From the IMG/VR virus record IMGVR_UViG_3300044731_002104: a stretch of DNA of 64,000 bases; one strand, given 5' to 3'. This document shows, in pieces, positions 1 to 64,000 of this stretch. The translations under genes were made by a program, and so were the position numbers. A model generated the notes under the pieces. The model searched no databases. It saw nothing but the letters and a program-made list of their open reading frames with translations, and had not been told where the DNA came from. Every line of letters begins with the position of its first letter. Position 1 is the stretch's first letter. The stretch is from an uncultured virus (IMG/VR IMGVR_UViG_3300044731_002104). Lineage: Duplodnaviria; Heunggongvirae; Uroviricota; Caudoviricetes.

Positions 1-182
1 ATAACGAAGTAAGGCACGGCCAGAAGCGTTGTTGAATTAAGTTCATCGATCACTTTCTGCGCCAGCGGCACCAGACTGCCATCGTGAGCAAACACGATGC
101 CCGAGGTGATGCCCATCGTCAGAAAAATGGGAAATCCCAAAAAAAGCAGGATTAAAAAAAGAGGCGAAATCAGCGCAAGCAT
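1..182 (-). CDS. dctM: TRAP transporter large permease, N-terminal part (runs off window)
   Basis: Manual translation from ATG at 182: MLALISPLFLILLFLGFPIFLTMGITSGIVF...LLAVPYFV, typical DctM start; directly downstream of dctQ. Confidence 0.85.
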   Translation of the reverse strand, partial: MLALISPLFLILLFLGFPIFLTMGITSGIVFAHDGSLVPLAQKVIDELNSTTLLAVPYFV

Positions 183-195
183 TGAATCAGCCTCT

Positions 196-774
196 TCAGT
201 GTGATGCGGGCTGACCAGGCCTGCGCAAGAGTCGCAAGGCAAACGCAAAAGCCATCACAAGTGCACCGGCCGGTAAGGCAGCGAAATAAATCCAAAGCGG
301 CGTACGCAACATAGTTGTTGAGACATCACCGAAGTCGTATGCCTGATAAGCAACCAGCCCTCCGTAATAGACCAGCATCAGCGAAAAACACAAACCGATC
401 ACTTCTACAGAGCGTGTTATCACTTGTTGTATCGCTACGGGAAACATATTCACAAAGAAGTCTGACTTCACGTGGCGATCCATGAGCGTAAGACTTCCGA
501 GCGATAGGAACACAGCCCAGATGATCAAATAGACCTGCACCTCGTCGACAAAATCAAAGACCAAGTTCGGAACGAAGTAACGAACAATAACGTTATAAGC
601 GCACATCAATAGCGATGCGCTGACCAACACGCCAATGACGATGGCCTCAAGCGGATGGGCGCGAGGGACTTGATGCGCCTCCGCATCCAAGTCTGCTTGG
701 GCTTTTTCACGCAGAGCAGCAAAAAGCCTGCTGCCCTTTAGCTCCTCATTTGACTCTTGTGGCGAGGAACTCAT
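196..774 (-). CDS. dctQ: TRAP transporter small permease
   Basis: Four hydrophobic segments, DE..YL..W..FL and HV..D motifs; between DctP and DctM. Confidence 0.9.
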   Translation of the reverse strand: MSSSPQESNEELKGSRLFAALREKAQADLDAEAHQVPRAHPLEAIVIGVLVSASLLMCAYNVIVRYFVPNLVFDFVDEVQVYLIIWAVFLSLGSLTLMDRHVKSDFFVNMFPVAIQQVITRSVEVIGLCFSLMLVYYGGLVAYQAYDFGDVSTTMLRTPLWIYFAALPAGALVMAFAFALRLLRRPGQPASH

Positions 775-808
775 TCGTTCACTAACGCGCGCTCGTCACT
801 AAAGGATG

Positions 809-1831
809 CTAGGAGCCAACACCAGCGTCGCGTAACGCCTTCATCACCTGTTCGACCACATCCTTATCCATCTTCATCTTTTCGACGAGCTCGGCCTGGC
901 CTTGCATGAGGCTCTTACGCATATTTGCGATGTCGCCATCAGCGGGCGCAACAACCTTCAAGCCAGCCTTCTTCAAATCGTCTTCTGCAGACTTTTGAGC
1001 CTCTCCTGCCGCATCTCTCTGCCAGGCGACGGCGATGTTCCATGACTCAATGATTGCGTCCTGAACGTCTTTGGGCTGCTTTTTCCAAAACGACTCGCGA
1101 ATCATCGGCACGTATTGTCCAAAGTACTGCTTGTCTCTGAACGCATGTTTCAATCCCGAGTCCATCAACTTCGATGAGCGCACGCTTTCAAAGGTCGTCA
1201 TCATGGCATCCATAACGCCTTGGCTCATGGCAAGCGGCACGTCGGGCCAGGGCACCAGCAATGCCACTCCACCCATCGCCGTAGCGCGTGCCGCGTTAGC
1301 GGTGCCGCCTGGATACCGAATCTTAATCCCTTTTAAATCGTTATAACTATTAATGGGTTTGTTGATCGAGTAGTAGTGCTGATGGCCCAAATCCATCCAC
1401 TTACCAGGTATTTTCACTTTGAGTCGCTCTTCAAAGCGCTTGTTTAAAAAGTCACCTGCCTTGCCGTCCATAACCTTGTAGACAACGTCTCGCTCAAGGC
1501 CGTAAAACATGGGCAAGGTTTGAAGCGCTGCATTGGGCTCTGCGCTGTCGAGTTGCCAGGTTCCCGGAACACCCATCTCAAGCGCATCCTGACGAAGCGC
1601 TCGTGGTACGTCGCGATCACGGAATAACTGACCGCTCGGATAAACCTCAATTGCAAATCGATTACCTGTGCGCTTTTTCAATTCCGCTACAAAGACTTCA
1701 ACGCCTTTATTGCGAACATGAACCGGGTTGGTATCAAGTGCAATGCGCAGCTTTTCCTGGGCTAGCGCTGGACTTGCCCCGGTGGCCAATAATAGGCCTA
1801 CGGCCACGGTCAAAACAGAACGTCGCTTCAT
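809..1831 (-). CDS. dctP: TRAP transporter substrate-binding protein
   Basis: Signal peptide, EVYPSGQL, DLKGIKIR motifs. Confidence 0.92.
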   Translation of the reverse strand: MKRRSVLTVAVGLLLATGASPALAQEKLRIALDTNPVHVRNKGVEVFVAELKKRTGNRFAIEVYPSGQLFRDRDVPRALRQDALEMGVPGTWQLDSAEPNAALQTLPMFYGLERDVVYKVMDGKAGDFLNKRFEERLKVKIPGKWMDLGHQHYYSINKPINSYNDLKGIKIRYPGGTANAARATAMGGVALLVPWPDVPLAMSQGVMDAMMTTFESVRSSKLMDSGLKHAFRDKQYFGQYVPMIRESFWKKQPKDVQDAIIESWNIAVAWQRDAAGEAQKSAEDDLKKAGLKVVAPADGDIANMRKSLMQGQAELVEKMKMDKDVVEQVMKALRDAGVGS

Positions 1832-2030
1832 TGCATAGTCTCCTCGTTGTGCTCAAACAGCCATCTTATTTGTGCATCCTCATGCGATGACTCGATATTG
1901 GCCAGCTCAAGCCTGGTATCCCAATGAAAGTCACTCAAAGTCCGCATGGAACACTTCTTATAGGCTCGAGCCTAACGGCTGAGCGCCTCGCTGTAAAGCA
2001 CCATGCGACAGGCAATGAACCGTTTCCCTC

Positions 2031-2085
2031 GTTGAGGTCCTTTGAGCAGTAGAGCAGTTGAGGTCCTATGCGCAGTTGAGGTCCT
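2031..2085. repeat. Three direct repeats of GTTGAGGTCCT
   Basis: Copies at 2031-2041, 2057-2067, 2075-2085 in the divergent dctP/tRNA intergenic region. Confidence 0.8.
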
Positions 2086-2109
2086 TCACCCACTGGAAAG
2101 TCATTCAGT

Positions 2110-2139
2110 TTGACCCGCAATTCCAGTTATTTGTATAAT
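2110..2139 (+). promoter_or_regulatory. sigma70-like promoter of tRNA-Lys
   Basis: TTGACC (2110-2115), 18 nt, TATAAT (2134-2139), 12 nt before the tRNA. Confidence 0.7.
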
Positions 2140-2151
2140 GGAAGGCTTCGT

Positions 2152-2227
2152 GGGTCGTTAGCTCAGTCGGTAGAGCAGCGGACTTTTAATCCGTTGGTCG
2201 CTGGTTCGAATCCAGCACGGCCTACCA
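2152..2227 (+). tRNA. tRNA-Lys(TTT)
   Basis: 76 nt cloverleaf: GGGTCGT/ACGGCCT acceptor stem, AGCTCAGTCGGTAGAGC D arm, CTTTTAA anticodon loop, GGTTCGAATCC T arm, encoded CCA. Confidence 0.97.
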
Positions 2228-2815
2228 TTCACCACTCGTGAACGGCTCTCTACGCCGTTCGCGCATCGCGCTGAGGCCCAGTATTGGCGCCATTCCTGAA
2301 AAAGTCTCTTGGTCGTGGATGTCCAGAAATTCAAGGCTGTGCACCTTTTCCACGCCTGAATTTCTCTCCTTCTCTGTTTTCTCTTGGTCGTATCCGAGAG
2401 GTAGGCCTAGCGTTCATGCGGGTTTTGGCGAAGGGGTTGGACTTGAATCTTGGGTGTCATGCTTGACTACATCACCAAGGCTAGATGTCGGATGTTTACA
2501 CTTAAGTGGTCCAAATAGGGGTGTCTGGCTCAGGCTGTATCCGGTCGTTTGCTGCCTAAGAGTAAAAAAACGGTCGCCACAGATATGGCTATTTGCTTTC
2601 ATCTTTCAAGAGCGGCAGCTATGGCTTAGGTGCCGACGTGATAAATGGCCTATGTCTAAAGGCTTTTCCTGGTTGAATTTCGCTTGATTTTCAAGTCTTA
2701 TGCGTAGGTATATCCGATGGTCCAGTGCAATCACTTATCTACTACACTAAGAAAATATTAGGCTTGAACGGGTAGGCGTTTGCTTAGGGTAATGAAATGA
2801 CCGCCGGAAAAGAAA

Positions 2816-4090
2816 ATGTCGTCAGCTCGTGAGATGGATCTGAGGCGTCCTAGTGCGAACTCCGATGCTTGGGGGCGCTACTACACATCCTCCAAGGTCA
2901 GTAAGACGCTCGTCGATGCTATGACAGGGGTGCGACCTAAACTCGTCCTTGAGTTAGGGGCTGGTCAGGGTGCGCTTGCAAGCGCAGCGCATCTGAAGTG
3001 GAAAAACGCTAACTACATAACAGTTGACACAGACTTGACTGCCCAGGCTTCGTTGAAGGGGCTAGCCGCAAAGTTTTCCCACATCCATCATGCACATGAT
3101 GCATTGGATGATGAATTGGCGGACAGAATTGGCGTTAAGCTGGGTAGCGTAGATGTCGGACTGTGCAACCCGCCTTATATACGTCCCCGATGGCGGTCGA
3201 GTTTTGGACGCATCTTGGAAGATGCAGGTTTGTCTGGCGCCTTGCAGTCCGTTCACGATGCCGGAGCAGATCTACTTTTTATTGCTCAGAACCTGCGTCT
3301 ATTACGACAGCGTGGAAAGTTAGGGCTGATTCTTCCCGATGGGCTTATTACGGGTCAGAAATATCAAGGTGTTAGAGAGGTGCTTCTTCGCCAACACCGC
3401 GTTGAGCTAGTTGTGCAACTCCCTCGCCGTGCTTTTGCGAAGACAGAGGCTCAAACGTACTTGCTTGTGCTGTCCAAGCGTGGAGGGGAGACTCAAGAGG
3501 TAGACCTCAGCCAAATGAGCGATGCCGGTGAAATTTCAGCCCCCATAGCCATTCCAGCAGACTTGGCAAAGCTCAGGCTCGATTACTCATTCCACGCACC
3601 ACGTTCCGCCACAACTCACCTTGGAGATGCGTCAAGGTTCCGGGAAACGCTCGGGACGCTCGTTCATGAAGTGATTCGAGGTACGACAAACTCCCGTCAA
3701 ATTCGTTCGTGCTCCGAGCCTGTGTTCCATTTGGGTGACTTTCCTAATGCAGGTAAAAATGGATCTGTACCAAAGGTGCCAGCCAAATTTATTCAGCCAG
3801 TTAGCAAGATCGTTGACCTGCAGAGCACGTACAAGATTGCTCGAGCGGGCGATATTTTGATTGCTCGAATTGGCCGAAATCTTCAGGAAAAAATTTGCTT
3901 TCTGCCGCGCGGTGCATGTGTCATCAGTGATTGCATATTCGCACTTCGTACTTCAGTTGAACATCGCGAAATGCTGTTGACATATCTTTTAAGCGAAGAC
4001 GGAAAAGTTGCTCTGAAAGCTGCATCACACGGTGTAGGTGCTAAATATCTGTCTCGATCTGATGTGCTTAATATGGTCCTGCCCGACTGA
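2816..4090 (+). CDS. N6-adenine DNA methyltransferase with C-terminal TRD-like region
   Basis: Motif I LELGAGQG followed by NPPY; C-terminal GDILIARIG...IFALR resembles a type I specificity half-domain. Confidence 0.85.
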   Translation: MSSAREMDLRRPSANSDAWGRYYTSSKVSKTLVDAMTGVRPKLVLELGAGQGALASAAHLKWKNANYITVDTDLTAQASLKGLAAKFSHIHHAHDALDDELADRIGVKLGSVDVGLCNPPYIRPRWRSSFGRILEDAGLSGALQSVHDAGADLLFIAQNLRLLRQRGKLGLILPDGLITGQKYQGVREVLLRQHRVELVVQLPRRAFAKTEAQTYLLVLSKRGGETQEVDLSQMSDAGEISAPIAIPADLAKLRLDYSFHAPRSATTHLGDASRFRETLGTLVHEVIRGTTNSRQIRSCSEPVFHLGDFPNAGKNGSVPKVPAKFIQPVSKIVDLQSTYKIARAGDILIARIGRNLQEKICFLPRGACVISDCIFALRTSVEHREMLLTYLLSEDGKVALKAASHGVGAKYLSRSDVLNMVLPD

Positions 4091-4101
4091 GTAACCAAGG
4101 A

Positions 4102-5841
4102 GTGAAATTGGCTCAGAAACTAACACAGGACACTGATGATCTCGACGCATCGCTAGAGCAACGCGCTGACTACATACCAACCGAGAAGCTTGTTCAGGAG
4201 ACTGCAACAGAAAGCGTACTTTTTGCTAGCGTTTGCAAGGCGCTCCTCAGCACAGGCCTCAAGACACTAGTCGGTCCCAGAGGCTGTGGAAAGACACACA
4301 TGATGCGGTATGCCTGGCTCACATGCCAAGACGATACCTCAAAGCCATTTGCAGTTTATGTTTCTTTCAATAAGTACTATCGACTTGAACCTCTTCTAGT
4401 ATCTCGAGCGTCGCCCCCAGATGAATTTCATGCATGGGCACTTGGACTGATCGTGCTGGCAACATACGGTAGCCTATCGTACAAGGCAGAAAATGCGGCC
4501 GTCGTCTCAGAGCTTGAATCAAAGGTCGGGTTGCCTCGCACAAAGCTAGAGACGCTCGTATCAGCGTTGGAACGGAATCAGCCTCTATCGCCAGAGCAGT
4601 CTGCGCTGTCTCGCGAAATTTCGGTGACTCGGGTCCAGCAACTGCTAGACCTTGCTTGTAATTCGACCGGTAGGAGACGGACTGTCTTGCTGCTCGACGA
4701 TGCAGCACTCACGCTGACGCCGACCTATCTTATTGAGTTTCTGGACATCGTACGAGCGCTGAAGTCCTCGACAATTGCCCCCAAAGCATCGGTTTATCCA
4801 GGAACCACGGAGTACAGCGCACGCTTCCATGCTGGACAAGACAGTACGGCTATATTTGTCTGGTTATCTGTCGAAGCGGCTGAGTATCAAGCGGACATGG
4901 ATCAGATTGCTCGCTGCCGCTTTGTAGACTTTGACCAAATGCCGCAGGATGTGGTTGATTTGCTGCGTTTTGCCGCTTTCGGTATACCTCGAGCATATTT
5001 AACGATGCTGCAGGACTTCAAAGAGCGCCCTGCCAAGACAATACAGCAGACGTTAAATCAAGTCGTCGAGGCTCATTTAAATGCCCGCCTGGGTGAGTTC
5101 CGCTCAATTGCGAAGAAGGTCCCCAAGTTCCGAGAGCTCATCTCAGTTGGAGAGATGGTGCTAAATGGCATGGTTCGCGCTATCAAAGCATCCAATACAG
5201 ACTCCGCAGTTGTACAACTCTTAATTGGCGTTCCCAAAGACGACTTGACGGCAATAGTCCAACGCATGTTCCAGTTGCTCATCGAGGCCGGGCTTATCTT
5301 CGATGCAAAGGAGGTGAAGCATGGAACACCCGAACGCATCTATCAGCGTTTCATTCCACATGGAGCAGCACTACTTCAGAGTCGAGCGCTGACTAGCGGG
5401 GATGTTGGAGGGACACTGAAAAGTACCGCTGAGGCCCTTCGCCAAAAGCGAGCGAAGCACCCCGTGCGACGAAAGCTTGAGAAGTACGTTGACGACCCCT
5501 CCGTCATTCAGCGGCTTGACTTTGCGCTTCCACCCTGTCCGTCATGCGCAGCTCCTCGCGTTAGTGATTCGCAGAGGTTTTGTGTGAACTGCGGTTCTCA
5601 ACTAGTTGCGGTTTCGACATTTGAGAATTGCCTCAGCGTTGCGATTGAGGAAGTTCCGGGCTTGACTTCGTGGCAGATTCAAACAATCAAGAAGGAACTG
5701 CCTCGTTTACGGACGATTCGAGACTATTTGGCAATGCAAGACCCTGCTGCAGAACTTCGCACCGCCGATGGAATTGGGCTCCGGCGCAGCACTCGAATTG
5801 CTGATGTTTTGCATGGTTTTGTCGATGATTTTCTGTCCTGA
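4102..5841 (+). CDS. P-loop (ORC/CDC6-like AAA+) ATPase with C-terminal zinc ribbon and HhH-like motif
   Basis: Walker A GPRGCGKT, Walker B LLLDD, CPSC..CVNC, ADGIG. Confidence 0.75.
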   Translation: MKLAQKLTQDTDDLDASLEQRADYIPTEKLVQETATESVLFASVCKALLSTGLKTLVGPRGCGKTHMMRYAWLTCQDDTSKPFAVYVSFNKYYRLEPLLVSRASPPDEFHAWALGLIVLATYGSLSYKAENAAVVSELESKVGLPRTKLETLVSALERNQPLSPEQSALSREISVTRVQQLLDLACNSTGRRRTVLLLDDAALTLTPTYLIEFLDIVRALKSSTIAPKASVYPGTTEYSARFHAGQDSTAIFVWLSVEAAEYQADMDQIARCRFVDFDQMPQDVVDLLRFAAFGIPRAYLTMLQDFKERPAKTIQQTLNQVVEAHLNARLGEFRSIAKKVPKFRELISVGEMVLNGMVRAIKASNTDSAVVQLLIGVPKDDLTAIVQRMFQLLIEAGLIFDAKEVKHGTPERIYQRFIPHGAALLQSRALTSGDVGGTLKSTAEALRQKRAKHPVRRKLEKYVDDPSVIQRLDFALPPCPSCAAPRVSDSQRFCVNCGSQLVAVSTFENCLSVAIEEVPGLTSWQIQTIKKELPRLRTIRDYLAMQDPAAELRTADGIGLRRSTRIADVLHGFVDDFLS

Positions 5842-5844
5842 GTT

Positions 5845-6720
5845 ATGGCAACCGTTCCGTTTTCCGCAGACTACTCAGCTATCACGACGATAGGTACGCC
5901 TGGAAGCCCTTGTGCAGATACGGTGGGACTCTTCAACTGCGCCTATGTTGAAACTTCTGCATCTGCCATTGATATATTTATTGAGAATTGCCGAGAAATC
6001 AACAAGCTCTGGGCCGGTGATGACGCGATTTCTCCTGAATTTGGTCGCTTACTCCTATTGGGTTATGTCTCAGCCGTGGAGAGTTTCTTCAGGACCGTGC
6101 TTCGATCAATCATCAATACGGATGCTAAGGCGCAATCGGATGCGCATAGCTATGTAGTGCCATTCGGAGCGGTGCTTTATCACAATAAGAACACGGTTGC
6201 TGAGGCACTGTTAGAGGGCTATTCATTTGCCAGTGAGAAGGATGTCAGGGCAGCGTTCACTAAGTTTCTTGACGTACCGAATGTAAGTGATGGAATCAAG
6301 ACGATGCTCGCCGACTATGAAAAGGTATGCCAACTTCGTCATTGCTGTGTCCATAGGTTCGGCAAGCTAGGGACGCAGAATGGCATCGTGTTGGGCCTTG
6401 AACAGCATAGTGGAGCGCTTGAGAAGCCCTTGTCCCTCGACAAGCAAATGCTGGGAGATATTGCCTCGTGGTTAATGTCGTTTGCAAAGGCAATGAACAA
6501 CTATATGTTCAAGACTTTGCTTGAACGCAGTGTCATTGAAAAGAACACATATAAGATCGCATGGACTTGGTCTTACGCAAAAGACCGCGCGAAGTTTGAA
6601 AGGCTCTACAAGCTATTTCACACTTTCAAAGACGCTAATCCGTCACCTTCTGCTGAAGAGCTTTACGACCGATTCAAATCCGTGAAACAGCCTCAAAAAG
6701 CGAAAACCAAGAAAATCTGA
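5845..6720 (+). CDS. HEPN-motif protein (putative RNase)
   Basis: RHCCVH (RxxxxH) plus upstream SAVESFFR helix. Confidence 0.6.
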   Translation: MATVPFSADYSAITTIGTPGSPCADTVGLFNCAYVETSASAIDIFIENCREINKLWAGDDAISPEFGRLLLLGYVSAVESFFRTVLRSIINTDAKAQSDAHSYVVPFGAVLYHNKNTVAEALLEGYSFASEKDVRAAFTKFLDVPNVSDGIKTMLADYEKVCQLRHCCVHRFGKLGTQNGIVLGLEQHSGALEKPLSLDKQMLGDIASWLMSFAKAMNNYMFKTLLERSVIEKNTYKIAWTWSYAKDRAKFERLYKLFHTFKDANPSPSAEELYDRFKSVKQPQKAKTKKI

Positions 6721-6782
6721 GCGCTCTCTTTTTCATAAACGGATGGAAAGGTTTATCGTCAGCAACGATTCAGGCTGAATCA

Positions 6783-7337
6783 ATGAATCATGAGCATGAG
6801 CATGAGCATGAGCATGAGCATGAGCATGAGCATGAGCAGGACCAGGACCAGGACCAGGAGTCAATGGGCCAACAATTGAGCATTTTTGGAGAAGAAATGA
6901 GCACCCTATCTTTTGCTAAACGCATCGTATTGATGAACGCCATGTACAAGCTGCCGGCTCAAGAAAGTCCAAGCCTACCGGCCAATCCTGCTGACCGTCT
7001 GCGAAAATTCAAGGCGACGCTACTTGATGAGGTCAACGAGATCGATGACATCATCACGGCTTGCGATGGCCAAGCTGAACCGATAGACGTGCTGGTTGCC
7101 GTCGCCGACCTCCTAGGCGACATCATCGTGTACTGTCGGTCTGAGGCGCTGAAGTTCGGTCTGCCACTAGAAGATGTATTGACGATCATCATGGACAGCA
7201 ATGAGAGCAAACTCGGTGCGGACGGAAACCCGATCTACGACGCCAACGGTAAGTTTCTCAAGGGACCGAACTACTGGAAACCTGAGCCAAAGATCAAGGC
7301 GCTGCTGCAAGCTATCCAAGCAAGCCCAAAGGCTTGA
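6783..7337 (+). CDS. MazG-like/all-alpha NTP pyrophosphohydrolase (true start may be ATG 6864 or 6897)
   Basis: DEVNE...ADLLGDIIVY...SNESK...GKFLKGPNYWKP pattern. Confidence 0.8.
   Translation: MNHEHEHEHEHEHEHEHEQDQDQDQESMGQQLSIFGEEMSTLSFAKRIVLMNAMYKLPAQESPSLPANPADRLRKFKATLLDEVNEIDDIITACDGQAEPIDVLVAVADLLGDIIVYCRSEALKFGLPLEDVLTIIMDSNESKLGADGNPIYDANGKFLKGPNYWKPEPKIKALLQAIQASPKA
6789..6854 (+). repeat. Compound hexamer tandem repeat (CATGAG)8(CAGGAC)3
   Basis: Read directly; encodes (HE)8(QD)3 if ATG 6783 is used. Confidence 0.95.
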
Positions 7338-7346
7338 GCAGAATTT

Positions 7347-8267
7347 TTACCCAGCCTCGGGCAGGCTTACGGTAGAACGATCCACCATCACGGTGAATCT
7401 ATGCCAAAGATCGGTGCCGCTTGAGCGCTTTCTTTTACGACGCGGATGGTCAAAAAGCAGGCCAACCTGCTCAGGATAAACGCTCGCGAAGATTGCGGAT
7501 GCGATACCGCATGGCTTAGGGCCAATTGGTGCAACAAACATTCGTTTGTCCTCACTAAGGGTCGCTCGCGTACGTTCTAAACATTCAAAAGCAGACTCGG
7601 GATCGTTGGCGGAGCAGTAGTCAAGCTGTAGGCCATGTTGATCTAGCGCGGGCAGATGGGGCACGATAGCGTCCAATTCCCATCCAGGGTGATAGGCGGG
7701 GATGCCGAAGACTAGCTTGACGTCCTTGGCGGCGATCATCTGGTGCTCTTCAAGCGCACGATCTAGTCGCTCTGGCTCAAATCCAAGAAAGAAAACACCA
7801 GCCTCTATGTCATCGCTGGTGAGATCGACGATGGAATTAGGAATGGGTGCGTAGCCACGAGTCGGCTGGGACAGCTCGAATTGATCGCCACCAGGCCTGG
7901 CGCGTTGATACTGGGCGGGTTCTACATAGATGATATTCACCACGGAAGCGCCGCTGGCTAGTAGAGCATTAGTCGCGCAGAACAACTCTGCAAACCCTAG
8001 CGTTGTGGCCTCGAGGACAACGTTGTCTGGGTTAAAACCACTGAGAAGTTCTGCTGCAAGATCACTTGACTTGGTCTCCTGGCCGACCGTAAGAGACATG
8101 TCGTCAATGCCGTAGGTGACCATGATGCGACCCGATTCGGGGGTGCAGCTACAGGCCAACTCGCCGCGTTCATCCAGCTTCTCTCCATGCAGTAAAACCA
8201 TGTCCGTCGGTAGGTCGAGTGCAGTCGCACTAGTGCCAGATCGGGAGAAAAATTTAACCTTAATCAC
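7347..8267 (-). CDS. Conserved hypothetical, third gene of PRTase-ATPase triad
   Basis: 306 aa, GTGA overlap with ATPase stop; FLGFE..R and APIGPKP segments suggest a Rossmann-like fold. Confidence 0.7.
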   Translation of the reverse strand: MIKVKFFSRSGTSATALDLPTDMVLLHGEKLDERGELACSCTPESGRIMVTYGIDDMSLTVGQETKSSDLAAELLSGFNPDNVVLEATTLGFAELFCATNALLASGASVVNIIYVEPAQYQRARPGGDQFELSQPTRGYAPIPNSIVDLTSDDIEAGVFFLGFEPERLDRALEEHQMIAAKDVKLVFGIPAYHPGWELDAIVPHLPALDQHGLQLDYCSANDPESAFECLERTRATLSEDKRMFVAPIGPKPCGIASAIFASVYPEQVGLLFDHPRRKRKRSSGTDLWHRFTVMVDRSTVSLPEAG

Positions 8268-10219
8268 AGCATCAGTCCGAGCTGCAGCGCATCTGCGTCC
8301 GACAACTGACGGGCCAATCCGCGCGCCAATTCGCGGTAGTCAGTCTCATTGCCGAGAATAAGTATGTGAAATTGCTCGACCGAAATTTCAATTTTTCGCT
8401 TGCGCCGATAGCTTATCTGGAAGTACGGGGCGTAGATGGGATTGAGCTGGTAGTCTACGATGTCTAGCCCCACGCCGGACTTCGACTTAGTTTCTTGTTG
8501 CTCCACTAGGATGCCAAAACGCAGCGCTTCACCGATAAAGGCGTGTTCCTCCGCTTCCAAGGGGCGGCCACCAGAGTTAATTGTGAACTGATTCTGTTCA
8601 GGTTCGCTCATGGCTGGGCTCGCCTGTAGTGCTCGGAAGATGCTTCCTAGGCGCAGGACAAAAACCCGTAATTGCTCTCCGAATCGCCCGAAGGTGCGAA
8701 TCTCCTTGATCAATTGTTCTGAGGCATCGTAGGCCGCCCGGCACTGAATGTCGACCGAGTAAGGACCATCAGGTTCATCTCGCAAGTCTGCAACCTCAAG
8801 GGTCTTGTAGCAAAGGATCAGAAAATTCCGTAAATTGTTGTTGGCCATAGTGGCCAAAGTGTCAAAGCCGCTGTAAAGCGGGCATTCACGGGCGAAGGGG
8901 CGGTATAGCTCCAAGATTGAGCCAAATAAGTTGTTGTGTACCCACGAGGATTCGAACATCCCCGATCGCTCAGTGGAATAGCGTTTCAGTTCAGCTAGTA
9001 CATTCTCTGGGCGTAATGTTTCGCGGTTGAGCAGGGCCGGTAGGGTAACCAGGGCTTCGGGGGCAGCGCCATCGAACATGAAGTCGTCGGTTATCAGCTT
9101 TGTTGAACGGTCCTTCAGAGCCTTAGCGACCTTGCGCGTCAGAATTTCGCGAAGCGCGGCGTTCTGCAAGGCGTGAATAGCAATCAGCCTGTCGTTGGTC
9201 TCAGGGAAGCGCTTACGCATAATCCCGATGACCTCCTTTTGGTAGGCAGATTGCTGTCGCTCAGCTATGCGATTTTGCGATCGCACTATTTCTAGGCGTG
9301 GGCTGTTATGTCGTTTCGCCGCGATATCAAGATTGCCAAGAAAAACCTCAGCAAAGAATGTCGTGGGCTTGCTGTTCTCCAAGTACTTATCTAGGTCTAG
9401 AAGTCGATAGTCGTGTGTGGCGTTGATTGATTCAGGCCCTGAAGTCTGGTTGTCGGACGGATGTTCTTTTGAAGTGAAACTGACGATCAACGGACGCTGG
9501 CTGTGTTTCAAAAAAGCGTTCAACACATGTCGTTGGTAGGGCACCAGGTTCTCGACTTCATCTACGTAAACGAAAAGAGCTAGCGAAGCCAGCGCAGTGT
9601 GCTCCTGGAGATCTGCAATTAGCGACGAAAGGAAGTCCCGGCCTGGTGGCAGAACTGGGCGTTCCATGGCGTTCACGTTGGAAACCCACGTCGTGAACCT
9701 GCGCCTCAAGGATTCCAGATACCGACGCAAGCCGCCGACGTCGGATGAGACGTTGCCCATGTAGTCAGCAGCGCTTGGCAGCGTCAAAGATGCTAATTCC
9801 CTGTCGCCAAAGCCCTCGAACTTGCTCTGAGCTATGGCGTTGATCGCATGAAGCAGCTCAATTGCGATTACAAGGCCAAAATAGCTTTCAAAGACGACGC
9901 TCCACTCGGATTCTTCGATGCCTCGATGATTGAGCGAACTGCAGAATTGTGTGTCAACACGCCAGTAGATGCCGACATGATCAATCTCGCTGGCTGGGAT
10001 TTGGTCGCGTCGTTTGGAGAACGCCGTGTGGTAATCGAAGTACTTCAGCAGCATGGTCTTGCCGCAGCCACGTTTGCCTGTTATGTAGACGGACTTCGTC
10101 GCAGTTGATAGCGCCAGCTTATCGAAATACGGAGGTATGAAGAATTCGCCCCAGACGTCGGCTTCGTGCTCTTCAGCCCGTGTCTTGGCTAACAGGGAAG
10201 CGTCGATTTGAATTGTCAT
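8264..10219 (-). CDS. ORC/CDC6-like AAA+ ATPase
   Basis: Start at ATG 10219 (TGATG overlap with upstream stop); Walker A GKRGCGKT, Walker B YVDEVEN. Confidence 0.8.
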   Translation of the reverse strand: MTIQIDASLLAKTRAEEHEADVWGEFFIPPYFDKLALSTATKSVYITGKRGCGKTMLLKYFDYHTAFSKRRDQIPASEIDHVGIYWRVDTQFCSSLNHRGIEESEWSVVFESYFGLVIAIELLHAINAIAQSKFEGFGDRELASLTLPSAADYMGNVSSDVGGLRRYLESLRRRFTTWVSNVNAMERPVLPPGRDFLSSLIADLQEHTALASLALFVYVDEVENLVPYQRHVLNAFLKHSQRPLIVSFTSKEHPSDNQTSGPESINATHDYRLLDLDKYLENSKPTTFFAEVFLGNLDIAAKRHNSPRLEIVRSQNRIAERQQSAYQKEVIGIMRKRFPETNDRLIAIHALQNAALREILTRKVAKALKDRSTKLITDDFMFDGAAPEALVTLPALLNRETLRPENVLAELKRYSTERSGMFESSWVHNNLFGSILELYRPFARECPLYSGFDTLATMANNNLRNFLILCYKTLEVADLRDEPDGPYSVDIQCRAAYDASEQLIKEIRTFGRFGEQLRVFVLRLGSIFRALQASPAMSEPEQNQFTINSGGRPLEAEEHAFIGEALRFGILVEQQETKSKSGVGLDIVDYQLNPIYAPYFQISYRRKRKIEISVEQFHILILGNETDYRELARGLARQLSDADALQLGLML

Positions 10220-11115
10220 CAGGTTCCTCTGTCTATGAGCGGCTGCCAAGTAGGGGAGATGTCCCAGAGCAGTTGGATGGAGTCGTCGGGCACTCCGTGT
10301 TCGAAAGCGACCAGTGCTCCGATGTCTCCATAGCCACCTGCACCATTTCCTTTCTCGAATTTTTGATTGCGGTGGTGGACTTCTGCGTACACCTCCATCG
10401 GTGAAGCATTGTCGTAGCGCCACTGTCCTGTGTCGACCCACTTTTGGCACAGCGATGCAAAGCACATCTCTGGTGTTAACAATTCACCGTAGTAGATAGG
10501 TACATCGGGGAACTGTTCCTTGAGGGTCGTGGTTGCTGTATTGTGGGCAATTGAAACTGCAATGGCTACGCGCCCAGTGGAAAAATCGATATCCCAGTTC
10601 CTCAAGAAGTTGCACAGCTGCACGCCTGTATAAGTACCGTCATCGACCACTATGAAACGTTCGTTGGGCTGAAGTACTGTGATTTCAGATGGAAAATACT
10701 TACTGATTCGGTAGCGCTGGTTGACAAGACGAGCTACCAACTCCCCGCTTTTGCCAGGCGAGACGAAACCTAGCGAAGGCAACGACGGCGGGCCACAAAA
10801 TATATTGAGACCGGTGCTGCCCTTCAACGCATCACTCCAGGCTACGGCCCCTTGCTTACCCTGCTGCTCAACGAATTGAATTGTCGCCTGTTTCAAGGCC
10901 TGCCGTATGGACGACATCAACTGATCGTTCGTGCGGAAGATCATGTTGCGCAAAATTAGCCATGCCAGCGTCTTCTCCGCGGGAGATTGGAATTGCTTGA
11001 CCCACAGCTTGATTCGTTCGATGGCGAGAGACTTTCGGACGCCAGTGCGGCTTAGTAAGTGGACCGCACGCTCGACGGCAAGCTGATCGAATGCGCCGAA
11101 TTCAAAGGTTTGCAT
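10219..11115 (-). CDS. Phosphoribosyltransferase-like protein (conflict-system type)
   Basis: PRPP-binding loop FIVVDDGTYTG, GKSG, C-terminal FEHGVPD. Confidence 0.78.
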   Translation of the reverse strand: MQTFEFGAFDQLAVERAVHLLSRTGVRKSLAIERIKLWVKQFQSPAEKTLAWLILRNMIFRTNDQLMSSIRQALKQATIQFVEQQGKQGAVAWSDALKGSTGLNIFCGPPSLPSLGFVSPGKSGELVARLVNQRYRISKYFPSEITVLQPNERFIVVDDGTYTGVQLCNFLRNWDIDFSTGRVAIAVSIAHNTATTTLKEQFPDVPIYYGELLTPEMCFASLCQKWVDTGQWRYDNASPMEVYAEVHHRNQKFEKGNGAGGYGDIGALVAFEHGVPDDSIQLLWDISPTWQPLIDRGT

Positions 11116-11183
11116 AATTGTGGTGAAAGCAAGGCTTGATATCGGAAAAATTGCTGTTGGCGAACCGTTCGAACATGTTCACC

Positions 11184-12098
11184 TTAGGCCAATTCCAGAT
11201 CTAAGGCGTAGCGCTTCTGATTCCGCACAATCCTGTAAAAAGTTGGGTGGTATCCGAGTCCGAGGATTTTATCCTTGTGAAATTCAATGTCGCTTTGTTC
11301 CATTCGCGCGCCAAAGATCACCTCAGTGAGCGACTTCTTATCGAATTCTCTTGCACGATGCCCAAGAACCTTAGGTCTGGTGTAGCCGAAGGTATGTTGC
11401 TCCCGGATGTTCTTTGCGGTCCATGTATCGCCTTCATTTTCAGCAATGCGCAGCGCTTCGGCTGCCTTTGTAGTCAATTCAAGGTTGCTATAGCGTTCAT
11501 ATTCGGCAACAGAGAAGGAACGCCACTCGCGCTCGTAAGACCATTCTGCTGACTTTTGAAAGCACGCAATGCGTGCGAGCTCTTGCTCAGTGTGAGCCCA
11601 GATGTCGACCTCTCGGTACATCGAGTGATATGCAACTTCCACTGCCTCTGGAAGACCAGTTTTCTTCCAATCAAAGCCGAGGCACATTCCTTTATGTTCC
11701 GCACCGTAATGAGCCCACATGAGTAGGTTGTTTCGCTCTTGACTTAGTGATAGCACTCCATGATGGTCAAGGACATCGCGGTAGTATCTGTGGAAGTCCA
11801 TCGTGCCATTTTTGATGTGATTCATCTGAACTTCGACATTGCGCTTCACTTGCGCCCAGGTCTGGTTCAGGGTCTCTAGATAGTTGCCGTTCAAGCGATT
11901 GCGCTCACGCAAAACCCGCAAGTGGTTTACTTCAGCTTTTTCTGCGCACGATGTCAGATCGAGCTCAATATGCGCCTCGTAAGGATCATTCAAAGTCGTC
12001 GGGGGTGCGTAGTAAAGTTTGCCCTCCTTGAAGATCCGCGCTGTGTTGCAGGCATCATCAGCCCATCTGGCGGCGGACCTGTACTTGTAAAGCTGCAT
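11184..12098 (-). CDS. DUF2971-family protein
   Basis: LNDPYE, LLMWAHYG..H.G.CLGF and KSAEWSYEREWR motifs. Confidence 0.8.
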   Translation of the reverse strand: MQLYKYRSAARWADDACNTARIFKEGKLYYAPPTTLNDPYEAHIELDLTSCAEKAEVNHLRVLRERNRLNGNYLETLNQTWAQVKRNVEVQMNHIKNGTMDFHRYYRDVLDHHGVLSLSQERNNLLMWAHYGAEHKGMCLGFDWKKTGLPEAVEVAYHSMYREVDIWAHTEQELARIACFQKSAEWSYEREWRSFSVAEYERYSNLELTTKAAEALRIAENEGDTWTAKNIREQHTFGYTRPKVLGHRAREFDKKSLTEVIFGARMEQSDIEFHKDKILGLGYHPTFYRIVRNQKRYALDLELA

Positions 12099-12349
12099 CT
12101 CATCTCACTCTCGATAACTTGTCTGTTGATTGAGTCGATGTTATCAAGCGGTTTCGTGGTATGGATTAAAACCAGTCGCAGCCGCAAGATGTGCATCTGG
12201 AAGATCGTACCCGGTCCCGCTTTTCAATTCCATATGTCAGCGCACTAGGGTACTGGGTAGTCTTCATCAGTGATTTATAAATGGTGGCCAGGGAGCAATT
12301 TGTCAGCTAAGCAGCAATCTCGGCTACGATCTTGGTAAAGGGAACCCAT

Positions 12350-12793
12350 ATGTCCACCTTTGCAAATCAACTCAAAAGCGAAATCAGCCGACTTGCCAAG
12401 AAGGAAGTCCGAGCTGAAACCCAAGCCTTGAAGAAGGCGTCGGCACAGTACCGAAGCGAAATTGCTGCACTCAAACGTCGCGTTGCCGGACTGGAAGCTC
12501 AGACCAAGAAACAGAGCAAGGGTGCTGCTCGTGCAAAACCTGCTGAAACTGCAGATGAGGATGTTGGCACCTCACTTCGATTCCGCGTAGCAGGCTTTGC
12601 AGCATTGCGCAAAAAACTGAACATCAGCGCTGCCGAGATGGGCAAGCTGCTGGGCGTGTCTGCCCAGAGCGTGTATCACTGGGAAACAGGCAAAACCAAG
12701 CCCCGGGCCAGTCAATTGGCCGCTATTGCCGCAGTGAGAAAATTGGGCAAGCGCGCAGTCGCCGCCAAGCTGGGCGATTCTGCTGAAGCTTGA
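12350..12793 (+). CDS. XRE-family HTH regulator with N-terminal coiled coil
   Basis: LRKKLNISAAEMGKLLGVSAQSVYHWETGKTKP. Confidence 0.85.
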   Translation: MSTFANQLKSEISRLAKKEVRAETQALKKASAQYRSEIAALKRRVAGLEAQTKKQSKGAARAKPAETADEDVGTSLRFRVAGFAALRKKLNISAAEMGKLLGVSAQSVYHWETGKTKPRASQLAAIAAVRKLGKRAVAAKLGDSAEA

Positions 12794-12831
12794 TGTTTCA
12801 AAACCCCAATTCAATACCAAGGAGAAACTGA

Positions 12832-13113
12832 ATGAACAAGGCTGAACTGATTGAAGCAATCGTCAAAGAAACCGAATTGTCGAAGGCTGCTGCCGCCCGC
12901 GCCCTCAATGCCGTGCTCGACACCATCGTCAAAACTGTGGCCAAGAAGCAGGACGTCCAGCTGATCGGTTTTGGCACCTTCAAGGCGGCCAAGCGCGCTG
13001 CCCGTACTGGCAAGAACCCCCGTACTGGTGAGAAGCTGAAGATTGCAGCGGCCACCGTGCCCAAGTTCAGCGCTGGTGCAGCCTTCAAAGCCGCCGTGAA
13101 CAAAAAGAAGTGA
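12832..13113 (+). CDS. hup: HU family DNA-binding protein
   Basis: MNKAELI...GFGTF...RAARTGKNPRTGE; AAGGAG RBS. Confidence 0.95.
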   Translation: MNKAELIEAIVKETELSKAAAARALNAVLDTIVKTVAKKQDVQLIGFGTFKAAKRAARTGKNPRTGEKLKIAAATVPKFSAGAAFKAAVNKKK

Positions 13114-13132
13114 TCTGACTTGCTCAGACGTG

Positions 13133-13157
13133 CGGCCCTTCGGGGCCGTTTCAGTTT
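13133..13157 (+). terminator. Rho-independent terminator after HU
   Basis: CGGCCC-TTCG-GGGCCG stem followed by TTTCAGTTT. Confidence 0.7.
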
Positions 13158-13591
13158 GCGATGGCCTGAAACTTTTCTTGCTGCTCACTCCAGAGGACCG
13201 GGATGGGGTGCTTGGTGAACCAATGCAAGTTCAGCCCCTTGGGCTGGGTGCCTTGAAGGATGCTTTCGATGATTTTGGGATCCAGCAGCGTCAAGCGCAT
13301 GCATTCGTTGACTGTGGCCTGATCCAGGCCCTCCTGCCTGGCAATTTCGACGCCACTGCGCACGATGCCCTCGTCGATGAGCCGCTTCCAGTAAAAGGCT
13401 CGGGTGAGTCCTTCAATTAATTTGGTGTCGGGCAGCCTGGCAAAGTCCTTGATCGCCTGCGCAGCGTTTTCCGGTGGCTCAACCACGCTGCGTCCACCGC
13501 GCTTGACGAACTTCAAGGGAATGAATGTGCTGAACTCCACAGGAGTTGCGGTGTTGGCCACGCCGTTGCTCACCGACTGTGCGTTATTCAT
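13151..13591 (-). CDS. Recombinase-associated conserved protein (HTH-like)
   Basis: RAFYW...EIARQEG...LTLLDP.IIESIL.G.QP; ATGA overlap with recombinase. Confidence 0.7.
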   Translation of the reverse strand: MNNAQSVSNGVANTATPVEFSTFIPLKFVKRGGRSVVEPPENAAQAIKDFARLPDTKLIEGLTRAFYWKRLIDEGIVRSGVEIARQEGLDQATVNECMRLTLLDPKIIESILQGTQPKGLNLHWFTKHPIPVLWSEQQEKFQAIAN

Positions 13592-14949
13592 GCTGCCTCC
13601 AATTCAAGCAGTTCATATTCAAGTTTTTCATATCCGGCCAGGTTCTTGGGCGGCACGCCGATCAGTGCTCCCCAAGCTTCAAATCGCCAATCCACATGCA
13701 AGCCTTCCGGTGCAACCGTGATGCGCTTGATGAGTGTGCGCACGATGTCTTGTTTGGCCTGCGTGGCCAACTGATCCCACAGGCCAGCCGTGTTTTTGAA
13801 GAACAGCACCATGGCTTCAGGTTCGGTCAGATCAGGGTTGATCACGCAAATCTGCTGCCAGCAGTTGTGGACCATCTGACCTGATCGCAGCACTTCGAGC
13901 ACCTTCTCCAACACGGAGTTCTCAATGCCCGCTGCAGGCAAGTTGGCAAACTCCACGGTGCCAGCCCCCATTTTTTGGTTTTTGTTGACCACGTAGTAGC
14001 GGTACAACTTGCCGGTGGTCTTGCGGGTGGCCATCGGCAGGTAGAGGTCTCCATCGGGTGTGAACATCATCCCGCGCAGCAAGAAGCCATGCCTGCATTT
14101 CTGTCCAAAGGTCTCACGAGCCCGGTCACGGCTGTTTTCGGCCATGATCTCTTGCACTCGGTCCCACAGCGACTGATCAATCAGTGCTTCGTGCTGACCT
14201 GGGTAAAAGTTGCCCTTGTGCCCAAGGTCACCGATGTAGAGGCGGTTGTGCAGGATGGTGTAGAGGGCCTGCTTGGTCAGTGGCTTGCCATTCTTGCTCC
14301 TGACCCCTTGCTCCACGAGTTGCTTGACCATCAATGTAGTTGAGCGTGTGGCGACAAACGAGTCAAAGATCTGCCGCACCACCTGGGCTTCCTCTGGTAC
14401 CGCGACCAGCTTACGGTTGTCCACGCAGTAACCCATCGGGACTTGTCCGCCCATCCACATGCCCTTGCGTTTGGAGGCTGCGATCTTGTCGCGGATGCGC
14501 TCGCCGGTCACCTCTCGCTCAAATTGGGCAAATGACAACAGGACGTTGAGCATCAGGCGCCCCATGGAGGTGGCCGAATTGATCTGCTGCGTGACCGAGC
14601 TGAAGCTTGCCTTGTACCGATCAAAGAGCTGGATCATCTTGGCGAAGTCCGCCAGCGACCTTGAGAGACGGTCGATCTTGTAGACCACCACGATGTCGAT
14701 CTTGCCGTCCTGAATGTCTCTGAGCAGGCGTTTGAGACCTGGGCGGTCCATATTGCCGCCTGTGAAACCAGGGTCCTCGTAGCTGTCCTCGACTGGCTCC
14801 CAGCCCTCCGAGCGCTGACTGGCAATAAAAGCAGCCCCAGCTTCCCGTTGGGCATCGATGGAGTTGAAGGTTTGATCCAGCCGCTCGTCCGAGGATACAC
14901 GGCAGTACACGGCGCATCGTTTGGGTGTGGGTTGTAGCGTCTCGCTCAT
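13588..14949 (-). CDS. Large serine recombinase (prophage integrase)
   Basis: CAVYCRVSS, DRPGL, VYKIDRLSRS, recombinase domain; start at ATG 14949. Confidence 0.92.
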   Translation of the reverse strand: MSETLQPTPKRCAVYCRVSSDERLDQTFNSIDAQREAGAAFIASQRSEGWEPVEDSYEDPGFTGGNMDRPGLKRLLRDIQDGKIDIVVVYKIDRLSRSLADFAKMIQLFDRYKASFSSVTQQINSATSMGRLMLNVLLSFAQFEREVTGERIRDKIAASKRKGMWMGGQVPMGYCVDNRKLVAVPEEAQVVRQIFDSFVATRSTTLMVKQLVEQGVRSKNGKPLTKQALYTILHNRLYIGDLGHKGNFYPGQHEALIDQSLWDRVQEIMAENSRDRARETFGQKCRHGFLLRGMMFTPDGDLYLPMATRKTTGKLYRYYVVNKNQKMGAGTVEFANLPAAGIENSVLEKVLEVLRSGQMVHNCWQQICVINPDLTEPEAMVLFFKNTAGLWDQLATQAKQDIVRTLIKRITVAPEGLHVDWRFEAWGALIGVPPKNLAGYEKLEYELLELEAA

Positions 14950-15416
14950 GCCTTCTTGCCTTTCAAGCCAAAGAAGGCGGGGCCCGACCATTGCGTGCCC
15001 GTGATCAGCTTGGCAATGGCCGACAAGCTTTTGTATTGATGGCCGTCGTATTCATAGCCGCCATCGGCCAGCACCGTGACTTTGTATTTCTTGCCGTCAA
15101 ATTCACGCAAGAGCGTGGTGCCTGGCAGCACTGTCCGGGTGGATGGAGCGGCGGTCTTGATTTTCGAAAAGCGGGCGCCGTAGTCGGCCAGCATGTCGCG
15201 GGTGCCGGTGGGCAGCGCACCATAGGCCTGCTCTTGCAGCTTGTAGCCCAAGCGTGACTCGATGTGCGTGCGATTGGGCCGGGCAGGCCTGCGCACAAAG
15301 AATTGATCCCACAGCGCCCAAAGCTCGGGCATTTTCATGTTCGAGAGCGCGTGGAGTTTTTCGGAGATTTCGCTGGTGCGCAGGATGTCGCGCATCGGCG
15401 GGGCGGTGTTTTTCAA
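14946..15416 (-). CDS. DUF2924-family protein
   Basis: PGTTLLREFDG...YKSLSAIAKLITGTQWSGPAFFGL; usual partner of such recombinases. Confidence 0.85.
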   Translation of the reverse strand: MKNTAPPMRDILRTSEISEKLHALSNMKMPELWALWDQFFVRRPARPNRTHIESRLGYKLQEQAYGALPTGTRDMLADYGARFSKIKTAAPSTRTVLPGTTLLREFDGKKYKVTVLADGGYEYDGHQYKSLSAIAKLITGTQWSGPAFFGLKGKKA

Positions 15417-15643
15417 GGCTGTGACTCCATATGAGTAGACGGGTTTGCATTGACGCTCTGGTAGGCATGGAAGTCGAGAAACTTGTCTCGATCAGTCGCA
15501 TATACCCAACTGCTGTTGGCCTGCGTGAGGGACTGGTGTTGATCAACGACCGCTTGTGCGATCAAGTGAGCGATTTGCGCAAGGGAGAGGTACCCGCTTT
15601 TCTCGGCCGGGTTGCCTTGGGCTGGGGTTGGGAAGTGGTCCAT
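15413..15643 (-). CDS. Small hypothetical protein upstream of DUF2924
   Basis: IAHLIAQAVV segment; overlaps next gene. Confidence 0.45.
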   Translation of the reverse strand: MDHFPTPAQGNPAEKSGYLSLAQIAHLIAQAVVDQHQSLTQANSSWVYATDRDKFLDFHAYQSVNANPSTHMESQP

Positions 15644-15808
15644 TGAGGGGCTTTGATTGATCAAATCTGACCCCAGAAATCGTAGCCAAAACACCCAAAT
15701 TCGAGTCTGTGTTTTAGAGGGCCATCAACACGCTACAGAGCACAAAGCCGCATGAATCCAGGCTTTTTGTGCGACTGCCAAGCAACCATGCGGCCTGCCG
15801 TGACGGTT

Positions 15809-15843
15809 TTGACAGATTTCTAAAAAGCTGTATATTTATCCAG
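15809..15843 (+). promoter_or_regulatory. sigma70 promoter overlapped by a LexA (SOS) box
   Basis: TTGACA 15809-15814, TATATT 15831-15836; CTGTATATTTATCCAG (CTG-N10-CAG) 15828-15843. Confidence 0.8.
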
Positions 15844-15937
15844 CAATCCGGCAAAACTCATCTCAAGCCCCAGGTCAACAGATCAGGGGGTTGAGACGCC
15901 TCATTGCCAAAACAAACAACAACAAAGGAGACAACGA

Positions 15938-17179
15938 ATGAGCCGCACTCAGACCTACGCCGACATCTTGCTGAACCTGCCTGTCGACGACACCCTCAAA
16001 ACCTTCATCGAGCGCCACACATTGCCTATGCCCGAGGGCTGGGTCTGGCATGACTCGATCCAAGCCTCCAAGAGCCTGATTGGCTTGATTCAGATGCACC
16101 CTAATGTTGCTATGCGCGACCGCATCGTGGCCGGACTGCACGCCAGCACGCTGCTGGCCCACCCCTTGGGCAAGCAGGCCATGTTTCAGGCTGCGCATGA
16201 CCGGCCGACGGAATTGATGGGACTCATCGCTTGCAAGAACGACCTGCACCGGGCCTTCTGGCTCTACGTCCATCACCCGGCGCTGTTTGAGGCGGCGGCC
16301 GAGATCGAATACCTGGACCACCACGGTCAACAAGCTCAGCAGCACGACTTGGGGCTCAAGGGGACCATCAAGCGTGACGAGGAGTCGATCGCTGCATTCG
16401 GTGATGCCATCAAAGGCTTCTACCAGCGGGAGTTGGGGTGTGGCGAGGTGTGCGTGGTCAATGTACTGGACCGGGCACGCGGCACGCAATTGATCTCTAT
16501 CCATGCCAAGGACCTGGCCACGGCCAAGTTGGAGTTTGAGGGCAGTCAGCTGCAGCGCAGGGTGGGCAGCCCGAACATCCACATGGTGCTGGAATACGCC
16601 CAAGCCACCGGTGTGGCCCGCACCATCATCCGTGGTGGCGCCAAGTACCACGCCATGTTGTGTGAGGCCTTCGCTAAGCACCTGCTTGGTGTGGATGCCG
16701 ATGCACAGCGGATCCAGACGCCGCGCCTGAACCTGTCCACGCTGCGCTTGGGGTTGAACATTCCGCAGGCGATTGATGACGGATTCGTCGGATTTCAGGT
16801 CAAGAGCGTGACCGTGGTCAGTGGATGCGGGCGACTCAAGATGGAATGCACGGCCAGTGCGTCCAGCGATCAACGCTGCGTGACGGAGCTGCTGCAGGAC
16901 TACTTCGTTGCTGAGAATCCGCTCGCTCGTGGCTGGACGATTCAGGCTGCTGTTCTCAACTTCTATCTGGCGCCGATGCGGGGCAAAAGCCGCTGCCAGG
17001 TGGTCAGTGTGGAGATCACCAGCAAGGGGCGACTAAACCTGCACAAGTTTGATGAGAAGCTGCGCGCCCAACTTGAGGGCTATCTGGTCCAGTTGGGCAT
17101 CTTGAAGGCGCAGCAGGTCCTCAAGACAGCACGAGAGCAGGAGGAGCCTGCGACCATGGACGGCAACTTGTTCGAGTGA
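15938..17179 (+). CDS. Hypothetical protein, first gene behind the SOS box
   Basis: 413-aa ORF with AAGGAG RBS. Confidence 0.8.
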   Translation: MSRTQTYADILLNLPVDDTLKTFIERHTLPMPEGWVWHDSIQASKSLIGLIQMHPNVAMRDRIVAGLHASTLLAHPLGKQAMFQAAHDRPTELMGLIACKNDLHRAFWLYVHHPALFEAAAEIEYLDHHGQQAQQHDLGLKGTIKRDEESIAAFGDAIKGFYQRELGCGEVCVVNVLDRARGTQLISIHAKDLATAKLEFEGSQLQRRVGSPNIHMVLEYAQATGVARTIIRGGAKYHAMLCEAFAKHLLGVDADAQRIQTPRLNLSTLRLGLNIPQAIDDGFVGFQVKSVTVVSGCGRLKMECTASASSDQRCVTELLQDYFVAENPLARGWTIQAAVLNFYLAPMRGKSRCQVVSVEITSKGRLNLHKFDEKLRAQLEGYLVQLGILKAQQVLKTAREQEEPATMDGNLFE

Positions 17180-17186
17180 GGTGTGA

Positions 17187-18158
17187 ATGGAGTTGACCCT
17201 CAATCAGCAAGCCATCAGCTTGGCCGCATTGATGTTCGTGCGAGGCAGTGCATCCTTTGAGAGCAGCCTGCACGATGAAGAAATTGCGGCTCTACAGGTT
17301 CTCAAACAGGTGAAGGCCGTTGTACCCGGTGTGGTCAACAGCCAGGATGCACTTTGCGCTTTCTGTGGCCTTTACCGTGGACCGATCTTCAGGACGGACG
17401 ATGGGCTCATGGTGCAGTGCCCGGACTGTGGTCCGTTTGCCCTGGATCCAGCCAGTCAGCGCAATTGGCGCCTGGACGATGAATGGCTGATCCGAAAGCT
17501 GCGTGGCGCACTGGACATCTCGCCACAAGCAAGCACCGCCCACATCGTCGATGGTGTGTGGGACATTGGTCGGTACAAGAAGCGGCCGGTGGTGTTGGCT
17601 CGCCGCATCGATCTGGTTGAGCGCCACGGGCTACGGATTTTTCATGGACCTGAGCCACGCAGTCAAAGCTGGGTCATCACGCCACGGCCGTTGGTGCGAC
17701 AACCGTTGGATCCGCTGGCGGGGATGGCTACTTGGTGGCAGCTCGAGGACCGGTTCGCCTTGCACGGTTTGGCATTGCGATTGCTCGATCCGGACCGGGG
17801 TGAAAAAGCCGATGCCCTGCAAGACGGCATCCCGAGCGTGGCTGTCCATGGGCCGTTCAGTGAGGGCTTTGCCTGGGTGCATCTGGGAGATTGGCCGCAT
17901 GGCCCCATTCGATTGACTGATGCCCAAGCGCATCTCTTTGCAGCACTCTGGAAGCACCGTAACCAGCCACAGTCTGCTGAGTTCCTCATGAGAGAAGCGG
18001 GGTTGGGCAGTGAGCGACCGATCGATGTCTTCAAGTTGAAAACATCCAACCGTGGCGACCCTCGGTATGAGGGGCCGATGCAGGCCTACAAAACGCTGGT
18101 CATCCGTCAACGGCGTAATGGCCTTTATCAGCTGAATTGCGCTGCGGGATCGGCTTGA
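17187..18158 (+). CDS. Hypothetical protein with zinc ribbon and probable C-terminal winged helix
   Basis: CAFC..CPDC; C-terminal LTDAQAHLFAALW...NGLYQL. Confidence 0.75.
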   Translation: MELTLNQQAISLAALMFVRGSASFESSLHDEEIAALQVLKQVKAVVPGVVNSQDALCAFCGLYRGPIFRTDDGLMVQCPDCGPFALDPASQRNWRLDDEWLIRKLRGALDISPQASTAHIVDGVWDIGRYKKRPVVLARRIDLVERHGLRIFHGPEPRSQSWVITPRPLVRQPLDPLAGMATWWQLEDRFALHGLALRLLDPDRGEKADALQDGIPSVAVHGPFSEGFAWVHLGDWPHGPIRLTDAQAHLFAALWKHRNQPQSAEFLMREAGLGSERPIDVFKLKTSNRGDPRYEGPMQAYKTLVIRQRRNGLYQLNCAAGSA

Positions 18159-18236
18159 AATGAACTGTGCACGGGAGCATTTGCGACGGCAGCCATCCAT
18201 GCGGACCACACTTTTACCCCTTTCATGGCGACAAAA

Positions 18237-18288
18237 TTTCGCTGTCAGCGAAAAAATATTTGACTTTGGCGAAAGTGTTTGGTATATT
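18237..18288 (+). promoter_or_regulatory. Retron promoter with upstream palindromic operator
   Basis: TTTCGCTG-T-CAGCGAAA 18237-18253; TTGACT 18260-18265, 17 nt, TATATT 18283-18288 with TGn extension. Confidence 0.75.
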
Positions 18289-18294
18289 TCACGC

Positions 18295-18575
18295 TGAGGC
18301 TGACAGAGATAACTGTCGATTTAGAGGAGTGCTTCGGCGCTCTGTGAGGTCGTGAGACCTCGACTACTCGCCTGGCACATCGCCGCTAGGAGTACGCCGC
18401 CACCCGGATGCTCTTGGCCTAGTGCAGCTGGTGCGAGCCTGCCCGGGACGACCCCGGGCAGGCGTTAGAGAAGTGAAGGGATATAGCCGCCGCTTGCTCT
18501 GCTTGGTTACGGACGACAGCCACGGCTCCGCGCAATCTCGTGCGGATGTCGGTTGGTGTAGCCAAGGAGAACAGT
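18295..18575 (+). ncRNA. Putative retron ncRNA (msr/msd plus translational-control leader)
   Basis: Consecutive hairpins 18302-18317, 18327-18342 (UUCG), 18346-18361 (GUGA), 18437-18463 (11-bp perfect), 18495-18573; upstream of retron RT. Confidence 0.75.
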
Positions 18576-18576
18576 C

Positions 18577-18720
18577 ATGCAAATTGACGTTCAGAAGCCT
18601 CCCAAACGGCGAGTGCTGAAGAGCCGATGGTCATGGCTGACGCATCCTGGCACGATTCGACTGGCGTTTTCGCTGGTTCGTTTAGTGTCGGAGATCGCGA
18701 AAGTCATTGACAAGTTCTGA
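18577..18720 (+). CDS. 47-aa small basic/amphipathic protein, putative retron effector (absent from ORF track)
   Basis: AAGGAG RBS 18564-18569; MQIDVQKPPKRRVLKSRWSWLTHPGTIRLAFSLVRLVSEIAKVIDKF. Confidence 0.72.
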   Translation: MQIDVQKPPKRRVLKSRWSWLTHPGTIRLAFSLVRLVSEIAKVIDKF

Positions 18721-18766
18721 GGTTCTTTGGCATCCCTTCTCTTTCAATTTAATACTGGAACAGGAA

Positions 18767-19075
18767 ATGTTGAATCGGGCACTGAGATTACTGAGGACGT
18801 ACCATCAACTCACGCAGGTTGAGTTGGCAAAGCGCCTTGGCATTTCAAATTCGTACCTGAGTGAACTTGAAAGCGGCGACAAGACCCCGCCGCTAGACCT
18901 GTTAGACAAATATTCGGACATCTTCAAGATGCCCACGTCTTCCATCTTGTTGTTCTCTGAGTCGCTGACTGGAGAGGGACGGAGGAGTGGAAAAATCCGG
19001 GTGGGTGCTGCGGAAAAGATTCTTCGCTTGCTGGAATGGCTTGAAGAGCGTGATGCAATCCAGAAGCCCGCCTAA
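18767..19075 (+). CDS. XRE/Cro-like HTH protein of retron operon
   Basis: LTQVELAKRLGISNSYLSELESGDKTP; ATG 18767. Confidence 0.88.
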   Translation: MLNRALRLLRTYHQLTQVELAKRLGISNSYLSELESGDKTPPLDLLDKYSDIFKMPTSSILLFSESLTGEGRRSGKIRVGAAEKILRLLEWLEERDAIQKPA

Positions 19076-19922
19076 ACGCTATTCACTCGAAAGGTCGCCT
19101 CTATATCGATTGCGAGGCAAGGGAAAGTTCGAATCCCTTCTTGGTGTGCAGTGGGACGCCGTGCCCAAGCTATTGGACGTCAAACACTACCGTGTTTGGA
19201 TAAATGAAAAGGGCCGAGAGATTCAAGCTCCTCATGGCTGGCTCGAGCAAGTGCATCGGCGCATTGGGAAACTACTTGCCCGGATTGAACTCCCCGACTA
19301 TGTCTATTCTCAGAAGGGGCGGTCGTACGCTGACAACGCTCGTGCTCATAAAGGGGAGACTCCGTTAATCAAGACCGACATCAGTCGTTTTTATCCCAGC
19401 GTGAACCGAAATGCTGTTCTGCGGATGTTTGTTGATGACTTTGAATGTGCGGTCGATGTGGCACAGAGGCTGGCCGACATCTGTTGCTACAGACAAATGC
19501 ATCTACCTACCGGTAGTGCCCTCAGCGGGCGAGTAGCGTACTTCGCAAAGCGTCACATGTTTGACGAAATCGCATATGCAGCCAGCAGTGTTGGCTGCAA
19601 AATGACCATTTATGTTGATGATGTAACTATCTCTGGCTTGGCTGCCACCAAGACCCTGTTGGGATCGGTGCGTCAAATTATCAGGCGCCATGGCTTACGA
19701 ACGCAGGGCCGGAAGTCCAAAACCTATGCTAGTGGTGCAGCAAAGTCCGTAACTGGGACAGTATTGGTTGGGAGCGAAGTTCGATTGCCCAATATCCGTC
19801 ACTTGAGCATGCACAACGCCCGTCAAGCGTTGCAGAACGCTTTGCCAGCTGAACAAGATCGAATGCGGCGGTCGTTGGAGGGGCGTATCCAGGAGGCCAA
19901 GCAAGTGCTAGGTGGAGCTTGA
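19053..19922 (+). CDS. Retron-type reverse transcriptase
   Basis: NARAH (NAxxH), KTDISRFYPS, LPTGSALS, YVDD, VTG; overlaps HTH 3' end. Confidence 0.92.
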   Translation: MQSRSPPKRYSLERSPLYRLRGKGKFESLLGVQWDAVPKLLDVKHYRVWINEKGREIQAPHGWLEQVHRRIGKLLARIELPDYVYSQKGRSYADNARAHKGETPLIKTDISRFYPSVNRNAVLRMFVDDFECAVDVAQRLADICCYRQMHLPTGSALSGRVAYFAKRHMFDEIAYAASSVGCKMTIYVDDVTISGLAATKTLLGSVRQIIRRHGLRTQGRKSKTYASGAAKSVTGTVLVGSEVRLPNIRHLSMHNARQALQNALPAEQDRMRRSLEGRIQEAKQVLGGA

Positions 19923-19988
19923 CTCTAAATTTCTCGATGGCCGAAGTCTGCTAAAAATACGCCGATGTCGGCATGTCAGCTGTCTCAA

Positions 19989-20630
19989 TTAGCCGCCAAA
20001 TGCGCTAGCGGCAGCTCCGATGAGCGATACTATTTTGCCAGCGGTTATATTTTCTTTGCGGAAGCGCGCGAATTTTTGTTTTAGTGTCGGGGCACCTTCA
20101 AGTATCCGTTCGGATGCGGCCTGATCTTCAATATGCTGACGCACAAGTGTATTGAATTGATCTTCAGCATGTTCCATGTTTTCGACGATAAGTTCAAAAA
20201 GCCGAACAGGGGCTATTCGGAGCACTTCAGCATTGAATGTGTACTCGGCAAAGTGCCCCTTTGACTTCAGGAAATTTTCAAGCTCTCTTTTTTCAATGGG
20301 ATCTTCTAGGGATATTTCAATTTTTTCATTCGTAACAGTAGTGTATTGATGCCCTTTAGAGAGCCGAATGATGATGTTTCCCAGAATGGCTTTGGTGTTT
20401 ATGACTTCATGTTTTAACGCGGATGCAAGCCTGAATGTCTTCACTCTCGATTCCGGAATCTTAAGTAGCGCAGAAAGTTCATAGTTTGACTTTCCTTTGT
20501 TCTCGCGCGCTTGAGTTATGTGATGGAACAAAAGTAGATCAATCTCGCGTTTCGACGGGCTACCAAATCCCGAGTCGAGATACATTGACACAATTTCAGT
20601 TGCCAACTTTTCTTTTTCGTCGCGCGTCAC
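19989..20630 (-). CDS. Hypothetical low-GC protein downstream of AbiEii
   Basis: 213-aa ORF with AAGGAG RBS and GTG start. Confidence 0.7.
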   Translation of the reverse strand: MTRDEKEKLATEIVSMYLDSGFGSPSKREIDLLLFHHITQARENKGKSNYELSALLKIPESRVKTFRLASALKHEVINTKAILGNIIIRLSKGHQYTTVTNEKIEISLEDPIEKRELENFLKSKGHFAEYTFNAEVLRIAPVRLFELIVENMEHAEDQFNTLVRQHIEDQAASERILEGAPTLKQKFARFRKENITAGKIVSLIGAAASAFGG

Positions 20631-20664
20631 AAGAGACTCCTTTTGTATGTGGCCAAGCGCTCAG

Positions 20665-21678
20665 TCATCTGTTGATGAGGCTTTCGAGTTCGGCACAAGT
20701 GCATATGATGTCTGCGAAACTGGGCTGATGCGTTGCAAGTAACCCGTCTTCCAGCATTGCCATGTAATCTTTCTCGAGTGCCTCCAAGGCGTCGCTTTTA
20801 GGAATAATCTGAATTTCAGTGCTGACGGCTGTCTTGTAGTCGATCGGCTTCTTCTCGACATCTTTTTCGGCAAAGAACATGGACTTGTGTTCAGCCACTG
20901 CATGAGCAAGTTCAAGGTCATCGATCGCGACTTGAGCATGTCCTGAGTTGGCCATTGCGGCCAGGTCATACCAGTGCCGTGAATAGCGCTCGCCGCGCAG
21001 TCGGCCCTGTTTGCAGTACACATGTGCTGCCGTCGCTTTTTCCCAGAAGGTCCGCTCGGCGGCCATCACCAAAGGCTGGGCCGTCGGGAACAGAATTCCA
21101 TTAATCACCGGTGCCATGTCGCATGTGACGGCGTGACGCTGGTGAGGCTCACCTGTGGCGCGCCCACCAAACTCCAGCTGAATAGTGGATGCCGCATAGC
21201 CAGTGCCGACCTTGATGGGTTCGTAGGCCAGGATCAGCTTTTCTTTCTCATTGCCCGCGAGTGACAGGTTGGCCTGCAGACCATCACGCGTCAGTGCCGA
21301 CAGCAGAATCGGAAGCACTTCGCCCTCAATCCACTGCGGCAATCGATCGCGAACCCGGTCTGTGATTTTTTTTGCTTGACTCGCTGAAGCAGGGATCGGA
21401 TTGCCATCGCGCAGCAGATCCGGAACCACCTCGCGGATGTCGTACGTCAGGTCAATGTCCTCTGAAAAGCGGTCAATGATCTTGTAGACCTTGGACAGCG
21501 ATGTGCCACCTTTGAAGGTCAGTTTCTCCGCAAGGGCTGATTCGTAGATGGCAGAAAGTGTCCACACCACCCAGATGTCTTTTTCCAGAAGGTGCGCAGG
21601 GCGGCCAGTCTGTGCGGCAGCCACTTCGAGTGCTTCAGCCTGGTCTTCGCGGCTGAGAGTGAACCATGAATCAGCCAA
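20665..21678 (-). CDS. abiEii: AbiEii/AbiGii nucleotidyltransferase toxin
   Basis: LEKDIWV, FKGGTSLSK, RFSEDID, ERTFWEK, SRHWYD. Confidence 0.92.
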   Translation of the reverse strand: MADSWFTLSREDQAEALEVAAAQTGRPAHLLEKDIWVVWTLSAIYESALAEKLTFKGGTSLSKVYKIIDRFSEDIDLTYDIREVVPDLLRDGNPIPASASQAKKITDRVRDRLPQWIEGEVLPILLSALTRDGLQANLSLAGNEKEKLILAYEPIKVGTGYAASTIQLEFGGRATGEPHQRHAVTCDMAPVINGILFPTAQPLVMAAERTFWEKATAAHVYCKQGRLRGERYSRHWYDLAAMANSGHAQVAIDDLELAHAVAEHKSMFFAEKDVEKKPIDYKTAVSTEIQIIPKSDALEALEKDYMAMLEDGLLATHQPSFADIICTCAELESLINR

Positions 21679-22264
21679 TGGCCACCTCGCTTACCGCCTT
21701 GGCCATCCAACTTGGCAACCCTGCTCGAGCCTGGCGCATGGCCTCCCACTCTTGGCTGGGCAGTTTGCTTCTGAGCACTTCCAAGACCATGGGCGCCTGC
21801 TCGGGCCCGAGCCAAATGAGCGCGCGAATGGCTTTTCCGGCCGGACGCTTGCCTAGCAACATTTGCCACCGATTGCCATGTTTGAGCTCGACCTCCCGAT
21901 TTCCCAGTTTCAGTCGCCTAGAAGGACCAGAAGTCAGGAAGACCTCGCGTGTGGGTACCTGTGTGGTCAACCCCAGTGCATTGGCCTCTGCAGCGCCGCT
22001 GGCCACCACAGTCTCACCGCTGGTGGACTCGATCGCTTCGACAACGGCTTCGGTCGAGGGAGGGCGCACGCCAAAGCGGCCCTGAACGGGCAGAGAGTAG
22101 GCGCCTCGACCAACCCTGAGGAGCTTCCCTTCACGTGCCAGGCGAGAGAGGGTCTGATCAATTGCCGCCCGAGAGCCTAGGTGCAGGAATTCCTTGGGCG
22201 AAAGCAGTCCTCCCTCGGGGAGGGATTGCGCTTGCGAGAGGATGGATAGGGCGAGTTGGCTCAT
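21671..22264 (-). CDS. AbiEi-like antitoxin (DUF6088 type)
   Basis: N-terminal wHTH (SRAAIDQTLSRL..EG.L.RVGRGAY), AANALGLTTQVP-like motif; overlaps toxin start. Confidence 0.85.
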   Translation of the reverse strand: MSQLALSILSQAQSLPEGGLLSPKEFLHLGSRAAIDQTLSRLAREGKLLRVGRGAYSLPVQGRFGVRPPSTEAVVEAIESTSGETVVASGAAEANALGLTTQVPTREVFLTSGPSRRLKLGNREVELKHGNRWQMLLGKRPAGKAIRALIWLGPEQAPMVLEVLRSKLPSQEWEAMRQARAGLPSWMAKAVSEVAIG

Positions 22265-22276
22265 GGCTAGGCTCTG

Positions 22277-22308
22277 TTTGTCAGAAGTTTACTTCACTTT
22301 CTGACAAA
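22277..22308. promoter_or_regulatory. Inverted repeat upstream of AbiE operon (likely autorepression operator)
   Basis: TTTGTCAGAA-N12-TTCTGACAAA. Confidence 0.65.
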
Positions 22309-22466
22309 AAGGCAAGCTAGGGGGAATTGAAGAGGAGTTGAGCGGGTCAGCCGGTGATTAAAGAACTGGAGATATCGCCAAAGTTCTTTATTCAGTTCCT
22401 TATCAGTTCTTCATTGATTTCCTGAAATAGCAGCGTTGTCCCCCAACTCTTCGAAAGGAGTTACCA

Positions 22467-22751
22467 ATGCTGCTTGCAACACCAGCCCTTGAGGCGCCAG
22501 TTTTCCTGAGCGCCGCTTCCCCCGAATCCACCATGCCCAAACAGCTGGTGCTGACCGAGGCTGATTTGGCCTCCCGATGGGCCATGAGCCCCAAAACCCT
22601 GCAGCGCTGGCGTATGACTGGCAATGGCCCGACCTATCTCAAGCTGGGCAAACGGGTGAGCTATCCGCTCAACGCCGTGATCGCCTTCGAGAACTGCGTC
22701 CAGCATGTCTCGACCTCAAAGCGCATCCCAGGGAAGGCAGGTGCGGCATGA
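22467..22751 (+). CDS. AlpA/excisionase-like HTH protein
   Basis: LTEADLASRWAMSPKTLQRWR..G.GP.YLKLGKRV.Y. Confidence 0.85.
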   Translation: MLLATPALEAPVFLSAASPESTMPKQLVLTEADLASRWAMSPKTLQRWRMTGNGPTYLKLGKRVSYPLNAVIAFENCVQHVSTSKRIPGKAGAA

Positions 22752-23233
22752 ATCACCTGCAATTGCAGCAAGCTGCACTGCCCGACCTCTCCGTGAGCCA
22801 GATCAGCCGTCTGCCCAAAGACCAGCTGGCCCATTTCAGCAACGCGGTGCAGCAGCTCCATGACTGGACGCTGCAGATGCGTGGCCGCATCAACAGGGCC
22901 ATGGAAATCCGTTACGCCGACCAGATCCGCCATGCCGGAAGCCTGGGCCAGGAGGAGGCTGCCAAGTTCCGCATTGACGACGGCGACCTGCAGATCGATG
23001 TCTCGCAGCCCAAAGAAATCGTCTGGGACCAGCAGCACCTGTCCCAGATTGCCGAACGAATGGTTGTCGCCGGTGACCGGGTGCAGGACTTCATGCAAGT
23101 CCAGTTTTCGGTAGCCGAGCAGGACTATGCCCGCTGGCATCCGCTGCTGCGCGCAGCCTTCCAACCAGCCCGCAAAGAGCTGATCACAGAACCCACCTTC
23201 CAGATCCGCTGGGTCGGTGATGTCCAGCTTTGA
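22748..23233 (+). CDS. Phage hypothetical protein
   Basis: ATGA overlap; K.I.WDQ..L motif common in such prophage early regions. Confidence 0.7.
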   Translation: MNHLQLQQAALPDLSVSQISRLPKDQLAHFSNAVQQLHDWTLQMRGRINRAMEIRYADQIRHAGSLGQEEAAKFRIDDGDLQIDVSQPKEIVWDQQHLSQIAERMVVAGDRVQDFMQVQFSVAEQDYARWHPLLRAAFQPARKELITEPTFQIRWVGDVQL

Positions 23234-23282
23234 GCACGTCGAGCCCAAATTCACCCAACAACCCAAAACAAGGAAATTTCAA

Positions 23283-23999
23283 ATGAACCACGACAGCTAC
23301 AACCAAGCCGCAAGCTATGGCCAACCCTCCAACCACAGCGCCCCGGGCGCCTGGTGTGACTTCAATGATGCCGATGCCCAGCAAGGCGAGTTCAACCTGA
23401 TTCCCAAAGGTACCCAGGCGCTGGTGCGCATGGCCATCAAGCCCGGCGGCTATGACGACGCCAGCAAGGGCTGGACGGGCGGCTATGCCACGGCATCGGA
23501 TGAAACCGGTGCAGTTTTCCTGTCCTGCGAATTCGTGCTGCTCACAGGCCCCTTTGCCAAACGCAAGATCTGGAGCAATGTTGGCTTGCACTCGAACAAG
23601 GGTCCGACCTGGGCGCAGATGGGCCGAAGCTTCATCAAGGCCGTGCTCAACAGCTCGCGCAACATCCACCCGGATGACGTCAGCCCCGAGGCTGGACGCG
23701 CTCGTCAGATCCGCAGCTTCGGTGATCTCGATGGTGCCGAATTCGCCGCCCGTATTGGCATTGAAAAAGATGGACAGGGCGAGTACCGCAACATCATCCG
23801 ACTGGTGATCGAGCCCGACCACAAGGAGTACGCAGATCTGATGCAGGCCAAGCTGCAACGTGATGGGGGCATGGGCGGGGGCTCCGGTGGTGCCCCTGCG
23901 GCTGCTTTTCCCGCATCAGCAGCGCCCGCACCCCAGTCGGGGGCCAGCTACACCCCCCGCCCGGGCAATGCTCAGGGTCGACCAGCATGGGCGCAGTGA
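23283..23999 (+). CDS. Phage SSB-like protein (DUF669-like)
   Basis: DFNDA...LIPKG..., flexible tail ending RPAWAQ. Confidence 0.65.
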   Translation: MNHDSYNQAASYGQPSNHSAPGAWCDFNDADAQQGEFNLIPKGTQALVRMAIKPGGYDDASKGWTGGYATASDETGAVFLSCEFVLLTGPFAKRKIWSNVGLHSNKGPTWAQMGRSFIKAVLNSSRNIHPDDVSPEAGRARQIRSFGDLDGAEFAARIGIEKDGQGEYRNIIRLVIEPDHKEYADLMQAKLQRDGGMGGGSGGAPAAAFPASAAPAPQSGASYTPRPGNAQGRPAWAQ

Positions 24000-24011
24000 T
24001 GGCGAGGCTGC

Positions 24012-24452
24012 ATGAAATGCTGGGTGTGCTCCCGTCAAGCCAAAGGCTTCGGCCACGTGGATCTGCGCTTCAAGGTGGGGCACCCCAAGCGGTACCCCAT
24101 CGACTGGATCTTCTGCTCACGGCGTTGCCAGGAGTGTTTTCACCGGCTGTATGCCGTTGGGATTCGCACGCTCGAGCGCGAAGGCAGCTTGCCGACCCAT
24201 GCGGATTTGGAGCCTGGCGTGATTGATCCGACCGAAGCAGAATTGGCCGCCATGGAGCAATGCCTCAAGCCGCTGGGTGAAGCCGCCGGTGAGATCGGTA
24301 TGGACCGACCGTTGTCGAGCTACACCCAGCAAGAGGCCCTGCGGCTGATCAATGCTGTGGTCACGACCTATGTCGAGGCCATGGTGCAGGAACACGAGCG
24401 CAGCAAGTACCCACCTGTTCGCATGCAACTGGACCAATCGCCCTTGCGCTGA
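24012..24452 (+). CDS. DUF6511-like zinc-finger phage protein
   Basis: CWVC...FCSRRCQ; IDPT.AE. Confidence 0.7.
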   Translation: MKCWVCSRQAKGFGHVDLRFKVGHPKRYPIDWIFCSRRCQECFHRLYAVGIRTLEREGSLPTHADLEPGVIDPTEAELAAMEQCLKPLGEAAGEIGMDRPLSSYTQQEALRLINAVVTTYVEAMVQEHERSKYPPVRMQLDQSPLR

Positions 24453-24548
24453 TTGTCCTGACTCCACCGCAGGACTCAGCGTCCTGCGGTCTCCAACTTC
24501 TACCAACCAATGCGGGTGATGCAGATCACCTGCAGGGATGAACTTTTC

Positions 24549-24839
24549 ATGAATAAACCTCAATCCTTGGCTTCGCCATTGAGCCTGCAAGCTGCAGACG
24601 ATAACGACTTCAGTGATGAACCTCTGCTCACAGCCAAGCGTGCATCGAAGGCACTGAATTTGCCGCTGTACTACTTCACCAAGACCGCCAAGCGCAAAGC
24701 TCTGGGGCTGCCGTTCTACTGCGTCAATCGGCTTGTCCGCTTCCGACTGGGTGAGTTGCATCAGTGGCAGATCGCCTATGCCCGCAAGCTGCAGGAAGAA
24801 CAAGATGCGGCGATCGAAGTGGGAGGTGCGAATGCTTGA
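24549..24839 (+). CDS. Small HTH/excisionase-like protein
   Basis: LPFYCVNRLVRFRLGEL. Confidence 0.6.
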   Translation: MNKPQSLASPLSLQAADDNDFSDEPLLTAKRASKALNLPLYYFTKTAKRKALGLPFYCVNRLVRFRLGELHQWQIAYARKLQEEQDAAIEVGGANA

Positions 24840-27150
24840 TTTCAACGATGAGCCCACATCGAAAACACGCAAAGTAACAGCGGGTGCCAACGACGCTGCA
24901 CGTGAGAAAGCAGAAATTCGATCGGCCCTGAACGATCAGCTGGCCCTGCTGGTACTGGACATCTGGCCTTCAGGCAAACGCCGCCAGGACAAATACCTGG
25001 TGGGCGATGTGATGGGTGGCACGGGCGACAGTCTGGAGCTGCTGCTCTATGGTCCAAAGGCGGGTCTGTGGACCGATCGCGCCACCAACGAAGGTGGCGA
25101 CATCTTCGATCTGATAGCCCGCTACTACAGCCTCGATGTTCAGGCCCAGTTCCCTCAGGTTCTGGACAAAGCCCGGGACTGGCTCGGCCGTGTCTCGGCT
25201 ATGCCATCCACTGCGGTGGCCGCAAGCCATAACAAGGCCCCGGTGGTCGATGAACTCGGTCCGGCCACGGCCAAATGGGACTACCAGGATGCCAACGGCA
25301 AACTCATCGCGGTGGTGTATCGCTATGACCCAGAGCCAGGCCGCAAGGAGTTCAGGCCCTGGGATGTGGCTCGCCGCAAGATGTCCCCTCCTGAGCCGCG
25401 TCCGCTGTACAACCAACCGGGCATGCTCAAGGTCGATCAGGTGGTTCTGGTCGAGGGGGAGAAGTGCGCCCAAGCCCTGCTTGAATTTGGCGTGTGCGCC
25501 ACCACGGCCATGCATGGCGCCAATGCACCTGTCGAGAAAACAGACTGGTCGCCACTCTCAGGCAAGCATGTGTTGATCTGGCCCGATCGTGACAAACCTG
25601 GTTGGCTCTACGCCGACCATGCTTCCCAAGCCATCATGAGAGCCGGTGCCAAGTCATGTGCCATCTTGCAGCCGCCTGCAGAAAAGCCCGATGGCTGGGA
25701 TGTGGCCGATGCAGTGCAAGACGGTTTTGACATTGCTGGATTTCTGGCTGTGGGCGAGAGGGTTCCTGTGGTGCATCAGATCGATGCGCATGCGCCCCTG
25801 GAGCTTGACGATGGCATCGACTACACGAACGAGGATGGGCTGGCCATGGCCTTTTCTCAGCAGTTCGCCGAGGACTGGCGCTACTGCGCCCCATGGAGCA
25901 AGTGGCTCGTGTGGAACGGGGTGCGCTGGAACATCGACAAAGCCTTGTATGTGATGCATCTGTGTCGCCTGATCTGCCGTGCAGCAGCGATGCAAGCGGA
26001 TCGCGACAAGCTCAAAGGACGCTTGGCCAGCTCTGGAACGATCTCGGCCATCGAGCGAATCGTGCGCTCAGAGCCGCGCCACAGTGCCACGGTCGAGGAG
26101 TGGGACTCCAGTATCTGGCTCCTGAACACGCCCGGCGGCATTGTGGACCTGCGCACCGGTGCCCGTGGTCCACATGACCGCGACCGACGCATGACCAAGG
26201 TGACCACAGCCACGCCGCAAGGCGATTGCCCCGTCTGGCGCAATTTCCTGGTGAATGTCACTGGCGGTGATGATGAGCTTCAAGACTACCTGCAGCGCGT
26301 GGTGGGGTATTGCTTGACGGGTGACATCAGCACCCATGCGCTCTTCTTCCTGTACGGCACAGGGGCCAATGGCAAGTCGGTGTTTGTGAACGTGATCTCC
26401 ACGGTGCTTGGCGACTATGCCGCAAACGCTCCCATGGACACCTTCATGGAATCGCGCTCTGACCGGCACCCCACCGACCTGGCTGGACTGCGTGGTGCCC
26501 GCTTTGTCTCGGCAACCGAGACGGAGCAGGGAAGGCGTTGGAACGAATCCAAGATCAAGGCGATCACGGGGGGGGACGACATCACGGCGCGCCTGATGCA
26601 CCAGGATTTCTTCACCTACAGGCCGCAGTTCAAGTTGCTCATCGCAGGCAACCACAAGCCTGCGATCCGCAACATTGATGAGGCCATGCGCCGCAGGATG
26701 CACCTGATCCCCTTCACGATCACGGTCCCTCCAGAAAAGCGTGATCCGCTCCTGACCGAGAAGCTGCTTGCCGAGCGCGACGGAATCATGGCCTGGGCGG
26801 TGCAGGGCTGCCTGCTTTGGCAAAGCCAGGGCCTGGTCCAACCCAAGTCCGTGGTGAGTGCGACCGAGGAGTACTTCGAGGCCGAGGACGCCATGGGTCG
26901 GTGGATGAGCGAGCGCTGCAACCTGGGTATCAACCACAAGGCACTTACGGCCACGCTGTTCAACGACTGGAAGCAGTGGGCCGAACTCAGTGGTGAGTAC
27001 ATAGGCACGCAGCGCCGCTTCTCGGACGCCTTGCTGGCCAGACGGTTCGAGAAGTGGCGCAACTCCATGGGGGTGCGTGGCTATCAGGGGATCGACCTCA
27101 AGCAGCCCACTTCCTTGCCTACCCGGTCCTATCCATACAACGATGATTGA
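24832..27150 (+). CDS. P4-family primase/helicase (TOPRIM + D5/SF3)
   Basis: LVEGEKCA, WPDRD, GWDVAD, GTGANGKS, D5-like C-terminus. Confidence 0.92.
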   Translation: MLDFNDEPTSKTRKVTAGANDAAREKAEIRSALNDQLALLVLDIWPSGKRRQDKYLVGDVMGGTGDSLELLLYGPKAGLWTDRATNEGGDIFDLIARYYSLDVQAQFPQVLDKARDWLGRVSAMPSTAVAASHNKAPVVDELGPATAKWDYQDANGKLIAVVYRYDPEPGRKEFRPWDVARRKMSPPEPRPLYNQPGMLKVDQVVLVEGEKCAQALLEFGVCATTAMHGANAPVEKTDWSPLSGKHVLIWPDRDKPGWLYADHASQAIMRAGAKSCAILQPPAEKPDGWDVADAVQDGFDIAGFLAVGERVPVVHQIDAHAPLELDDGIDYTNEDGLAMAFSQQFAEDWRYCAPWSKWLVWNGVRWNIDKALYVMHLCRLICRAAAMQADRDKLKGRLASSGTISAIERIVRSEPRHSATVEEWDSSIWLLNTPGGIVDLRTGARGPHDRDRRMTKVTTATPQGDCPVWRNFLVNVTGGDDELQDYLQRVVGYCLTGDISTHALFFLYGTGANGKSVFVNVISTVLGDYAANAPMDTFMESRSDRHPTDLAGLRGARFVSATETEQGRRWNESKIKAITGGDDITARLMHQDFFTYRPQFKLLIAGNHKPAIRNIDEAMRRRMHLIPFTITVPPEKRDPLLTEKLLAERDGIMAWAVQGCLLWQSQGLVQPKSVVSATEEYFEAEDAMGRWMSERCNLGINHKALTATLFNDWKQWAELSGEYIGTQRRFSDALLARRFEKWRNSMGVRGYQGIDLKQPTSLPTRSYPYNDD

Positions 27151-27359
27151 GAGGGAAATCCAATGAAAAAGGTTTCAGATATCAGCTCTTTGACACAACT
27201 GACGAGTCATTACATTGGTTCTTTACGCGGGCGCGTAGACGCACATAAAGAGAGGGGATGTTATGTACCGTCAATAACGTCAGTCTCATTGTCAAAACCG
27301 GCATGCGCCGGTTCTGACTTCCCAGCGGCGCATCGGAATATTTCGTTTGGAGGGCAGGT

Positions 27360-27584
27360 ATGAAGATCCCTCCAGCACGTTACCCTTCGCCCCTTGGGCG
27401 CATGCAGCCCACACCTGTGGATGTCGAAGCCACCAAGCGCCAGGGGTGGCGCGAGCAGCACATCTTGGTCATCTCCCATGATGACGAGCGCCTGGACTTC
27501 CTGGAGCGCCAACTCATTCGCAGCATTGGCGAGCGGCTCTACGGCCAGGGCCATGGTCAGCCAAAGGGGGGTAGCCATGGTTGA
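27360..27584 (+). CDS. Phage hypothetical protein
   Basis: SPLGR...KRQGWREQHILV...GERLYG. Confidence 0.65.
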   Translation: MKIPPARYPSPLGRMQPTPVDVEATKRQGWREQHILVISHDDERLDFLERQLIRSIGERLYGQGHGQPKGGSHG

Positions 27585-27972
27585 AGTCTGGACAGTTGAA
27601 ACGGTGGCTGAGCGCTTTGTCGATGCTGCCAGAACCGCCAGGCGCCTGCCACGAGTGGCGGTTCAAGGTTACGCCAGCACCTGGCCCATCGTGATCTTGC
27701 CAAGTGACGCCTACCCGGATCCGCACAGGGTGTACCGCATGGCGCCTCCATCCCCACAGGATGTCGAGCGGATGCTCGAAGTCATGCGCTGGGTGCAGAT
27801 GTTGGAGCTCGACGAACGTCACCTGGTGTGGATGCGGGCCAAGCGATTTGACTGGGTGGAGATCAGCAAACGATTTGCCTGTGACCGAACCACGGCGTGG
27901 AGACGCTGGAAGCGGGACATGCAGGTGGTGGCTGACTTGCTCAACAGGCAGGCTCAGTCACCGAAAAAATGA
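27577..27972 (+). CDS. DUF6362-like sigma-region-4/HTH protein (possible late regulator)
   Basis: WT...VAERF..AA.T..RLP; ER.LVW.RA...W..I...TAWRRW. Confidence 0.7.
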   Translation: MVEVWTVETVAERFVDAARTARRLPRVAVQGYASTWPIVILPSDAYPDPHRVYRMAPPSPQDVERMLEVMRWVQMLELDERHLVWMRAKRFDWVEISKRFACDRTTAWRRWKRDMQVVADLLNRQAQSPKK

Positions 27973-28242
27973 GGCCTGTCATCTGGAGAGGAAATTAGCG
28001 TGTTTTGGCGGTCATGCGCGGCGCTATTTACGTTCAAGCGTGAATGTGCGGTTTTTGGGGCCAAAACACGCTGCAACATTTTGGCGATTTGCAGCTACAT
28101 TTTCGTCTACGGTGGACAAACGAATGCAAAGACAGTGATGACAGTCACACACAGTCGATGACACCTCGAAAATCTCCCGAAACTTTCGAATGAGAGTCAA
28201 AGACAGTCGATGACATCGACGTCTTCTGACGATGTCTGACTC

Positions 28243-28491
28243 CTATCGATGAACTTCGATTTCCCCTGAGGCCTCATGCTCCACCAGCTTCTCAAGCGGT
28301 AGGTACACAGTCGGTTTTCCCTCGCGGAGAACCTCCAGACGGCCATGAATTTCTGATCCCACTTCGTAGGTCCCAGCAACCAGCGGCGTAAAGCCTGCTC
28401 CGGATGCTGTGGCCTCAGTCGGGCTTTTGCGGGCCAGAACCCCGCGAACTACTTTGATCTGCACTGCAAGACGTTCTCGTTTTGCGGCCAA
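28243..28491 (-). CDS. Small hypothetical protein
   Basis: 82-aa ORF filling an intergenic gap, TTG start. Confidence 0.4.
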   Translation of the reverse strand: MAAKRERLAVQIKVVRGVLARKSPTEATASGAGFTPLVAGTYEVGSEIHGRLEVLREGKPTVYLPLEKLVEHEASGEIEVHR

Positions 28492-28508
28492 TTTTACCGG
28501 TCACCCCC

Positions 28509-29768
28509 ATGAATCATCCTGAGATCCGTATGGTCCCAGTGGACGCGCTCGTCCCGTATGCACGCAACGCCCGAACCCACAGCGATGCCCAGGTGGCGCA
28601 AATCGCAGCCTCGATCACCGAGTTCGGCTGGACCAACCCCATCCTCACGGACGGTGCCAAGGGTCTGATCGCGGGTCACGGTCGCTTGATGGCAGCACGC
28701 AAGCTAGGTCTCAAGGAGGTGCCAGTCATTGAGCTCGGGCACCTGACCCCCGAGCAAAAGAAGGCCTACATCTTGGCCGATAACCGTCTGGCCGAGAACG
28801 CAGGTTGGGACGATGAGCTCCTGAAACTCGAGTTGGCCGAACTCAAAGCGGCCGACTTTGATCTTGACCTGATGGGCTTCACCGACAAGGAGCTCGAAGA
28901 ACTTCTGAACGGAGACGAATCAGGCGGTGGTTTGACTGAAGATGACGCAATCCCAGATGCACCAGTAGACCCGGTATCCAGACCTGGGGACTTGTGGATT
29001 CTCGGCAACCACCGCCTCCTTTGTGGAGACTCCACAGTCTTGTCGGATGTGGAACGGCTTATGGGTGGCCAACTGGCTGACATGGCCTTCACCGATCCAC
29101 CCTACAACGTGGACTACGGCAACAGTGCCAAAGACAAGATGCGCGGCAAAGACCGGCGCATCATGAACGACGATCTGGGTGATGGGTTCTTCCAGTTCCT
29201 CTATGACGCCTGTCTGAACCTGCTTGTGGTCACCAAGGGCGCCTGCTACGTGTGCATGAGCTCATCTGAACTGCATACCCTGCAAAAAGCCTGGATCAAG
29301 GCAGGCGGCAAGTGGTCCACGTTCATCATCTGGTCCAAAAACACCTTCACGCTCGGTCGTGCGGATTACCAGCGCCAGTACGAACCCATCCTGTATGGCT
29401 GGAAGCAGGGCTCGGACCACTTCTGGTGCGGGGACCGTGATCAGTCGGACATCTGGAACTACAACAAACCCCGGGTCAACGACTTGCACCCGACCATGAA
29501 GCCAGTCGAGCTGGTCGAGCGTGCCATCAAGAATTCATCGAAGAGCCGGGACATCGTGCTGGATCTGTTTGGTGGCTCTGGCACCACTTTGATCGCCAGC
29601 GAAAAGACCGGGCGTCAGGCCCGTCTCATTGAACTCGATCCCAAGTTCGTGGATGTGATCATCAAGCGCTGGGAGGACTACACCGGTCAGCAGGCAATGC
29701 GTGAAGACGACGGCCTGAGGTTTTCTGAGGCAAGCGAAACGGCGCTTCCCGATCCAGCAGCCCAATGA
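28509..29768 (+). CDS. ParB-like domain fused N4/N6 DNA methyltransferase
   Basis: PYARNARTH, AGHGR, DPPY, HPTMKP, DLFGGSGTT. Confidence 0.92.
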   Translation: MNHPEIRMVPVDALVPYARNARTHSDAQVAQIAASITEFGWTNPILTDGAKGLIAGHGRLMAARKLGLKEVPVIELGHLTPEQKKAYILADNRLAENAGWDDELLKLELAELKAADFDLDLMGFTDKELEELLNGDESGGGLTEDDAIPDAPVDPVSRPGDLWILGNHRLLCGDSTVLSDVERLMGGQLADMAFTDPPYNVDYGNSAKDKMRGKDRRIMNDDLGDGFFQFLYDACLNLLVVTKGACYVCMSSSELHTLQKAWIKAGGKWSTFIIWSKNTFTLGRADYQRQYEPILYGWKQGSDHFWCGDRDQSDIWNYNKPRVNDLHPTMKPVELVERAIKNSSKSRDIVLDLFGGSGTTLIASEKTGRQARLIELDPKFVDVIIKRWEDYTGQQAMREDDGLRFSEASETALPDPAAQ

Positions 29769-29831
29769 AGGTGGTCAGCATAGGCTTGCGTCAAAATCAT
29801 GGGTAAGTCCAAATCATGAAATCAGACCGGC

Positions 29832-30329
29832 ATGTTCAGTCTTCACTGCACCAAGAAGCTTCTCGATCGCATCAAGCCAGAGCTTGAAGCGCCTCGGGCC
29901 GGTACAACACGCCTCGGCAACTGGTATGCCACGGCGCTGTTTTGGAAGCCTCAGGTGGCGCTTGTGGTCAATGAGCGAACGCTGTTGCCTGTGTTTTTGC
30001 CATTGGCACCGGCTGCAACGCTTGCGCAGCGATTCCCGATTGCGCTGCGAGAAGTGCTGCGCGCACTCGACATGCCAGCCGAATTCATTGATTCAGAAAT
30101 CAGTGGCATGGGTGAGGTGGTCTATGCTAAGACTGCCAATCGCAGCGTTTTAGGCGTGATGAACGAGTTCGTTTATCTGGCAGAGGGCTACCGCGACCAA
30201 GATGGATCAGTCGATCCGGTTGGGTTGTCACTCAGGTTGGCAGGAACACCCTGTGGCCCGCTCTACAAAGGCGCGGTTTTTCCGGACAAGGCTGTGCGTG
30301 AGCTGATTCAAGGTGGAGTGATTCACTGA
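29832..30329 (+). CDS. DUF6933-like protein
   Basis: CTKKLL...LGNWYA...KTANRSVLG.MN. Confidence 0.7.
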   Translation: MFSLHCTKKLLDRIKPELEAPRAGTTRLGNWYATALFWKPQVALVVNERTLLPVFLPLAPAATLAQRFPIALREVLRALDMPAEFIDSEISGMGEVVYAKTANRSVLGVMNEFVYLAEGYRDQDGSVDPVGLSLRLAGTPCGPLYKGAVFPDKAVRELIQGGVIH

Positions 30330-30362
30330 CTTTCCCCTGCTGAAAATCGGTTCGGCTTGCCC

Positions 30363-30569
30363 TTAGTTTTCCGAGAAATTCGGGTACAGGTCACCACTGC
30401 TGATGTCGGCTGTGTAGGTGAGATTGTCAAATTCACCTCGCTCATCAGCCAGGTACACGCCACCGACCGACTGAATGGCCACGCCGTATTTGCGGGTGAG
30501 CGCGGTCAGCTCTGCGATGAAGCGGTCGTAATTCTGTTCGGCCTGCGTTGTGGTGTTGATGGCTGCCAT
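30363..30569 (-). CDS. Small hypothetical protein
   Basis: GAGGAG RBS; 68 aa. Confidence 0.65.
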   Translation of the reverse strand: MAAINTTTQAEQNYDRFIAELTALTRKYGVAIQSVGGVYLADERGEFDNLTYTADISSGDLYPNFSEN

Positions 30570-30579
30570 GGTCGTCTCC

Positions 30580-30945
30580 TCAAGAGGTCAGTGATTCTTC
30601 GATGAGCTGGGCGTGGATCACAAATCCGGTCAGGTAGGGCATGCCCCGTGGGATGCCTGTTTCGCGTGCGGTGATGCGACCAATCTTCCAGTCCATCCAT
30701 TTGGTGATGGCCTTGGTAACAGCGGCGTCCATCGCGAGGCCAGAGGCCAAGCCGTCCTGGACCGAGTCTGCGAAATGCCTGCCTTGCTTGCTGTCCAGAA
30801 AGGCTCGTACAGATTCAAATGGTTCGTCTGTGACCTCGGCAATTTGGGTCATGGCGATCGGCCAGGCCAAACTGGCGTAGCCACCCATCGTTCCCCAAAA
30901 CCCCCAGGCCTCGTTTTGTGTCATCGGTATTGCGTTGTTGCTCAT
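30580..30945 (-). CDS. Hypothetical phage protein
   Basis: NEAWGFWGTM...FLDS..GRHFAD...YLTGFV. Confidence 0.7.
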   Translation of the reverse strand: MSNNAIPMTQNEAWGFWGTMGGYASLAWPIAMTQIAEVTDEPFESVRAFLDSKQGRHFADSVQDGLASGLAMDAAVTKAITKWMDWKIGRITARETGIPRGMPYLTGFVIHAQLIEESLTS

Positions 30946-31044
30946 TGGCTTGTCCTTGTTGCGATGTCTGTATGAACGCTCTACTTGGGGATGAAGTAAA
31001 GCGATTCATCAAATTTTTTTGATTTGTCGCTTCTCGGAGACTGA

Positions 31045-31404
31045 TCAGCCAAGGCGTGCGCAATAGCGTCCGTAGTTCGACCCAGAGGGATCGATGAAGA
31101 GGTAAGGGCGACCGGGTGCATGCACTTCGACACACAGCCTGCCATCTCCGTAATAGCCGCCCTTGCCACCCAGCCAATCACGAGACTGGAGCAGGTTCCG
31201 CGCAAAGTGGTCGAACTCTGCAGGCTCCATCTCGCGGGTCTCGGTGATGTAGACGGTGCAGTCTTCGCTGCCAGCGATCTCGCTCATGGTGGCGGGCTTG
31301 CGGCCAAAGGGCAGACGGATGCCGAGCTCTTCGACTTGCATGTCTTTGCCATCGAAGTGGATGGTCAATGGTTTACGTTCAATCGTGATGGTCATGGTTT
31401 TCAT
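31045..31404 (-). CDS. Hypothetical phage protein
   Basis: GAGG RBS; WL.GKGG, DPSG..Y.RY. Confidence 0.7.
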   Translation of the reverse strand: MKTMTITIERKPLTIHFDGKDMQVEELGIRLPFGRKPATMSEIAGSEDCTVYITETREMEPAEFDHFARNLLQSRDWLGGKGGYYGDGRLCVEVHAPGRPYLFIDPSGSNYGRYCARLG

Positions 31405-31411
31405 GTGAACC

Positions 31412-31855
31412 TCAGGCGACTTGGTTGGTGATTCGGTAGATGCGGTCTGAGCCGGGTTGCTTTTCTGAAATGATCTCCAGGCCCAGCTTTTTCTTGAGGG
31501 CTCCAGCCATGGCGCCTCGCACCGTGTGAACCTGCCAACCTGTGGCCTCGGTCATCTGCGGCAGCGTCGCACCTTCTGCGCGCGTGAGCAGCTCAATCAG
31601 TACAGCTTGCTTGGTGCCCTCACGCTTGGCGCGCGGTGCCTGGACCGTGATGCCAATCGCCTGCAGCCCTGTGGCTGTGGCCACATACACCTCAGGCTCT
31701 GCAGCGCTTGGCTCGATGAGCTCGGCGTTGTGCATCGAGGTGAGCACCTTGATGCGAGCCCCGCCCTTGAGAGTGTCGGGGAAGTTGGTCAGTTTCTTTT
31801 GTGGATGCTGCGCAGCCGCTTCGAGCAGCGCGCGTTGGGTGTCCGTGAGTTTCAT
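31412..31855 (-). CDS. DUF3489-family protein
   Basis: REGTKQA..I.LL.R.EGAT...ATGWQ.HTVRG. Confidence 0.8.
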   Translation of the reverse strand: MKLTDTQRALLEAAAQHPQKKLTNFPDTLKGGARIKVLTSMHNAELIEPSAAEPEVYVATATGLQAIGITVQAPRAKREGTKQAVLIELLTRAEGATLPQMTEATGWQVHTVRGAMAGALKKKLGLEIISEKQPGSDRIYRITNQVA

Positions 31856-32058
31856 TGTTTGCCCCTCAATGTTGTTGATGTGTTTTTTCCTGCTTCGATC
31901 CCTGCGGCGTAAGCAGCCTCCAGAGCGCTCTTGATGGACCAGACCGCGACGTCGTGGAAGTCCGATCGATCGCTGTGTTGTGTCTCCAGCGTCTCAATGA
32001 ACAAATGCTCTTTGGCGATCTGCTCGAGCAGCTTGTTCAGTTTTTTGTTTTCTTTCAT
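31852..32058 (-). CDS. DUF6900-like protein
   Basis: IA..HL.IETLETQHSD..DFHDVAVW.IK.ALEAAY.AG. Confidence 0.75.
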   Translation of the reverse strand: MKENKKLNKLLEQIAKEHLFIETLETQHSDRSDFHDVAVWSIKSALEAAYAAGIEAGKNTSTTLRGKQ

Positions 32059-32165
32059 TGGCTTGGTTCCTTTCGTTCATCCAATGTGATGGATTGACGC
32101 TCTGAATCAAGGTGAAGCCAAGTCAATTTTTGAAGCTGTCGCTTATTCCTTGAAAGTCGATTGAG

Positions 32166-32534
32166 ATGCCGCGAAGTGCGCCCACTCCATGCCGATACCC
32201 AGGTTGCGCACAGGTGCTCAACGTGCCTGGTTACTGCGCCAATCACCAGTCGAAAGTGCACCGTGAATACGGCCGCGCGCGCAGAGGGTTTGATACGGAG
32301 CTGGGCTTCTATCAATCGGCCAGGTGGCGCAACACCCGTGCAGCGGTGTTACGGGATAACCCGCTTTGCTGCAGGTGCGAGGCCAAGGGGTTGTTGCAAC
32401 CGGCCAAGGTCGTTGACCACATCGTTCCAGTGAAGCTTGGTGGTGAGCGCTTTGAGCGAGCGAACCTGCAGAGCCTGTGCGTGCCCTGTCACAACGCCAA
32501 GACCGCCTCAGAGACCGCGTCCTCGCGCCAGTGA
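32166..32534 (+). CDS. Terminase-associated HNH endonuclease
   Basis: PLC..C...VVDHI.P...NLQSLC..CHN.KT. Confidence 0.9.
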   Translation: MPRSAPTPCRYPGCAQVLNVPGYCANHQSKVHREYGRARRGFDTELGFYQSARWRNTRAAVLRDNPLCCRCEAKGLLQPAKVVDHIVPVKLGGERFERANLQSLCVPCHNAKTASETASSRQ

Positions 32535-32698
32535 CCCCGTCCTGAGGGGGTAGGGGGGATGAATCTCTACAGATGGCCGCCCAAGATGCGTTGGCTTGCG
32601 CAAATTTTTGTGCGTGCAAATTGAACAAGGGGGGGTATCCCCCAAAGCCTGCAGCAAAGGCACTGCATCAGATGAACATCAAACCAAGCGGGTGATTT
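32535..32698. other. Probable cos/packaging site region
   Basis: HNH-terS spacer with G-runs (GGGGGTAGGGGGG, GGGGGGGTATCCCCC); position typical of HK97-like cos phages. Confidence 0.5.
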
Positions 32699-33160
32699 AT
32701 GGGTGGACGCAAGCCACTGCCGACTCAAGTCAAGCAGATCAAAGGGACCTTGCAGCCATGCCGGACCAACTACCACGAGCCCATCCCAGAGGGCTTGCTG
32801 GTGGAGCCTCCGGACTACATGCCAGAAGGTGCCAAGGCCGCCTGGCGCTACGCGCTTGAATGTGCCCCGCCCACGCTGATCCGCAAGCTGGACATGTCCG
32901 TGCTGGAGATCTGGGCTTGCGCGGCAGATCTCTACCGGCAGGCCCAGACGGGCATCGGCAAGACCGGGCTCCTGGTGAAGGCGCCCCACAGCGGCGTGCC
33001 CATGCAGTCGCCTTACCTGGCCATTGCGAACAAGCAGGCCCAAATCATGACCAAAGCCGCGATCGAGATGGGATTCACCCCGGCATCTCGCTCGCGCATC
33101 TCCATTCCAAACGAACGCCCGGGCGAGGAGCTCGATCTCTGGGAGGACATCGTGGGTTGA
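32699..33160 (+). CDS. Terminase small subunit (P27 family)
   Basis: GRKP.PT..K...G; SPYL; GFTPASR. Confidence 0.9.
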   Translation: MGGRKPLPTQVKQIKGTLQPCRTNYHEPIPEGLLVEPPDYMPEGAKAAWRYALECAPPTLIRKLDMSVLEIWACAADLYRQAQTGIGKTGLLVKAPHSGVPMQSPYLAIANKQAQIMTKAAIEMGFTPASRSRISIPNERPGEELDLWEDIVG

Positions 33161-33176
33161 CCCAAAGGGATACAGG

Positions 33177-34883
33177 ATGAGCACATACGCTGCGAGCGCC
33201 AAACAATATGCTGAGCGCGTTGTCTCCCATGAGATCCTGACCTGCGAGTGGGTCCAGAAAGCCTGCAAACGCCAGCTCGATGACCTGATCCGCTTCAAGC
33301 GCAAGAGCAGCCTCTACCAGTTCAACCCGGAACTGCTTGACCGCTATGGCAGGCCCTACAGGCCAGCGGACAACCTGTGCGCCTTCATTGAGCGATTGCC
33401 CCACGTCAAAGGCCCACTGGCCAGCAAGATGATCGTTCTGGAGCCCTGGCAGGTGTTCATCCTGTCCACGGTATTTGGGTGGGTCAAATCAGACGGCAAG
33501 CGTCGCTTCAGGCGCTCCTACATCGAGGTGCCTCGGGGCAACGCAAAGTCCACCCTGTCCTCGGCAGTAGGCCTGTACATGCTGGCAGCCGACCGCGAGG
33601 GCGGCGCTGAGGTGTATTCGCTGGCCACCACCCGCGATCAGGCCCGCATCGTCTTTGGCGATGCCCAGACCATGGCACGGTTGAGCCCGGGTTTCAGGAA
33701 CCGTTTTGCCGTAAATGTTGGGGCGCACAACATGCATGTCTTGCAAACCGGCTCCAAGTTCGAGGCGCTCTCGGCAGAAGGCTCCACGCTCGACGGCTTG
33801 AACATCCACTTCGGTTGCATCGATGAGTTGCACGCCCACAAAACCCGAACCGTCTATGACGTGGTGGAGACCGGAACCGGCAAGCGGGACAACTCACTGC
33901 TGTGGGTGATCACCACGGCTGGCAGCAACCGATCGGGCATCTGCTACGAGGTCCGAAGCTTTGTCACCAAGCTGCTCAACAGGGTGTTCGAAGACGACTC
34001 CCAGTTCGGGATCATCTATGGGCTCGATGAAGGTGATGACTGGGCCGCCAAGGACTCGCTCATCAAAGCCAACCCCAACTGGGGCATCTCGGTACGAGAG
34101 GAGATCCTGGTGCCCCTGCAGGCCAAGGCCATGCAGTTGCCCAGCGCGGTCAACAACTTCAAGACCAAGCACCTCAACGAGTGGGTGAGTGCTGACACGG
34201 CCTGGATGGACATGCGGTCCTGGGATGCCAGTGCCAATCCGGATCTTGAGCTCGATCAGTTTCTGGGTCAGCCCTGCTGGCTCGGACTGGATCTGGCCAG
34301 CAAGACGGACATTGCCGCGCTCGTCATGGTGTTTGAACACCCTGACACACCAGACGCATACGCGGTGTTTGGCAAGTACTACTTGCCAGAGGACACGGTC
34401 CAGGCGGCGGGCAACAGCCAATACGAGGGCTGGGCTCATACAGGACGGCTCTCGGTGACGCCGGGCAACGTGATCGATTTCAGCTGGATTGAAGCAGATT
34501 TGCTGGACATCTCGTCGCGGTTTTCAGTGCAAGCCGTGGCCTTTGATCCGTTCCAGGCCACGCAGCTGTCCACGCGCATGTTGTCCGAGGGGCTGCCCAT
34601 GATTGAAGTGCGTCCCACGGTGCTGAACTTCAGCGAGCCGATGAAGACGCTTGAGGCCTTGGTCCTGCAAAAGAAGCTCGTTCATGACGGTGATCCGGTC
34701 CTTGCATGGATGGCGAGCAACGTGGTCGCCCACACGGACGTCAAAGACAACATCTATCCAAGGAAGGAAAGACCAGAAAACAAGATAGACGGCATCGTTG
34801 CACTGATCATGGCCCTTTCACGGGCGATCAAACCGGGCGAATCGGTGGTGCTGGGATCCGACTACGAGTTGATGGTGCTCTGA
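33177..34883 (+). CDS. Terminase large subunit
   Basis: LEPWQ, PRGNAKST, IDELH, GLDLAS, KIDG. Confidence 0.95.
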   Translation: MSTYAASAKQYAERVVSHEILTCEWVQKACKRQLDDLIRFKRKSSLYQFNPELLDRYGRPYRPADNLCAFIERLPHVKGPLASKMIVLEPWQVFILSTVFGWVKSDGKRRFRRSYIEVPRGNAKSTLSSAVGLYMLAADREGGAEVYSLATTRDQARIVFGDAQTMARLSPGFRNRFAVNVGAHNMHVLQTGSKFEALSAEGSTLDGLNIHFGCIDELHAHKTRTVYDVVETGTGKRDNSLLWVITTAGSNRSGICYEVRSFVTKLLNRVFEDDSQFGIIYGLDEGDDWAAKDSLIKANPNWGISVREEILVPLQAKAMQLPSAVNNFKTKHLNEWVSADTAWMDMRSWDASANPDLELDQFLGQPCWLGLDLASKTDIAALVMVFEHPDTPDAYAVFGKYYLPEDTVQAAGNSQYEGWAHTGRLSVTPGNVIDFSWIEADLLDISSRFSVQAVAFDPFQATQLSTRMLSEGLPMIEVRPTVLNFSEPMKTLEALVLQKKLVHDGDPVLAWMASNVVAHTDVKDNIYPRKERPENKIDGIVALIMALSRAIKPGESVVLGSDYELMVL

Positions 34884-34887
34884 CGTC

Positions 34888-36381
34888 ATGGGATTTTTTA
34901 ACTTCTTTGACCGCTTCAGAGCTTCCAGGATTGGCGTCCAAAGTGATCGATCACCCTGGGGAGACTTCTATTTCGAGCCTGTTTCGGCTCGAAGCATCTC
35001 AGGCATGCGCGTCTCGGCCGATTCCGCCATGCGCTTGGCTGCGGTCTATGCTTGCGTGCGCATCCTCTCGGAGACCATGGCGTCTCTCCCTCTCGTGGTC
35101 TACCGACCCCGCAAGGACGGCGGCAAGGACCGGGTGACGGACCACTGGCTCTACCAGTTGCTGGGCAAACGGCCCAACCGGTACCAGAACCCATTCGAGT
35201 GGCGTGAGATGCTGCAGGGACACCTGGCCTTGAGGGGCAACGCCTTCTGCCAGATCCTGGCCAACAGCCGGGGTGAGATCACCGAGCTGATCCCGATTCA
35301 CCCTGACCGGGTGCGCATGGAGCTGCTGTCCTCAGGCGACTACCGCTACCGCATCCGGGATCAGGCTGGCTCCGAGATCGTCCTGCCTCGTGGGGAGGTC
35401 TGGCATCTGAGGGGGCTGTCCTCGGATGGGCTGATTGGCCTGAGCCCCGTTGATCTCTCGCGAGAAAGCCTGGGCATGGCCCTGGCCGCGCAGGACTATG
35501 GGGCGCGGTTTTTCTCCAACGATGCCAAACCCACGGGGGGCTGGATCGAGTTCCCGGGCACCTTCAAGGACCCGGAGGCCAAGCGGGTGTTTCGAGAGTC
35601 CTACCAGGCGGCGCAGTCTGGCTCGAACCGGGGCAAGGTCCTGGTGCTCGAGAACGGCATGAAGTTTCACGAGGTGGGCGTCACGAACAAGGACGCCCAG
35701 TTCTTGGAGCTGCGCAAGTTCCAGATCACGGACATCGCCCGATTGTTCAGAGTGCCACCACACATGATTGCGGATCTGGACCGGGCGACGTTCTCCAACA
35801 TCGAGCAGCAAAGCCTGGAATTCGTCATGCACACCATGACGCCCTGGGCAGAGCGCTGGGAGGCATCCATCGAAGCTGACCTGCTCCCAGATGGTGATGC
35901 GCTGGAGATCGAGTTTGACTTTGCCAACCTCATGCGAGGGGATGCGGCCAGCCGCTCGGCGTACTACCAAAGCGGCATCCAGAATGGCTGGCTCACCCGT
36001 AACGAGGCCCGCATCTCGGAAAACCTCAACCCGATCGCAGGGCTCGATCAACCGCTGCGGCCGCTGAACATGGTCGAAGAGGATGACGCTGAGGACGCCG
36101 AGGACGCGCAAATCGAATCTCAGGATTCAGACACTGATGCCAGACCTGAACCAGACCAGCAGTTGAGCTTGCGCCTTCGAAAGCTGGTCGAGTCCAACGC
36201 CCAGCGACTGGCCCGTCGCATTTGCAAAAAAGGCGTTCTGGGCTCCAACGAAATCAACCTGATCGCCCAGACCTTCAGCCTGCCTTCATCGGCCGTGCAG
36301 GACTGGGCGCAGGGCGCTCCATCACTCGAGGATGAACCGGCGCTGTCCCGGTCCCTCATTCAATTGGGAATACACAAATGA
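34888..36381 (+). CDS. HK97-family portal protein
   Basis: AVYACVR, GNAF, IARLFRVPPHMI, TFSNIEQ. Confidence 0.95.
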   Translation: MGFFNFFDRFRASRIGVQSDRSPWGDFYFEPVSARSISGMRVSADSAMRLAAVYACVRILSETMASLPLVVYRPRKDGGKDRVTDHWLYQLLGKRPNRYQNPFEWREMLQGHLALRGNAFCQILANSRGEITELIPIHPDRVRMELLSSGDYRYRIRDQAGSEIVLPRGEVWHLRGLSSDGLIGLSPVDLSRESLGMALAAQDYGARFFSNDAKPTGGWIEFPGTFKDPEAKRVFRESYQAAQSGSNRGKVLVLENGMKFHEVGVTNKDAQFLELRKFQITDIARLFRVPPHMIADLDRATFSNIEQQSLEFVMHTMTPWAERWEASIEADLLPDGDALEIEFDFANLMRGDAASRSAYYQSGIQNGWLTRNEARISENLNPIAGLDQPLRPLNMVEEDDAEDAEDAQIESQDSDTDARPEPDQQLSLRLRKLVESNAQRLARRICKKGVLGSNEINLIAQTFSLPSSAVQDWAQGAPSLEDEPALSRSLIQLGIHK

Positions 36382-37319
36382 ACAGACAACTTCTGCTCTC
36401 CGAATTTTTGACTACCCCCTGGGCCCTAATGCCCGAGCGGCTCCAGGCCATGGCCGGGGTCTTGACCCGCTGGTCGGCGGGCGAGCCGCCAACTGACGAA
36501 GCGATGTTCCAGATCCAGTCGGAGCGGGTGCTGCGCGACACCCGCAAACAGATGGCAGCTGCCAATGCTGGCTCTGGCATTGCCGTTTTGCCTCTGTATG
36601 GCGTGGTCACTCAGCGGGGCAACATGGTCGATGACATCTCTGGCCCCGGCAGCACCAGCACCCAGCAATTCACCTCGGCCTTGCGCCAGGTCCTGGCCGA
36701 CGACACGGTGGGCCAGATCCTGATCGATATCGACAGCCCCGGTGGCAGCGTTTATGGCGTGGCCGAACTGGCCTCGGAGATCGTCAAGGCCCGAGCCCAG
36801 AAGCCCGTGGTGGCCGTGGCCAACAGCCTGGCTGCCTCTGCGGCTTACTGGATTGGCTGCTCGGCCAGTGAGTTCTACGTCACCCTTGGTGGTGAGGTGG
36901 GCTCCATTGGCGTGTGGCAGGCGCACTTTGACTATTCCAAAGCGCTGGAAGAGGAGGGCGTCAAAACCACCCTGGTCTCGGCTGGCAAGTTCAAGGTCGA
37001 GGGCAACCCTTATGTGCCGCTGGACCCGGAGGCCCAGGCCTTCATGCAGTCTCGTGTGGACGACTACTACAACGCCTTCATTCAAGCTGTGGCCGTGGGC
37101 AGAGGTGTCACGGTCGACGATGTCCGAAACGGCATGGGCGAAGGCCGTGTGCTGGGATCTGATGCTGCCTTGGCGCAACGCATGGTCGATGGCATCGCGT
37201 CCTTTGACGATGTTCTGGCCCGCATGCAGGCCAAGGTCACAGGCAACGCCGTTCGCAGCCAGCCTCAGAAAAGCCATTCCCGACTGAAACAGGCGCGAGA
37301 CGCTCTCGCACTGGTTTGA
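36378..37319 (+). CDS. S49-family prohead protease
   Basis: DIDSPGG, AASAAYW, VGSIGV. Confidence 0.9.
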   Translation: MNRQLLLSEFLTTPWALMPERLQAMAGVLTRWSAGEPPTDEAMFQIQSERVLRDTRKQMAAANAGSGIAVLPLYGVVTQRGNMVDDISGPGSTSTQQFTSALRQVLADDTVGQILIDIDSPGGSVYGVAELASEIVKARAQKPVVAVANSLAASAAYWIGCSASEFYVTLGGEVGSIGVWQAHFDYSKALEEEGVKTTLVSAGKFKVEGNPYVPLDPEAQAFMQSRVDDYYNAFIQAVAVGRGVTVDDVRNGMGEGRVLGSDAALAQRMVDGIASFDDVLARMQAKVTGNAVRSQPQKSHSRLKQARDALALV

Positions 37320-37405
37320 TGCTGGTCTGATTTCAACCCTTTCCCTTGCAGCCCTCCGTTGAGGGCTGCGTCCCCCCTGCGACCCGTTGGTCGTGATCCC
37401 TGTCG

Positions 37406-37443
37406 CCGCCTTGAGTCATTTCGACCAGGCGGTTTTTTCATTT
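37406..37443 (+). terminator. Terminator-like hairpin before capsid gene
   Basis: CCGCCT...AGGCGG followed by TTTTTT. Confidence 0.5.
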
Positions 37444-37457
37444 CTGGAGATAAACCA

Positions 37458-38774
37458 ATGAGCAAGCAATTGCGTGAGCTTCAAGCTCGCAAAGCCACCC
37501 TGGTCAAGGACGCACGCGCCCTGACCGATATCGCTGCCGCCGAGCAGCGCGACATGAACGACGAAGAGGTCGCAGCCTTCGAAGCCCTCAAGGCCAAGAT
37601 CGAAGCAACTTCAGCCGCCATTGACCGTGAAGCTGCCCTGATTGCCGAAGAGGCACAGATGAACCACCCCTCTCAACTGACCACGGCTTCTGTGATCACG
37701 GTGGTGGACAACGCCGCCGCAGACCCCAAGCACGGCTTCAAGAGTGTGGGCGACTTCCTCAAGACCGTGCGCCAGGCGCAAAACCCTGGTGCTTCCATCG
37801 ATGAGCGCCTGCTGATCGGCTCGGGCCGAAACGCAGTGGCGCCTGCCACCTTCGGCAATGAAGGTTCGGCCCAGGACGGCGGCTTTCTGGTGCCGCCTCA
37901 GTTCGCCCAGGAAATCTTCCAGTTGTCTTTGGGCGAGGACTCCCTGCTGCCCATGACCGACAACGTGGAGATCACGGGCAACACCATGGCCTTCCCCAAG
38001 GATGAGACCACGCCCTGGGGCACCAACGGCATCCGTGCCTACTGGCAAGGTGAAGCGGCTTCTGCCATCGGTACCAAGCCGGTGCTGGGCCTGTCGACGC
38101 TGCGCCTCAAAAAGCTCATGGCCCTGGTGCCGGTGACCGACGAGTTGCTGGACGACACCAATGCCCTGTCGACCTACCTGCCTGACAAGATCGCCACCTC
38201 CATTCGCTGGAAGACCAACGAGTCGATCCTGTTTGGCTCGGGCACTGGCCTGCCGGTGGGTTGCATGAGCAACGCCACCACGGTGACCGTGGCCAAGGAA
38301 TCGGGTCAGGCCACGCAGACGCTCTTGGCTCAGAACCTGGCCAAGATGATCTCGCGCTTGCCCCCTGGCTCGTTTGGCAAGTCGGTCTGGATCGTCAACA
38401 ACGACGTGCTCCCGGCGCTCTTCACGCTGACCCTGGGCAACTACCCGATCTATCTGCCCACCGGCATGAACCCTGGTGGCATTCAGGTCTCGCCCTACGG
38501 CACGTTGCTTGGCCGTCCGGTCATCGTCTCCCAGCATGCCAACACCTTCTCCTCTGCGGGTGATGTGCTCCTGGCGGACCTCTCGTACTACCAGACCATC
38601 ACCAAAGCGGGAGGCATGCAGACGGCCACTTCCATGCACCTGTACTTCGATGCGGACCTCACGGCTTTCCGCACCACGTTCCGCATGGACGGCCAATCCA
38701 AGATCGCTGCGCCGATCACCCCCGCCAAGGGCAGCACGACCATGTCGCCCTTTGTCCAACTGGGCGCTCGCTGA
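37458..38774 (+). CDS. HK97-family major capsid protein
   Basis: Coiled-coil delta domain, DGGFLVP, TLLGRPV. Confidence 0.93.
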   Translation: MSKQLRELQARKATLVKDARALTDIAAAEQRDMNDEEVAAFEALKAKIEATSAAIDREAALIAEEAQMNHPSQLTTASVITVVDNAAADPKHGFKSVGDFLKTVRQAQNPGASIDERLLIGSGRNAVAPATFGNEGSAQDGGFLVPPQFAQEIFQLSLGEDSLLPMTDNVEITGNTMAFPKDETTPWGTNGIRAYWQGEAASAIGTKPVLGLSTLRLKKLMALVPVTDELLDDTNALSTYLPDKIATSIRWKTNESILFGSGTGLPVGCMSNATTVTVAKESGQATQTLLAQNLAKMISRLPPGSFGKSVWIVNNDVLPALFTLTLGNYPIYLPTGMNPGGIQVSPYGTLLGRPVIVSQHANTFSSAGDVLLADLSYYQTITKAGGMQTATSMHLYFDADLTAFRTTFRMDGQSKIAAPITPAKGSTTMSPFVQLGAR

Positions 38775-38804
38775 TCAGGCGCCTGACCATCAAGGAGAAA
38801 TCAC

Positions 38805-39254
38805 ATGTTTCCCAATGCAAAAGGCAGCGAGCTATTCTCGGTTCTGGCCACCATCGACCCGGCCAGCCAGGCCGTCGGTACCACCTCTACTGGCTGGATC
38901 TCGGCCGGTAACCACCACAACCTGCTGGCGCTCATCCAAAGCGGCGCTCTGGGCACCAACGCCACGCTGGATGCCAAGCTCCAGCAGGCCCAGGATGCTT
39001 CGGGCACCGGTGCCAAGGACCTGACGGGTAAGGCCATCACGCAGCTCACCCAGGCTGCCAGTGGCTCGGCCAAGCAGGCGCTGATCAACCTGCGCCCGGA
39101 TGACCTGGATGTGACCAACGGCTATGCCTATGTGCGCCTGTCGGTGAGCGTGGGTGTTGCCGCCAGTCTGACCGCAGCCCAGGTGCTTGGCGTCAACCCC
39201 CGTTTTGCGCCGGGCGACGCCAATAACCAGGCCGCTGTGGTCCAGGTGGTCTAA
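38805..39254 (+). CDS. Phage structural protein (capsid decoration-like)
   Basis: Position after capsid; AAGGAG RBS. Confidence 0.65.
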   Translation: MFPNAKGSELFSVLATIDPASQAVGTTSTGWISAGNHHNLLALIQSGALGTNATLDAKLQQAQDASGTGAKDLTGKAITQLTQAASGSAKQALINLRPDDLDVTNGYAYVRLSVSVGVAASLTAAQVLGVNPRFAPGDANNQAAVVQVV

Positions 39255-39274
39255 GAAATCGGGGAGAGCAATGC

Positions 39275-39898
39275 ATGCCTATGCAGTTGATCACCCCGCC
39301 TGCAGGAGAGCCGGTTTCGCTTGCCGAAGCCAAGCTCCACCTGCGGGTGGACTTCGATGACGACGACAGCCTGATTCAGGTCCTGATCTCCGCCGCCCGA
39401 CAGGCCGCCGAGACGCTGACCAACCGGCAACTTGTCACGGCGCGCTGGCGGATGGTGCTCGACAGCTTTCCTGGACCCAGCCTCATGGGCGTGCCCGCAG
39501 GGCAGGTGTTCACGTTGCCCGGGCACGCTGTGTTACTGCCCAAATCGCCCGTGCAGTCGGTGGTGGAAATCCGCTATCTGGACATGGCGGGTGCCTGGCA
39601 GGTCATGCCAGCAGCGAACTACACGATCGACAACGCCTGCGAGCCTGCCCGAATCACTCCCGTGTTCGGGCAGATCTGGCCGATTGCCTTGCCTCAGATC
39701 GGGGCCGTGAGCGTGATCTTTGATGCCGGATATGGCGACGCTTCGGCGGTGCCCGAGGGCATCAAGACCTGGATCAAGCTGCGCCTGGGCTCTCTTTACG
39801 TCCACCGCGAGGAGGTGGCATCGATGACGCGAGGGCGCATTGATCCCTTGCCCTTCATCGATGGCCTGCTCGATCCCTACAAGGTACCTTTGATATGA
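39275..39898 (+). CDS. Head-tail connector
   Basis: EPVSLAEAKLHLRVD..DDD.LI. Confidence 0.88.
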   Translation: MPMQLITPPAGEPVSLAEAKLHLRVDFDDDDSLIQVLISAARQAAETLTNRQLVTARWRMVLDSFPGPSLMGVPAGQVFTLPGHAVLLPKSPVQSVVEIRYLDMAGAWQVMPAANYTIDNACEPARITPVFGQIWPIALPQIGAVSVIFDAGYGDASAVPEGIKTWIKLRLGSLYVHREEVASMTRGRIDPLPFIDGLLDPYKVPLI

Positions 39899-39905
39899 GG
39901 CCTCT

Positions 39906-40256
39906 ATGAACCCGATCGGAGCCGGAACGCTGGGCCGCCGCATCAAGATCCAGCGCCCCAGTACCGTCAAAGACAGCCTGGGTGCACCCAGTCGGACATG
40001 GATCGATGTGGCCACGGTGTGGGCAGACATCCAGCCTTTGTCCGGACGAGAGGCTGTGATTGCCAGCCGGATCTCGGCCGAACTCACGCACCAGATCACG
40101 GTGCGTTACCAGAGCATTTTTGACAACCCTCAGCTGGTGGCCCAGTACAGGGTGCTCTACAGGTCGCGGATCTTCAACATCCACTCGGCCCTGAACGAGG
40201 ACGAAAAACGCGTCCTGGTCATCCTGCTGGCCAGCGAGGGTCTGGACGATGGCTAA
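39906..40256 (+). CDS. Head closure protein
   Basis: G.L..RI.IQ...W.DVATVWA.I.P. Confidence 0.85.
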   Translation: MNPIGAGTLGRRIKIQRPSTVKDSLGAPSRTWIDVATVWADIQPLSGREAVIASRISAELTHQITVRYQSIFDNPQLVAQYRVLYRSRIFNIHSALNEDEKRVLVILLASEGLDDG

Positions 40257-40749
40257 GCATGAACCCTTCAAGGTGGAGGGCTTGGCTGAATTGGCCAAAG
40301 CCCTGCGCGAATTGCCTGACCGGGTAGCCAAAAACGGCCTGCGCGTCTCTGTTTATGCCGGAGCCAAGGTCATCCGCGATGAAGCCCGCATGCGTGCGCC
40401 CAAAGCGGCCGAAGTCCTGGGACCCAATCAGCCGCCACCAGGCACGCTCAAGCGCTCGGTGATCATGAAACAGATCCCTGAGCTCTCCAGCCTCACGCGC
40501 CAGACCTTCTTTGTGACGGTGCGCCACGGCAAGAAGTACCGCAAGCAGGGCAAGAAGGGCAACCTCTCGCAGGATGCCTGGTACTGGCGTTTCGTGGAGT
40601 TTGGCACCCGAAAAATGCGCGCGCGGCCATTCCTGAGACCTGCCCTGGAAGCCAAGCGTCGCGAAGCGGTGCAGGCCATGAAGGACCGGTTGAGTGAGCG
40701 TATCGAGCTGGAAGCCAAGAACCTCTACAGAGGTCAGCAAAGGAAGTAG
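40249..40749 (+). CDS. HK97 gp10-like morphogenesis protein
   Basis: YWRFVEFGT.KM.ARPFLRPA. Confidence 0.88.
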   Translation: MAKHEPFKVEGLAELAKALRELPDRVAKNGLRVSVYAGAKVIRDEARMRAPKAAEVLGPNQPPPGTLKRSVIMKQIPELSSLTRQTFFVTVRHGKKYRKQGKKGNLSQDAWYWRFVEFGTRKMRARPFLRPALEAKRREAVQAMKDRLSERIELEAKNLYRGQQRK

Positions 40750-40751
40750 CT

Positions 40752-41102
40752 GTGCAGGATTTCTTTGACGCCATCAAGGACCTGGCCGGGGGGGAGGTCT
40801 ACGCGCTTGTCGCTGCAGAAAACACCCAGTACCCGGCCATCGTCTACACGCCCATCGTCCAAGAGCACATCTTCGGCATAGATGGACCGCATGGCCTGCA
40901 GCGCGTGCGCGTGCAGGTCGACACCTACGCCAGAACGTACCAGGAGGCCTTGCACCTGCAAGACCAGGTCCTGACTGCGCTGCTGGCGGACAAAAGCACC
41001 GTCGCCGATGTGCGCATGGGGCTCAGTGAATTTGAAGATCAGGCCCGGCTGTACCGGGTGAGCGTGGACTACACCTACCACCGGCCGGTGGGTTCACCGT
41101 GA
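40752..41102 (+). CDS. Tail terminator (DUF3168-like)
   Basis: YPAIVY, RVQVDTYA. Confidence 0.8.
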   Translation: MQDFFDAIKDLAGGEVYALVAAENTQYPAIVYTPIVQEHIFGIDGPHGLQRVRVQVDTYARTYQEALHLQDQVLTALLADKSTVADVRMGLSEFEDQARLYRVSVDYTYHRPVGSP

Positions 41103-41118
41103 AACAAGGAGCATCTAC

Positions 41119-41529
41119 ATGAGCAGCACCGCAATCACCGCGCAGGGTATTGCCATTGCCCGGTTTGGCACCACCGCCTTTGAAACCATCCCCAACGTGG
41201 TCTCGTTTCAAGGCCCTGGCGGGCAGGCAGCAGTGATCGACGTCACCAATCTAGCGTCTACTGCCAAGGAAAAGCGCGTGGGCCTGCGCGACGAGGGGCA
41301 GTTGTCCCTGACCTTGCACTACAACCCCGACGATCTGGTGCACCAGGGCCTGAGGACCGACCGGGCCAACCGGGTGCGCCGCCAGTTCAAGATCACTTTT
41401 ACAGACACCAACCCTGCCACCTGGACCTTCTACGGCTATGTCACGCACTTCAGCGTGCAAGGCGGTGTGGATGCGGTCGTGCAGGCCTCCGTGACCATCG
41501 AGATCGATGGCGACATCACCGAAGCTTAA
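41119..41529 (+). CDS. Tail tube protein
   Basis: IDVT.L.S.AKE...GLRD.G. Confidence 0.85.
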   Translation: MSSTAITAQGIAIARFGTTAFETIPNVVSFQGPGGQAAVIDVTNLASTAKEKRVGLRDEGQLSLTLHYNPDDLVHQGLRTDRANRVRRQFKITFTDTNPATWTFYGYVTHFSVQGGVDAVVQASVTIEIDGDITEA

Positions 41530-41543
41530 AGAGAGACACACCC

Positions 41544-41882
41544 ATGTTGACCCGTGAACAAATCCTGCAGAGCGATGATCTGCCCCGTGAAACTGTCCAA
41601 GTCCCGGAGTGGGGCGGGGAGGTGCAGGTGCGCACCATGACCGGTACCGACCGTGATGCCTTTGAGGCCAGCTTGATTGGCAAGGAAGGCCGTCTTGAGA
41701 ACGTGCGTGCCCGCCTGGTCTCGCTCACCTTGTGCGACGAGACGGGGAGCCGTCTTTTCAGCGATGGTGACATCACGTCGCTCGGAGGCAAGAGCGCCAA
41801 GGCACTGGACCGGGTGTTTGCCGTGTCCCAGCGCCTGAACGGCATCGGCGCTGATCAGGTGGACGCCGCAAAAAACGCCTGA
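41544..41882 (+). CDS. Tail assembly chaperone (gpG-like)
   Basis: VPEWGGEV; ends with slippery A AAA AAC. Confidence 0.85.
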   Translation: MLTREQILQSDDLPRETVQVPEWGGEVQVRTMTGTDRDAFEASLIGKEGRLENVRARLVSLTLCDETGSRLFSDGDITSLGGKSAKALDRVFAVSQRLNGIGADQVDAAKNA

Positions 41883-42232
41883 TCGCCCATCCTTCGCGGC
41901 GCTTTGTGTTCCGGCTGGCGCTGGCTTTGGGCCAGCCGGTGCGCGCGATGCTCGCATCGATGGGGTCGGACGAGCTGACCGAGTGGATGGCGTACTACCA
42001 GCTCGAGCCCTTTGGGGACTATCGGGCCGATTACAGGTCCGGCGTGGTGGCCTCCACCTTTGCCAATGCCCACCGGGCCAAGGATGCGGGGCCATTTCGG
42101 CCAGAGGATTTCATGCCCTTCCTGGATAAGCCGCAACCCACCCAACCTCAAGACGAAACACAGCTCAATGTGGCCCGGTTCAAGGCCATGTTCGCGCATA
42201 AGGTCCAAAAAAGGCAATCACAGCATGGCTGA
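41870..42232 (+). CDS. gpT-like -1 frameshift extension of tail chaperone
   Basis: -1 frame from 41870 is open into ORF 41906-42232 (LALALG...S.EL.EW.AY..LEPFG). Confidence 0.8.
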   Translation, partial: KKRLIAHPSRRFVFRLALALGQPVRAMLASMGSDELTEWMAYYQLEPFGDYRADYRSGVVASTFANAHRAKDAGPFRPEDFMPFLDKPQPTQPQDETQLNVARFKAMFAHKVQKRQSQHG

Positions 42233-44669
42233 TATCGGTTCCCTCGTGGTCAAACTCGCAGCGGAAACGGCCGATTTCCGCGAAGACCTGGGCAAGAGTG
42301 CATTGCTTTTGGAGCGCCACGCCGAATCCATGCGTGGCTCCCTCGAAAAAGTGGCCGAAGTCGCCAAAACCACCTTTGCCATCGCCATCGGCGTGGAGTC
42401 GGTGGGGGCGCTCAAGGAATTGGTGGCCCACACGCTGGAAACAGTGGCCGCCCTACAGGATCTGGCCGAGCAGACCGGAGCAAGTGCCACGGCCCTGTCT
42501 GGCTTTGCGCCCGTGGCCACCATTTCTGGCGTGGCGATGGAGCAGATTGGCGTAGGCCTGACCAAGCTCTCCAAGGGGCTGGCCGGGGTGGACGATGAGA
42601 CCAAGGGGGCTTCACAAGCTCTGCAGTTTCTGGGCATCAAGGCCAAGGATGCGGGGGGAAACCTGCGCGATCCGGCTGAGGTCATGAACGACATTGCCCT
42701 GAAACTGTCCAATTTCGAGGACGGGGCAGGCAAGACGGCCATTGCGCTTGAGCTGTTCGGTAAGTCTGGAGCTGGGCTGCTGCCCTTCCTCAAGGACCTG
42801 GCGGCCAACCAGGATCTGAACATCCGGCTCACTGAAGCTGAGATTGAATCTGCCGAGAAAGCCTCCAAGGCGCTGGGCCGCATGCGGGCCGAGCACAACT
42901 TCGTCGCCCAGACCATCGTCACGGCCGCGCTTCCTGCACTCGAAGAATTGGTGGGCGAGCTCAAAGCCGTGATGCTGGGCACGCACAACACGGCTGAGGC
43001 CATGGTCAAGCTGCGAGACGATGGCACGCTCAAGACCTGGGCGCAGGACACAGCGTATGGCATTGCCATCGTGATCGATGCGCTGCGTGGTGTGATCCAG
43101 ATGGCCAAGGCGGTCATGGGCAGCTTCGAGGCGGTCTGGGCCGACATCGAGTTGCTCGGCACCTTTTTGGCCGGTGGCAAGGGCTTGAACCCGTTCTCCG
43201 AGGAGAACCAGGCCACCCTCAAGACCGCATTGGAAAAACGCAATGCGATCGTTGAAAAGGCCAACCAGACCTATGTTGACCTCTGGAAGATGCCTTTGCT
43301 CGCTGATGCGGTCAAGGAGCGTTTCGATGCGATCAACAAGGGGGAAACCGAGGCTGCGTCCGAAGCCAAAAAGCCCAAGCTGAACTACAACTCGGCCACT
43401 GGCGCGCTCACTGCAGCGGCCATGGCCAAGATTGAGAGCGACATCAAGCAGCTGCAGAGTCTGACCGATGTGGAAACGGGCCTTCTGAAGGACCGGCAAA
43501 AGATCATCGACCTCTATGAGGGGCAGGGATACATCAGCTACAAGGAGGCGAGTGAAGCCCGGCTGAACGTTCAGCAGGAATTCACGGACCGCCTGGGTGA
43601 GTTGTATGCGCAGGAAGAGTCCATCTTGAAGCGTGGCCTGGCCACCGTGGCCAAGACAGCCCAGGACAAATTGAAGCTCCAGGACAAGCTTTCGGAAATC
43701 ACCCTGCGCCGAGAAAAGCTCGAGCGTGAAGCCCAGCAGTCCAATCTGGAGCGCGAGATCAAGCTGCCGGGTGAAACACTCAAGGACCTGCAGGAGCAGG
43801 TAGCCAGAAGCCAGGGTCAGCTGCGATCGACCGAAGAGCAAATCAAGGTTCTGCGTGAGACCGGTTCGATCAGCGAGATCGATTCGCTGAAACGGTTGTC
43901 GGCTGCCAGGCGCTCCAGTGCCGATGAGCTGGCGGATTTCGCGGCCAAGGCCAGAGAACTGGTGGAGGCCACGCCTGGCAACGACAAGTTGGCCGAATCG
44001 TTTCGGCGCATCGAGGAGGCCGCCCGTCAAGCAGCCGATGGGGCGACCTTGCTGGGTCAACGGGCCCTTGAGTTGTCAGATCCCGGTGCGGGGTTCTCCA
44101 AGGCGCTTCGCACCCTGGGTGAAGAAACCGAGCAGGTGGGCAAGCAGATGGAGGCAGTGACCACCAAGGCCTTCAATGGAATGACGGATGCGCTCACCAA
44201 CTTCGTGATGACGGGCAAGCTCGACTTCAAGTCGCTGGCCACCTCCATCATCTCTGACCTGATCCGCATTCAGATTCAGCGTGCCATCACGCTGCCCTTG
44301 GCCAAGGCTCTGGGCAGCATGTTCGGGTTTGCCGATGGCGGGATCATGACCTCAGCAGGCCCCTTGCCCTTGCGGGCCTACGCCAGTGGCGGTGTGGCCA
44401 CCACGCCTCAGCTGGCCGTCTTTGGCGAGGGTTCCATGGCCGAGGCCTATGTGCCGTTGCCTGATGGTCGCTCGATCCCTGTCACGATGAATCAGTCCTC
44501 GTCAGGAGGCGGCGATGTGTTCAACATCTCGGTGAATGTGGCTGAGGGTGGGGTGACCAGCAGCGCAGGGCAGGGCAAAGACTTGGGGCGGGCGATTTCC
44601 AGTGCGGTGCGCCAGGAGCTGCTCAACCAAAAGCGGGCCGGTGGTCTGCTGGACCCGCGTCGGCAGTGA
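42225..44669 (+). CDS. Tail tape measure protein
   Basis: MADIGSLVVKL; long helical protein; lambda-type C-terminus. Confidence 0.92.
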   Translation: MADIGSLVVKLAAETADFREDLGKSALLLERHAESMRGSLEKVAEVAKTTFAIAIGVESVGALKELVAHTLETVAALQDLAEQTGASATALSGFAPVATISGVAMEQIGVGLTKLSKGLAGVDDETKGASQALQFLGIKAKDAGGNLRDPAEVMNDIALKLSNFEDGAGKTAIALELFGKSGAGLLPFLKDLAANQDLNIRLTEAEIESAEKASKALGRMRAEHNFVAQTIVTAALPALEELVGELKAVMLGTHNTAEAMVKLRDDGTLKTWAQDTAYGIAIVIDALRGVIQMAKAVMGSFEAVWADIELLGTFLAGGKGLNPFSEENQATLKTALEKRNAIVEKANQTYVDLWKMPLLADAVKERFDAINKGETEAASEAKKPKLNYNSATGALTAAAMAKIESDIKQLQSLTDVETGLLKDRQKIIDLYEGQGYISYKEASEARLNVQQEFTDRLGELYAQEESILKRGLATVAKTAQDKLKLQDKLSEITLRREKLEREAQQSNLEREIKLPGETLKDLQEQVARSQGQLRSTEEQIKVLRETGSISEIDSLKRLSAARRSSADELADFAAKARELVEATPGNDKLAESFRRIEEAARQAADGATLLGQRALELSDPGAGFSKALRTLGEETEQVGKQMEAVTTKAFNGMTDALTNFVMTGKLDFKSLATSIISDLIRIQIQRAITLPLAKALGSMFGFADGGIMTSAGPLPLRAYASGGVATTPQLAVFGEGSMAEAYVPLPDGRSIPVTMNQSSSGGGDVFNISVNVAEGGVTSSAGQGKDLGRAISSAVRQELLNQKRAGGLLDPRRQ

Positions 44670-44686
44670 TGTATTGAAGGATTCTC

Positions 44687-45037
44687 ATGGCGACGTTCAC
44701 ATCGACATTTACGTGGACGGCCTCGATTGGGGCATCCCTCACCCTCAAACCCAATGTCCGTAAGGTCTCCTTTGGGGATGGGTACGAGCAGCGCCTGGCC
44801 TTTGGCATCAACACCCAACCGGAGATCTGGTCCCTGGAATTCAGGGGTAAATCAACGGCCGAGGCGGCTGCCATCGACAACTTCCTGCGTGCCCGTGGGG
44901 CGGTTCAGTCATTCGACTGGACTACCCCGAGCGGCATTGTTGGCAAGTTCCTTTGTGAGGAGTGGAGCCGCAGCATCGAAGAACCCAATCTGGAAAACAT
45001 CCACGCCACGTTCCGGCAGGTGTTTGATATGTCATGA
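44687..45037 (+). CDS. Minor tail protein gpM-like
   Basis: FGDGYEQR...GIN, F.WTTP, ATF.QVF. Confidence 0.88.
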   Translation: MATFTSTFTWTASIGASLTLKPNVRKVSFGDGYEQRLAFGINTQPEIWSLEFRGKSTAEAAAIDNFLRARGAVQSFDWTTPSGIVGKFLCEEWSRSIEEPNLENIHATFRQVFDMS

Positions 45038-45738
45038 CCAGCCAAGCGATTACTTCAGAAATTCAGAGACTGGCCCCGAGTGCGGTCATCGAGCTTTTTG
45101 TGCTCGACCTGTCCCTATTCAACGAGGGGGTGGTGAGGTTTCATGCCGGAACCAATGAGCTGCGTCAGCAGGTGGTCTGGCAGGGCAACACCTATGAGCC
45201 GTTTCCCATCCAGGCCGAAGGCTTTGAATTCAACGGCAACGGCCAGGTGCCGCGTCCCAAACTCAAGGTGGCCAATGTCACAGGCAGCATCACCGCACTC
45301 ATCCTGTCCTATCAGGACCTGGTGGGGGCCAAAGTCACCAGAAAGCGCACGCTCCTTAAATACCTGGATGCGGTGAACTTTGCCTCTGGGTCCAACTCGA
45401 CAGCAGACGCCACCGCTGAATTCGCGGAGGACGTGTATTTCATTGACCGCAAGTCCCGGGAAACCCGGGATGTGGTCGAGTTCGAGTTGGCTGCCGCCTT
45501 TGATCTGGAAGGGGTGTCATTGCCCCGGCGCCAGATCGTGCAAAACGTCTGTCCCTGGCAATACCAGGGTGCCGAATGCGGCTACACCGGAACCGCGTAC
45601 TTCAACGCTAACGATGAAACCGTCAGCTCCCGCGCGCAGGATGCCTGTGGCAAACGCCTGGCGTCCTGTCAGAAGCGCTTTGGCGTGAATGCTGAGTTGC
45701 CCTTTGGCGGGTTTCCTGCAGCGGGGTTGATCCGGTGA
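45034..45738 (+). CDS. Minor tail protein gpL-like
   Basis: CPW.Y...CGY.G, D.CGK.L..C..RF, FGGFP. Confidence 0.9.
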   Translation: MTSQAITSEIQRLAPSAVIELFVLDLSLFNEGVVRFHAGTNELRQQVVWQGNTYEPFPIQAEGFEFNGNGQVPRPKLKVANVTGSITALILSYQDLVGAKVTRKRTLLKYLDAVNFASGSNSTADATAEFAEDVYFIDRKSRETRDVVEFELAAAFDLEGVSLPRRQIVQNVCPWQYQGAECGYTGTAYFNANDETVSSRAQDACGKRLASCQKRFGVNAELPFGGFPAAGLIR

Positions 45739-46445
45739 TGCTCGAGGCCAATCAGACGCTGGCGCTGGCCCATGCTGCTCGGGAGTTTCCCCGCGAAGCC
45801 TGTGGCTTGCTCGTCATTCACAAGGGCAGGGAGACCTATGCTCCGTGCCGCAACATTGGCGTGGGAACCGATCAGTTTGTGATCCACCCCGAGGACTATG
45901 TGCGCGCCGACCAGCTTGGCGAGATCGTGGGAGTGTTTCACTCCCACCCCAACTTGAGCCCTGAACCCAGCCAGGCGGACCGTGTGGCATGCGAAGCCAC
46001 GGCATTGCCCTGGTTCATCGCGAGTTTTCCTGCCACGCAGTGGATCGAGTTGCTCCCGCAAGGCTATGCCGCACCGCTGGTCGGGCGCGAATGGTCGCAT
46101 GGTGTGCTCGACTGCTACTCGTTGATCCGGGACTGGTACGCCCAGGAGCGCGGCATCGATCTGCCGGATTTCACCCGCTTTGACGAGTGGTGGAAGCGCG
46201 GTGAAAACCTGTACCTGGACAACTTCGCTGGCGCAGGCTTTCATGTGGTGGAGCCAGCTGACATGAATTTGGGTGATGTCCTGCTGATGCAGGTCGCATC
46301 TCCCGTGCCCAACCACGCTGCCATTTACCTGGGAGATGGTCTCATCCTGCACCACCTGCAGGGCAGGCTCTCCAGTCGCGATGTCTATGGCGGCTACTGG
46401 CAAAAGATCACCACCCACACCCTGAGACATCAACTCTTGCAGTAA
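45735..46445 (+). CDS. Tail tip protein gpK-like (JAB + NlpC/P60)
   Basis: HSHP...PS..D, DCY.L, NHAAIY. Confidence 0.9.
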   Translation: MMLEANQTLALAHAAREFPREACGLLVIHKGRETYAPCRNIGVGTDQFVIHPEDYVRADQLGEIVGVFHSHPNLSPEPSQADRVACEATALPWFIASFPATQWIELLPQGYAAPLVGREWSHGVLDCYSLIRDWYAQERGIDLPDFTRFDEWWKRGENLYLDNFAGAGFHVVEPADMNLGDVLLMQVASPVPNHAAIYLGDGLILHHLQGRLSSRDVYGGYWQKITTHTLRHQLLQ

Positions 46446-46452
46446 CACCAGC

Positions 46453-47046
46453 ATGGTCACGATCCTTCTTCTCGGTGAACTGGGCAAGCGCTTCGGGCGT
46501 CGGCACAGGATGGCGGTGACCTCGGCGGCTGAGGCCGTGCGCGCCCTTTGTGCCAACTTTCCCGGTTTTGAGCGGGAATTGGTCGCCTCGGGTGAGCGAG
46601 GAGTGGGCTATCGGGTGCTGGCTGGACGGGATGCGCTGAGCCTTGATCGTCTGCACGAGCCCAGTGGCCGACAGCGCATCACCATCGCGCCGGTCGTGTC
46701 CGGGGCCGGTGGTAACGGGCTGGGTCAGATCCTGCTGGGCGCTGCCCTTATCGCCGTATCCTGGTGGAATCCGATGGGCTGGGCCGCAGCAGGCTCTTTT
46801 CTGTCGCAGGCCACTTTGTATTCAGTGGGCACATCCATGATCCTGGGCGGTGTGGCACAGATGATTGCCCCCACCGCCAAAGCCCAGGACCCCTCTGAGC
46901 GGCCAGGCAACCAGCCCAGTTATGTTTTCAACGGGGCCGTCAACACCACGGCGCAGGGCCATCCCGTACCTGTGGGCTACGGCCGACTCATTGTGGGTTC
47001 GGCCGTGATCAGCGCGGGCATTGATGTGGATGAGATCGCTGTATGA
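46453..47046 (+). CDS. Tail assembly protein gpI-like
   Basis: LLGELG..FG, NT..QG.PVP..YG. Confidence 0.9.
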   Translation: MVTILLLGELGKRFGRRHRMAVTSAAEAVRALCANFPGFERELVASGERGVGYRVLAGRDALSLDRLHEPSGRQRITIAPVVSGAGGNGLGQILLGAALIAVSWWNPMGWAAAGSFLSQATLYSVGTSMILGGVAQMIAPTAKAQDPSERPGNQPSYVFNGAVNTTAQGHPVPVGYGRLIVGSAVISAGIDVDEIAV

Positions 47047-50000
47047 GCACACAGAGCACTTCTCTGATCATTGGTGCCGGTGGCGGTGGAAAGGGTGGGG
47101 GCGGCAGCGCACGTGTGGCGCAGGAAGCGCCCGACAGCCTGCGCTCCAAGGCCTATGCCAGGGTGGTTGACCTCGTCTGCGAGGGTGAGATTGAGGGCTT
47201 GGCCGCAAACCTGCAATCCGTCTACCTGGACGACACCCCTATCCAGAATCCGGACGGCAGCTACAACTTCACGGGGGTAACGCTCGAAACCCGCCCTGGC
47301 ACCCAGCAGCAAAGCTACATCCCCGGCTTCTCCGCTGTGGAAAACGAAGTGGCTGTTGGGGTGGAGTGCAAGGCCAATCAGCCGGTGGTGCGCTCCATCA
47401 CTGATCCTGACGTGGATGCCGTGCGCATCAAGGTCAGTATCCCGTCGCTCACGCTGCAAGACACCACCAACGGTGACCTGAACGGCACTTCGGTCAGCTA
47501 CGCGATCGACGTGCAGGCGCGGGGAGCCGGGTATGTGCAGGTGGTTACCGACACGGTCTCTGGCAAAACCACTTCGCGCTACCAGCGCAGCTACTACGTC
47601 CCACTCATTGGCGCTGGTCCTTGGGATGTGCGCCTGCGCCGCATCACGGCCGACTCGACACAGACCAGCCTGCAGAACAAAACGCTTCTAGATTCGTACA
47701 CCGAGGTGATCGAAAGCAAGCTGCGCTATCCCAACAGCGCCCTGATGGCCTTGCGGGTGGATGCCTCGCAGTTCACTTCGATTCCACGGCGCAGCTATGA
47801 CCTCAAGCTCCTTCGCGTTCGCATCCCCTCGAACTACTCACCCGAGACCCGTGCGTACAGCGGGATCTGGGACGGTACTTTCAAGGTGGCTTGGACAGAT
47901 AACCCGGCCTGGTGCTTTTATGACCTGGTAACCAATACCCGCTACGGGCTGGGTAGTTTCATACCGGAGTCCCAGGTCGACAAATGGGCGCTGTACCGGG
48001 TGGCCCGTTACTGTGACGAACTCGTGCCCGATGGTCTGGGTGGCTATGAGCCGCGATTTACCTGCAACCTGTATCTGCAAAGCCGCGAGCAGGCCTACAA
48101 GGTGGTGCAGGATATGGCCTCGATCTTCAGGGGCATGGCTTACTGGTCGGGCGGGGCAATCACTGTCACTCAGGATGCGCCCCAGGATCCGGTCTACCAG
48201 TTCACCGCAGCCAATGTCATCGATGGTGAGTTCGCCTACCAGGGGTCATCCGCCAAGGCGCGGCACACGGTTGCTTTGGTCAGCTGGGTGGATCCGGGTG
48301 ATTTCTACCGCCAGAAGGTGGAATACGTCGAAGACATGGCAGGCATTGCCCGCTATGGCGTGGTTCAGGCCGATGTGGTGGCCATGGGCTGCACTTCCCG
48401 GGGCCAGGCCAACCGGGTGGGCAATTGGCTGCTGTATTCCGAGCAGTCCGAATCGGAAATCATCACATTCCGCACGGGACTGGAAGGCGCTGTTGTGCGC
48501 CCCGGCGATGTCATCAAGGTGGCAGACAGCAGTCGGGGTGGCCTACGCCTGGGTGGGCGCATCACGGGGGCAACCACGATAAGCGTCACGCTGGATCAGG
48601 ATTTGCCCGCCGGTTCATGGCGCATCTCTGTGCTGCTGCCCACGGGAGTGGTGGAGGAGCGCCAAGTCGGATCCCTGTCTGGCCGAACGGTCGGTGTGAC
48701 AAGCGCATTCTCTTTAGCACCTCAGGTGGGTGCCATCTGGGTGCTGGCCTCCAGTCAAGTGGAGACGCAACTGTTCAGGGCGGTGCAGGTCGCCGAGAGC
48801 GAGCCAGGCATCCATGAAGTCACGGCACTGGCTCACAATCCGAGCAAGTACGACGCCATCGAGCGTGGGCTGGCACTGCAGCCTCGTGATATCACGGTGC
48901 TCTCCACCACACCTGTGGCGCCTACGGGCCTGTTGATCACCGAGAGCCTGTACCGGGTCAAGGATCAGGCGCTGGTGCTCATTCAGTTGGGATGGGAGCA
49001 GGTCTTCGGCGGCCTGGAGTATCAGGTGAGCTATCGGGTCAATGGCGGCAACACCGTCACCTTGCCCCGGATTTCGAGCACTTATCTGGAGATTCGAAAC
49101 GCCGAGGCCGGGGATTATGTTTTCACGGTTCGGGCTGTGGGGGTGTCCGGCAAGCTTGGGGGCTCGGCCTCATTGAGCCAGACCATCCTTGGCAAACTGC
49201 AGCCGCCCGATGACGTGCAGGACTTTGTGGTGCTGCGCCGCACGACCGATCTGCTGCTGAGTTGGAGCGCCAACACGGATGCCGATCTGGCAGGGTACGA
49301 GGTGAGGGTGGGCGCGGGCTGGGATGCGGGAACTCTGGTTGGGCAGACCGCTGGTACCCAGCTCGTCCATGACCAAAGTGAATCAGGTCGGTACAACTAC
49401 TTCATCCGGGCCTTTGACACCTCTGGCAAGTACAGCCAGCATGTCGCCACCTTCGAGTTGCTCCTGCTGGCACCAGCCGCAGTGCGGCAGTTTGATGTGG
49501 TCCAGTCGGCCAACCGGCTGGAGTTTCGTTGGCTGCCCAATCCTGAGCCGGAGGTGGTGGCCTATGAGCTGCGAGAAGGCACGGCGTGGGACACTTCGAT
49601 CTTCATTGCCGAGGTCAAGTCCAGCAGCTTCACTTTGCCTTCAGGCTTTGACGGTGAGCGTAATTTCTGGATCAAGGCAATCGCCTCGCCAGGCATCTAC
49701 TCGGACGAGGCCACCTTCGTCTCGACGGTGGTGGCCCAGCCCCAGAACGCCAACCTGCTGGTCACCATCGATGCACAGGCCACCCGGTTTCCAGGGGTGA
49801 AGCATTTCGCATCGGTCGAGTCGGTCAACAGCCTGGATGTGCTGCGCATGGACAGTGGCGTTGCGCAGTCCGAGTACCTGTTCGAGGTGAATCTGCCCAC
49901 CAGCTACCGGGCGCAAAACACCCTGTTGGCCAGCATCGGGGCCACACTGGATGATCGAGAAACCTGGTCGACAGCGAACTATGTCTGGAGCAGCAATGCT

Positions 50001-50552
50001 GCCAAACGGCAATGGAACTATGACGGCGCGCTCAAAAGCATCGAAGCGAGGTTTCAGATGGCGCGCGAAGATGCATTGCAGGCCGGAGAGCTCTACGGCT
50101 GGCGCCTCAATGGTGCGCTGGCAGGGTACGGCAGTCCTGCCAGTGGGGAGGCCGTGGGCGTCAGCTATGGCGACGGGCGGTACGGCAGTGGGGTACTCAT
50201 CAAGGACACGACCCGGGTTTCCTGGGGTGTGAGCATCCCCGGGGTGTTCCATGTGAGCTTTTGGTTCATCCCGAATCAGATCACCACCTCGGTCATCTGG
50301 ACAGCATCTGGTGCAGGGGTGAGCCTGCTTGTGGGCTTCGATGCGGCGGCAGGCAGCTTCTTTCTGGAAGACCACCTGTTCAACCGAATCGTCGTGCCAT
50401 ACCCCGTGAGCGTCAGCGACCGGATTTGCGTTGGTGTATGTCAGACGGCCGCTGAACGCAGGCTCTTTGTCGGAAAGATGGGCGGCGATGTGCAAAGCGC
50501 AAGCAGTCCTTTGCAACCCACTGCCGGATACACGGTCCTCAAGCTGTATTGA
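47043..50552 (+). CDS. Host-specificity/central tail fibre gpJ-like with Fn3-like repeats
   Basis: EGEIEG, WTDNPAW, EPRFTCN. Confidence 0.92.
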   Translation: MSTQSTSLIIGAGGGGKGGGGSARVAQEAPDSLRSKAYARVVDLVCEGEIEGLAANLQSVYLDDTPIQNPDGSYNFTGVTLETRPGTQQQSYIPGFSAVENEVAVGVECKANQPVVRSITDPDVDAVRIKVSIPSLTLQDTTNGDLNGTSVSYAIDVQARGAGYVQVVTDTVSGKTTSRYQRSYYVPLIGAGPWDVRLRRITADSTQTSLQNKTLLDSYTEVIESKLRYPNSALMALRVDASQFTSIPRRSYDLKLLRVRIPSNYSPETRAYSGIWDGTFKVAWTDNPAWCFYDLVTNTRYGLGSFIPESQVDKWALYRVARYCDELVPDGLGGYEPRFTCNLYLQSREQAYKVVQDMASIFRGMAYWSGGAITVTQDAPQDPVYQFTAANVIDGEFAYQGSSAKARHTVALVSWVDPGDFYRQKVEYVEDMAGIARYGVVQADVVAMGCTSRGQANRVGNWLLYSEQSESEIITFRTGLEGAVVRPGDVIKVADSSRGGLRLGGRITGATTISVTLDQDLPAGSWRISVLLPTGVVEERQVGSLSGRTVGVTSAFSLAPQVGAIWVLASSQVETQLFRAVQVAESEPGIHEVTALAHNPSKYDAIERGLALQPRDITVLSTTPVAPTGLLITESLYRVKDQALVLIQLGWEQVFGGLEYQVSYRVNGGNTVTLPRISSTYLEIRNAEAGDYVFTVRAVGVSGKLGGSASLSQTILGKLQPPDDVQDFVVLRRTTDLLLSWSANTDADLAGYEVRVGAGWDAGTLVGQTAGTQLVHDQSESGRYNYFIRAFDTSGKYSQHVATFELLLLAPAAVRQFDVVQSANRLEFRWLPNPEPEVVAYELREGTAWDTSIFIAEVKSSSFTLPSGFDGERNFWIKAIASPGIYSDEATFVSTVVAQPQNANLLVTIDAQATRFPGVKHFASVESVNSLDVLRMDSGVAQSEYLFEVNLPTSYRAQNTLLASIGATLDDRETWSTANYVWSSNAAKRQWNYDGALKSIEARFQMAREDALQAGELYGWRLNGALAGYGSPASGEAVGVSYGDGRYGSGVLIKDTTRVSWGVSIPGVFHVSFWFIPNQITTSVIWTASGAGVSLLVGFDAAAGSFFLEDHLFNRIVVPYPVSVSDRICVGVCQTAAERRLFVGKMGGDVQSASSPLQPTAGYTVLKLY

Positions 50553-50630
50553 ACGTAAACCCAGAACCCCAACCTGGGCGTTGCATCGAATGGTGCAGCG
50601 CCCGTTTTGTTTGAAGAAACGGAAAACTCC

Positions 50631-51077
50631 ATGATTGAAGAAGGCATGAGCATCAAAGGCTCAATCACGCTGCTGCTGGCCAAGCCCACGGGCGAAGTCG
50701 AGGTGGTGCACAAGGACAACATCATCGTCAATGGCGGCTTTGACTTCGTGGCCGATGCCATCGGCAATTCGGCCAGCCGCCCTGGTGTTATGGGTTGGAT
50801 TGCGGTGGGCACTGGCTCCACGGCCGCTGCCGCCACTCAGACGGCCCTGGTCACCGAAATCAAGCGCAATGCGGCCACGTATGCCCACACGGCTGGCACC
50901 AAGGTGTTCACTTTCACGGCCAGCTATCCGGCGGGTGACGCCACAGGTGCGCTCACCGAGGCGGGCGTGTTCAATGCAGCCTCGGCTGGCGCCATGTTCG
51001 ATCGGGTCGTTTTCCCGGTGGTGAACAAAGGCGTGGACGACAGCCTGACGGCTGTTTTCACCTTCACCATGAGCTGA
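50631..51077 (+). CDS. Phage tail protein
   Basis: N.IV..G, IAVGTG, TEAG.FN. Confidence 0.75.
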   Translation: MIEEGMSIKGSITLLLAKPTGEVEVVHKDNIIVNGGFDFVADAIGNSASRPGVMGWIAVGTGSTAAAATQTALVTEIKRNAATYAHTAGTKVFTFTASYPAGDATGALTEAGVFNAASAGAMFDRVVFPVVNKGVDDSLTAVFTFTMS

Positions 51078-51090
51078 TCGGGCACCTGAT

Positions 51091-52281
51091 ATGGCCGAGA
51101 CCGTCAACGTCTCCAGCTCGCCGGGGGCCAACTACACCTGGACTTCCGGCAAGTTTTCCTGGGGCAGCGCTACGGCAGGCAAGAACTGGACAACGGCCTA
51201 CCCGGCGGTCTACGCCCTGACCGTGGCCACTGACCTGAGTTTTGCCGAGTTGGTTCAGAAATTGGGCATTAAGAGCAATTCCGAGAGCCTGACCTTCTCG
51301 GATAAATCCAGCCGGGCTTTGGCACTCAACAAGTACGAGAACCTGAACTTTGTCGAGACCTACACCGACCTGATTGCCTTTGTGCTGCGTTTCGTTGAGT
51401 CCCTGACGTTCACGGAAAAGTACGCTCGCACGGGCACCAAAGCCGTCTTCGAGACGTTTCAGGTGGGGGAGGGACTGGCACGGCAGTTGGTATTGCGCAA
51501 ATACGAGACGCTGGCGCTGGCTGAGACCTATACGGACCTCATTGCGTTCATCCTGCGGGTATCCGAGAGCCTGAGTTTTTCCGAGAAGCCTTCCAAAGGG
51601 ATGACCAAGCCACAGGCTGAAAACTTCAGGCTGAGCGATGCACTGGTCAAGTCGCAGGTCAAGCAAATCTCCGAGGCCTTCAGTCTGGCCGAGGCGCTCG
51701 GTCGAACGGTCGCGTACCGCCGTGCCATCAGCGAAGGCTTTGCCATTGGCGAGGCGATAAGGCGTGCGCAGACCTTGAAGCTCAGCGAGGCCTTTGGTCT
51801 GGCCGAGCAGTATCGGCGCCGGGCCAATGGGGTGATCAGCGACATGATCGTTGCCAACACCGAGATCACCGAGCAGGACTTCATGGACATCCTGGAGTCT
51901 GGTCATCCACCCGGTTACACCAACTTCCGGGACTTCATCCAGGGCGACTACACCTACCAGCGTGCGCTTTTTAGGGCGATCTTGACTTCCAGCAACGCAG
52001 ACCGAGGCTACATCGATGGCCTGCGGGTGACTGTGGACGTGCCCGATGTATTCGATCGAGGCACGGCGCAGGTGGTCACCGCGTCCAGTGGCGTAGCGGT
52101 CGTTTTTGTGCGGACTTTTCGGGTCTCGCCGGAGGTCACGCTGACCTTCAAGGGCGGTACCACCGTGGCCATTCCTCGAATTCTTGGAACGGTCACCACC
52201 GCAGGCTTCACCGCCGTTTTGGAAAACACCTCTGGCGCCCGCGTGACGGGAGCCATTTCTTGGGTTGCCCAGGGGTATTGA
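51091..52281 (+). CDS. Tail protein with internal repeats
   Basis: Duplicated KYE....ETYTDLIAF.LR..ESL.F.EK; H-type-lectin-like C-terminus. Confidence 0.7.
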   Translation: MAETVNVSSSPGANYTWTSGKFSWGSATAGKNWTTAYPAVYALTVATDLSFAELVQKLGIKSNSESLTFSDKSSRALALNKYENLNFVETYTDLIAFVLRFVESLTFTEKYARTGTKAVFETFQVGEGLARQLVLRKYETLALAETYTDLIAFILRVSESLSFSEKPSKGMTKPQAENFRLSDALVKSQVKQISEAFSLAEALGRTVAYRRAISEGFAIGEAIRRAQTLKLSEAFGLAEQYRRRANGVISDMIVANTEITEQDFMDILESGHPPGYTNFRDFIQGDYTYQRALFRAILTSSNADRGYIDGLRVTVDVPDVFDRGTAQVVTASSGVAVVFVRTFRVSPEVTLTFKGGTTVAIPRILGTVTTAGFTAVLENTSGARVTGAISWVAQGY

Positions 52282-52292
52282 AAGGGTACTGA

Positions 52293-53303
52293 ATGCAAAA
52301 CTACACCGAAATCCCGTCCAGCACGACGCTCTCGGACTCGCTGTCGCAGATCCTGAACAACGACAAGACGGCGCTCTCGCTCTCCAGCGGAACGGCGTTT
52401 CCGACTGTGAATCTGCAGCAGGGTATGCCGTGTTTCAGGACTGATGAGCAAAAGCTCTACATCCTCACCGTGGTCAGTCCCGTCACGTGGAAGATGGTCA
52501 TCGACCTCTCGGCCACAGTGGGCAAAGTGGCCAATGCGGATCTGCTGGATGGCATCGACTCCACCGGCTTTGCACTGAGTGGGCACAACCACGATGCCGC
52601 ATATGCAGCGCTGGGCCACAACCACAACGCGGCATACCTGGGCATCACGGCCAAGGCAGCGGACGCTGACAAGCTCGATGGCTATGACTCCACGGCCTTT
52701 GTGCGCTCAGTCAATGGCAACGCACCGGATGCCTCTGGTAATGCCACCGTACCGATCGATTTGTCCAGTCGATTGGCCAAGGCCGGTGACACGATGACAG
52801 GCCATCTGTACATGGGTACTGGCGCAGTGATTTACTCGTCTCAGTCTGGTGCGGCGGACAACGCTCGCAACACTGGCTATCGCATGAACGATGGACAGGA
52901 CATTGGCGAGATGGGGCGCAGCAACCAGTATTACGACGATCTGGCTGCTAACTGCAATGGCATCTTGCCGACCGGCAACTGCGCAGGCAATACGTACTGG
53001 AAACCCTCCAATACCAGCTGGTGGACCTGGGGCCTGGGGTTCAACTACTGCGCCAACTCGGCCCAATACGACGGTGCGGGGGGAACGACCTACGCCTATA
53101 ACGCCGTGCCCAGCACAGGCTACAACTACGACGGTTACTACCTGGCCCAAGACGAGATTGGTGGTGGCGAGTACCACCGCTGGTACCGAGCCTGCAATTG
53201 CAACTGCAACTGTGGCAGCTACACCAACTGCAACTGCGGCAACACCGCCTTCAATTGCCGAACAAACTGCAATTGCAACTGTGCCTGCTGCGGTTGCTGC
53301 TGA
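52293..53303 (+). CDS. Tail-fibre-like protein with Cys/Asn-rich C-terminus
   Basis: Fibre motifs ADLLDG, HNH, ADKLDG, VRSVNG, GDTMTG; C-terminus CNCNCNCGSYTNCNCGNTAFNCRTNCNCNCACCGCC. Confidence 0.8.
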   Translation: MQNYTEIPSSTTLSDSLSQILNNDKTALSLSSGTAFPTVNLQQGMPCFRTDEQKLYILTVVSPVTWKMVIDLSATVGKVANADLLDGIDSTGFALSGHNHDAAYAALGHNHNAAYLGITAKAADADKLDGYDSTAFVRSVNGNAPDASGNATVPIDLSSRLAKAGDTMTGHLYMGTGAVIYSSQSGAADNARNTGYRMNDGQDIGEMGRSNQYYDDLAANCNGILPTGNCAGNTYWKPSNTSWWTWGLGFNYCANSAQYDGAGGTTYAYNAVPSTGYNYDGYYLAQDEIGGGEYHRWYRACNCNCNCGSYTNCNCGNTAFNCRTNCNCNCACCGCC

Positions 53304-53312
53304 AGGATCATC

Positions 53313-54119
53313 ATGAAAGTCTTTCTTGTGCGCGCGGGCAAGCTCTCGACTGCGCTGGATTACGCCATTCATCTCAAAGTGGACCAAGCGGCTGAGCAGG
53401 TACTCATGCGCTTTGGCTTGCGACACCGTCCAGATAGTGATCAGCCTTCTGACTTCTCTGTGGAGGGGGTGACTTACCAGGTGGTTGCCGAGCAGGTGTT
53501 TGCCTATCGTGAGCTGAGAAACAACCGTGGGTGGTCCGACCGACAGTCCTTTATGACCGGTTACCGCTGGGCAGAAAAACGGCTCATCGACCCGTTGCCC
53601 TTGTATGTCTACACCCTGTCTACGCGTTTCACAGCGCCAGAAGTCTCGGGGCATGTCTGGAACGGGAACTTCCTGACCGGATTTAACGTGCCCTTTGCGG
53701 ACAGCAGCTTTGATGAATGCTTCGTGACGGTGAACCTTCATCCCACGCTTGGAGGATGTCTGGTTGAAGGTGTGGCTTCCATGGATGTGGAGCACACCGA
53801 TTACCAGTCATCTGCTCAGGTAAGGGAAATGGAGTTCCCAGACTTGCGGGTGATTGCCCCCGCAAATGTCATAGCGGGGGATCCAGCCGAATTCACTGTG
53901 CAGATGCTCGACGGCCTGGGCAATCCCAGCAACCGTGATGCAGAGATTCACTTTGAGTCGGTCAATGGTTATCTGCCCGTCAGCCGACGCCGAACGCAGG
54001 GCGGGATGACCACAGCCACCGTCATGACCTTGGGGCTTCAAGCTGGCGACACCGTCCGATTGAAAGCGGGCTTCAAGTTCTACCCCGGCTGCGCCGATGC
54101 TCAGGTGGTCCTTTCATGA
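53313..54119 (+). CDS. Hypothetical protein (possible C-terminal Ig-like domain)
   Basis: 268-aa ORF 9 nt after the fibre gene; ATGA overlap with next gene. Confidence 0.7.
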   Translation: MKVFLVRAGKLSTALDYAIHLKVDQAAEQVLMRFGLRHRPDSDQPSDFSVEGVTYQVVAEQVFAYRELRNNRGWSDRQSFMTGYRWAEKRLIDPLPLYVYTLSTRFTAPEVSGHVWNGNFLTGFNVPFADSSFDECFVTVNLHPTLGGCLVEGVASMDVEHTDYQSSAQVREMEFPDLRVIAPANVIAGDPAEFTVQMLDGLGNPSNRDAEIHFESVNGYLPVSRRRTQGGMTTATVMTLGLQAGDTVRLKAGFKFYPGCADAQVVLS

Positions 54120-54715
54120 TTCGCGAACTGTTTTCTGCTCGGGTCTACCAAGGACAACTGAGTTTTGAGGATGGCTTGCGTGATCAGATGCTCAAAAGGG
54201 CAATGGATTTACATCAGCGGCTCAATCGAGATGGGCAGCCCTGGGCACGCAAAAGCCGTCAGTCCCTGATCGATCATGAAAGCTGCTGTGACGTTTTCAG
54301 ACCCCTGGTAAACCAGGTTCGTGAAGTCATTGGGCACGCCTACCAGTGTGAACCCGTGTGGCAATCCGCCCGAGAGGTCATCACCCAACCTGGTCAGTTC
54401 ATTCCGCTGCATGCCGAAGACACCGATCTCTCGGCGGTGTATTGGATTGACGGAAATGCTCGGCCAGATCCTTCTCGCCAGGACTACTCCGGCGCTTTTG
54501 TGCTGGTCAATCCCAGCGGTGCTTACGGCAGCCGCAAATTGCCCTGGGAAGGCTGGCGCTCGGAAATCATCCATCCGTACCCCGGCCTGCTGGTGATTTT
54601 CCCGAGCTACCTGGCGCACCATTCCCACCCCTACAACGGTACCCGGCCGAGTGTGGAAGTCCATTTTGAGTTCCGGGTTCAGGCATTGGAGGGACAAGCC
54701 CATGCAAATCGTTGA
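54116..54715 (+). CDS. 2OG-Fe(II) oxygenase-like protein
   Basis: PLHAE...LSAVYW...LVIFPSYL.H..P...R. Confidence 0.75.
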   Translation: MIRELFSARVYQGQLSFEDGLRDQMLKRAMDLHQRLNRDGQPWARKSRQSLIDHESCCDVFRPLVNQVREVIGHAYQCEPVWQSAREVITQPGQFIPLHAEDTDLSAVYWIDGNARPDPSRQDYSGAFVLVNPSGAYGSRKLPWEGWRSEIIHPYPGLLVIFPSYLAHHSHPYNGTRPSVEVHFEFRVQALEGQAHANR

Positions 54716-55280
54716 CGGTTTGATTGAGCCCGAGTTGACCGCTGAATGCCGCCAGTGGCTGTTGAGCCAGAACCTTGTGTTTGGCTGGAAAGCGCATGCC
54801 AAGGCCCCTGGGGTGTTTTGGCACCGAAATTTTGTGCTGCCAGGAAAGCACAACCACCACTATGACGCAGGTGCATGGCAGCCAGAACATACTTTTGATG
54901 CGTTTGTGGCCCAGGGGGGACCACTGGTCCGAGTGGCCCTTCAGGTCAAAGAGCAGTTCTTTCCCAACGCAGAGATCACGCGCCTGTGGGTCAATGTGCA
55001 AGCGTTCGGAGATGAGGCTTCGCTCCACAGGGACTTCCCAACTGAGTTTCAGGACACGGCAAGATCCGTGATCTGGTATCCGGTAGCCGAGTGGAGTGCG
55101 GATTGGGGAGGGGATTTGGTGATGTTGGACGATCTGGGTGAAATTCAGGCGGCAGTCATGGTCAAACCCAATCGGATGGTGCAGATCAATGGCTGCATGC
55201 GCCATGCTGCCCGCCCGATCTCCCGTTATTGCAACGCCTTGCGTATCGCGGTGGCGTTTGGTTCAGAGGTGGCACCATGA
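54702..55280 (+). CDS. 2OG-Fe(II) oxygenase (prolyl-hydroxylase-like)
   Basis: HRD, WGGDL, KPNR, RHAA, RIAVAF. Confidence 0.82.
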   Translation: MQIVDGLIEPELTAECRQWLLSQNLVFGWKAHAKAPGVFWHRNFVLPGKHNHHYDAGAWQPEHTFDAFVAQGGPLVRVALQVKEQFFPNAEITRLWVNVQAFGDEASLHRDFPTEFQDTARSVIWYPVAEWSADWGGDLVMLDDLGEIQAAVMVKPNRMVQINGCMRHAARPISRYCNALRIAVAFGSEVAP

Positions 55281-55960
55281 TTGAATACCTCTGGCCAACG
55301 CCAGTGCTCAAGGACACGGCGCCTTGGACTCCATCTGAAATGGATGAACTTCGGCGCTACACGGTCGAAAGATTTCATGATCATCAGACCCATCCACCCG
55401 TGCACGGCTTGCCTGATGTGGATGTCCGGCTGAGGGTCCAGCTCAATCTGTTTCATGCCCATCATGAGGCTCATGCACCGGCAGTTTGGCATCCATGGAA
55501 GCTCTGGGTGGAGAGTACTTACCGCAACTACCTGCTCGAAGCACACGGGGTGCGCAATGCACAGGATCTAAAAATCGAAGCTCGTTGCATCCCCGTGCAT
55601 TACCAGCCAGGTATGCGGGCTCAGCCGCACTACCACCACACCTGTGACCATGTCCTGTGTCTGTACCTGGACTGCGGGCAAGGCCGAAGTCCACCGGACC
55701 AACGCAGCTGGACCGTCGGTGACGGTGAACTTATCTTGCAGGACCCCCGTCCGATGGCGGGGTTTCCATTTTGGGAGAAGGTTCGCTACATCGAAACCTT
55801 TCCCGGTCTGGTGGTACTGCATCCATCGCGCATCTGGCATGAAACCAACCCCTTCAATGCCCAGGGTGAGCGAACCCTTCTGGTGGTGACCCTTCGGGTC
55901 GCCTCTCACAACTACAGCGATCTGTACACCGAGCTCAGAGGAGGGGCGTCGTGTCTTTGA
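55277..55960 (+). CDS. 2OG-Fe(II) oxygenase-like protein
   Basis: PHYH, LYL, GELILQDPR, PS..WH...P...R. Confidence 0.78.
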   Translation: MIEYLWPTPVLKDTAPWTPSEMDELRRYTVERFHDHQTHPPVHGLPDVDVRLRVQLNLFHAHHEAHAPAVWHPWKLWVESTYRNYLLEAHGVRNAQDLKIEARCIPVHYQPGMRAQPHYHHTCDHVLCLYLDCGQGRSPPDQRSWTVGDGELILQDPRPMAGFPFWEKVRYIETFPGLVVLHPSRIWHETNPFNAQGERTLLVVTLRVASHNYSDLYTELRGGASCL

Positions 55961-56160
55961 ATTCACATACCCGTCCAGGTTTCGAGGTGGATGTGGTCCG
56001 TGTGGACGACAGCAACCTGCGCATGACTGTGTTGGTCACCAATCCCGACGGCAAAGCTTCTGGCCGTCATGTCTTCAACATTCAAACGATGCCGGGTGCT
56101 GATCCGGCACAGGTTTGCCGAGAGGCATACCCCATCGCATTCGAGGAATCATTGTCATGA
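55951..56160 (+). CDS. Small hypothetical protein coupled to radical SAM gene
   Basis: 69 aa, GGAGG RBS, ATGA overlap with rSAM start. Confidence 0.6.
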   Translation: MSLNSHTRPGFEVDVVRVDDSNLRMTVLVTNPDGKASGRHVFNIQTMPGADPAQVCREAYPIAFEESLS

Positions 56161-57578
56161 AATTCACACTCACCCTCAATGGCAAAAACGAGTTTGAGCG
56201 ACAGGCCGTCTACAACCCAGAAGACTCCAGTCTGGTCTGGAAAGACAGTGGGGAGCCTTTGCCATTGCCACAGGCATTTGCTCGCCAGGAGGGCATGCAG
56301 TGGCAGCCTTTTTGGCATTTGCATCACCCCTCCAATCCGGCCGGAAAATCAAGGGCCATTCGCCACCTCAAGCTGCAGCTGGGGCTCAAATGCAATTACG
56401 CCTGCCAATACTGCTCACAGGCACACCAGCCTCATGACCTTGACGGGCACCCGGACGATGTCCAGCCTTTCATGCAGCAACTCGAGGGGTGGTTTGCTGG
56501 AGGAGAGGATGGCCGAGGTGCTGGCGTCAAGATCGAGTTTTGGGGTGGAGAACCCTTTGTTTACTGGAAATTGCTCAAGCCCCTGGGTGAGGAGGTCAAA
56601 CGTCGCTATCCCAATGCTCAGTTGTCGATCGTGACGAACGGATCGCTATTCGATGACGAAAAACTGGCTTGGGTGGAAGCGCTGGATATCGGGATTGGCT
56701 TGTCCCATGACGGACCTGCCCAGTCATACCGTGGCCCGGATCCATTGGCTGATCCTGAAAAGCTTGTCCAGATCAAGCGCTGGGTATCCAGGCGCATGCC
56801 GCTTGATCGGATGAGCTTCAACACGGTTTTGCACCGGCACAACCAATCCCTCAAGGCGGTTCGGCAGTATTTCGCTGAAAAGCTCGATCTGCCAGTGCAG
56901 GCCATTGTGCTGGCCACCGAGGAAGTGATGCTGCCCTATGACCAAGGAGGTCTCTCGCTGACGCTGGAAGGTGCTGATCTTGATCGATACCGCCACCAGA
57001 TGTTCTGGGAACTGGTGACAGGTGCTGGCATGTCGGTGGGTACGATGCGAGACAAAGTCGACGAATTCATGCGAGCGCAGGCACAGTCCAGGCCGCTGAA
57101 CTCTTTGGGCCAAAAGTGCGGCATGGACCGTGATGACTCGATTGCCGTAGACATGAAAGGCAATGTGACGACCTGCCAGAACATGAGCGCCTCGACCCGT
57201 CACAGGATCGGCCACGTTGAACAATTTGACGACATAGCGCTGAATACGGCGTACCACTTCAGCACCCGAATCGAATGCCCGCGTTGTCCCGTGGTGCAAC
57301 TTTGCAAAGGGGCCTGTTTGTTTCTGGAAGACGGTTACTGGCGCGCTGCCTGCGACAACTCGTTTTCGCACAACCTGGCGGTCATGGCCGCAGCGCTGTA
57401 CTACCAGACGCAAGGGCTGATCCTGACCCGGATTGAGGCTGATGCTATTCGTTCGTCACGACAGAACGTGATTGACGTCATCTGTCTTGCGTTTGTGGAG
57501 TCTGGTGGAGACATGCAGACCGTGGTTCCTGTCCTGCAGCTCCGAAAAGCGTTTCCGATTGCGGTCGTTGCCGCATAG
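56157..57578 (+). CDS. Radical SAM/SPASM-domain enzyme
   Basis: CNYACQYC (CX3CX2C), WGGEP, TNG, SHDG; SPASM KCG...C...CPRC.....CKGAC...C. Confidence 0.9.
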   Translation: MKFTLTLNGKNEFERQAVYNPEDSSLVWKDSGEPLPLPQAFARQEGMQWQPFWHLHHPSNPAGKSRAIRHLKLQLGLKCNYACQYCSQAHQPHDLDGHPDDVQPFMQQLEGWFAGGEDGRGAGVKIEFWGGEPFVYWKLLKPLGEEVKRRYPNAQLSIVTNGSLFDDEKLAWVEALDIGIGLSHDGPAQSYRGPDPLADPEKLVQIKRWVSRRMPLDRMSFNTVLHRHNQSLKAVRQYFAEKLDLPVQAIVLATEEVMLPYDQGGLSLTLEGADLDRYRHQMFWELVTGAGMSVGTMRDKVDEFMRAQAQSRPLNSLGQKCGMDRDDSIAVDMKGNVTTCQNMSASTRHRIGHVEQFDDIALNTAYHFSTRIECPRCPVVQLCKGACLFLEDGYWRAACDNSFSHNLAVMAAALYYQTQGLILTRIEADAIRSSRQNVIDVICLAFVESGGDMQTVVPVLQLRKAFPIAVVAA

Positions 57579-57623
57579 ATCTGCTACGAAGCCTTTCATT
57601 TCATTCTTTGTTCATTTTTTATC

Positions 57624-57657
57624 GGCCGCCATGGTTTTCCCTGGCGGCTTTTCTTTT
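57624..57657 (+). terminator. Rho-independent terminator between rSAM and lysis cassette
   Basis: GGCCGCCA...TGGCGGCT followed by TTTCTTTT. Confidence 0.7.
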
Positions 57658-57667
57658 GGAGTTACGA

Positions 57668-58051
57668 ATGCCAGAACCGACAAGCAGTGGGGTCGCCGGA
57701 GCGGCGGTCGCCTATAAAGCATTGGGAGGTTCCGCAGCTGCTGCAGCCAGTGGCGCCACCTTGGCAGCTGTGGTGGTCATGTTGATGACGCCGCCTCGCA
57801 ACAAACGCGAGTGGGCTGTTGGGCTGATCAGCACCGTGGTGTCGAGCATCGGCGGTGGTGCCATCACCGTCGAACACTTTGGACTGCATCACTGGGCTTT
57901 TTCAACCATGGGGCTTTGCGCCTTGGGTGGGTTGATCTTTGCGTGTGGACTGCCTGGGTGGGCGATGGTGCGATGGACGTTTGCTTTCATCGATAAGCGC
58001 CGTGACGATTCCATCGACCAGGTGGCCAAGGATGTGAAGGAGCTGCTGTGA
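57668..58051 (+). CDS. Putative holin
   Basis: Multiple TM segments, charged C-terminus, precedes endolysin. Confidence 0.75.
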   Translation: MPEPTSSGVAGAAVAYKALGGSAAAAASGATLAAVVVMLMTPPRNKREWAVGLISTVVSSIGGGAITVEHFGLHHWAFSTMGLCALGGLIFACGLPGWAMVRWTFAFIDKRRDDSIDQVAKDVKELL

Positions 58052-58512
58052 GACCTTCAGAGTTCATCATGCGGCTGTCAAAGCCAGCGATGGAGTCCCA
58101 GCGAAAGTCAGGGGTTCCTGCCAGCATCACGATCGCTCAGGCGGCACTTGAGTCCGCCTGGGGTGAATCAGGCCTTGCAAAAGCTGGGAACAACCTCTTT
58201 GGTATCAAGGCCGATAGCCTGTGGCAGGGTGAAACGCTGACCTTAAACACACGCGAGTTCATCAGAGGGCAATGGCTTGTTATTCCAGCCAAATGGCGAA
58301 AGTACAGCAGTTGGCAGGCCAGCATTGATGATCATGCCGCTTTTCTCAAAGGCAATCCACGCTATCAGCGCTGTTTCATGTGTCAGACCACTGAGGATTT
58401 TGCTCGTGCGCTGCTCAAGGCAGGGTATGCGACCGATCCTTCCTATACCGAAAAGCTGCTCGGATTAATTTTCCAACACAAGCTCCAGGCTTTGGATCAG
58501 GAATCGAAATGA
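58048..58512 (+). CDS. GH73 glucosaminidase endolysin
   Basis: AQAALES.WG, NNLFGIK, GYATDP.Y. Confidence 0.9.
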   Translation: MRPSEFIMRLSKPAMESQRKSGVPASITIAQAALESAWGESGLAKAGNNLFGIKADSLWQGETLTLNTREFIRGQWLVIPAKWRKYSSWQASIDDHAAFLKGNPRYQRCFMCQTTEDFARALLKAGYATDPSYTEKLLGLIFQHKLQALDQESK

Positions 58513-59018
58513 ACTGGCTCACTCGTCTATTGATTTCCAACTGGACCCTGGTCATCGTCCCCATTGTGATGCTTGGCGTCTGGCTCAATGGTGTGTGGGT
58601 GGGGGAGGGGCGTACTCAACGGGCGTGGGATGCCGAACGGCATCAGGTAGCGCTTGTTCAAGCACGGTCTGAACAAAAGTCGGCAGACATTAAACGCTCA
58701 CAGGAGCAAATCAACCATGAAATCTCAAATGAGTTCAAGCGAAAATCTGCGCGCTTGGCTGCCAATTGGCAGTCTGGTCGTCCTGTCGGGGTGTGCAGCA
58801 ACCCCCCAGATGGTGCCGAGCATTTGCCCACCGTTTCCGCAACTTCCACCAACGTTGCTGAAGCCGCCACCGACCCTTTACCTTCTGCCTCCGCAGATGA
58901 GAGACGGCTGACCTGTGACAAGCTCTATGAGGATTCAGCACAGACTACGTTGATGTTGGTTGAAATTCAGAAGTGGTACGTCGAACATTCAAAGTTGCTC
59001 TTGACTGTAGCTAGGTAA
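58509..59018 (+). CDS. Rz-like i-spanin
   Basis: N-terminal TM, coiled coil, follows endolysin. Confidence 0.75.
   Translation: MNWLTRLLISNWTLVIVPIVMLGVWLNGVWVGEGRTQRAWDAERHQVALVQARSEQKSADIKRSQEQINHEISNEFKRKSARLAANWQSGRPVGVCSNPPDGAEHLPTVSATSTNVAEAATDPLPSASADERRLTCDKLYEDSAQTTLMLVEIQKWYVEHSKLLLTVAR
58717..58911 (+). CDS. Rz1-like o-spanin lipoprotein embedded in Rz (+1 frame)
   Basis: CAGGAG RBS, ATG 58717, lipobox LSGC, Pro-rich mature part. Confidence 0.75.
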   Translation: MKSQMSSSENLRAWLPIGSLVVLSGCAATPQMVPSICPPFPQLPPTLLKPPPTLYLLPPQMRDG

Positions 59019-60132
59019 TTGCTGAAGTTCTCCGAAGCCAAAACTCAGATTTTGGCCAGCGTGCTTGGTCTTGATACCAGCTGGCCCGGTTGTTCAAATA
59101 CGTCTGCCAAATGTTTGCCAGTGCGTTGCTGTATTCATCGATACAAGGCTGAAAATGATCCGTGCTGAGCGCATCATGAATCGATGTTGATGCAGCCAGA
59201 CCTGTGTACAGCGCATTGAATATGCCTTGGGATGAGAGCGGATCAAAACACATGGCCGCGTCTCCGGTGGCCAGCCAGCGGTGTCCGGCGTATTGAGGCA
59301 GCGTGGCGCTGTTGGCTGAGCAAAAGCCGTGTTTGGCGGCTATGTCAGAAAAGTCTGTTGTCAATATTGTTTGCGCCAGGTCTGGCAGCTGCTGTGCACG
59401 CCTTAGCAACGCGTTGGGCTTGTGTGCATCTTTGGCAGAAGGCTGATCTGCATCGGTATAGAAGGCCAGCAACCTTTGTTGATTGGGAAGAACCGACGTA
59501 TACCACCAGCCATCTCTTTCGGCATGGATTTCACTTTCCTGCTCTGCGTTGGAGAGGTGACGGCCAATCATCCAGCCACAGGCAAGCTTGTCTTTGGCTT
59601 GCGGTATCAACCCCATTTGTTTGGCGAAGAATGATTTTCGGCCAGTGGCATCAACCAACCAATTGGCTTTGATGTGAATGCGCTGTCCATCGACTTCGGT
59701 TTCCACAAGCCATGATTGATCGGTGGGGTCCAGATTTCCAAAACTCAATCCCGAACACCTCAGAATTCCAGCGCCTCGTCGATGAGCTTGCTGCAGCAGC
59801 CACTCATCAAATCGAGCGCGGTCCAGATGCCAGCCATCGCCGTCCAGGTTGCGAACCGAGTCATTGAAGTAAGGTTCAGCACTGCCCCATAGTGACTTGC
59901 TCAAGCGATGGGGTTGATGGTCTTGTTCAAGAAACGAAGACCACAGCCCCATGTCTTTAAGTAAACGTGATGCAGCAGCCGGCAATGACTCCCCAACTGC
60001 TTGTGACGTGACACTCTGCTGCGTGACGATCAAAACCTTGTGAAAAGTTGCCAGATTAAGCGCCACCGTACTGCCTGCGGGGCCAGCCCCCACCACCAAA
60101 ACATCGACAAAGAGCTGGTCCCGCACAGGCAC
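59011..60132 (-). CDS. FAD-dependent LodB/GoxB-type flavoprotein
   Basis: GAGPAG, DATGR, GDAA..FDPLSSQG; abuts LodA-like gene. Confidence 0.85.
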   Translation of the reverse strand: MPVRDQLFVDVLVVGAGPAGSTVALNLATFHKVLIVTQQSVTSQAVGESLPAAASRLLKDMGLWSSFLEQDHQPHRLSKSLWGSAEPYFNDSVRNLDGDGWHLDRARFDEWLLQQAHRRGAGILRCSGLSFGNLDPTDQSWLVETEVDGQRIHIKANWLVDATGRKSFFAKQMGLIPQAKDKLACGWMIGRHLSNAEQESEIHAERDGWWYTSVLPNQQRLLAFYTDADQPSAKDAHKPNALLRRAQQLPDLAQTILTTDFSDIAAKHGFCSANSATLPQYAGHRWLATGDAAMCFDPLSSQGIFNALYTGLAASTSIHDALSTDHFQPCIDEYSNALANIWQTYLNNRASWYQDQARWPKSEFWLRRTSAIT

Positions 60133-63102
60133 TTACAAACCACGAGGGAAGCGACGCACTTTCTCAATCGTCATCAGATCAACAGAGTCAGGGCGAGTTT
60201 CACCAGCTGCGCCCAGCTTTGCATCGTCATGATGTTTGCGCGGTGCATGTCCATCACTCAAGATAGGACGGTGTTCGTCCTCTACCTGAATCACAGCAGG
60301 GAAATTTGCTCGGTCTGCTGGGCCTTCGCGCACTTCAACCACACCCATGTGGTCAAAGTGATGAATCATGTTGTTGATCTGATCCGTGTACGAACTGTCA
60401 CCCAGCGGAGCGGTCCAAGCCGCGCGATTGGCGAATGCCATCATGCGCTCTCCGAGCGACTTGCTGGTGTCCATCACGATGTCGTAGTTTTGCTTGGTCA
60501 GAACCTGGTTGGGCACACGTGCGGGCCAGAAGCTGGGCACATAAGGGTCATACGCTTTGTCGTAGCCCGAGCGGCAGCTGGCGGTGTCTGTTTGCCACGG
60601 CACGGCCATCCATCGGGTGATGCCGCCCGCCTGCTGACCGCTGAAAGGTCCGTTGGGAATCGTGATCCAGTCACTGCTCAAAACCTCGCCAATAGACGGG
60701 GCAACCCAGCCCTTGGGTGCATGCGCAAACCTGAACGGTCCCATGTACATGGTTTTGATGCGTACAGGCCATGTCATCTCGCACCCCGGGTGAAACGCAT
60801 CGGCCAAACAGAAGTCCAGAGCTGCGCGTGTCAGTGTGTCGCCTTGCGCTGCAAGTGGCACGTCTTCAATGGACTTGGGCGTCACTTGCTCAGGATCGTA
60901 GTCTTCAATGAAATCACCATTCGCCCATTGCTGCAGGAAAGCGAGCTGCGTTGCAGTCAATGACGTGTTCTGCAGGGGAGTATGGGCCGCGGGTACCGAC
61001 ATGGCGTCGCCATACAGCCATGGCCAAGGCTTGGGAGACCACGAGTCCACGTTGTCGTTGCGGAACTGATTTGCAATGGTTTTGCGTAGCTCCCTGAAGG
61101 CTGGGGACGCGCTGGACAGTCTGGCTACCACTTCCGGGCTGGTCAAATCATTTGCACCCCTCCAGCCAAAGCCGGCAGCAAAGCCACTGTTGACCCACTG
61201 CAAACCATGAAGCCGCTGGAACAGCGGGTAAATGTCCAAAGTAAAGCTTGGACGTGTGGGCATGGGCAGCATCCCGTTGGTGATGGCTACATCACGCATC
61301 AAGTCCCACATCGTGCGCACAGTTTTCAACTCAGGACCGTAGTTGGGTGGCGCCACCACCACCCAAGCAGGATCAACCATCAGTTGCAAGCCTTGGTATT
61401 TCACGCTTGCTGTCACCGGGCCGTCGGACACATCGTCATGCCAGCCTTCGTTGTTGCCAAACGTGATGGCTTTGCTGTTGTTGTAAGAAGACGAATGGCC
61501 GTGGCCGCCCAAAACAATCAGACGCCCGTTTTCGTCTGTGTGAATTTCACCCAGGTACACCGGCTTACCCATGAACTGGCCATCGTCAAAGCGCTTGGCT
61601 TTGGCGTTCTTGCCTTTCACCTTGTGTGGGTTGGGGGTGATGCTCAGCATGTTTCTGTCTGGGACACCCGGATTGCGCAAAGTGGTCGGTGGTGCAGAAG
61701 CCGCCTCCGGAATGTCCAACGCCAGCTGAAACCCGTACCAAGCTGACTTTTGGTTGGCCAGTTGAACATCCCACTCGATGTCAGCGTTGTCTGCAGTCAG
61801 CTCTCGCACGATCTCGCCCTTGGCATTGAGTCCGTAAATGCGGAACCTGGCGGCCTGCCGTTTGAGGCGATGATGTGCGTCCCGGTAAGAGCCTGGCGGA
61901 AAGGGGGCCGGGTCTGGCACCTCTGGCCCCAGAAACCATTCATCAGGACTGTTGCCTACACGCGCCACCCCAATAGACGGGTAGATGGCCGCTTTCACAA
62001 TGCAGGTGTCGACGGGTCCATACATTTGAATGGCGGGTTCGGCCGTGGCCTCCTGTACTTGATGGAAAGGACATGCCGATGCAGCTGGCCTCGGTTCTGT
62101 GGGGTCTTGCAAGGGCTGGCCATTGGCTTCGTGCCTCAAGCGTGCGCCTTCGCGGTAGACCATTTTGCGAGCCACGGCAATCGAGCCCACTGGCGCTTGC
62201 TCTGGCGGCACACGCCAGATGTTGAAGCTCAAGCCTTGTCCGTATTCCGACTGGCCACGCAAAGTGATGTCTTGCCTGGGCAGTGTGAGTGTGGCCACAT
62301 GCACAAACGGACTTTCTGTCTCGGGCCATTCCACTGTGGCCTGATCCAACGGCATGGTTTCGGGATTGGTTCGCAACTGAACCATGAACTTGAACTGATA
62401 GCCGTCATGGGACAAGCGATTGCACATATCCACCGCCAGGTAGTCGGCCTGATCATTGGGCACGTTCTCGGGTGGTGTAACTGGATCGAGACGGTATTTG
62501 ACGTATTGCTTCTCGCCTGCCATGAAAGGCAGGATGGCCCAATAGGTTGTGGTGAGCACACTGCCTTCGACCTTGGCCATGCGATCCAGAATCGCAGCGG
62601 TTTTGGGGTGCTTTTTCAGGTAGCTGGGGTAGTCTTTTTGCACCACACCGGCATAGGTAAACTCGGTCATCTCTTGGGCGTTGTCCACAAAGAAGACCGG
62701 AAAGTTCTGCATGATGAAGTCGGCCGTATCGCCATCATCACCCAGTGCTTTGACACCCGGGACGCCAAAAAGTTTGATGCCAACCCCAAGCGTGGACTTC
62801 AAGTCCGGCGATGTGGGCGTTGTGTCACTCGAAAAACGCACCCATGCTTGCAAGCGCTCATGCGTGAAGATGCCGACCTTCAGAGCCTCGGGAATGTTTG
62901 GTTGTAGCACCCATTCGGCACTGGCTACACCATGCAGCTTGCGGAACACCGCCCGTTCGGCAGGTCGCTGGCCCAGTTGAATGCGACGGTCTTGCGCAAC
63001 GCCGACGAACATTTCGGTCAGCCGCTCAGGAGCTTCTTCCGGATTATCAAAGCAAGGGGGAATAGGGTATTGCATACATGAACCTTTTGGATATGGGTAC
63101 AT
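60133..63102 (-). CDS. LodA/GoxA-family CTQ oxidase with N-terminal catalase-like domain
   Basis: IYPSIGVARVGNS, KRQAARFRIY, FHPGCEMTW (Cys), MAVPWQTD (Trp); N-terminal FRKLHG...RFS...DF..QN.PVFF. Confidence 0.88.
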   Translation of the reverse strand: MYPYPKGSCMQYPIPPCFDNPEEAPERLTEMFVGVAQDRRIQLGQRPAERAVFRKLHGVASAEWVLQPNIPEALKVGIFTHERLQAWVRFSSDTTPTSPDLKSTLGVGIKLFGVPGVKALGDDGDTADFIMQNFPVFFVDNAQEMTEFTYAGVVQKDYPSYLKKHPKTAAILDRMAKVEGSVLTTTYWAILPFMAGEKQYVKYRLDPVTPPENVPNDQADYLAVDMCNRLSHDGYQFKFMVQLRTNPETMPLDQATVEWPETESPFVHVATLTLPRQDITLRGQSEYGQGLSFNIWRVPPEQAPVGSIAVARKMVYREGARLRHEANGQPLQDPTEPRPAASACPFHQVQEATAEPAIQMYGPVDTCIVKAAIYPSIGVARVGNSPDEWFLGPEVPDPAPFPPGSYRDAHHRLKRQAARFRIYGLNAKGEIVRELTADNADIEWDVQLANQKSAWYGFQLALDIPEAASAPPTTLRNPGVPDRNMLSITPNPHKVKGKNAKAKRFDDGQFMGKPVYLGEIHTDENGRLIVLGGHGHSSSYNNSKAITFGNNEGWHDDVSDGPVTASVKYQGLQLMVDPAWVVVAPPNYGPELKTVRTMWDLMRDVAITNGMLPMPTRPSFTLDIYPLFQRLHGLQWVNSGFAAGFGWRGANDLTSPEVVARLSSASPAFRELRKTIANQFRNDNVDSWSPKPWPWLYGDAMSVPAAHTPLQNTSLTATQLAFLQQWANGDFIEDYDPEQVTPKSIEDVPLAAQGDTLTRAALDFCLADAFHPGCEMTWPVRIKTMYMGPFRFAHAPKGWVAPSIGEVLSSDWITIPNGPFSGQQAGGITRWMAVPWQTDTASCRSGYDKAYDPYVPSFWPARVPNQVLTKQNYDIVMDTSKSLGERMMAFANRAAWTAPLGDSSYTDQINNMIHHFDHMGVVEVREGPADRANFPAVIQVEDEHRPILSDGHAPRKHHDDAKLGAAGETRPDSVDLMTIEKVRRFPRGL

Positions 63103-63892
63103 GCATTCGAACGCAATCTCTCTGAAAAAACACCTACCAAATCCAATAGGTCTGCATTTAATTCAAAATATTTATCGCGATCTTCTGAAAAAGTTGAATA
63201 CGCATCCAGCGTTTCATAAGACCCATTTATCTATTGATCAAGTGAGGCCGGATCTCCGAGAGGCAAATGGACTTCGTGAATTTCCCTGTGGTACACGTGA
63301 ACTCAAGATAGCCTGTCATCTGCACATTAATCAGGGGGTCAAAGTGATCGCGGATGGCGCGAGAAGAGCCTTCGTGGATTGTGGCTTGCAGGGGTAGCTG
63401 GGCTGCCATGCCTGGCGTCATGGCAATCCTCGGTGATACATGAACAAAGTCAATCTTCGCTCCAGCACACTGTAAGCTGAACTGCCCACGGTCCAGTTCT
63501 ATCGGTAAAGGCGAAAGATTGATGAGTTGTAAATAAACCCGTGCAGAGGTGACTTGCCCTAGGTCTAATTGCGCAGACTCGCCGCGAGGAACCAGGTCGC
63601 AATAGACCAGATTGGACAGACGCTCGGCGGTTTAGTAGCGACGGAGAAGAAAAGTAGGAAAATACCGGATCAGTACTTTGCCGATGCTGTAGATCGGGAA
63701 GAAGGTAGAAGACAACAAGAAAAACTTCTATAAAGATTGAAGGCTATTGGGCGCCTAACGAATTAGACGAAAACACCGCCAGACAAAAAAGCTAATAAAA
63801 ATAGTAGGTTGGCCTGGGTTGAGGTTCCGGATCGGTCGAAATAGACTCAAACTGCATCAAGATTCAATAAACCTGAAGGATGTAACAGATAC

Positions 63893-64000
63893 ATGAATAA
63901 CCAAGCAAAAAAACGCCGGAGCATCGTGGCAATGATTGGGATTTCATTGATGGGAATTCTTCCAGTCGCAGCAGATGCCCGTGGCGGAAGACGAGGTGGC
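63893..64000 (+). CDS. Partial ORF with signal-peptide-like start
   Basis: MNNQAKKRRSIVAMIGISLMGILPVAADARGG; runs off window. Confidence 0.35.
   Translation, partial: MNNQAKKRRSIVAMIGISLMGILPVAADARGGRRGG

Follow-up and report, generated by a model that had tools for sequence, protein, structure and literature searches.

The segment from position 18237 to 19922 of the window, by which we mean the whole 64,000-nucleotide stretch of uncultured viral DNA analysed here, appears to be a complete and apparently active Type VI retron that forms part of the accessory cargo of a prophage. We assign this reading a probability of roughly 0.8; that the locus is a Type VI retron can be stated with high confidence. 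The segment contains a palindrome, a promoter, a structured leader of ~282 nt, and genes for a small protein (SP, 47 aa), a helix-turn-helix (HTH) protein (102 aa) and a reverse transcriptase (RT, 289 aa). This gene order is that published for Type VI retrons, ncRNA-SP-HTH-RT (Mestre 2020; Garcia-Rodriguez 2026, 10.64898/2026.04.27.721009). An earlier, sequence-only reading had proposed a type VI-like retron, and we located promoter, leader, small ORF, HTH and RT genes where it had placed them. Besides the gene order, its proposal is borne out by RT_VI and HTH_VI, by far the best PADLOC models for the two larger proteins. Phage-borne Type VI retrons have already been published, and the retron in the window is a fresh example of a recently described kind. 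The Type VI mechanism was elucidated as recently as 2025-2026, in only two lineages; the window adds a well-resolved member from freshwater bacteria and leaves the general picture of Type VI retrons unchanged.

The RT gene (19053-19922, plus strand, ATG at 19053) overlaps the HTH gene by 23 nt. Its product matched PADLOC RT_VI with an E-value of 6.1e-78 (260 bits, profile positions 1-271 of 279), compared to 107 bits and 3e-31 for the next-best RT model, RT_III-A. Judged by this profile score, the RT would fall within retron clade 3, in its Type VI group (Mestre 2020). Matches to Pfam RVT_1 (1e-9) and phrog_2825 (2.6e-61) were also obtained; NCBIfam holds no Type VI model, and the best RT match there was retron_St85_RT, whose 78 bits fall short of the cut-off of 235. 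The motifs NAxxH and VTG, together with the catalytic YxDD, are hallmarks of retron RTs. All three had been named in the sequence-only reading and were found as NARAH (residue 95; 19335-19349), YVDD (residue 187; 19611-19622) and VTG (residue 233; 19749-19757), with Y187, D189 and D190 unchanged across seven relatives. The nearest solved structures are those of the retron Ec86 and Ec67 RTs.

The HTH protein is encoded at 18767-19075 on the plus strand and is of the Cro/C1 type. It matched HTH_VI of PADLOC over profile positions 1-91 of 92 (7e-34) and HTH_3 of Pfam (1e-11). Type VI HTH proteins have been described as Cro/C1-type proteins of cluster 2_1 with 91-110 aa, whose genes precede or overlap the RT gene (Mestre 2020). 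With 102 aa, a full-profile HTH_VI match and the overlap with the RT gene that had been noted before, the protein of the window agrees with this description. The ORF opens with a TTG at 18707, which was rejected as start codon because HTH_VI aligns from residue 1 of the protein starting at ATG 18767 and the protein has 102 aa in 16/16 relatives, among which it is 77-100% identical.

Four cultured temperate phages, Burkholderia KS5, Shewanella vB_SspS_MuM16-1, Yersinia vB_YenM_56.17 and Escherichia P2_2H1, have been described as carrying Type VI-like retrons (PMC8541194). RT_VI and HTH_VI were the best PADLOC matches at all four of these phage-borne loci, each of which has a small ORF immediately upstream of the HTH gene. 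Their RTs are 32-39% identical to that of the window, and the SPs are not alignable.

The hairpin-rich leader, estimated before at ~280 nt, extends from ~18295 to 18576 and gave an MFE z-score of -4.0 alone and of -6.3 together with the SP gene. According to fold and covariation, the predicted hybrid RNA (hyRNA; 18295-18766, plus strand, 3' end approximate) comprises the leader, the SP coding sequence and a downstream repeat arm. The consensus structure has 150 pairs with 98.3% of the cells paired, and nine pairs are changed on both sides, where shuffles gave 4.1 and slid controls 1-4; none of 500 shuffles reached nine. Addition of a further locus, L037, whose RT is 64% identical, raised these values to 154 pairs and 21 changed on both sides. 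The support from covariation is moderate, since closely related sequences were compared (mean column identity 85-91%) and the structure was counted on the same alignment from which it was derived. Lack of a conserved leader structure could have spoken against the earlier reading; the structure is kept in the relatives, with compensatory changes. No Rfam family matched between 17000 and 21000 at E<=1.

The leader, read on the plus strand, starts with three short stem-loops (helices 1-3 of the consensus; 18301-18318, 18326-18343 and 18345-18362), which resemble an msr; compensatory changes were seen in helices 2 and 3 of relatives L006 and L037. They are followed by a long stem with a variable middle (helices 4-5; 18368-18436). 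No other part of the alignment varies as much, and the pairing of this stem is nevertheless largely kept. On the basis of the Vpa2 and Sen3 descriptions, this stem is the candidate for the main part of the msd template. As single-stranded DNA, the complement of the candidate msd (18367-18470) folded no better than shuffles (z -1.45), and the 5' hairpin alone was robust. The adjoining perfect 11-bp hairpin GCCTGCCCGGG-ACGAC-CCCGGGCAGGC (helix 6; 18437-18463) contains two compensatory pairs, and its loop ACGAC is invariant in 17/17 distinct leader sequences. The SP gene is flanked by a long-range inverted repeat, whose 5' arm IR1 (helix 7; 18470-18482) pairs in the consensus with the 3' arm IR2 (18732-18744) beyond the SP stop codon. 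One IR1/IR2 pair shows an A-U/G-C exchange in 3 of the 14 distinct rows and a second exchange occurs in one row; with L037 in the alignment, three pairs show compensatory changes.

The SP ribosome-binding site, AAGGAG (18565-18570), lies in the 3' arm of a riboregulator-like helix (helix 9; 18498-18570, plus strand; arms 18498-18517 and 18552-18570), and both the ribosome site and the start codon of SP are paired in the predicted structure. The RNA is predicted to span leader and SP gene with a sequestered ribosome site. In helix 9, 14 of the 17 pairs are without variation, and the segment is identical in L037 as well, that is, at RT identities of 64-100%. Because the helix is invariant, covariation is neutral on it; the case for it is a nucleotide conservation that exceeds that of the coding sequence.

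A 7-nt direct repeat, GGACGAC, connects this helix with the upstream hairpin. Copy 1 (18446-18452) is located in and around the loop of the hairpin 18437-18463, and copy 2 (18511-18517) in the 5' arm of the ribosome-site helix, at offsets of -131 and -66 from the SP start. Three of the four cultured-phage retrons have similar motif pairs (-107/-47, -107/-47 and -121/-64), whose first copy sits at the apex of a hairpin; in the MuM16-1 and P2_2H1 retrons this apex is occupied by GG[AG]CGA[CG]. The motif offsets of the KS5 retron do not fit. Zhang et al. (10.1101/2025.10.22.683967) described a conserved 7-nt direct repeat with one copy in the msd loop and one in a riboregulator. Matched by position, not by sequence, GGACGAC may be the counterpart of that repeat. 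The relatives provide a clean natural data set in which the ribosome-site helix and both 7-nt copies are frozen and the remaining RNA drifts with compensation, a pattern predicted by a model in which msDNA opens a riboregulator.

The model is that of Retron-Vpa2, a Type VI retron of Vibrio parahaemolyticus (Zhang et al.), and the likeness of the window to it derives from the published description, not from sequence alignment. As described for Vpa2 and predicted for the RNA of the window, both systems share the order structured RNA-SP-HTH-RT, and in both the SP message is part of the structured RNA, with ribosome site and start codon paired. In both, inverted repeats bind the 3' end back to the leader, and a long stem is followed by a short hairpin with one copy of a 7-nt repeat, the second copy preceding the SP ribosome site, GGACGAC being the putative counterpart in the window. 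The SPs, 55 aa in Retron-Vpa2 and 47 aa in the window, are both small with a hydrophobic C-terminal helix; the host lineages differ. The Retron-Vpa2 HTH mutant R7D was reported to be toxic (Zhang et al.). The HTH protein of the window has an R7 in its own numbering, which may correspond to that of Vpa2.

We consider the chances about even that SP is controlled translationally in the manner of Vpa2. The sigma-70 promoter, probably controlled by the HTH protein through the adjoining palindrome, would give rise to a hybrid RNA that serves both as reverse-transcription template (stem 18368-18436 and hairpin 18437-18463) and as SP message. Its helices would lock the SP ribosome site and start codon, so that no toxin is made, with RT and HTH protein bound on the RNA. 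An infecting phage, most likely through recombination or RecBCD-inhibiting proteins, would then cause RT-made single-stranded DNA to accumulate. The hairpin loop, once copied into DNA (GTCGTCC), could pair with the second GGACGAC copy in the ribosome-site helix; the helix would be opened, SP translated, and growth of the infected cell stopped. Synthesis of msDNA by the cassette is something we infer. Type VI retrons have been described as often lacking msDNA unless triggered (Garcia-Rodriguez 2026).

A different mechanism has been published for another Type VI lineage, Retron-Sen3/cl2075 (Garcia-Rodriguez, 10.64898/2026.04.27.721009). If transferred to the window, SP would be made constantly and neutralised by the HTH protein as in a post-translational toxin-antitoxin pair; the single-stranded DNA would be constitutive, and the toxin would be released when infection deprives the host of RecBCD activity. 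Consistent with this, the SP and HTH genes are adjacent in the window and both strongly conserved. Several features described for the Sen3 lineage also recur in the window: the ncRNA lies no more than ~280 nt from the SP start, a long stem inside it varies in its middle part, the SP ribosome site is predicted to be sequestered, IR1 and IR2 pair around the SP gene with compensatory changes, and the 5' edge bears a short palindromic element that is conserved. However, Sen3-type SPs have 75-79 aa, and those of 79 aa carry an N-terminal extension of ~25 residues that is missing from the 47-aa SP of the window, whose size is closer to that of the 55-aa Vpa2 SP. Moreover, the invariant ribosome-site helix and the paired 7-nt repeats match predictions of the Vpa2 model. 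We regard a Sen3-like control as rather unlikely for the window; both modes could nevertheless coexist.

The promoter described as near-consensus in the sequence-only reading was found as TTGACT-17-TATATT (18260-18288, plus strand), a sigma-70-type sequence with an extended -10 TG and 10/12 matches, and transcription is predicted to start at about 18294-18297. The promoter match alone is weak, since a scan of 2.4 kb found two promoter-like sites where 1.6 were expected. The -35-like hexamer that follows the palindrome is kept in relatives and distant loci. Contigs covering the cassette were present in all four river metatranscriptome runs examined, which suggests that the cassette is expressed in rivers. 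In three of the four runs, high-depth RNA contigs start at 18310, 18313 and 18324, and the depth steps from 0-4 upstream to 25-47 downstream at 15-30 nt past the predicted start; the contigs are uninformative on strand, ends and level, and uncovered parts carry no meaning. Two RNA contigs continue beyond the RT stop codon into the convergent gene. For X17, a depth of 25 over 18310-18895 against 4.8 and 2.5 further on was considered as hyRNA enrichment and rejected, because contig depths cannot rank the parts of an operon.

At 6 bp upstream of the -35 box, the palindrome TTTCGCTG-T-CAGCGAAA (18237-18253) lies at the 5' edge of the cassette; its first base coincides with the start coordinate given in the sequence-only reading. 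Its core, TTCGC-N5-GCGAA (18238-18252), is the sole site of this pattern in the window, which is not significant alone (17 of 100 shuffles reach two matches). A GCGAA half-site is located within the promoter spacer (18269-18273). The palindrome occurs in every close relative with sufficient upstream DNA and, in the same relative place, in three of the four cultured-phage loci. There, despite RT identities of 32-39%, the sequence itself is kept and not just the pairing, always 5-9 bp ahead of a -35-like hexamer. The locus without palindrome is that of P2_2H1, in which the recognition helix of the HTH protein differs as well.

This palindrome may correspond to what has been published as the 5'-conserved stem-loop. 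Unlike the element at the 5' edge of Retron-Sen3/cl2075 as described, it is located upstream of the predicted -35 box and of the RNA contig starts, so that it could function at the DNA level instead of in the RNA. We tentatively propose, at somewhat less than even odds, that the HTH protein uses the 5'-edge palindrome of Type VI retrons as its DNA operator at the -35 box, and that this element is not, or not only, a functional RNA. The words operator and palindrome are absent from the available text of both preprints (10.1101/2025.10.22.683967; 10.64898/2026.04.27.721009). If the proposal is true, the HTH protein would not only restrain RT or SP but would also adjust the amount of hybrid RNA by autoregulation. 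A conserved palindrome at the -35 box would offer a simple, testable account of an element so far read as RNA.

The cassette of ~1.65 kb lies between a serine-integrase module (13151-15694) and the prophage early genes. The excisionase-like gene (22467-22751) is located on its other side, with primase, terminase, portal, capsid and tail genes further downstream. The IMG/VR 'provirus' record G006 is 94% identical over 12832-27008 of the window, retron included; the IMG/VR call on the window's own DNA starts at 31141, with the retron outside. Both the flanking genes and the provirus record agree with the prophage-borne location proposed before. A comparison of 10.5-13.7 kb with 50.5-64 kb gave no convincing att-like direct repeats, the longest exact match being 16 nt and intragenic. 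Serine integrases do not require such repeats. The cultured-phage retrons reside between replication and portal genes or within structural clusters, whereas the cassette of the window adjoins the integrase.

Homology with relatives in other genomic contexts starts at 18233-18234. Elsewhere, the same cassette neighbours a type I restriction specificity-like gene, AbiTii or a ShosT-like pair. A betaproteobacterial host had been suggested in the sequence-only reading. The six genome relatives comprise four MAGs titled Thiobacillus, Ramlibacter, Accumulibacter and Zoogloeaceae, and two titled Peptococcaceae and Moraxellaceae. Among 400 genomes, the DctP protein encoded in the window had two matches, at 44-45%. 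An HTH alignment search of viral contigs yielded 29 loci, of which two (L037 and L038) have a Type VI RT; the others encode generic XRE proteins. In Salmonella phage S.Kent 1-2-1 (L036), the RT is preceded by a 75-aa ORF, with no HTH gene; its identification with Retron-Sen3 was rejected, because the published SP primer was unmatched.

The defence-island neighbours in the relatives, together with the phage defence published for the tested Type VI retrons Vpa2, Eco12 and Sen3, point to an anti-phage function of the cassette. It is very unlikely that the cassette chiefly serves the prophage, as an addiction or maintenance module in which SP punishes loss of the element, or in lysis-lysogeny control with the HTH protein as phage regulator. 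The location in an integrase-proximal accessory region with an AbiE toxin-antitoxin pair alongside would suit such a role, as would the published lethality of HTH inactivation in Vpa2 and Sen3, which is addiction-like. However, occurrence of the same 1.65-kb cassette in unrelated contexts is the pattern of a defence island and not of one phage's circuit, and the tested Type VI retrons were reported to defend against phages.

The SP gene, noted before as a hidden 47-aa ORF, extends from 18577 to 18720 on the plus strand, directly upstream of the HTH gene, with an ATG start 6 nt behind AAGGAG. The ORF is unbroken in all 16 distinct relatives, with indels in multiples of three, and shows a clear coding signal. 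The pN/pS ratio is 0.22 in the SP frame, compared to 4.2 and 1.5 in the other two, and 8, 12 and 24 of 48 columns vary at codon positions 1, 2 and 3, respectively. Relatives of SP form 15 close clusters, and 29 representative clusters were retrieved by profile search (E<=0.001). Identity to the window copy is as low as 35%, with length and motif kept. That the ORF is untranslated and the region conserved as RNA alone, in a system without its own protein effector, is almost certainly wrong: the leader is overall about equally conserved, the ORF region is predicted to be heavily paired, and the protein family libraries (Pfam, PADLOC, PHROG, NCBIfam) hold no family containing the ORF, but the codon-position pattern, the indels by threes, the strong ribosome site, the 29-cluster family and the demonstration of SP as effector in two Type VI retrons, Vpa2 and Sen3, as published, all speak for a protein.

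By analogy with the SPs of Vpa2 and Sen3, the protein is a putative toxin. Its predicted fold has a basic, disordered N-terminus and helices at residues 17-22 and 24-46 (AF2, mean pLDDT 78); a helical C-terminus is described for the SP toxins of Type VI retrons in the Vpa2 and Sen3 preprints. A predicted complex of HTH protein and SP scored 0.00, with the fold of SP itself uncertain in that prediction, and speaks neither for nor against contact between the two. An Atlas look-up of SP and of the 213-aa neighbour gave no match at >=0.9; the named clusters nearest to SP were the type I toxins TisB (0.81) and DinQ (0.77), which is at chance level. Comparison of the SP profile with the small ORFs of MuM16-1 and YenM_56.17 by hhalign revealed no significant similarity. 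The named SP clusters 2075_1, 2760_1 and 3272_1 were described with 75-79 aa (Mestre 2020), and with its 47 aa the SP of the window falls outside them. The 29 clusters represent a family of putative 47-aa toxins distinct from these named SP clusters.

The reverse transcriptase (RT, 289 aa) of the retron at 18237–19922 matched Pfam RVT_1 and, over nearly the whole profile, the PADLOC model RT_VI (6.1e-78); the second-best RT model reached 2.9e-31. The 102-aa Cro/C1-type protein (HTH) matched Pfam HTH_3 and covered the whole PADLOC profile HTH_VI (7e-34). These top matches bear out the sequence-only reading, which had proposed a Type VI-like retron with retron-specific RT motifs: NARAH, YVDD and VTG are all present in the RT, whose nearest solved structures are the RTs of retrons Ec86 and Ec67. 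Rfam and NCBIfam gave no specific match to the cassette. A palindrome (TTTCGCTG-T-CAGCGAAA, 18237–18253) comes first, followed on the same plus strand by the elements that had been predicted, in the order predicted: a promoter-like site with an extended -10 (TTGACT-17-TATATT, 18260–18288, 10 of 12 matches), a structured leader of ~282 nt, the 47-aa small protein gene (SP, 18577–18720, with AAGGAG six bases 5' of the ATG), the HTH gene (ATG at 18767, end at 19075) and the RT gene (ATG at 19053, end at 19922), the last two overlapping by 23 nt. The locus has every testable Type VI feature. Type VI retrons of cultured temperate phages have already been described in the accessible part of an earlier publication (PMC8541194), and we confirmed RT_VI plus HTH_VI in all four such phages tested. 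As far as sequence can tell, the workings of the retron would be those of the published Type VI retrons.

RT relatives were found in 6 of 67 candidate stretches from one-genome-per-species contigs (71–83% identity), in 14 of 412 from metagenome contigs (61–100%) and in two viral contigs, one at 99% and the other, L037, at 64%. Homology with relatives in other genomic contexts extended from 18233–18234 to ~19680–19880. By these limits, the retron is a discrete cassette of ~1.65 kb with the palindrome as its left border. The neighbours vary from locus to locus, with a type I restriction specificity-like gene at L006 (named from reading the sequence, without a family match), AbiTii at L014 and a DnaG-like primase at L017. 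In the 82% group (L001, L002, L003, L004, L011 and partly L016), a ShosT/PsyrT-like phosphoribosyltransferase gene (PADLOC ~1e-9) overlaps the RT stop by 4 nt and is followed by a gene for a 187-aa partner (at L001, 3867–5020). Neither gene occurs in the window. The pair is a Shosta/PsyrTA-like system in its own right next to the retron or, in that lineage, an addition to the retron operon.

The SP ORF was compared across 19 leader sequences, those of the window and 18 loci, 16 of them distinct; L015, L018 and L019 were omitted because their upstream DNA is missing. Its length is kept at 46–48 aa in all 16 distinct sequences, every indel is a multiple of three, and 8, 12 and 24 of 48 columns vary at codon positions 1, 2 and 3, respectively. 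The summed pN/pS was 0.22 in the SP frame and 4.2 and 1.5 in the other two frames. Judged by this pattern of substitution, SP is a real gene. A word-based search returned 15 clusters with 77–94% identity, none of them named, and a profile search returned 29 clusters at E<=0.001 (nine at <=1e-10) among 1.84 billion representatives. Eighteen of these, of 44–55 aa, were aligned, the 11 of other lengths being omitted; they are 35–72% identical to the window SP and share the pattern KP.KRR ... SWL.RP.T.R.A ... LRL ... A[KR]..D. AlphaFold2, run with the close alignment, predicted an unstructured basic N-terminus and helices at 17–22 and 24–46, with a pLDDT of 84–96 in the C-terminal part. The predicted helical C-terminus agrees with the accessible descriptions of published SP toxins, which are small and helical and require a hydrophobic C-terminal helix for toxicity (Zhang et al., bioRxiv 10.1101/2025.10.22.683967; Garcia-Rodriguez et al., bioRxiv 10.64898/2026.04.27.721009). 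None of the small ORFs compared from distant Type VI retrons resembled SP significantly in sequence, and in the accessible literature the SPs of Sen3 and Vpa2 do not resemble each other either. The predicted complex of HTH and SP scored 0.00, in a run in which the SP fold was uncertain, and speaks neither for nor against such a pairing. No RT in the phage and plasmid collections reaches 40% identity to this one, and neither the RT lineage nor the SP family found here is among those studied so far.

The leader and SP message folded far better than shuffled sequences (z -6.3). An RNAalifold consensus of 16 sequences (14 distinct rows) contained 150 pairs, with 98.3% of cells paired. Nine pairs had changed on both sides, compared with a shuffle mean of 4.1, none of 500 shuffles reaching nine, and with 1–4 in slid controls. 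In a second alignment of 10 non-redundant sequences out of 17 distinct ones, including L037, the architecture recurred with 154 pairs, 21 of them compensatory. These counts lend moderate support to a conserved RNA structure across leader and SP, moderate because the structure was derived from the same alignments and the sequences are close.

The predicted consensus, all on the plus strand, begins with three short 5' stem-loops (18301–18362), a long stem with a variable middle (18368–18436) and a perfect 11-bp hairpin with the loop ACGAC (18437–18463). IR1 (18470–18482) pairs with IR2 (18732–18744), which lies shortly past the SP stop codon; in the window's subgroup, one of these pairs has swapped A-U for G-C, and L006 and L037 show more exchanges. 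Further elements are a helix of 18486–18496 with SP codons 9–13, a 17-pair helix whose 3' arm (18552–18570) is the SP ribosome site, and a small hairpin covering the SP start codon (18574–18588). Across all 17 distinct sequences, down to an RT identity of 64%, only a few single-base changes affect the ribosome-site helix and its surroundings, a conservation tighter than that of the coding sequences.

The heptamer GGACGAC occurs twice, at -131 and -66 from the SP start: the first copy (18446) takes up the loop region of the perfect hairpin, and the second (18511) is part of the 5' arm of the ribosome-site helix. Comparable pairs were found in distant phage loci: GGGCGAG twice in Shewanella MuM16-1 and TGGCGAC twice in Yersinia YenM_56.17, both at -107 and -47, and GGGCGAC and GGGCGAA in Escherichia P2_2H1 at -121 and -64. 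The first copy lies at a hairpin apex in MuM16-1 and P2_2H1 too; Burkholderia KS5 has the motif at offsets inconsistent with the called SP. Chance alone would give a few exact 7-mer repeats in ~330 nt; the argument lies in the recurrence of both place and sequence across loci, with a range of positions chosen after the data had been seen. For Vpa2, the ribosome site is proposed to be freed when the DNA copy pairs with the second of two repeats (Zhang et al., accessible text). That text prints no repeat sequence, and the likeness to GGACGAC is one of description. According to the same text, the full Vpa2 msDNA consists of a long stem-loop and a 5' extension of 23 nt that contains an essential stem-loop; the window's long stem, followed by the short hairpin on its 3' side, would match this layout. 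On account of this layout, 18368–18470 is proposed as the putative reverse-transcription template; as single-stranded DNA, its folding was robust in the hairpin part only. By analogy, three features lean towards the Vpa2 mode: the shortness of SP, the repeat pair and the near-invariant helix at the ribosome site. The Sen3 mode is the less probable one, and the two modes may coexist.

Among twenty public runs that contained the stretch were six river metatranscriptomes, in which 66–79% of its sampled words were present. Contigs were examined in four of the six, from one year, one habitat and possibly one campaign, and covered the cassette in all four. In three of them (X15, X17 and X18), high-depth contigs started at 18310, 18313 or 18324, the depth being 0–4 upstream and 25–47 downstream of the start; the start at 18313 directly abuts library-adapter letters. 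In two runs the contig continued past the RT stop into a convergent 213-aa gene. Strand, true ends and level cannot be read from these contigs, which at most hint at a real promoter and at transcription of the cassette in nature. The starts fall in the 3' arm of the first stem-loop, 15–30 nt downstream of the predicted transcript start, and could reflect the usual loss of cover towards a 5' end, processing of the RNA or a stop in cDNA synthesis.

The palindrome, TTCGC-N5-G[CT]GAA, has a single site in the 64-kb window, which is not significant alone. It recurs in L037, in three of four distant phage loci (KS5, MuM16-1 and YenM_56.17) and in all close relatives whose upstream DNA is long enough. 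Wherever found, it lies 5–9 bp 5' of a -35-like hexamer and 306–339 nt 5' of the SP start; in the window, the 82% group and YenM_56.17, the promoter spacer also contains a GCGAA half-site. It is missing from P2_2H1, whose HTH recognition helix differs (IPKEKIVELESG vs ISNSYLSE[IL]ESG). In the cl2075 ncRNA, the accessible text places a "5'-conserved stem-loop" (18 nt, 5-bp stem) at the 5' edge; its deletion or mutation abolishes defence, and the authors read it as RNA (Garcia-Rodriguez et al.); the window palindrome is a possible counterpart only. The alternative that it is a candidate DNA operator for HTH is live because the predicted promoter separates the palindrome from the conserved RNA, and the RNA contigs start downstream. 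The words operator and palindrome do not occur in the accessible text of either Type VI preprint (Zhang et al.; Garcia-Rodriguez et al.). Half-site words recur within the SP coding sequence, TTTCGCTG at 18668 (18667–18675) and GCGAAAGT at 18697 (18695–18704), complementary to the promoter-region copies; they may be chance or extra HTH contact sites on DNA or RNA.

The proposed carriage by a prophage held up. Left of the cassette lie a recombinase-like gene (13151–13591), a large serine integrase (13588–14991) and a DUF2924 gene (14946–15416); on the right, an excisionase-like gene (22467–22751) is followed by D5-type primase, methylase, terminase, portal, protease, capsid, tape measure and GpJ-like tail tip genes, to ~52 kb. 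The IMG/VR provirus record L031 (16.5 kb) is 94% identical over 12832–27008, retron included; the IMG/VR record identical to the window DNA covers only 31141–64000 and beyond. The G+C content is 0.53 in the cassette and 0.59–0.61 in the phage genes. Between the integrase module and the retron, two adjacent plus-strand genes (15938–18158) encode a 413-aa protein (phrog_37634, 4.6e-36) and a 323-aa protein without a match, possibly further prophage cargo. The 213-aa ORF (19989–20630, minus strand, G+C 0.44) had no match in Pfam, PADLOC, PHROGs, NCBIfam or Atlas, and is kept only in the same prophage family, not along with the cassette. A complete AbiEii/AbiEi pair (20665–22264, minus strand), ~740 bp downstream of the retron, encodes a 337-aa nucleotidyltransferase toxin (PADLOC 1.8e-96) and a 197-aa antitoxin (3.1e-62) and is a second defence or toxin–antitoxin module in the prophage accessory region.

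Past its match to the window, L031 continues for ~800 bases to a capsid gene 85% identical to 37346–38774, without ~10 kb found in the window (methylase to portal); it is thus a related prophage in a shorter or rearranged form. Within 2152–13000, a tRNA-Lys (2152–2227) precedes a stretch of lower G+C (~0.51) with an N6 DNA methylase (2816–4090), DUF2971, an HTH gene, an ORC/CDC6-like ATPase (8264–10465, Pfam 1.7e-106) and others without a named function. This stretch has the look of an island in its own right, or of the distal part of a composite element, beside the prophage. Near the right end of the window (55229–63102), inside the IMG/VR viral call, lie 2OG-Fe(II) oxygenase-like, radical SAM and FAD-dependent halogenase-like genes and a LodA-type L-lysine epsilon-oxidase of 989 aa, which are either cargo of an unusual kind or genes of the host that the viral call has taken in.

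Follow-up and report, generated by a model that had tools for sequence, protein, structure and literature searches.

Why does a phage tail operon carry genes for a radical SAM enzyme and three oxygenases directly behind a tail-fibre gene? A previous sequence-only reading of this locus proposed that the phage cross-links or hydroxylates the tip of its own virion fibre, or releases a modified peptide from it. We analysed the whole stretch of DNA, hereafter the window (64,000 nucleotides of an uncultured virus, IMG/VR record IMGVR_UViG_3300044731_002104), together with related phage loci.

Organization of the locus

The window contains a lambda-like prophage. Its distal tail module is composed of the J gene, the fibre gene and a six-gene enzyme cassette, followed by a terminator and the lysis genes (Table 1). 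In the cassette a Big-like beta protein comes first, then three 2OG-Fe(II) oxygenases, a 69-aa protein and the radical SAM/SPASM enzyme. Two further genes lie between J and the fibre: the 156-aa fibre-associated protein is kept in 38 related loci, and some relatives have the 396-aa protein and J joined in one protein (labelled p396/J: L037, L068, L099). A check of the sequence found all genes where the previous reading had placed them, and confirmed the 9 nt gap from the fibre gene to the next start (53313) and the ATGA overlaps at 54116, 55277 and 56157. The six genes behind the fibre are predicted to be translationally coupled to the fibre operon. The terminator claimed between cassette and lysis genes is likewise borne out, with a hairpin followed by UUUUCUUUU (-23.1 kcal/mol, z -2.95). 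This hairpin is overlooked by a simple terminator scanner.

Table 1. Features of the distal tail module, the enzyme cassette and the adjoining lysis region
Feature	Position	Strand	Basis and remarks
Central tail fibre / host specificity protein J	47043..50552	+	phrog_31 'central tail fiber J', score 1023; start of distal tail module
156-aa fibre-associated protein	50607..51077	+	phrog_5417 3e-23; phrog_4176 'tail fiber protein' 5e-14
396-aa protein before fibre	51091..52281	+	homologue of JWF gp027; present in 46 loci
Tail-fibre protein, 336 aa	52293..53303	+	N-terminal shaft, ~130-aa head module (GDTMTG...W-rich), Asn-Cys ladder tail
Asn-Cys ladder, residues 300-336, proposed radical SAM substrate	53190..53300	+	14 Cys; sequence and equivalent ladders in relatives
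268-aa all-beta protein, C-terminal Big/Ig-like domain	53313..54119	+	AF2 model
Oxygenase A, PF13759 type	54116..54715	+	PF13759 27.7 bits (cut-off 27); phrog_81 1.5e-14; H99-x-E101...H168
Oxygenase B, PF13640 prolyl-hydroxylase-like type	54702..55280	+	PF13640 26.1 bits (just under cut-off 27)
Oxygenase C, PF13759 type, paralogue of A	55277..55960	+	PF13759 27.0 bits (cut-off 27); phrog_81 6e-12
69-aa protein, lineage-specific	55951..56160	+	GTG start 55951 after GGAGG
Radical SAM/SPASM enzyme, 473 aa, proposed ladder-modifying	56157..57578	+	PF04055; TIGR04085; phrog_1802 5e-53
Intrinsic terminator ending cassette	57624..57658	+	hairpin 57624-57649 and U-run
Lysis genes: holin-like, glucosaminidase endolysin, spanin-like	57668..59018	+	phrog_1024; PF01832 2e-38; phrog_6197 (weak)

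The fibre protein and its Asn-Cys ladder

The 336-aa protein is a putative tail fibre, judged by its position after J and by its N-terminus, which is 37% identical to that of fibre gp028 of Achromobacter phage JWF. Matches to PHROG fibre families are weak (E 4e-3). Relatives carry collagen repeats or sit after fibres with S74 domains. The C-terminus reads ...RACNCNCNCGSYTNCNCGNTAFNCRTNCNCNCACCGCC*, with 14 Cys among the last 37 residues, mostly alternating with Asn. Head module and ladder tail are conserved together beneath unrelated shafts, including collagen-like ones, and the ladder directly abuts the folded head module with no leader-like spacer. The ladder was also considered as a clean DNA microsatellite; this was rejected, as the sole period that Tandem Repeats Finder (TRF) reports in the tail DNA, of 6 nt, is weak (67% matches).

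In the relatives the ladder always terminates the mature protein: either translation stops there, or a Hint or S74 chaperone domain comes next. The stop follows within 10 aa of the ladder in 81 of 100 distinct tails, and the fibre of the window also ends in a plain stop, with no Hint or S74 domain. JWF gp028 has a Hom_end_hint domain (3e-12, residues 308-344) immediately after its ladder (298-308), and in L029 an S74 chaperone domain (PF13884, 2e-11) begins at residue 132, behind a ladder at 82-130. The Hint matches in L056-L068 are weaker and fall under the Pfam cut-offs. An Asn precedes the first Cys in 91 of the 100 tails, and between the Cys the most frequent residue is N (57%), ahead of A (17%), D (14%) and K (7%). 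This composition counts in favour of cross-linking. Such varied residues point to no single acceptor or carbon, which speaks against it. Ackermannviridae phage RSP15, whose minimal NCQCGN tail has just two Cys, is another point against it.

Co-occurrence of ladder and enzyme

The pairing of fibre and enzyme was examined in both directions. The enzyme-first scan collected 111 sources with a radical SAM ORF, 84 of them with at least 3 kb upstream, and a ladder was counted where an upstream ORF on the same strand was 90 aa or longer and contained (C-x)3C. Such an ORF is present in 78 of the 84 loci and in 37 of 39 new distinct loci of a second scan. Together 115 of 123 loci pair the radical SAM enzyme with a ladder, although the loci counted are not independent samples, as many are close relatives and some contigs are shared between scans. 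Four near-misses (L074, L098, L171, L177) have tails with shorter Cys-x-Cys, L100 has no ladder but its radical SAM match is poor, and L020 and L072, also without a ladder, appear rearranged. After clustering of the enzymes at 70% identity, 29 of 33 clusters have a strict ladder. As background, only 3 chance motif ORFs occur among about 10,240 other six-frame ORFs.

In the ladder-first scan, loci were found solely by the DNA pattern for NCNCNCNC. Among in-frame C-terminal ladders with at least 3 kb downstream, 37 of 38 are followed by a radical SAM gene (31 strong matches to the family, 6 weaker ones; 1 locus has none). In the controls, a radical SAM gene lies downstream of none of the 34 out-of-frame and none of the 6 non-C-terminal matches to the NCNCNCNC pattern. 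In five loci (L210, L212, L217, L226, L242) the enzyme starts 4-8 nt past the ladder gene. The pairing spans lambda-like prophages, siphovirus JWF, contigs longer than 100 kb and phage RSP15. Thus, the link between fibre and enzyme is reciprocal and far beyond chance. The previous reading had named the occurrence of such cassettes independently of Cys-rich fibres as a refutation; across these very distant phages, this test did not refute the proposal. Of the co-occurrence expected earlier for fibres with CNC repeats, the radical SAM/SPASM part stands, while the 2OG part is not constant: oxygenase copy number varies from 0 to 3 across the loci.

The radical SAM/SPASM enzyme

The enzyme scores 30.4 against PF04055 (cut-off 29.5) and carries the CX3CX2C motif, whose residues C79, C83 and C86 are invariant in 13/13 aligned homologues; this places it in the radical SAM superfamily. 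Residues 321-389 match TIGR04085 (33.6; cut-off 27). The SPASM motif C-x(9-15)-G-x4-C ... C-x2-C-x5-C-x3-C ... C, for two auxiliary clusters, is represented by the invariant positions C321, G335, C340, C374, C377, C383, C387 and C399 (7 Cys). The closest solved relatives are 8vpo, anSME (4k37) and CteB (5wgg). The possibility that the enzyme clusters with nucleotide or cofactor enzymes was raised earlier as a potential refutation. Instead, its nearest families and structures (nif11 maturase, PapB, QhpD, anSME, CteB) all modify peptides or proteins, and the enzyme falls in this group.

Against the characterised thioether maturases the enzyme stays under every equivalog cut-off: 57.8/340 for PapB (NF047865), 31.9/425 for SCIFF/CteB (TIGR03974), 42.5/500 for CcpM (TIGR04068) and 23/525 for TIGR04463. 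By these scores it would at most work like the characterised families and is a member of none. Furthermore, family profile searches detected no RRE/PqqD-like domain on the enzyme or on the 69-aa protein. The low maturase scores and this negative domain search also run against cross-linking.

Oxygenases and accessory proteins

All three 2OG-Fe(II) oxygenases can be placed in the superfamily by the residues of the H-x-D/E...H iron triad; their Pfam scores lie around the cut-off of 27. The sequence-only reading had counted three distinct oxygenases. Three are indeed present, but A and C are paralogues of one iterated family, in which H99-x-[H/E/D]101 is found in 86/93 members, H99 in 90/93 and H168 in 93/93. 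In oxygenase B, H126-x-D128...H185 and R198 are invariant in 23/23. It has a weak match to the FlmC family NF052475, and its start is more likely ATG 54702 than GTG 54651. Ferrovibrio-type loci have N-rich ladders and zero 2OG genes; Asn hydroxylation therefore cannot be essential. By the gene content of the loci, the oxygenases are accessory and optional, and the core of the system is the ladder protein and the radical SAM enzyme. To be noted, the O2-dependent 2OG enzymes share one operon with an O2-labile radical SAM enzyme, another point against cross-linking.

The 268-aa protein matches nothing in Pfam, PHROG or NCBIfam. Its family is present in 77 of 113 sources, usually right behind the ladder gene. 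In the AF2 model (pLDDT 70.6) residues 177-268 are Ig-like, and Foldseek matches are to generic Ig/Big domains only. It is a near-universal partner of the ladder protein and a candidate chaperone, scaffold or tip accessory. The 69-aa protein, also without a match in Pfam, PHROG or NCBIfam searches, is confined to 37 loci of a close subfamily and does not resemble the ~70-aa ORFs that occupy this position in distant loci.

Proposed modification of the fibre tip and alternative explanations

On the sequence data, the locus probably encodes a RiPP-like maturation system for the distal tail-fibre tip. Of the earlier tip-modification proposal, the pairing of fibre and enzyme is supported by the reciprocal co-occurrence, while for thioether formation and hydroxylation we still argue by inference. 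Most likely, we infer, the radical SAM enzyme puts thioether cross-links into the fibre tip. The SPASM enzyme would act on the Asn-Cys ladder (N-C-N-C-x-C...) in the infected cytoplasm. A ladder thiolate would most probably be bound at an auxiliary Fe-S cluster of the enzyme, which would abstract a hydrogen from a neighbouring residue and so form a thioether from Cys sulfur to carbon. One concrete option would be links in an NxxC register, with Asn, Asp or Ala as the acceptor. The host-recognition fibre of the virion would thereby gain a tip that is stapled covalently and insensitive to redox conditions. The Big-like 268-aa protein could serve as helper or tip accessory, and the three oxygenases would be optional tailoring enzymes, probably hydroxylases, added by this lineage. 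Because the pairing recurs in more than 100 phages, these viruses probably staple their host-recognition tip chemically. A literature search found no paper describing such fibre-tip modification in phages.

An alternative that we regard as unlikely is a metal- or Fe-S-binding needle, in which the ladder provides periodic ligands along the trimer axis and the radical SAM enzyme performs other Cys chemistry (anSME-type formylglycine) or aids metal loading, with no thioethers. Alternating Cys would share one face of a beta strand, and metal sites are known from phage tails, such as the HxH iron sites of T4 gp37 and the Fe-S cluster of lambda gpL. Also, among solved structures the best match over the full length is anSME (4k37, E 1e-14, positions 79-386), which acts on Cys or Ser of a folded protein, and the alignment to TIGR03942 spans residues 76-387. 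However, the enzyme scores 34.8 with TIGR03942, where the cut-off is 349, which places it outside anSME, and the anSME substrate motif C/S-x-P/A-x-R is missing from the fibre tail. The enzyme family keeps 7, not 8, auxiliary-cluster Cys in the SPASM region. Seven Cys correspond to the CteB-like state, which leaves one site open to the thiolate of a substrate. Moreover, a dedicated radical SAM enzyme in 115/123 loci would not be needed for a metal site alone.

Release of the fibre tail as a RiPP precursor, whose modified Cys-rich peptide would be cleaved off as a bacteriocin, signal or lysis factor, is very improbable. The enzyme set does resemble RiPP tailoring (SPASM radical SAM enzyme and oxygenases, with halogenases and a second radical SAM enzyme in relatives), and the cassette adjoins lysis genes. 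Yet the general features of RiPPs are missing: the candidate substrate is a 336-aa fibre whose ladder follows the folded head module without a leader-like spacer, no PqqD/RRE match was obtained, and the annotated cassette ORFs include none identified as a protease or exporter. In all three architectures the mature protein ends with the ladder, and the self-cleaving Hint/S74 domains, where present, cut past it and leave it on the fibre. The peptide-release option of the previous reading is thus disfavoured.

Least probable of all are auxiliary metabolic or counter-defence enzymes that act on a non-protein substrate (nucleotide, envelope component, cofactor) and lie beside the fibre by chance: fibre-lysis junctions are common moron sites, phrog_81 falls in the category 'moron, auxiliary metabolic gene' and the radical SAM core weakly matches the viperin family (NF038283, 48.8 bits; cut-off 180), but the reciprocal co-occurrence with C-terminal ladders over distant phage types, the absence of any hit among the out-of-frame controls, the 7-Cys SPASM domain typical of peptide and protein modifiers and the translational coupling to the fibre operon all stand against it.

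Comparison with known systems

The proposed tip cross-linking has precedents: in CrpC/CrpA and QhpD/QhpC, a SPASM enzyme forms thioethers on a whole protein (sections consulted of PMC13692751). According to the same sections (Dieter et al. 2026, PMC13692751), CrpC of Methanococcus voltae, a radical SAM enzyme of the SPASM type that carries three [4Fe-4S] clusters, modifies a neighbouring Cys-rich protein rather than a short peptide, and it places thioether (ranthionine) links near the CrpA C-terminus; phages are not mentioned in these sections. This system differs from the phage locus in being archaeal and cellular, in the RRE predicted for CrpC and in its motifs, which are CAGM, CAVD and CPLV rather than alternating ladders.

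QhpD makes intra-protein Cys-to-Asp/Glu thioethers in QhpC, a structural subunit of quinohaemoprotein amine dehydrogenase (sections consulted of PMC13692751). Its family TIGR03906 is among the best matches of the window enzyme (4e-14), but the window enzyme scores 52 where 453 is required, and the alignment is limited to the N-terminal core. QhpD also uses an RRE and a leader, and it acts on a subunit of an enzyme rather than on a virion fibre. The ranthipeptide/SCIFF maturases PapB (NF047865, 1e-15) and CteB (5wgg, aligned over 56-382, E 4e-14) are likewise SPASM thioether synthases; they differ in their ~45-aa leader-bearing peptide substrates without fibre context, and the window enzyme is far under their cut-offs.

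NxxcB of a streptococcal RaS-RiPP forms a Cys-Asn beta-thioether in an N-x-x-C register, where Ala, Gln and Asp acceptors are tolerated and Cys is strictly required (part consulted of PMC9389541). Its substrate NxxcA differs from the fibre: it is a short peptide with a leader, and quorum sensing controls it in Gram-positives. The likeness shown is one of register: the N-C-N-C of the fibre ladder contains NxxC, and most of the residues between the ladder Cys are N, A or D.

Organization of the cassette

The window holds a lambda-like prophage (table below). Its 336-aa fibre ends in an Asn-Cys tail, hereafter the ladder (residues 300-336, 14 Cys), which reads ...RACNCNCNCGSYTNCNCGNTAFNCRTNCNCNCACCGCC, and the same operon encodes a radical SAM/SPASM enzyme, hereafter rSAM. 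The gene arrangement described in the sequence-only reading is confirmed: 9 nt separate the fibre gene from that of the 268-aa protein, ATGA overlaps are found at 54116, 55277 and 56157, and the block is closed before the lysis genes by a terminator, a hairpin followed by a U-run. This hairpin is recovered by RNA folding and missed by a simple terminator scan because its loop is longer than 8 nt. A strong terminator-like hairpin of 13 pairs, 8 of them G-C, followed by a T-run, is found between J (the lambda-like central tail fibre protein) and the fibre module. Thus, the fibre/rSAM block may depend on read-through past this hairpin or may have its own control.

Features of the prophage and of related cassettes
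Feature	Sequence	Coordinates	Strand	Remark
tRNA-Lys	window	2152-2227		11 kb left of serine recombinase
Serine integrase/large serine recombinase	window	13588-14991	-	Resolvase and Recombinase domains
Primase; ParB-methyltransferase	window			prophage genes
Terminase, portal, protease, major head protein	window			prophage genes
Tape measure; gpL/K/I-like tail proteins	window			prophage genes
J	window	47043-50552		upstream of fibre module
Terminator-like hairpin	window	50575-50604		
156-aa and 396-aa fibre-associated proteins	window			between J and 336-aa fibre
336-aa fibre	window	52293-53303	+	
268-aa protein	window	53313-54119	+	
2OG-Fe(II) oxygenase	window	54116-54715	+	
2OG-Fe(II) oxygenase	window	54702-55280	+	
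2OG-Fe(II) oxygenase	window	55277-55960	+	
69-aa protein	window	55951-56160	+	
Radical SAM/SPASM enzyme	window	56157-57578	+	473 aa
Terminator hairpin	window	57624-57649		
Holin-like, endolysin, spanin-like genes	window			3' of cassette
LodA-family protein and adjoining flavoprotein	window	59011-63102	-	989 aa and 373 aa
Second radical SAM protein	L024	7001-7885		
Second radical SAM protein	L052	6965-7987		
CDP-alcohol phosphatidyltransferase-family protein	L058	6608-7312		PF01066, 2e-10
CDP-alcohol phosphatidyltransferase-family protein	L065	6566-7309		PF01066, 9e-12
AT-rich viral cassette	L028	5069-6576		
AT-rich viral cassette	L029	4848-7996		
AT-rich viral cassette	L032	5769-7637		

On its left side the prophage probably ends at the large serine recombinase; G+C climbs from about 0.51 to about 0.6 near 13-16 kb. 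The lysis genes are directly followed by an oppositely oriented gene for a LodA-family protein of 989 aa (LodA_N 2e-85, LodA_C 3e-40) with an N-terminal extension of about 370 aa, adjoined by a 373-aa FAD/Trp-halogenase-like flavoprotein that is LodB-like by position. Since the two match PHROGs families (phrog_30760, phrog_29573), the pair may be prophage cargo. The closest relatives of the rSAM come from a Hylemonella MAG (96% identity) and from Limnohabitans (86%), so the host probably belongs to the Burkholderiales of fresh water.

Enzymes and partner proteins

The rSAM carries the invariant CX3CX2C motif (C79, C83, C86) and a seven-Cys SPASM motif (C321, C340, C374, C377, C383, C387, C399), and scores above both the Pfam radical SAM and the TIGR04085 SPASM cut-offs. 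It falls in phrog_1802, a phage family without annotation. Its top NCBIfam matches, each far under the cut-off of the family concerned, are without exception to enzymes that modify peptides or proteins (nif11 maturase, PapB, QhpD, HxsB, CcpM and anSME); the top solved relatives are 8vpo, anSME (4k37) and CteB (5wgg). A search for an RRE, the recognition domain of RiPP enzymes, found none on the rSAM. The residue after CX3CX2C is Ser, which matches neither of the two reference enzymes given for catalytic-site proximity profiling in the excerpted text of PMC10288494. Complex prediction without alignments, combining the rSAM, fibre residues 270-336, three 4Fe-4S clusters and SAM, gives a median of 0.32 against a mark of 0.34 (single runs 0.32, 0.63 and 0.01; controls 0.00), a value that speaks neither for binding nor against it. 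The AF2 model of the fibre head and tail has a mean pLDDT of 33.3, too low for use.

Three proteins of the predicted 2OG-Fe(II) oxygenase fold are indeed present, two of them PF13759-type paralogues of one family. An H-x-D...H...R set is invariant in the middle oxygenase, and both paralogues keep H-x-[H/E/D]...H; PDB sequence searches with the three proteins gave no significant match. For the all-beta 268-aa protein, a fold search and an Atlas look-up returned generic Ig/Big likeness only, with no enzyme fold and no function. The 69-aa protein was considered as a conserved RRE-like adaptor. This was rejected: it is not core, since no more than 37 loci have it, and the ~70-aa ORFs that take its position in two viral contigs (L028, L032) do not resemble it.

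Reciprocal association of rSAM and ladder

Relatives of the rSAM number at least 572 in IMG/VR by profile scan and 182 in species-representative genomes. We examined 30 loci from IMG/VR and the best 80 of the 182 genome relatives; an rSAM ORF is present in 111 sources, 84 of them with at least 3 kb upstream. To count as a ladder, an ORF had to contain (C-x)3C, reach 90 aa or more and lie on the rSAM strand, upstream of the enzyme. Such an ORF is found in 78/84 loci at a distance of 0.6-6.6 kb. The ~10,240 other six-frame ORFs contain the motif by chance just 3 times. Among the misses, Ralstonia phage RSP15 has a minimal NCQCGN tail, L074 and L098 have tails just short of the rule, the upstream region of L020 is replaced, L072 has an altered fibre C-terminus and the rSAM match of L100 is poor. 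The profile scan added 47 new distinct loci, and 37 of the 39 with at least 3 kb upstream have the ladder; the other two end in ...ANCNCNCSNC and ...ACNCAGGACDCG. With rSAMs clustered at 70% identity, the strict ladder is present in 29/33 clusters, which is the fairer number given the relatedness of the loci and the presence of some contigs in more than one scan. The suggested co-occurrence of Cys-ladder fibre C-termini thus holds for the rSAM, and for the 2OG genes only in part (0-3 copies).

The reverse test scanned IMG/VR for a DNA pattern encoding NCNCNCNC, blind to enzymes, and gave at least 121 loci. Among the matches listed, 38 are in frame, at most 10 residues from the C-terminus and followed by at least 3 kb; a strong family rSAM is present in 31 of these, a weaker one in 6 and none in 1. 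Among the same matches, the rSAM is found in 0/34 out-of-frame loci and in 0/6 non-C-terminal loci with enough room. A gap of only 4-8 nt separates the ladder gene from the rSAM start in several cases; therefore the minimal module consists of two genes. Four further loci (L194, L202, L245, L261) encode small proteins of 67-82 aa ending ...DDYST[AN]CNCNCNC...; the rSAM found 4-7 kb downstream of them is a more distant one (HMM score 118-162). They probably form a separate subfamily on the same theme.

Anatomy of the ladder

Cys is the sole invariant ladder residue. In 100 distinct tails, Asn precedes the first Cys 91 times, and the x positions are occupied by N (57%), A (17%), D (14%) and K (7%). 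The DNA that encodes the ladder of the window is no clean microsatellite. The ladder and a conserved head module of ~130 aa are found under unrelated shafts, some of them collagen-like, and the ladder is also carried by small proteins (94-133 aa) encoded after fibres bearing the self-cleaving chaperone domain S74. It lies at most 10 residues from the C-terminus in 81/100 tails, and 100-220 further residues follow in 15/100. In the longer tails checked, these residues form a self-cleaving Hint or S74 domain that starts at the ladder end. Judged from these sequences, the ladder is the predicted free C-terminal end of the mature fibre in all three designs (stop, Hint and S74). In Rhodospirillales prophages (L056-L068, with Hint matches below Pfam cut-offs) and in gp028 of Achromobacter phage JWF (L001), the last ladder Cys is residue 1 of the Hint domain, so that the point of self-cleavage, or of thioester transfer, would coincide exactly with the ladder end.

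Proposed chemistry and alternatives

The reciprocal association, the operon coupling and the peptide/protein-modifying class of the enzyme point to the ladder as the rSAM substrate. The rSAM would act on the fibre ladder and form thioethers at the tip. The family keeps seven SPASM-region Cys, not eight, presumably a CteB-like state with a site open for the substrate thiolate. Thioether formation is our best guess because of these seven Cys, the invariance of the ladder Cys and the NxxC register contained in N-C-N-C. This is the register of NxxcB, whose product is a Cys-Asn beta-thioether and which also accepts Ala, Gln and Asp in the acceptor position (PMC9389541, in extract). Whole proteins are also cross-linked by SPASM enzymes, namely by QhpD and by CrpC acting on CrpA (extract of PMC13692751). 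The oxygenases are probably hydroxylating enzymes; they would add hydroxyl groups as tailoring steps, since they are dispensable in many lineages.

A metal-binding needle combined with other Cys chemistry, such as formylglycine, is a less probable alternative. The release of a modified peptide from the fibre, raised in the sequence-only reading, is unlikely because the ladder would stay attached to the mature fibre and the annotated cassette genes include no identified protease or exporter. The reverse test, in which the enzyme follows in-frame, C-terminal ladders, likewise makes a non-protein substrate unlikely.

Returning to thioether formation on the fibre, it is possible, though we hold it short of probable, that in many tailed phages an rSAM-made multi-thioether ladder covalently locks the extreme C-terminal tip, perhaps across three chains, and that tailoring enzymes particular to each lineage (hydroxylases in this one; in others desaturase-like enzymes, halogenases or a second rSAM) tune stability or host recognition. 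Fibre tips set the choice of bacterial host, and enzymatic cross-linking of the tip would open a new level of virion biology. No earlier case of a virus particle covalently modified by RiPP-type enzymes would precede it, and such radical chemistry would extend from small peptides to viral structural proteins. Recognition of the fibre, a protein substrate, would need neither leader nor RRE, and the pair would offer a leaderless protein-stapling enzyme and tag for engineering. In full-text literature searches, no paper describing phage fibres modified by a radical SAM enzyme came up; a cyanophage paper labels its rSAM an 'antibiotic synthesis gene' (PMC12801897, in extract). What appears new here is the putative use of SPASM thioether chemistry on a virion fibre, with no recognisable leader or RRE.

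Variation among relatives and cultured phages

The core order is the ladder protein, next, in most cases, a member of the 268-aa family (77/113 sources), and then the rSAM. The oxygenase number ranges from 0 in the Ferrovibrio loci (L076, L079, L086, L090, L097, L102) and JWF to 3 in the lineage of the window. Enzymes inserted in other lineages are a second rSAM, two of the fatty-acid-desaturase family, two of the tryptophan-halogenase family and a CDP-alcohol phosphatidyltransferase. The second radical SAM protein is shorter (294-350 aa); in six loci, L024, L052 and relatives, its gene immediately precedes that of the SPASM enzyme. The CDP-alcohol phosphatidyltransferase-family membrane protein lies between a Hint-bearing ladder fibre and the rSAM. 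In three AT-rich viral contigs (L028, L029, L032) the ladders are of the (CK)n or (CN/CA)n type, and the cassette also encodes either two proteins of the fatty-acid-desaturase family or proteins of the tryptophan-halogenase family.

Because the system is present in the cultured phages JWF and RSP15, it is directly testable. The JWF order is J, gp027, fibre gp028, gp029, rSAM, terminator and endolysin, and gp028 reads ...QNCNCDCNCNCSC with the Hint domain directly after. The excerpted text of a JWF-related paper (PMC9959647) makes no mention of radical SAM. In RSP15 (Ackermannviridae), the NCQCGN end belongs to a side-fibre protein; next in order come a 268-aa-protein homologue, a protein of 277 aa and the rSAM.
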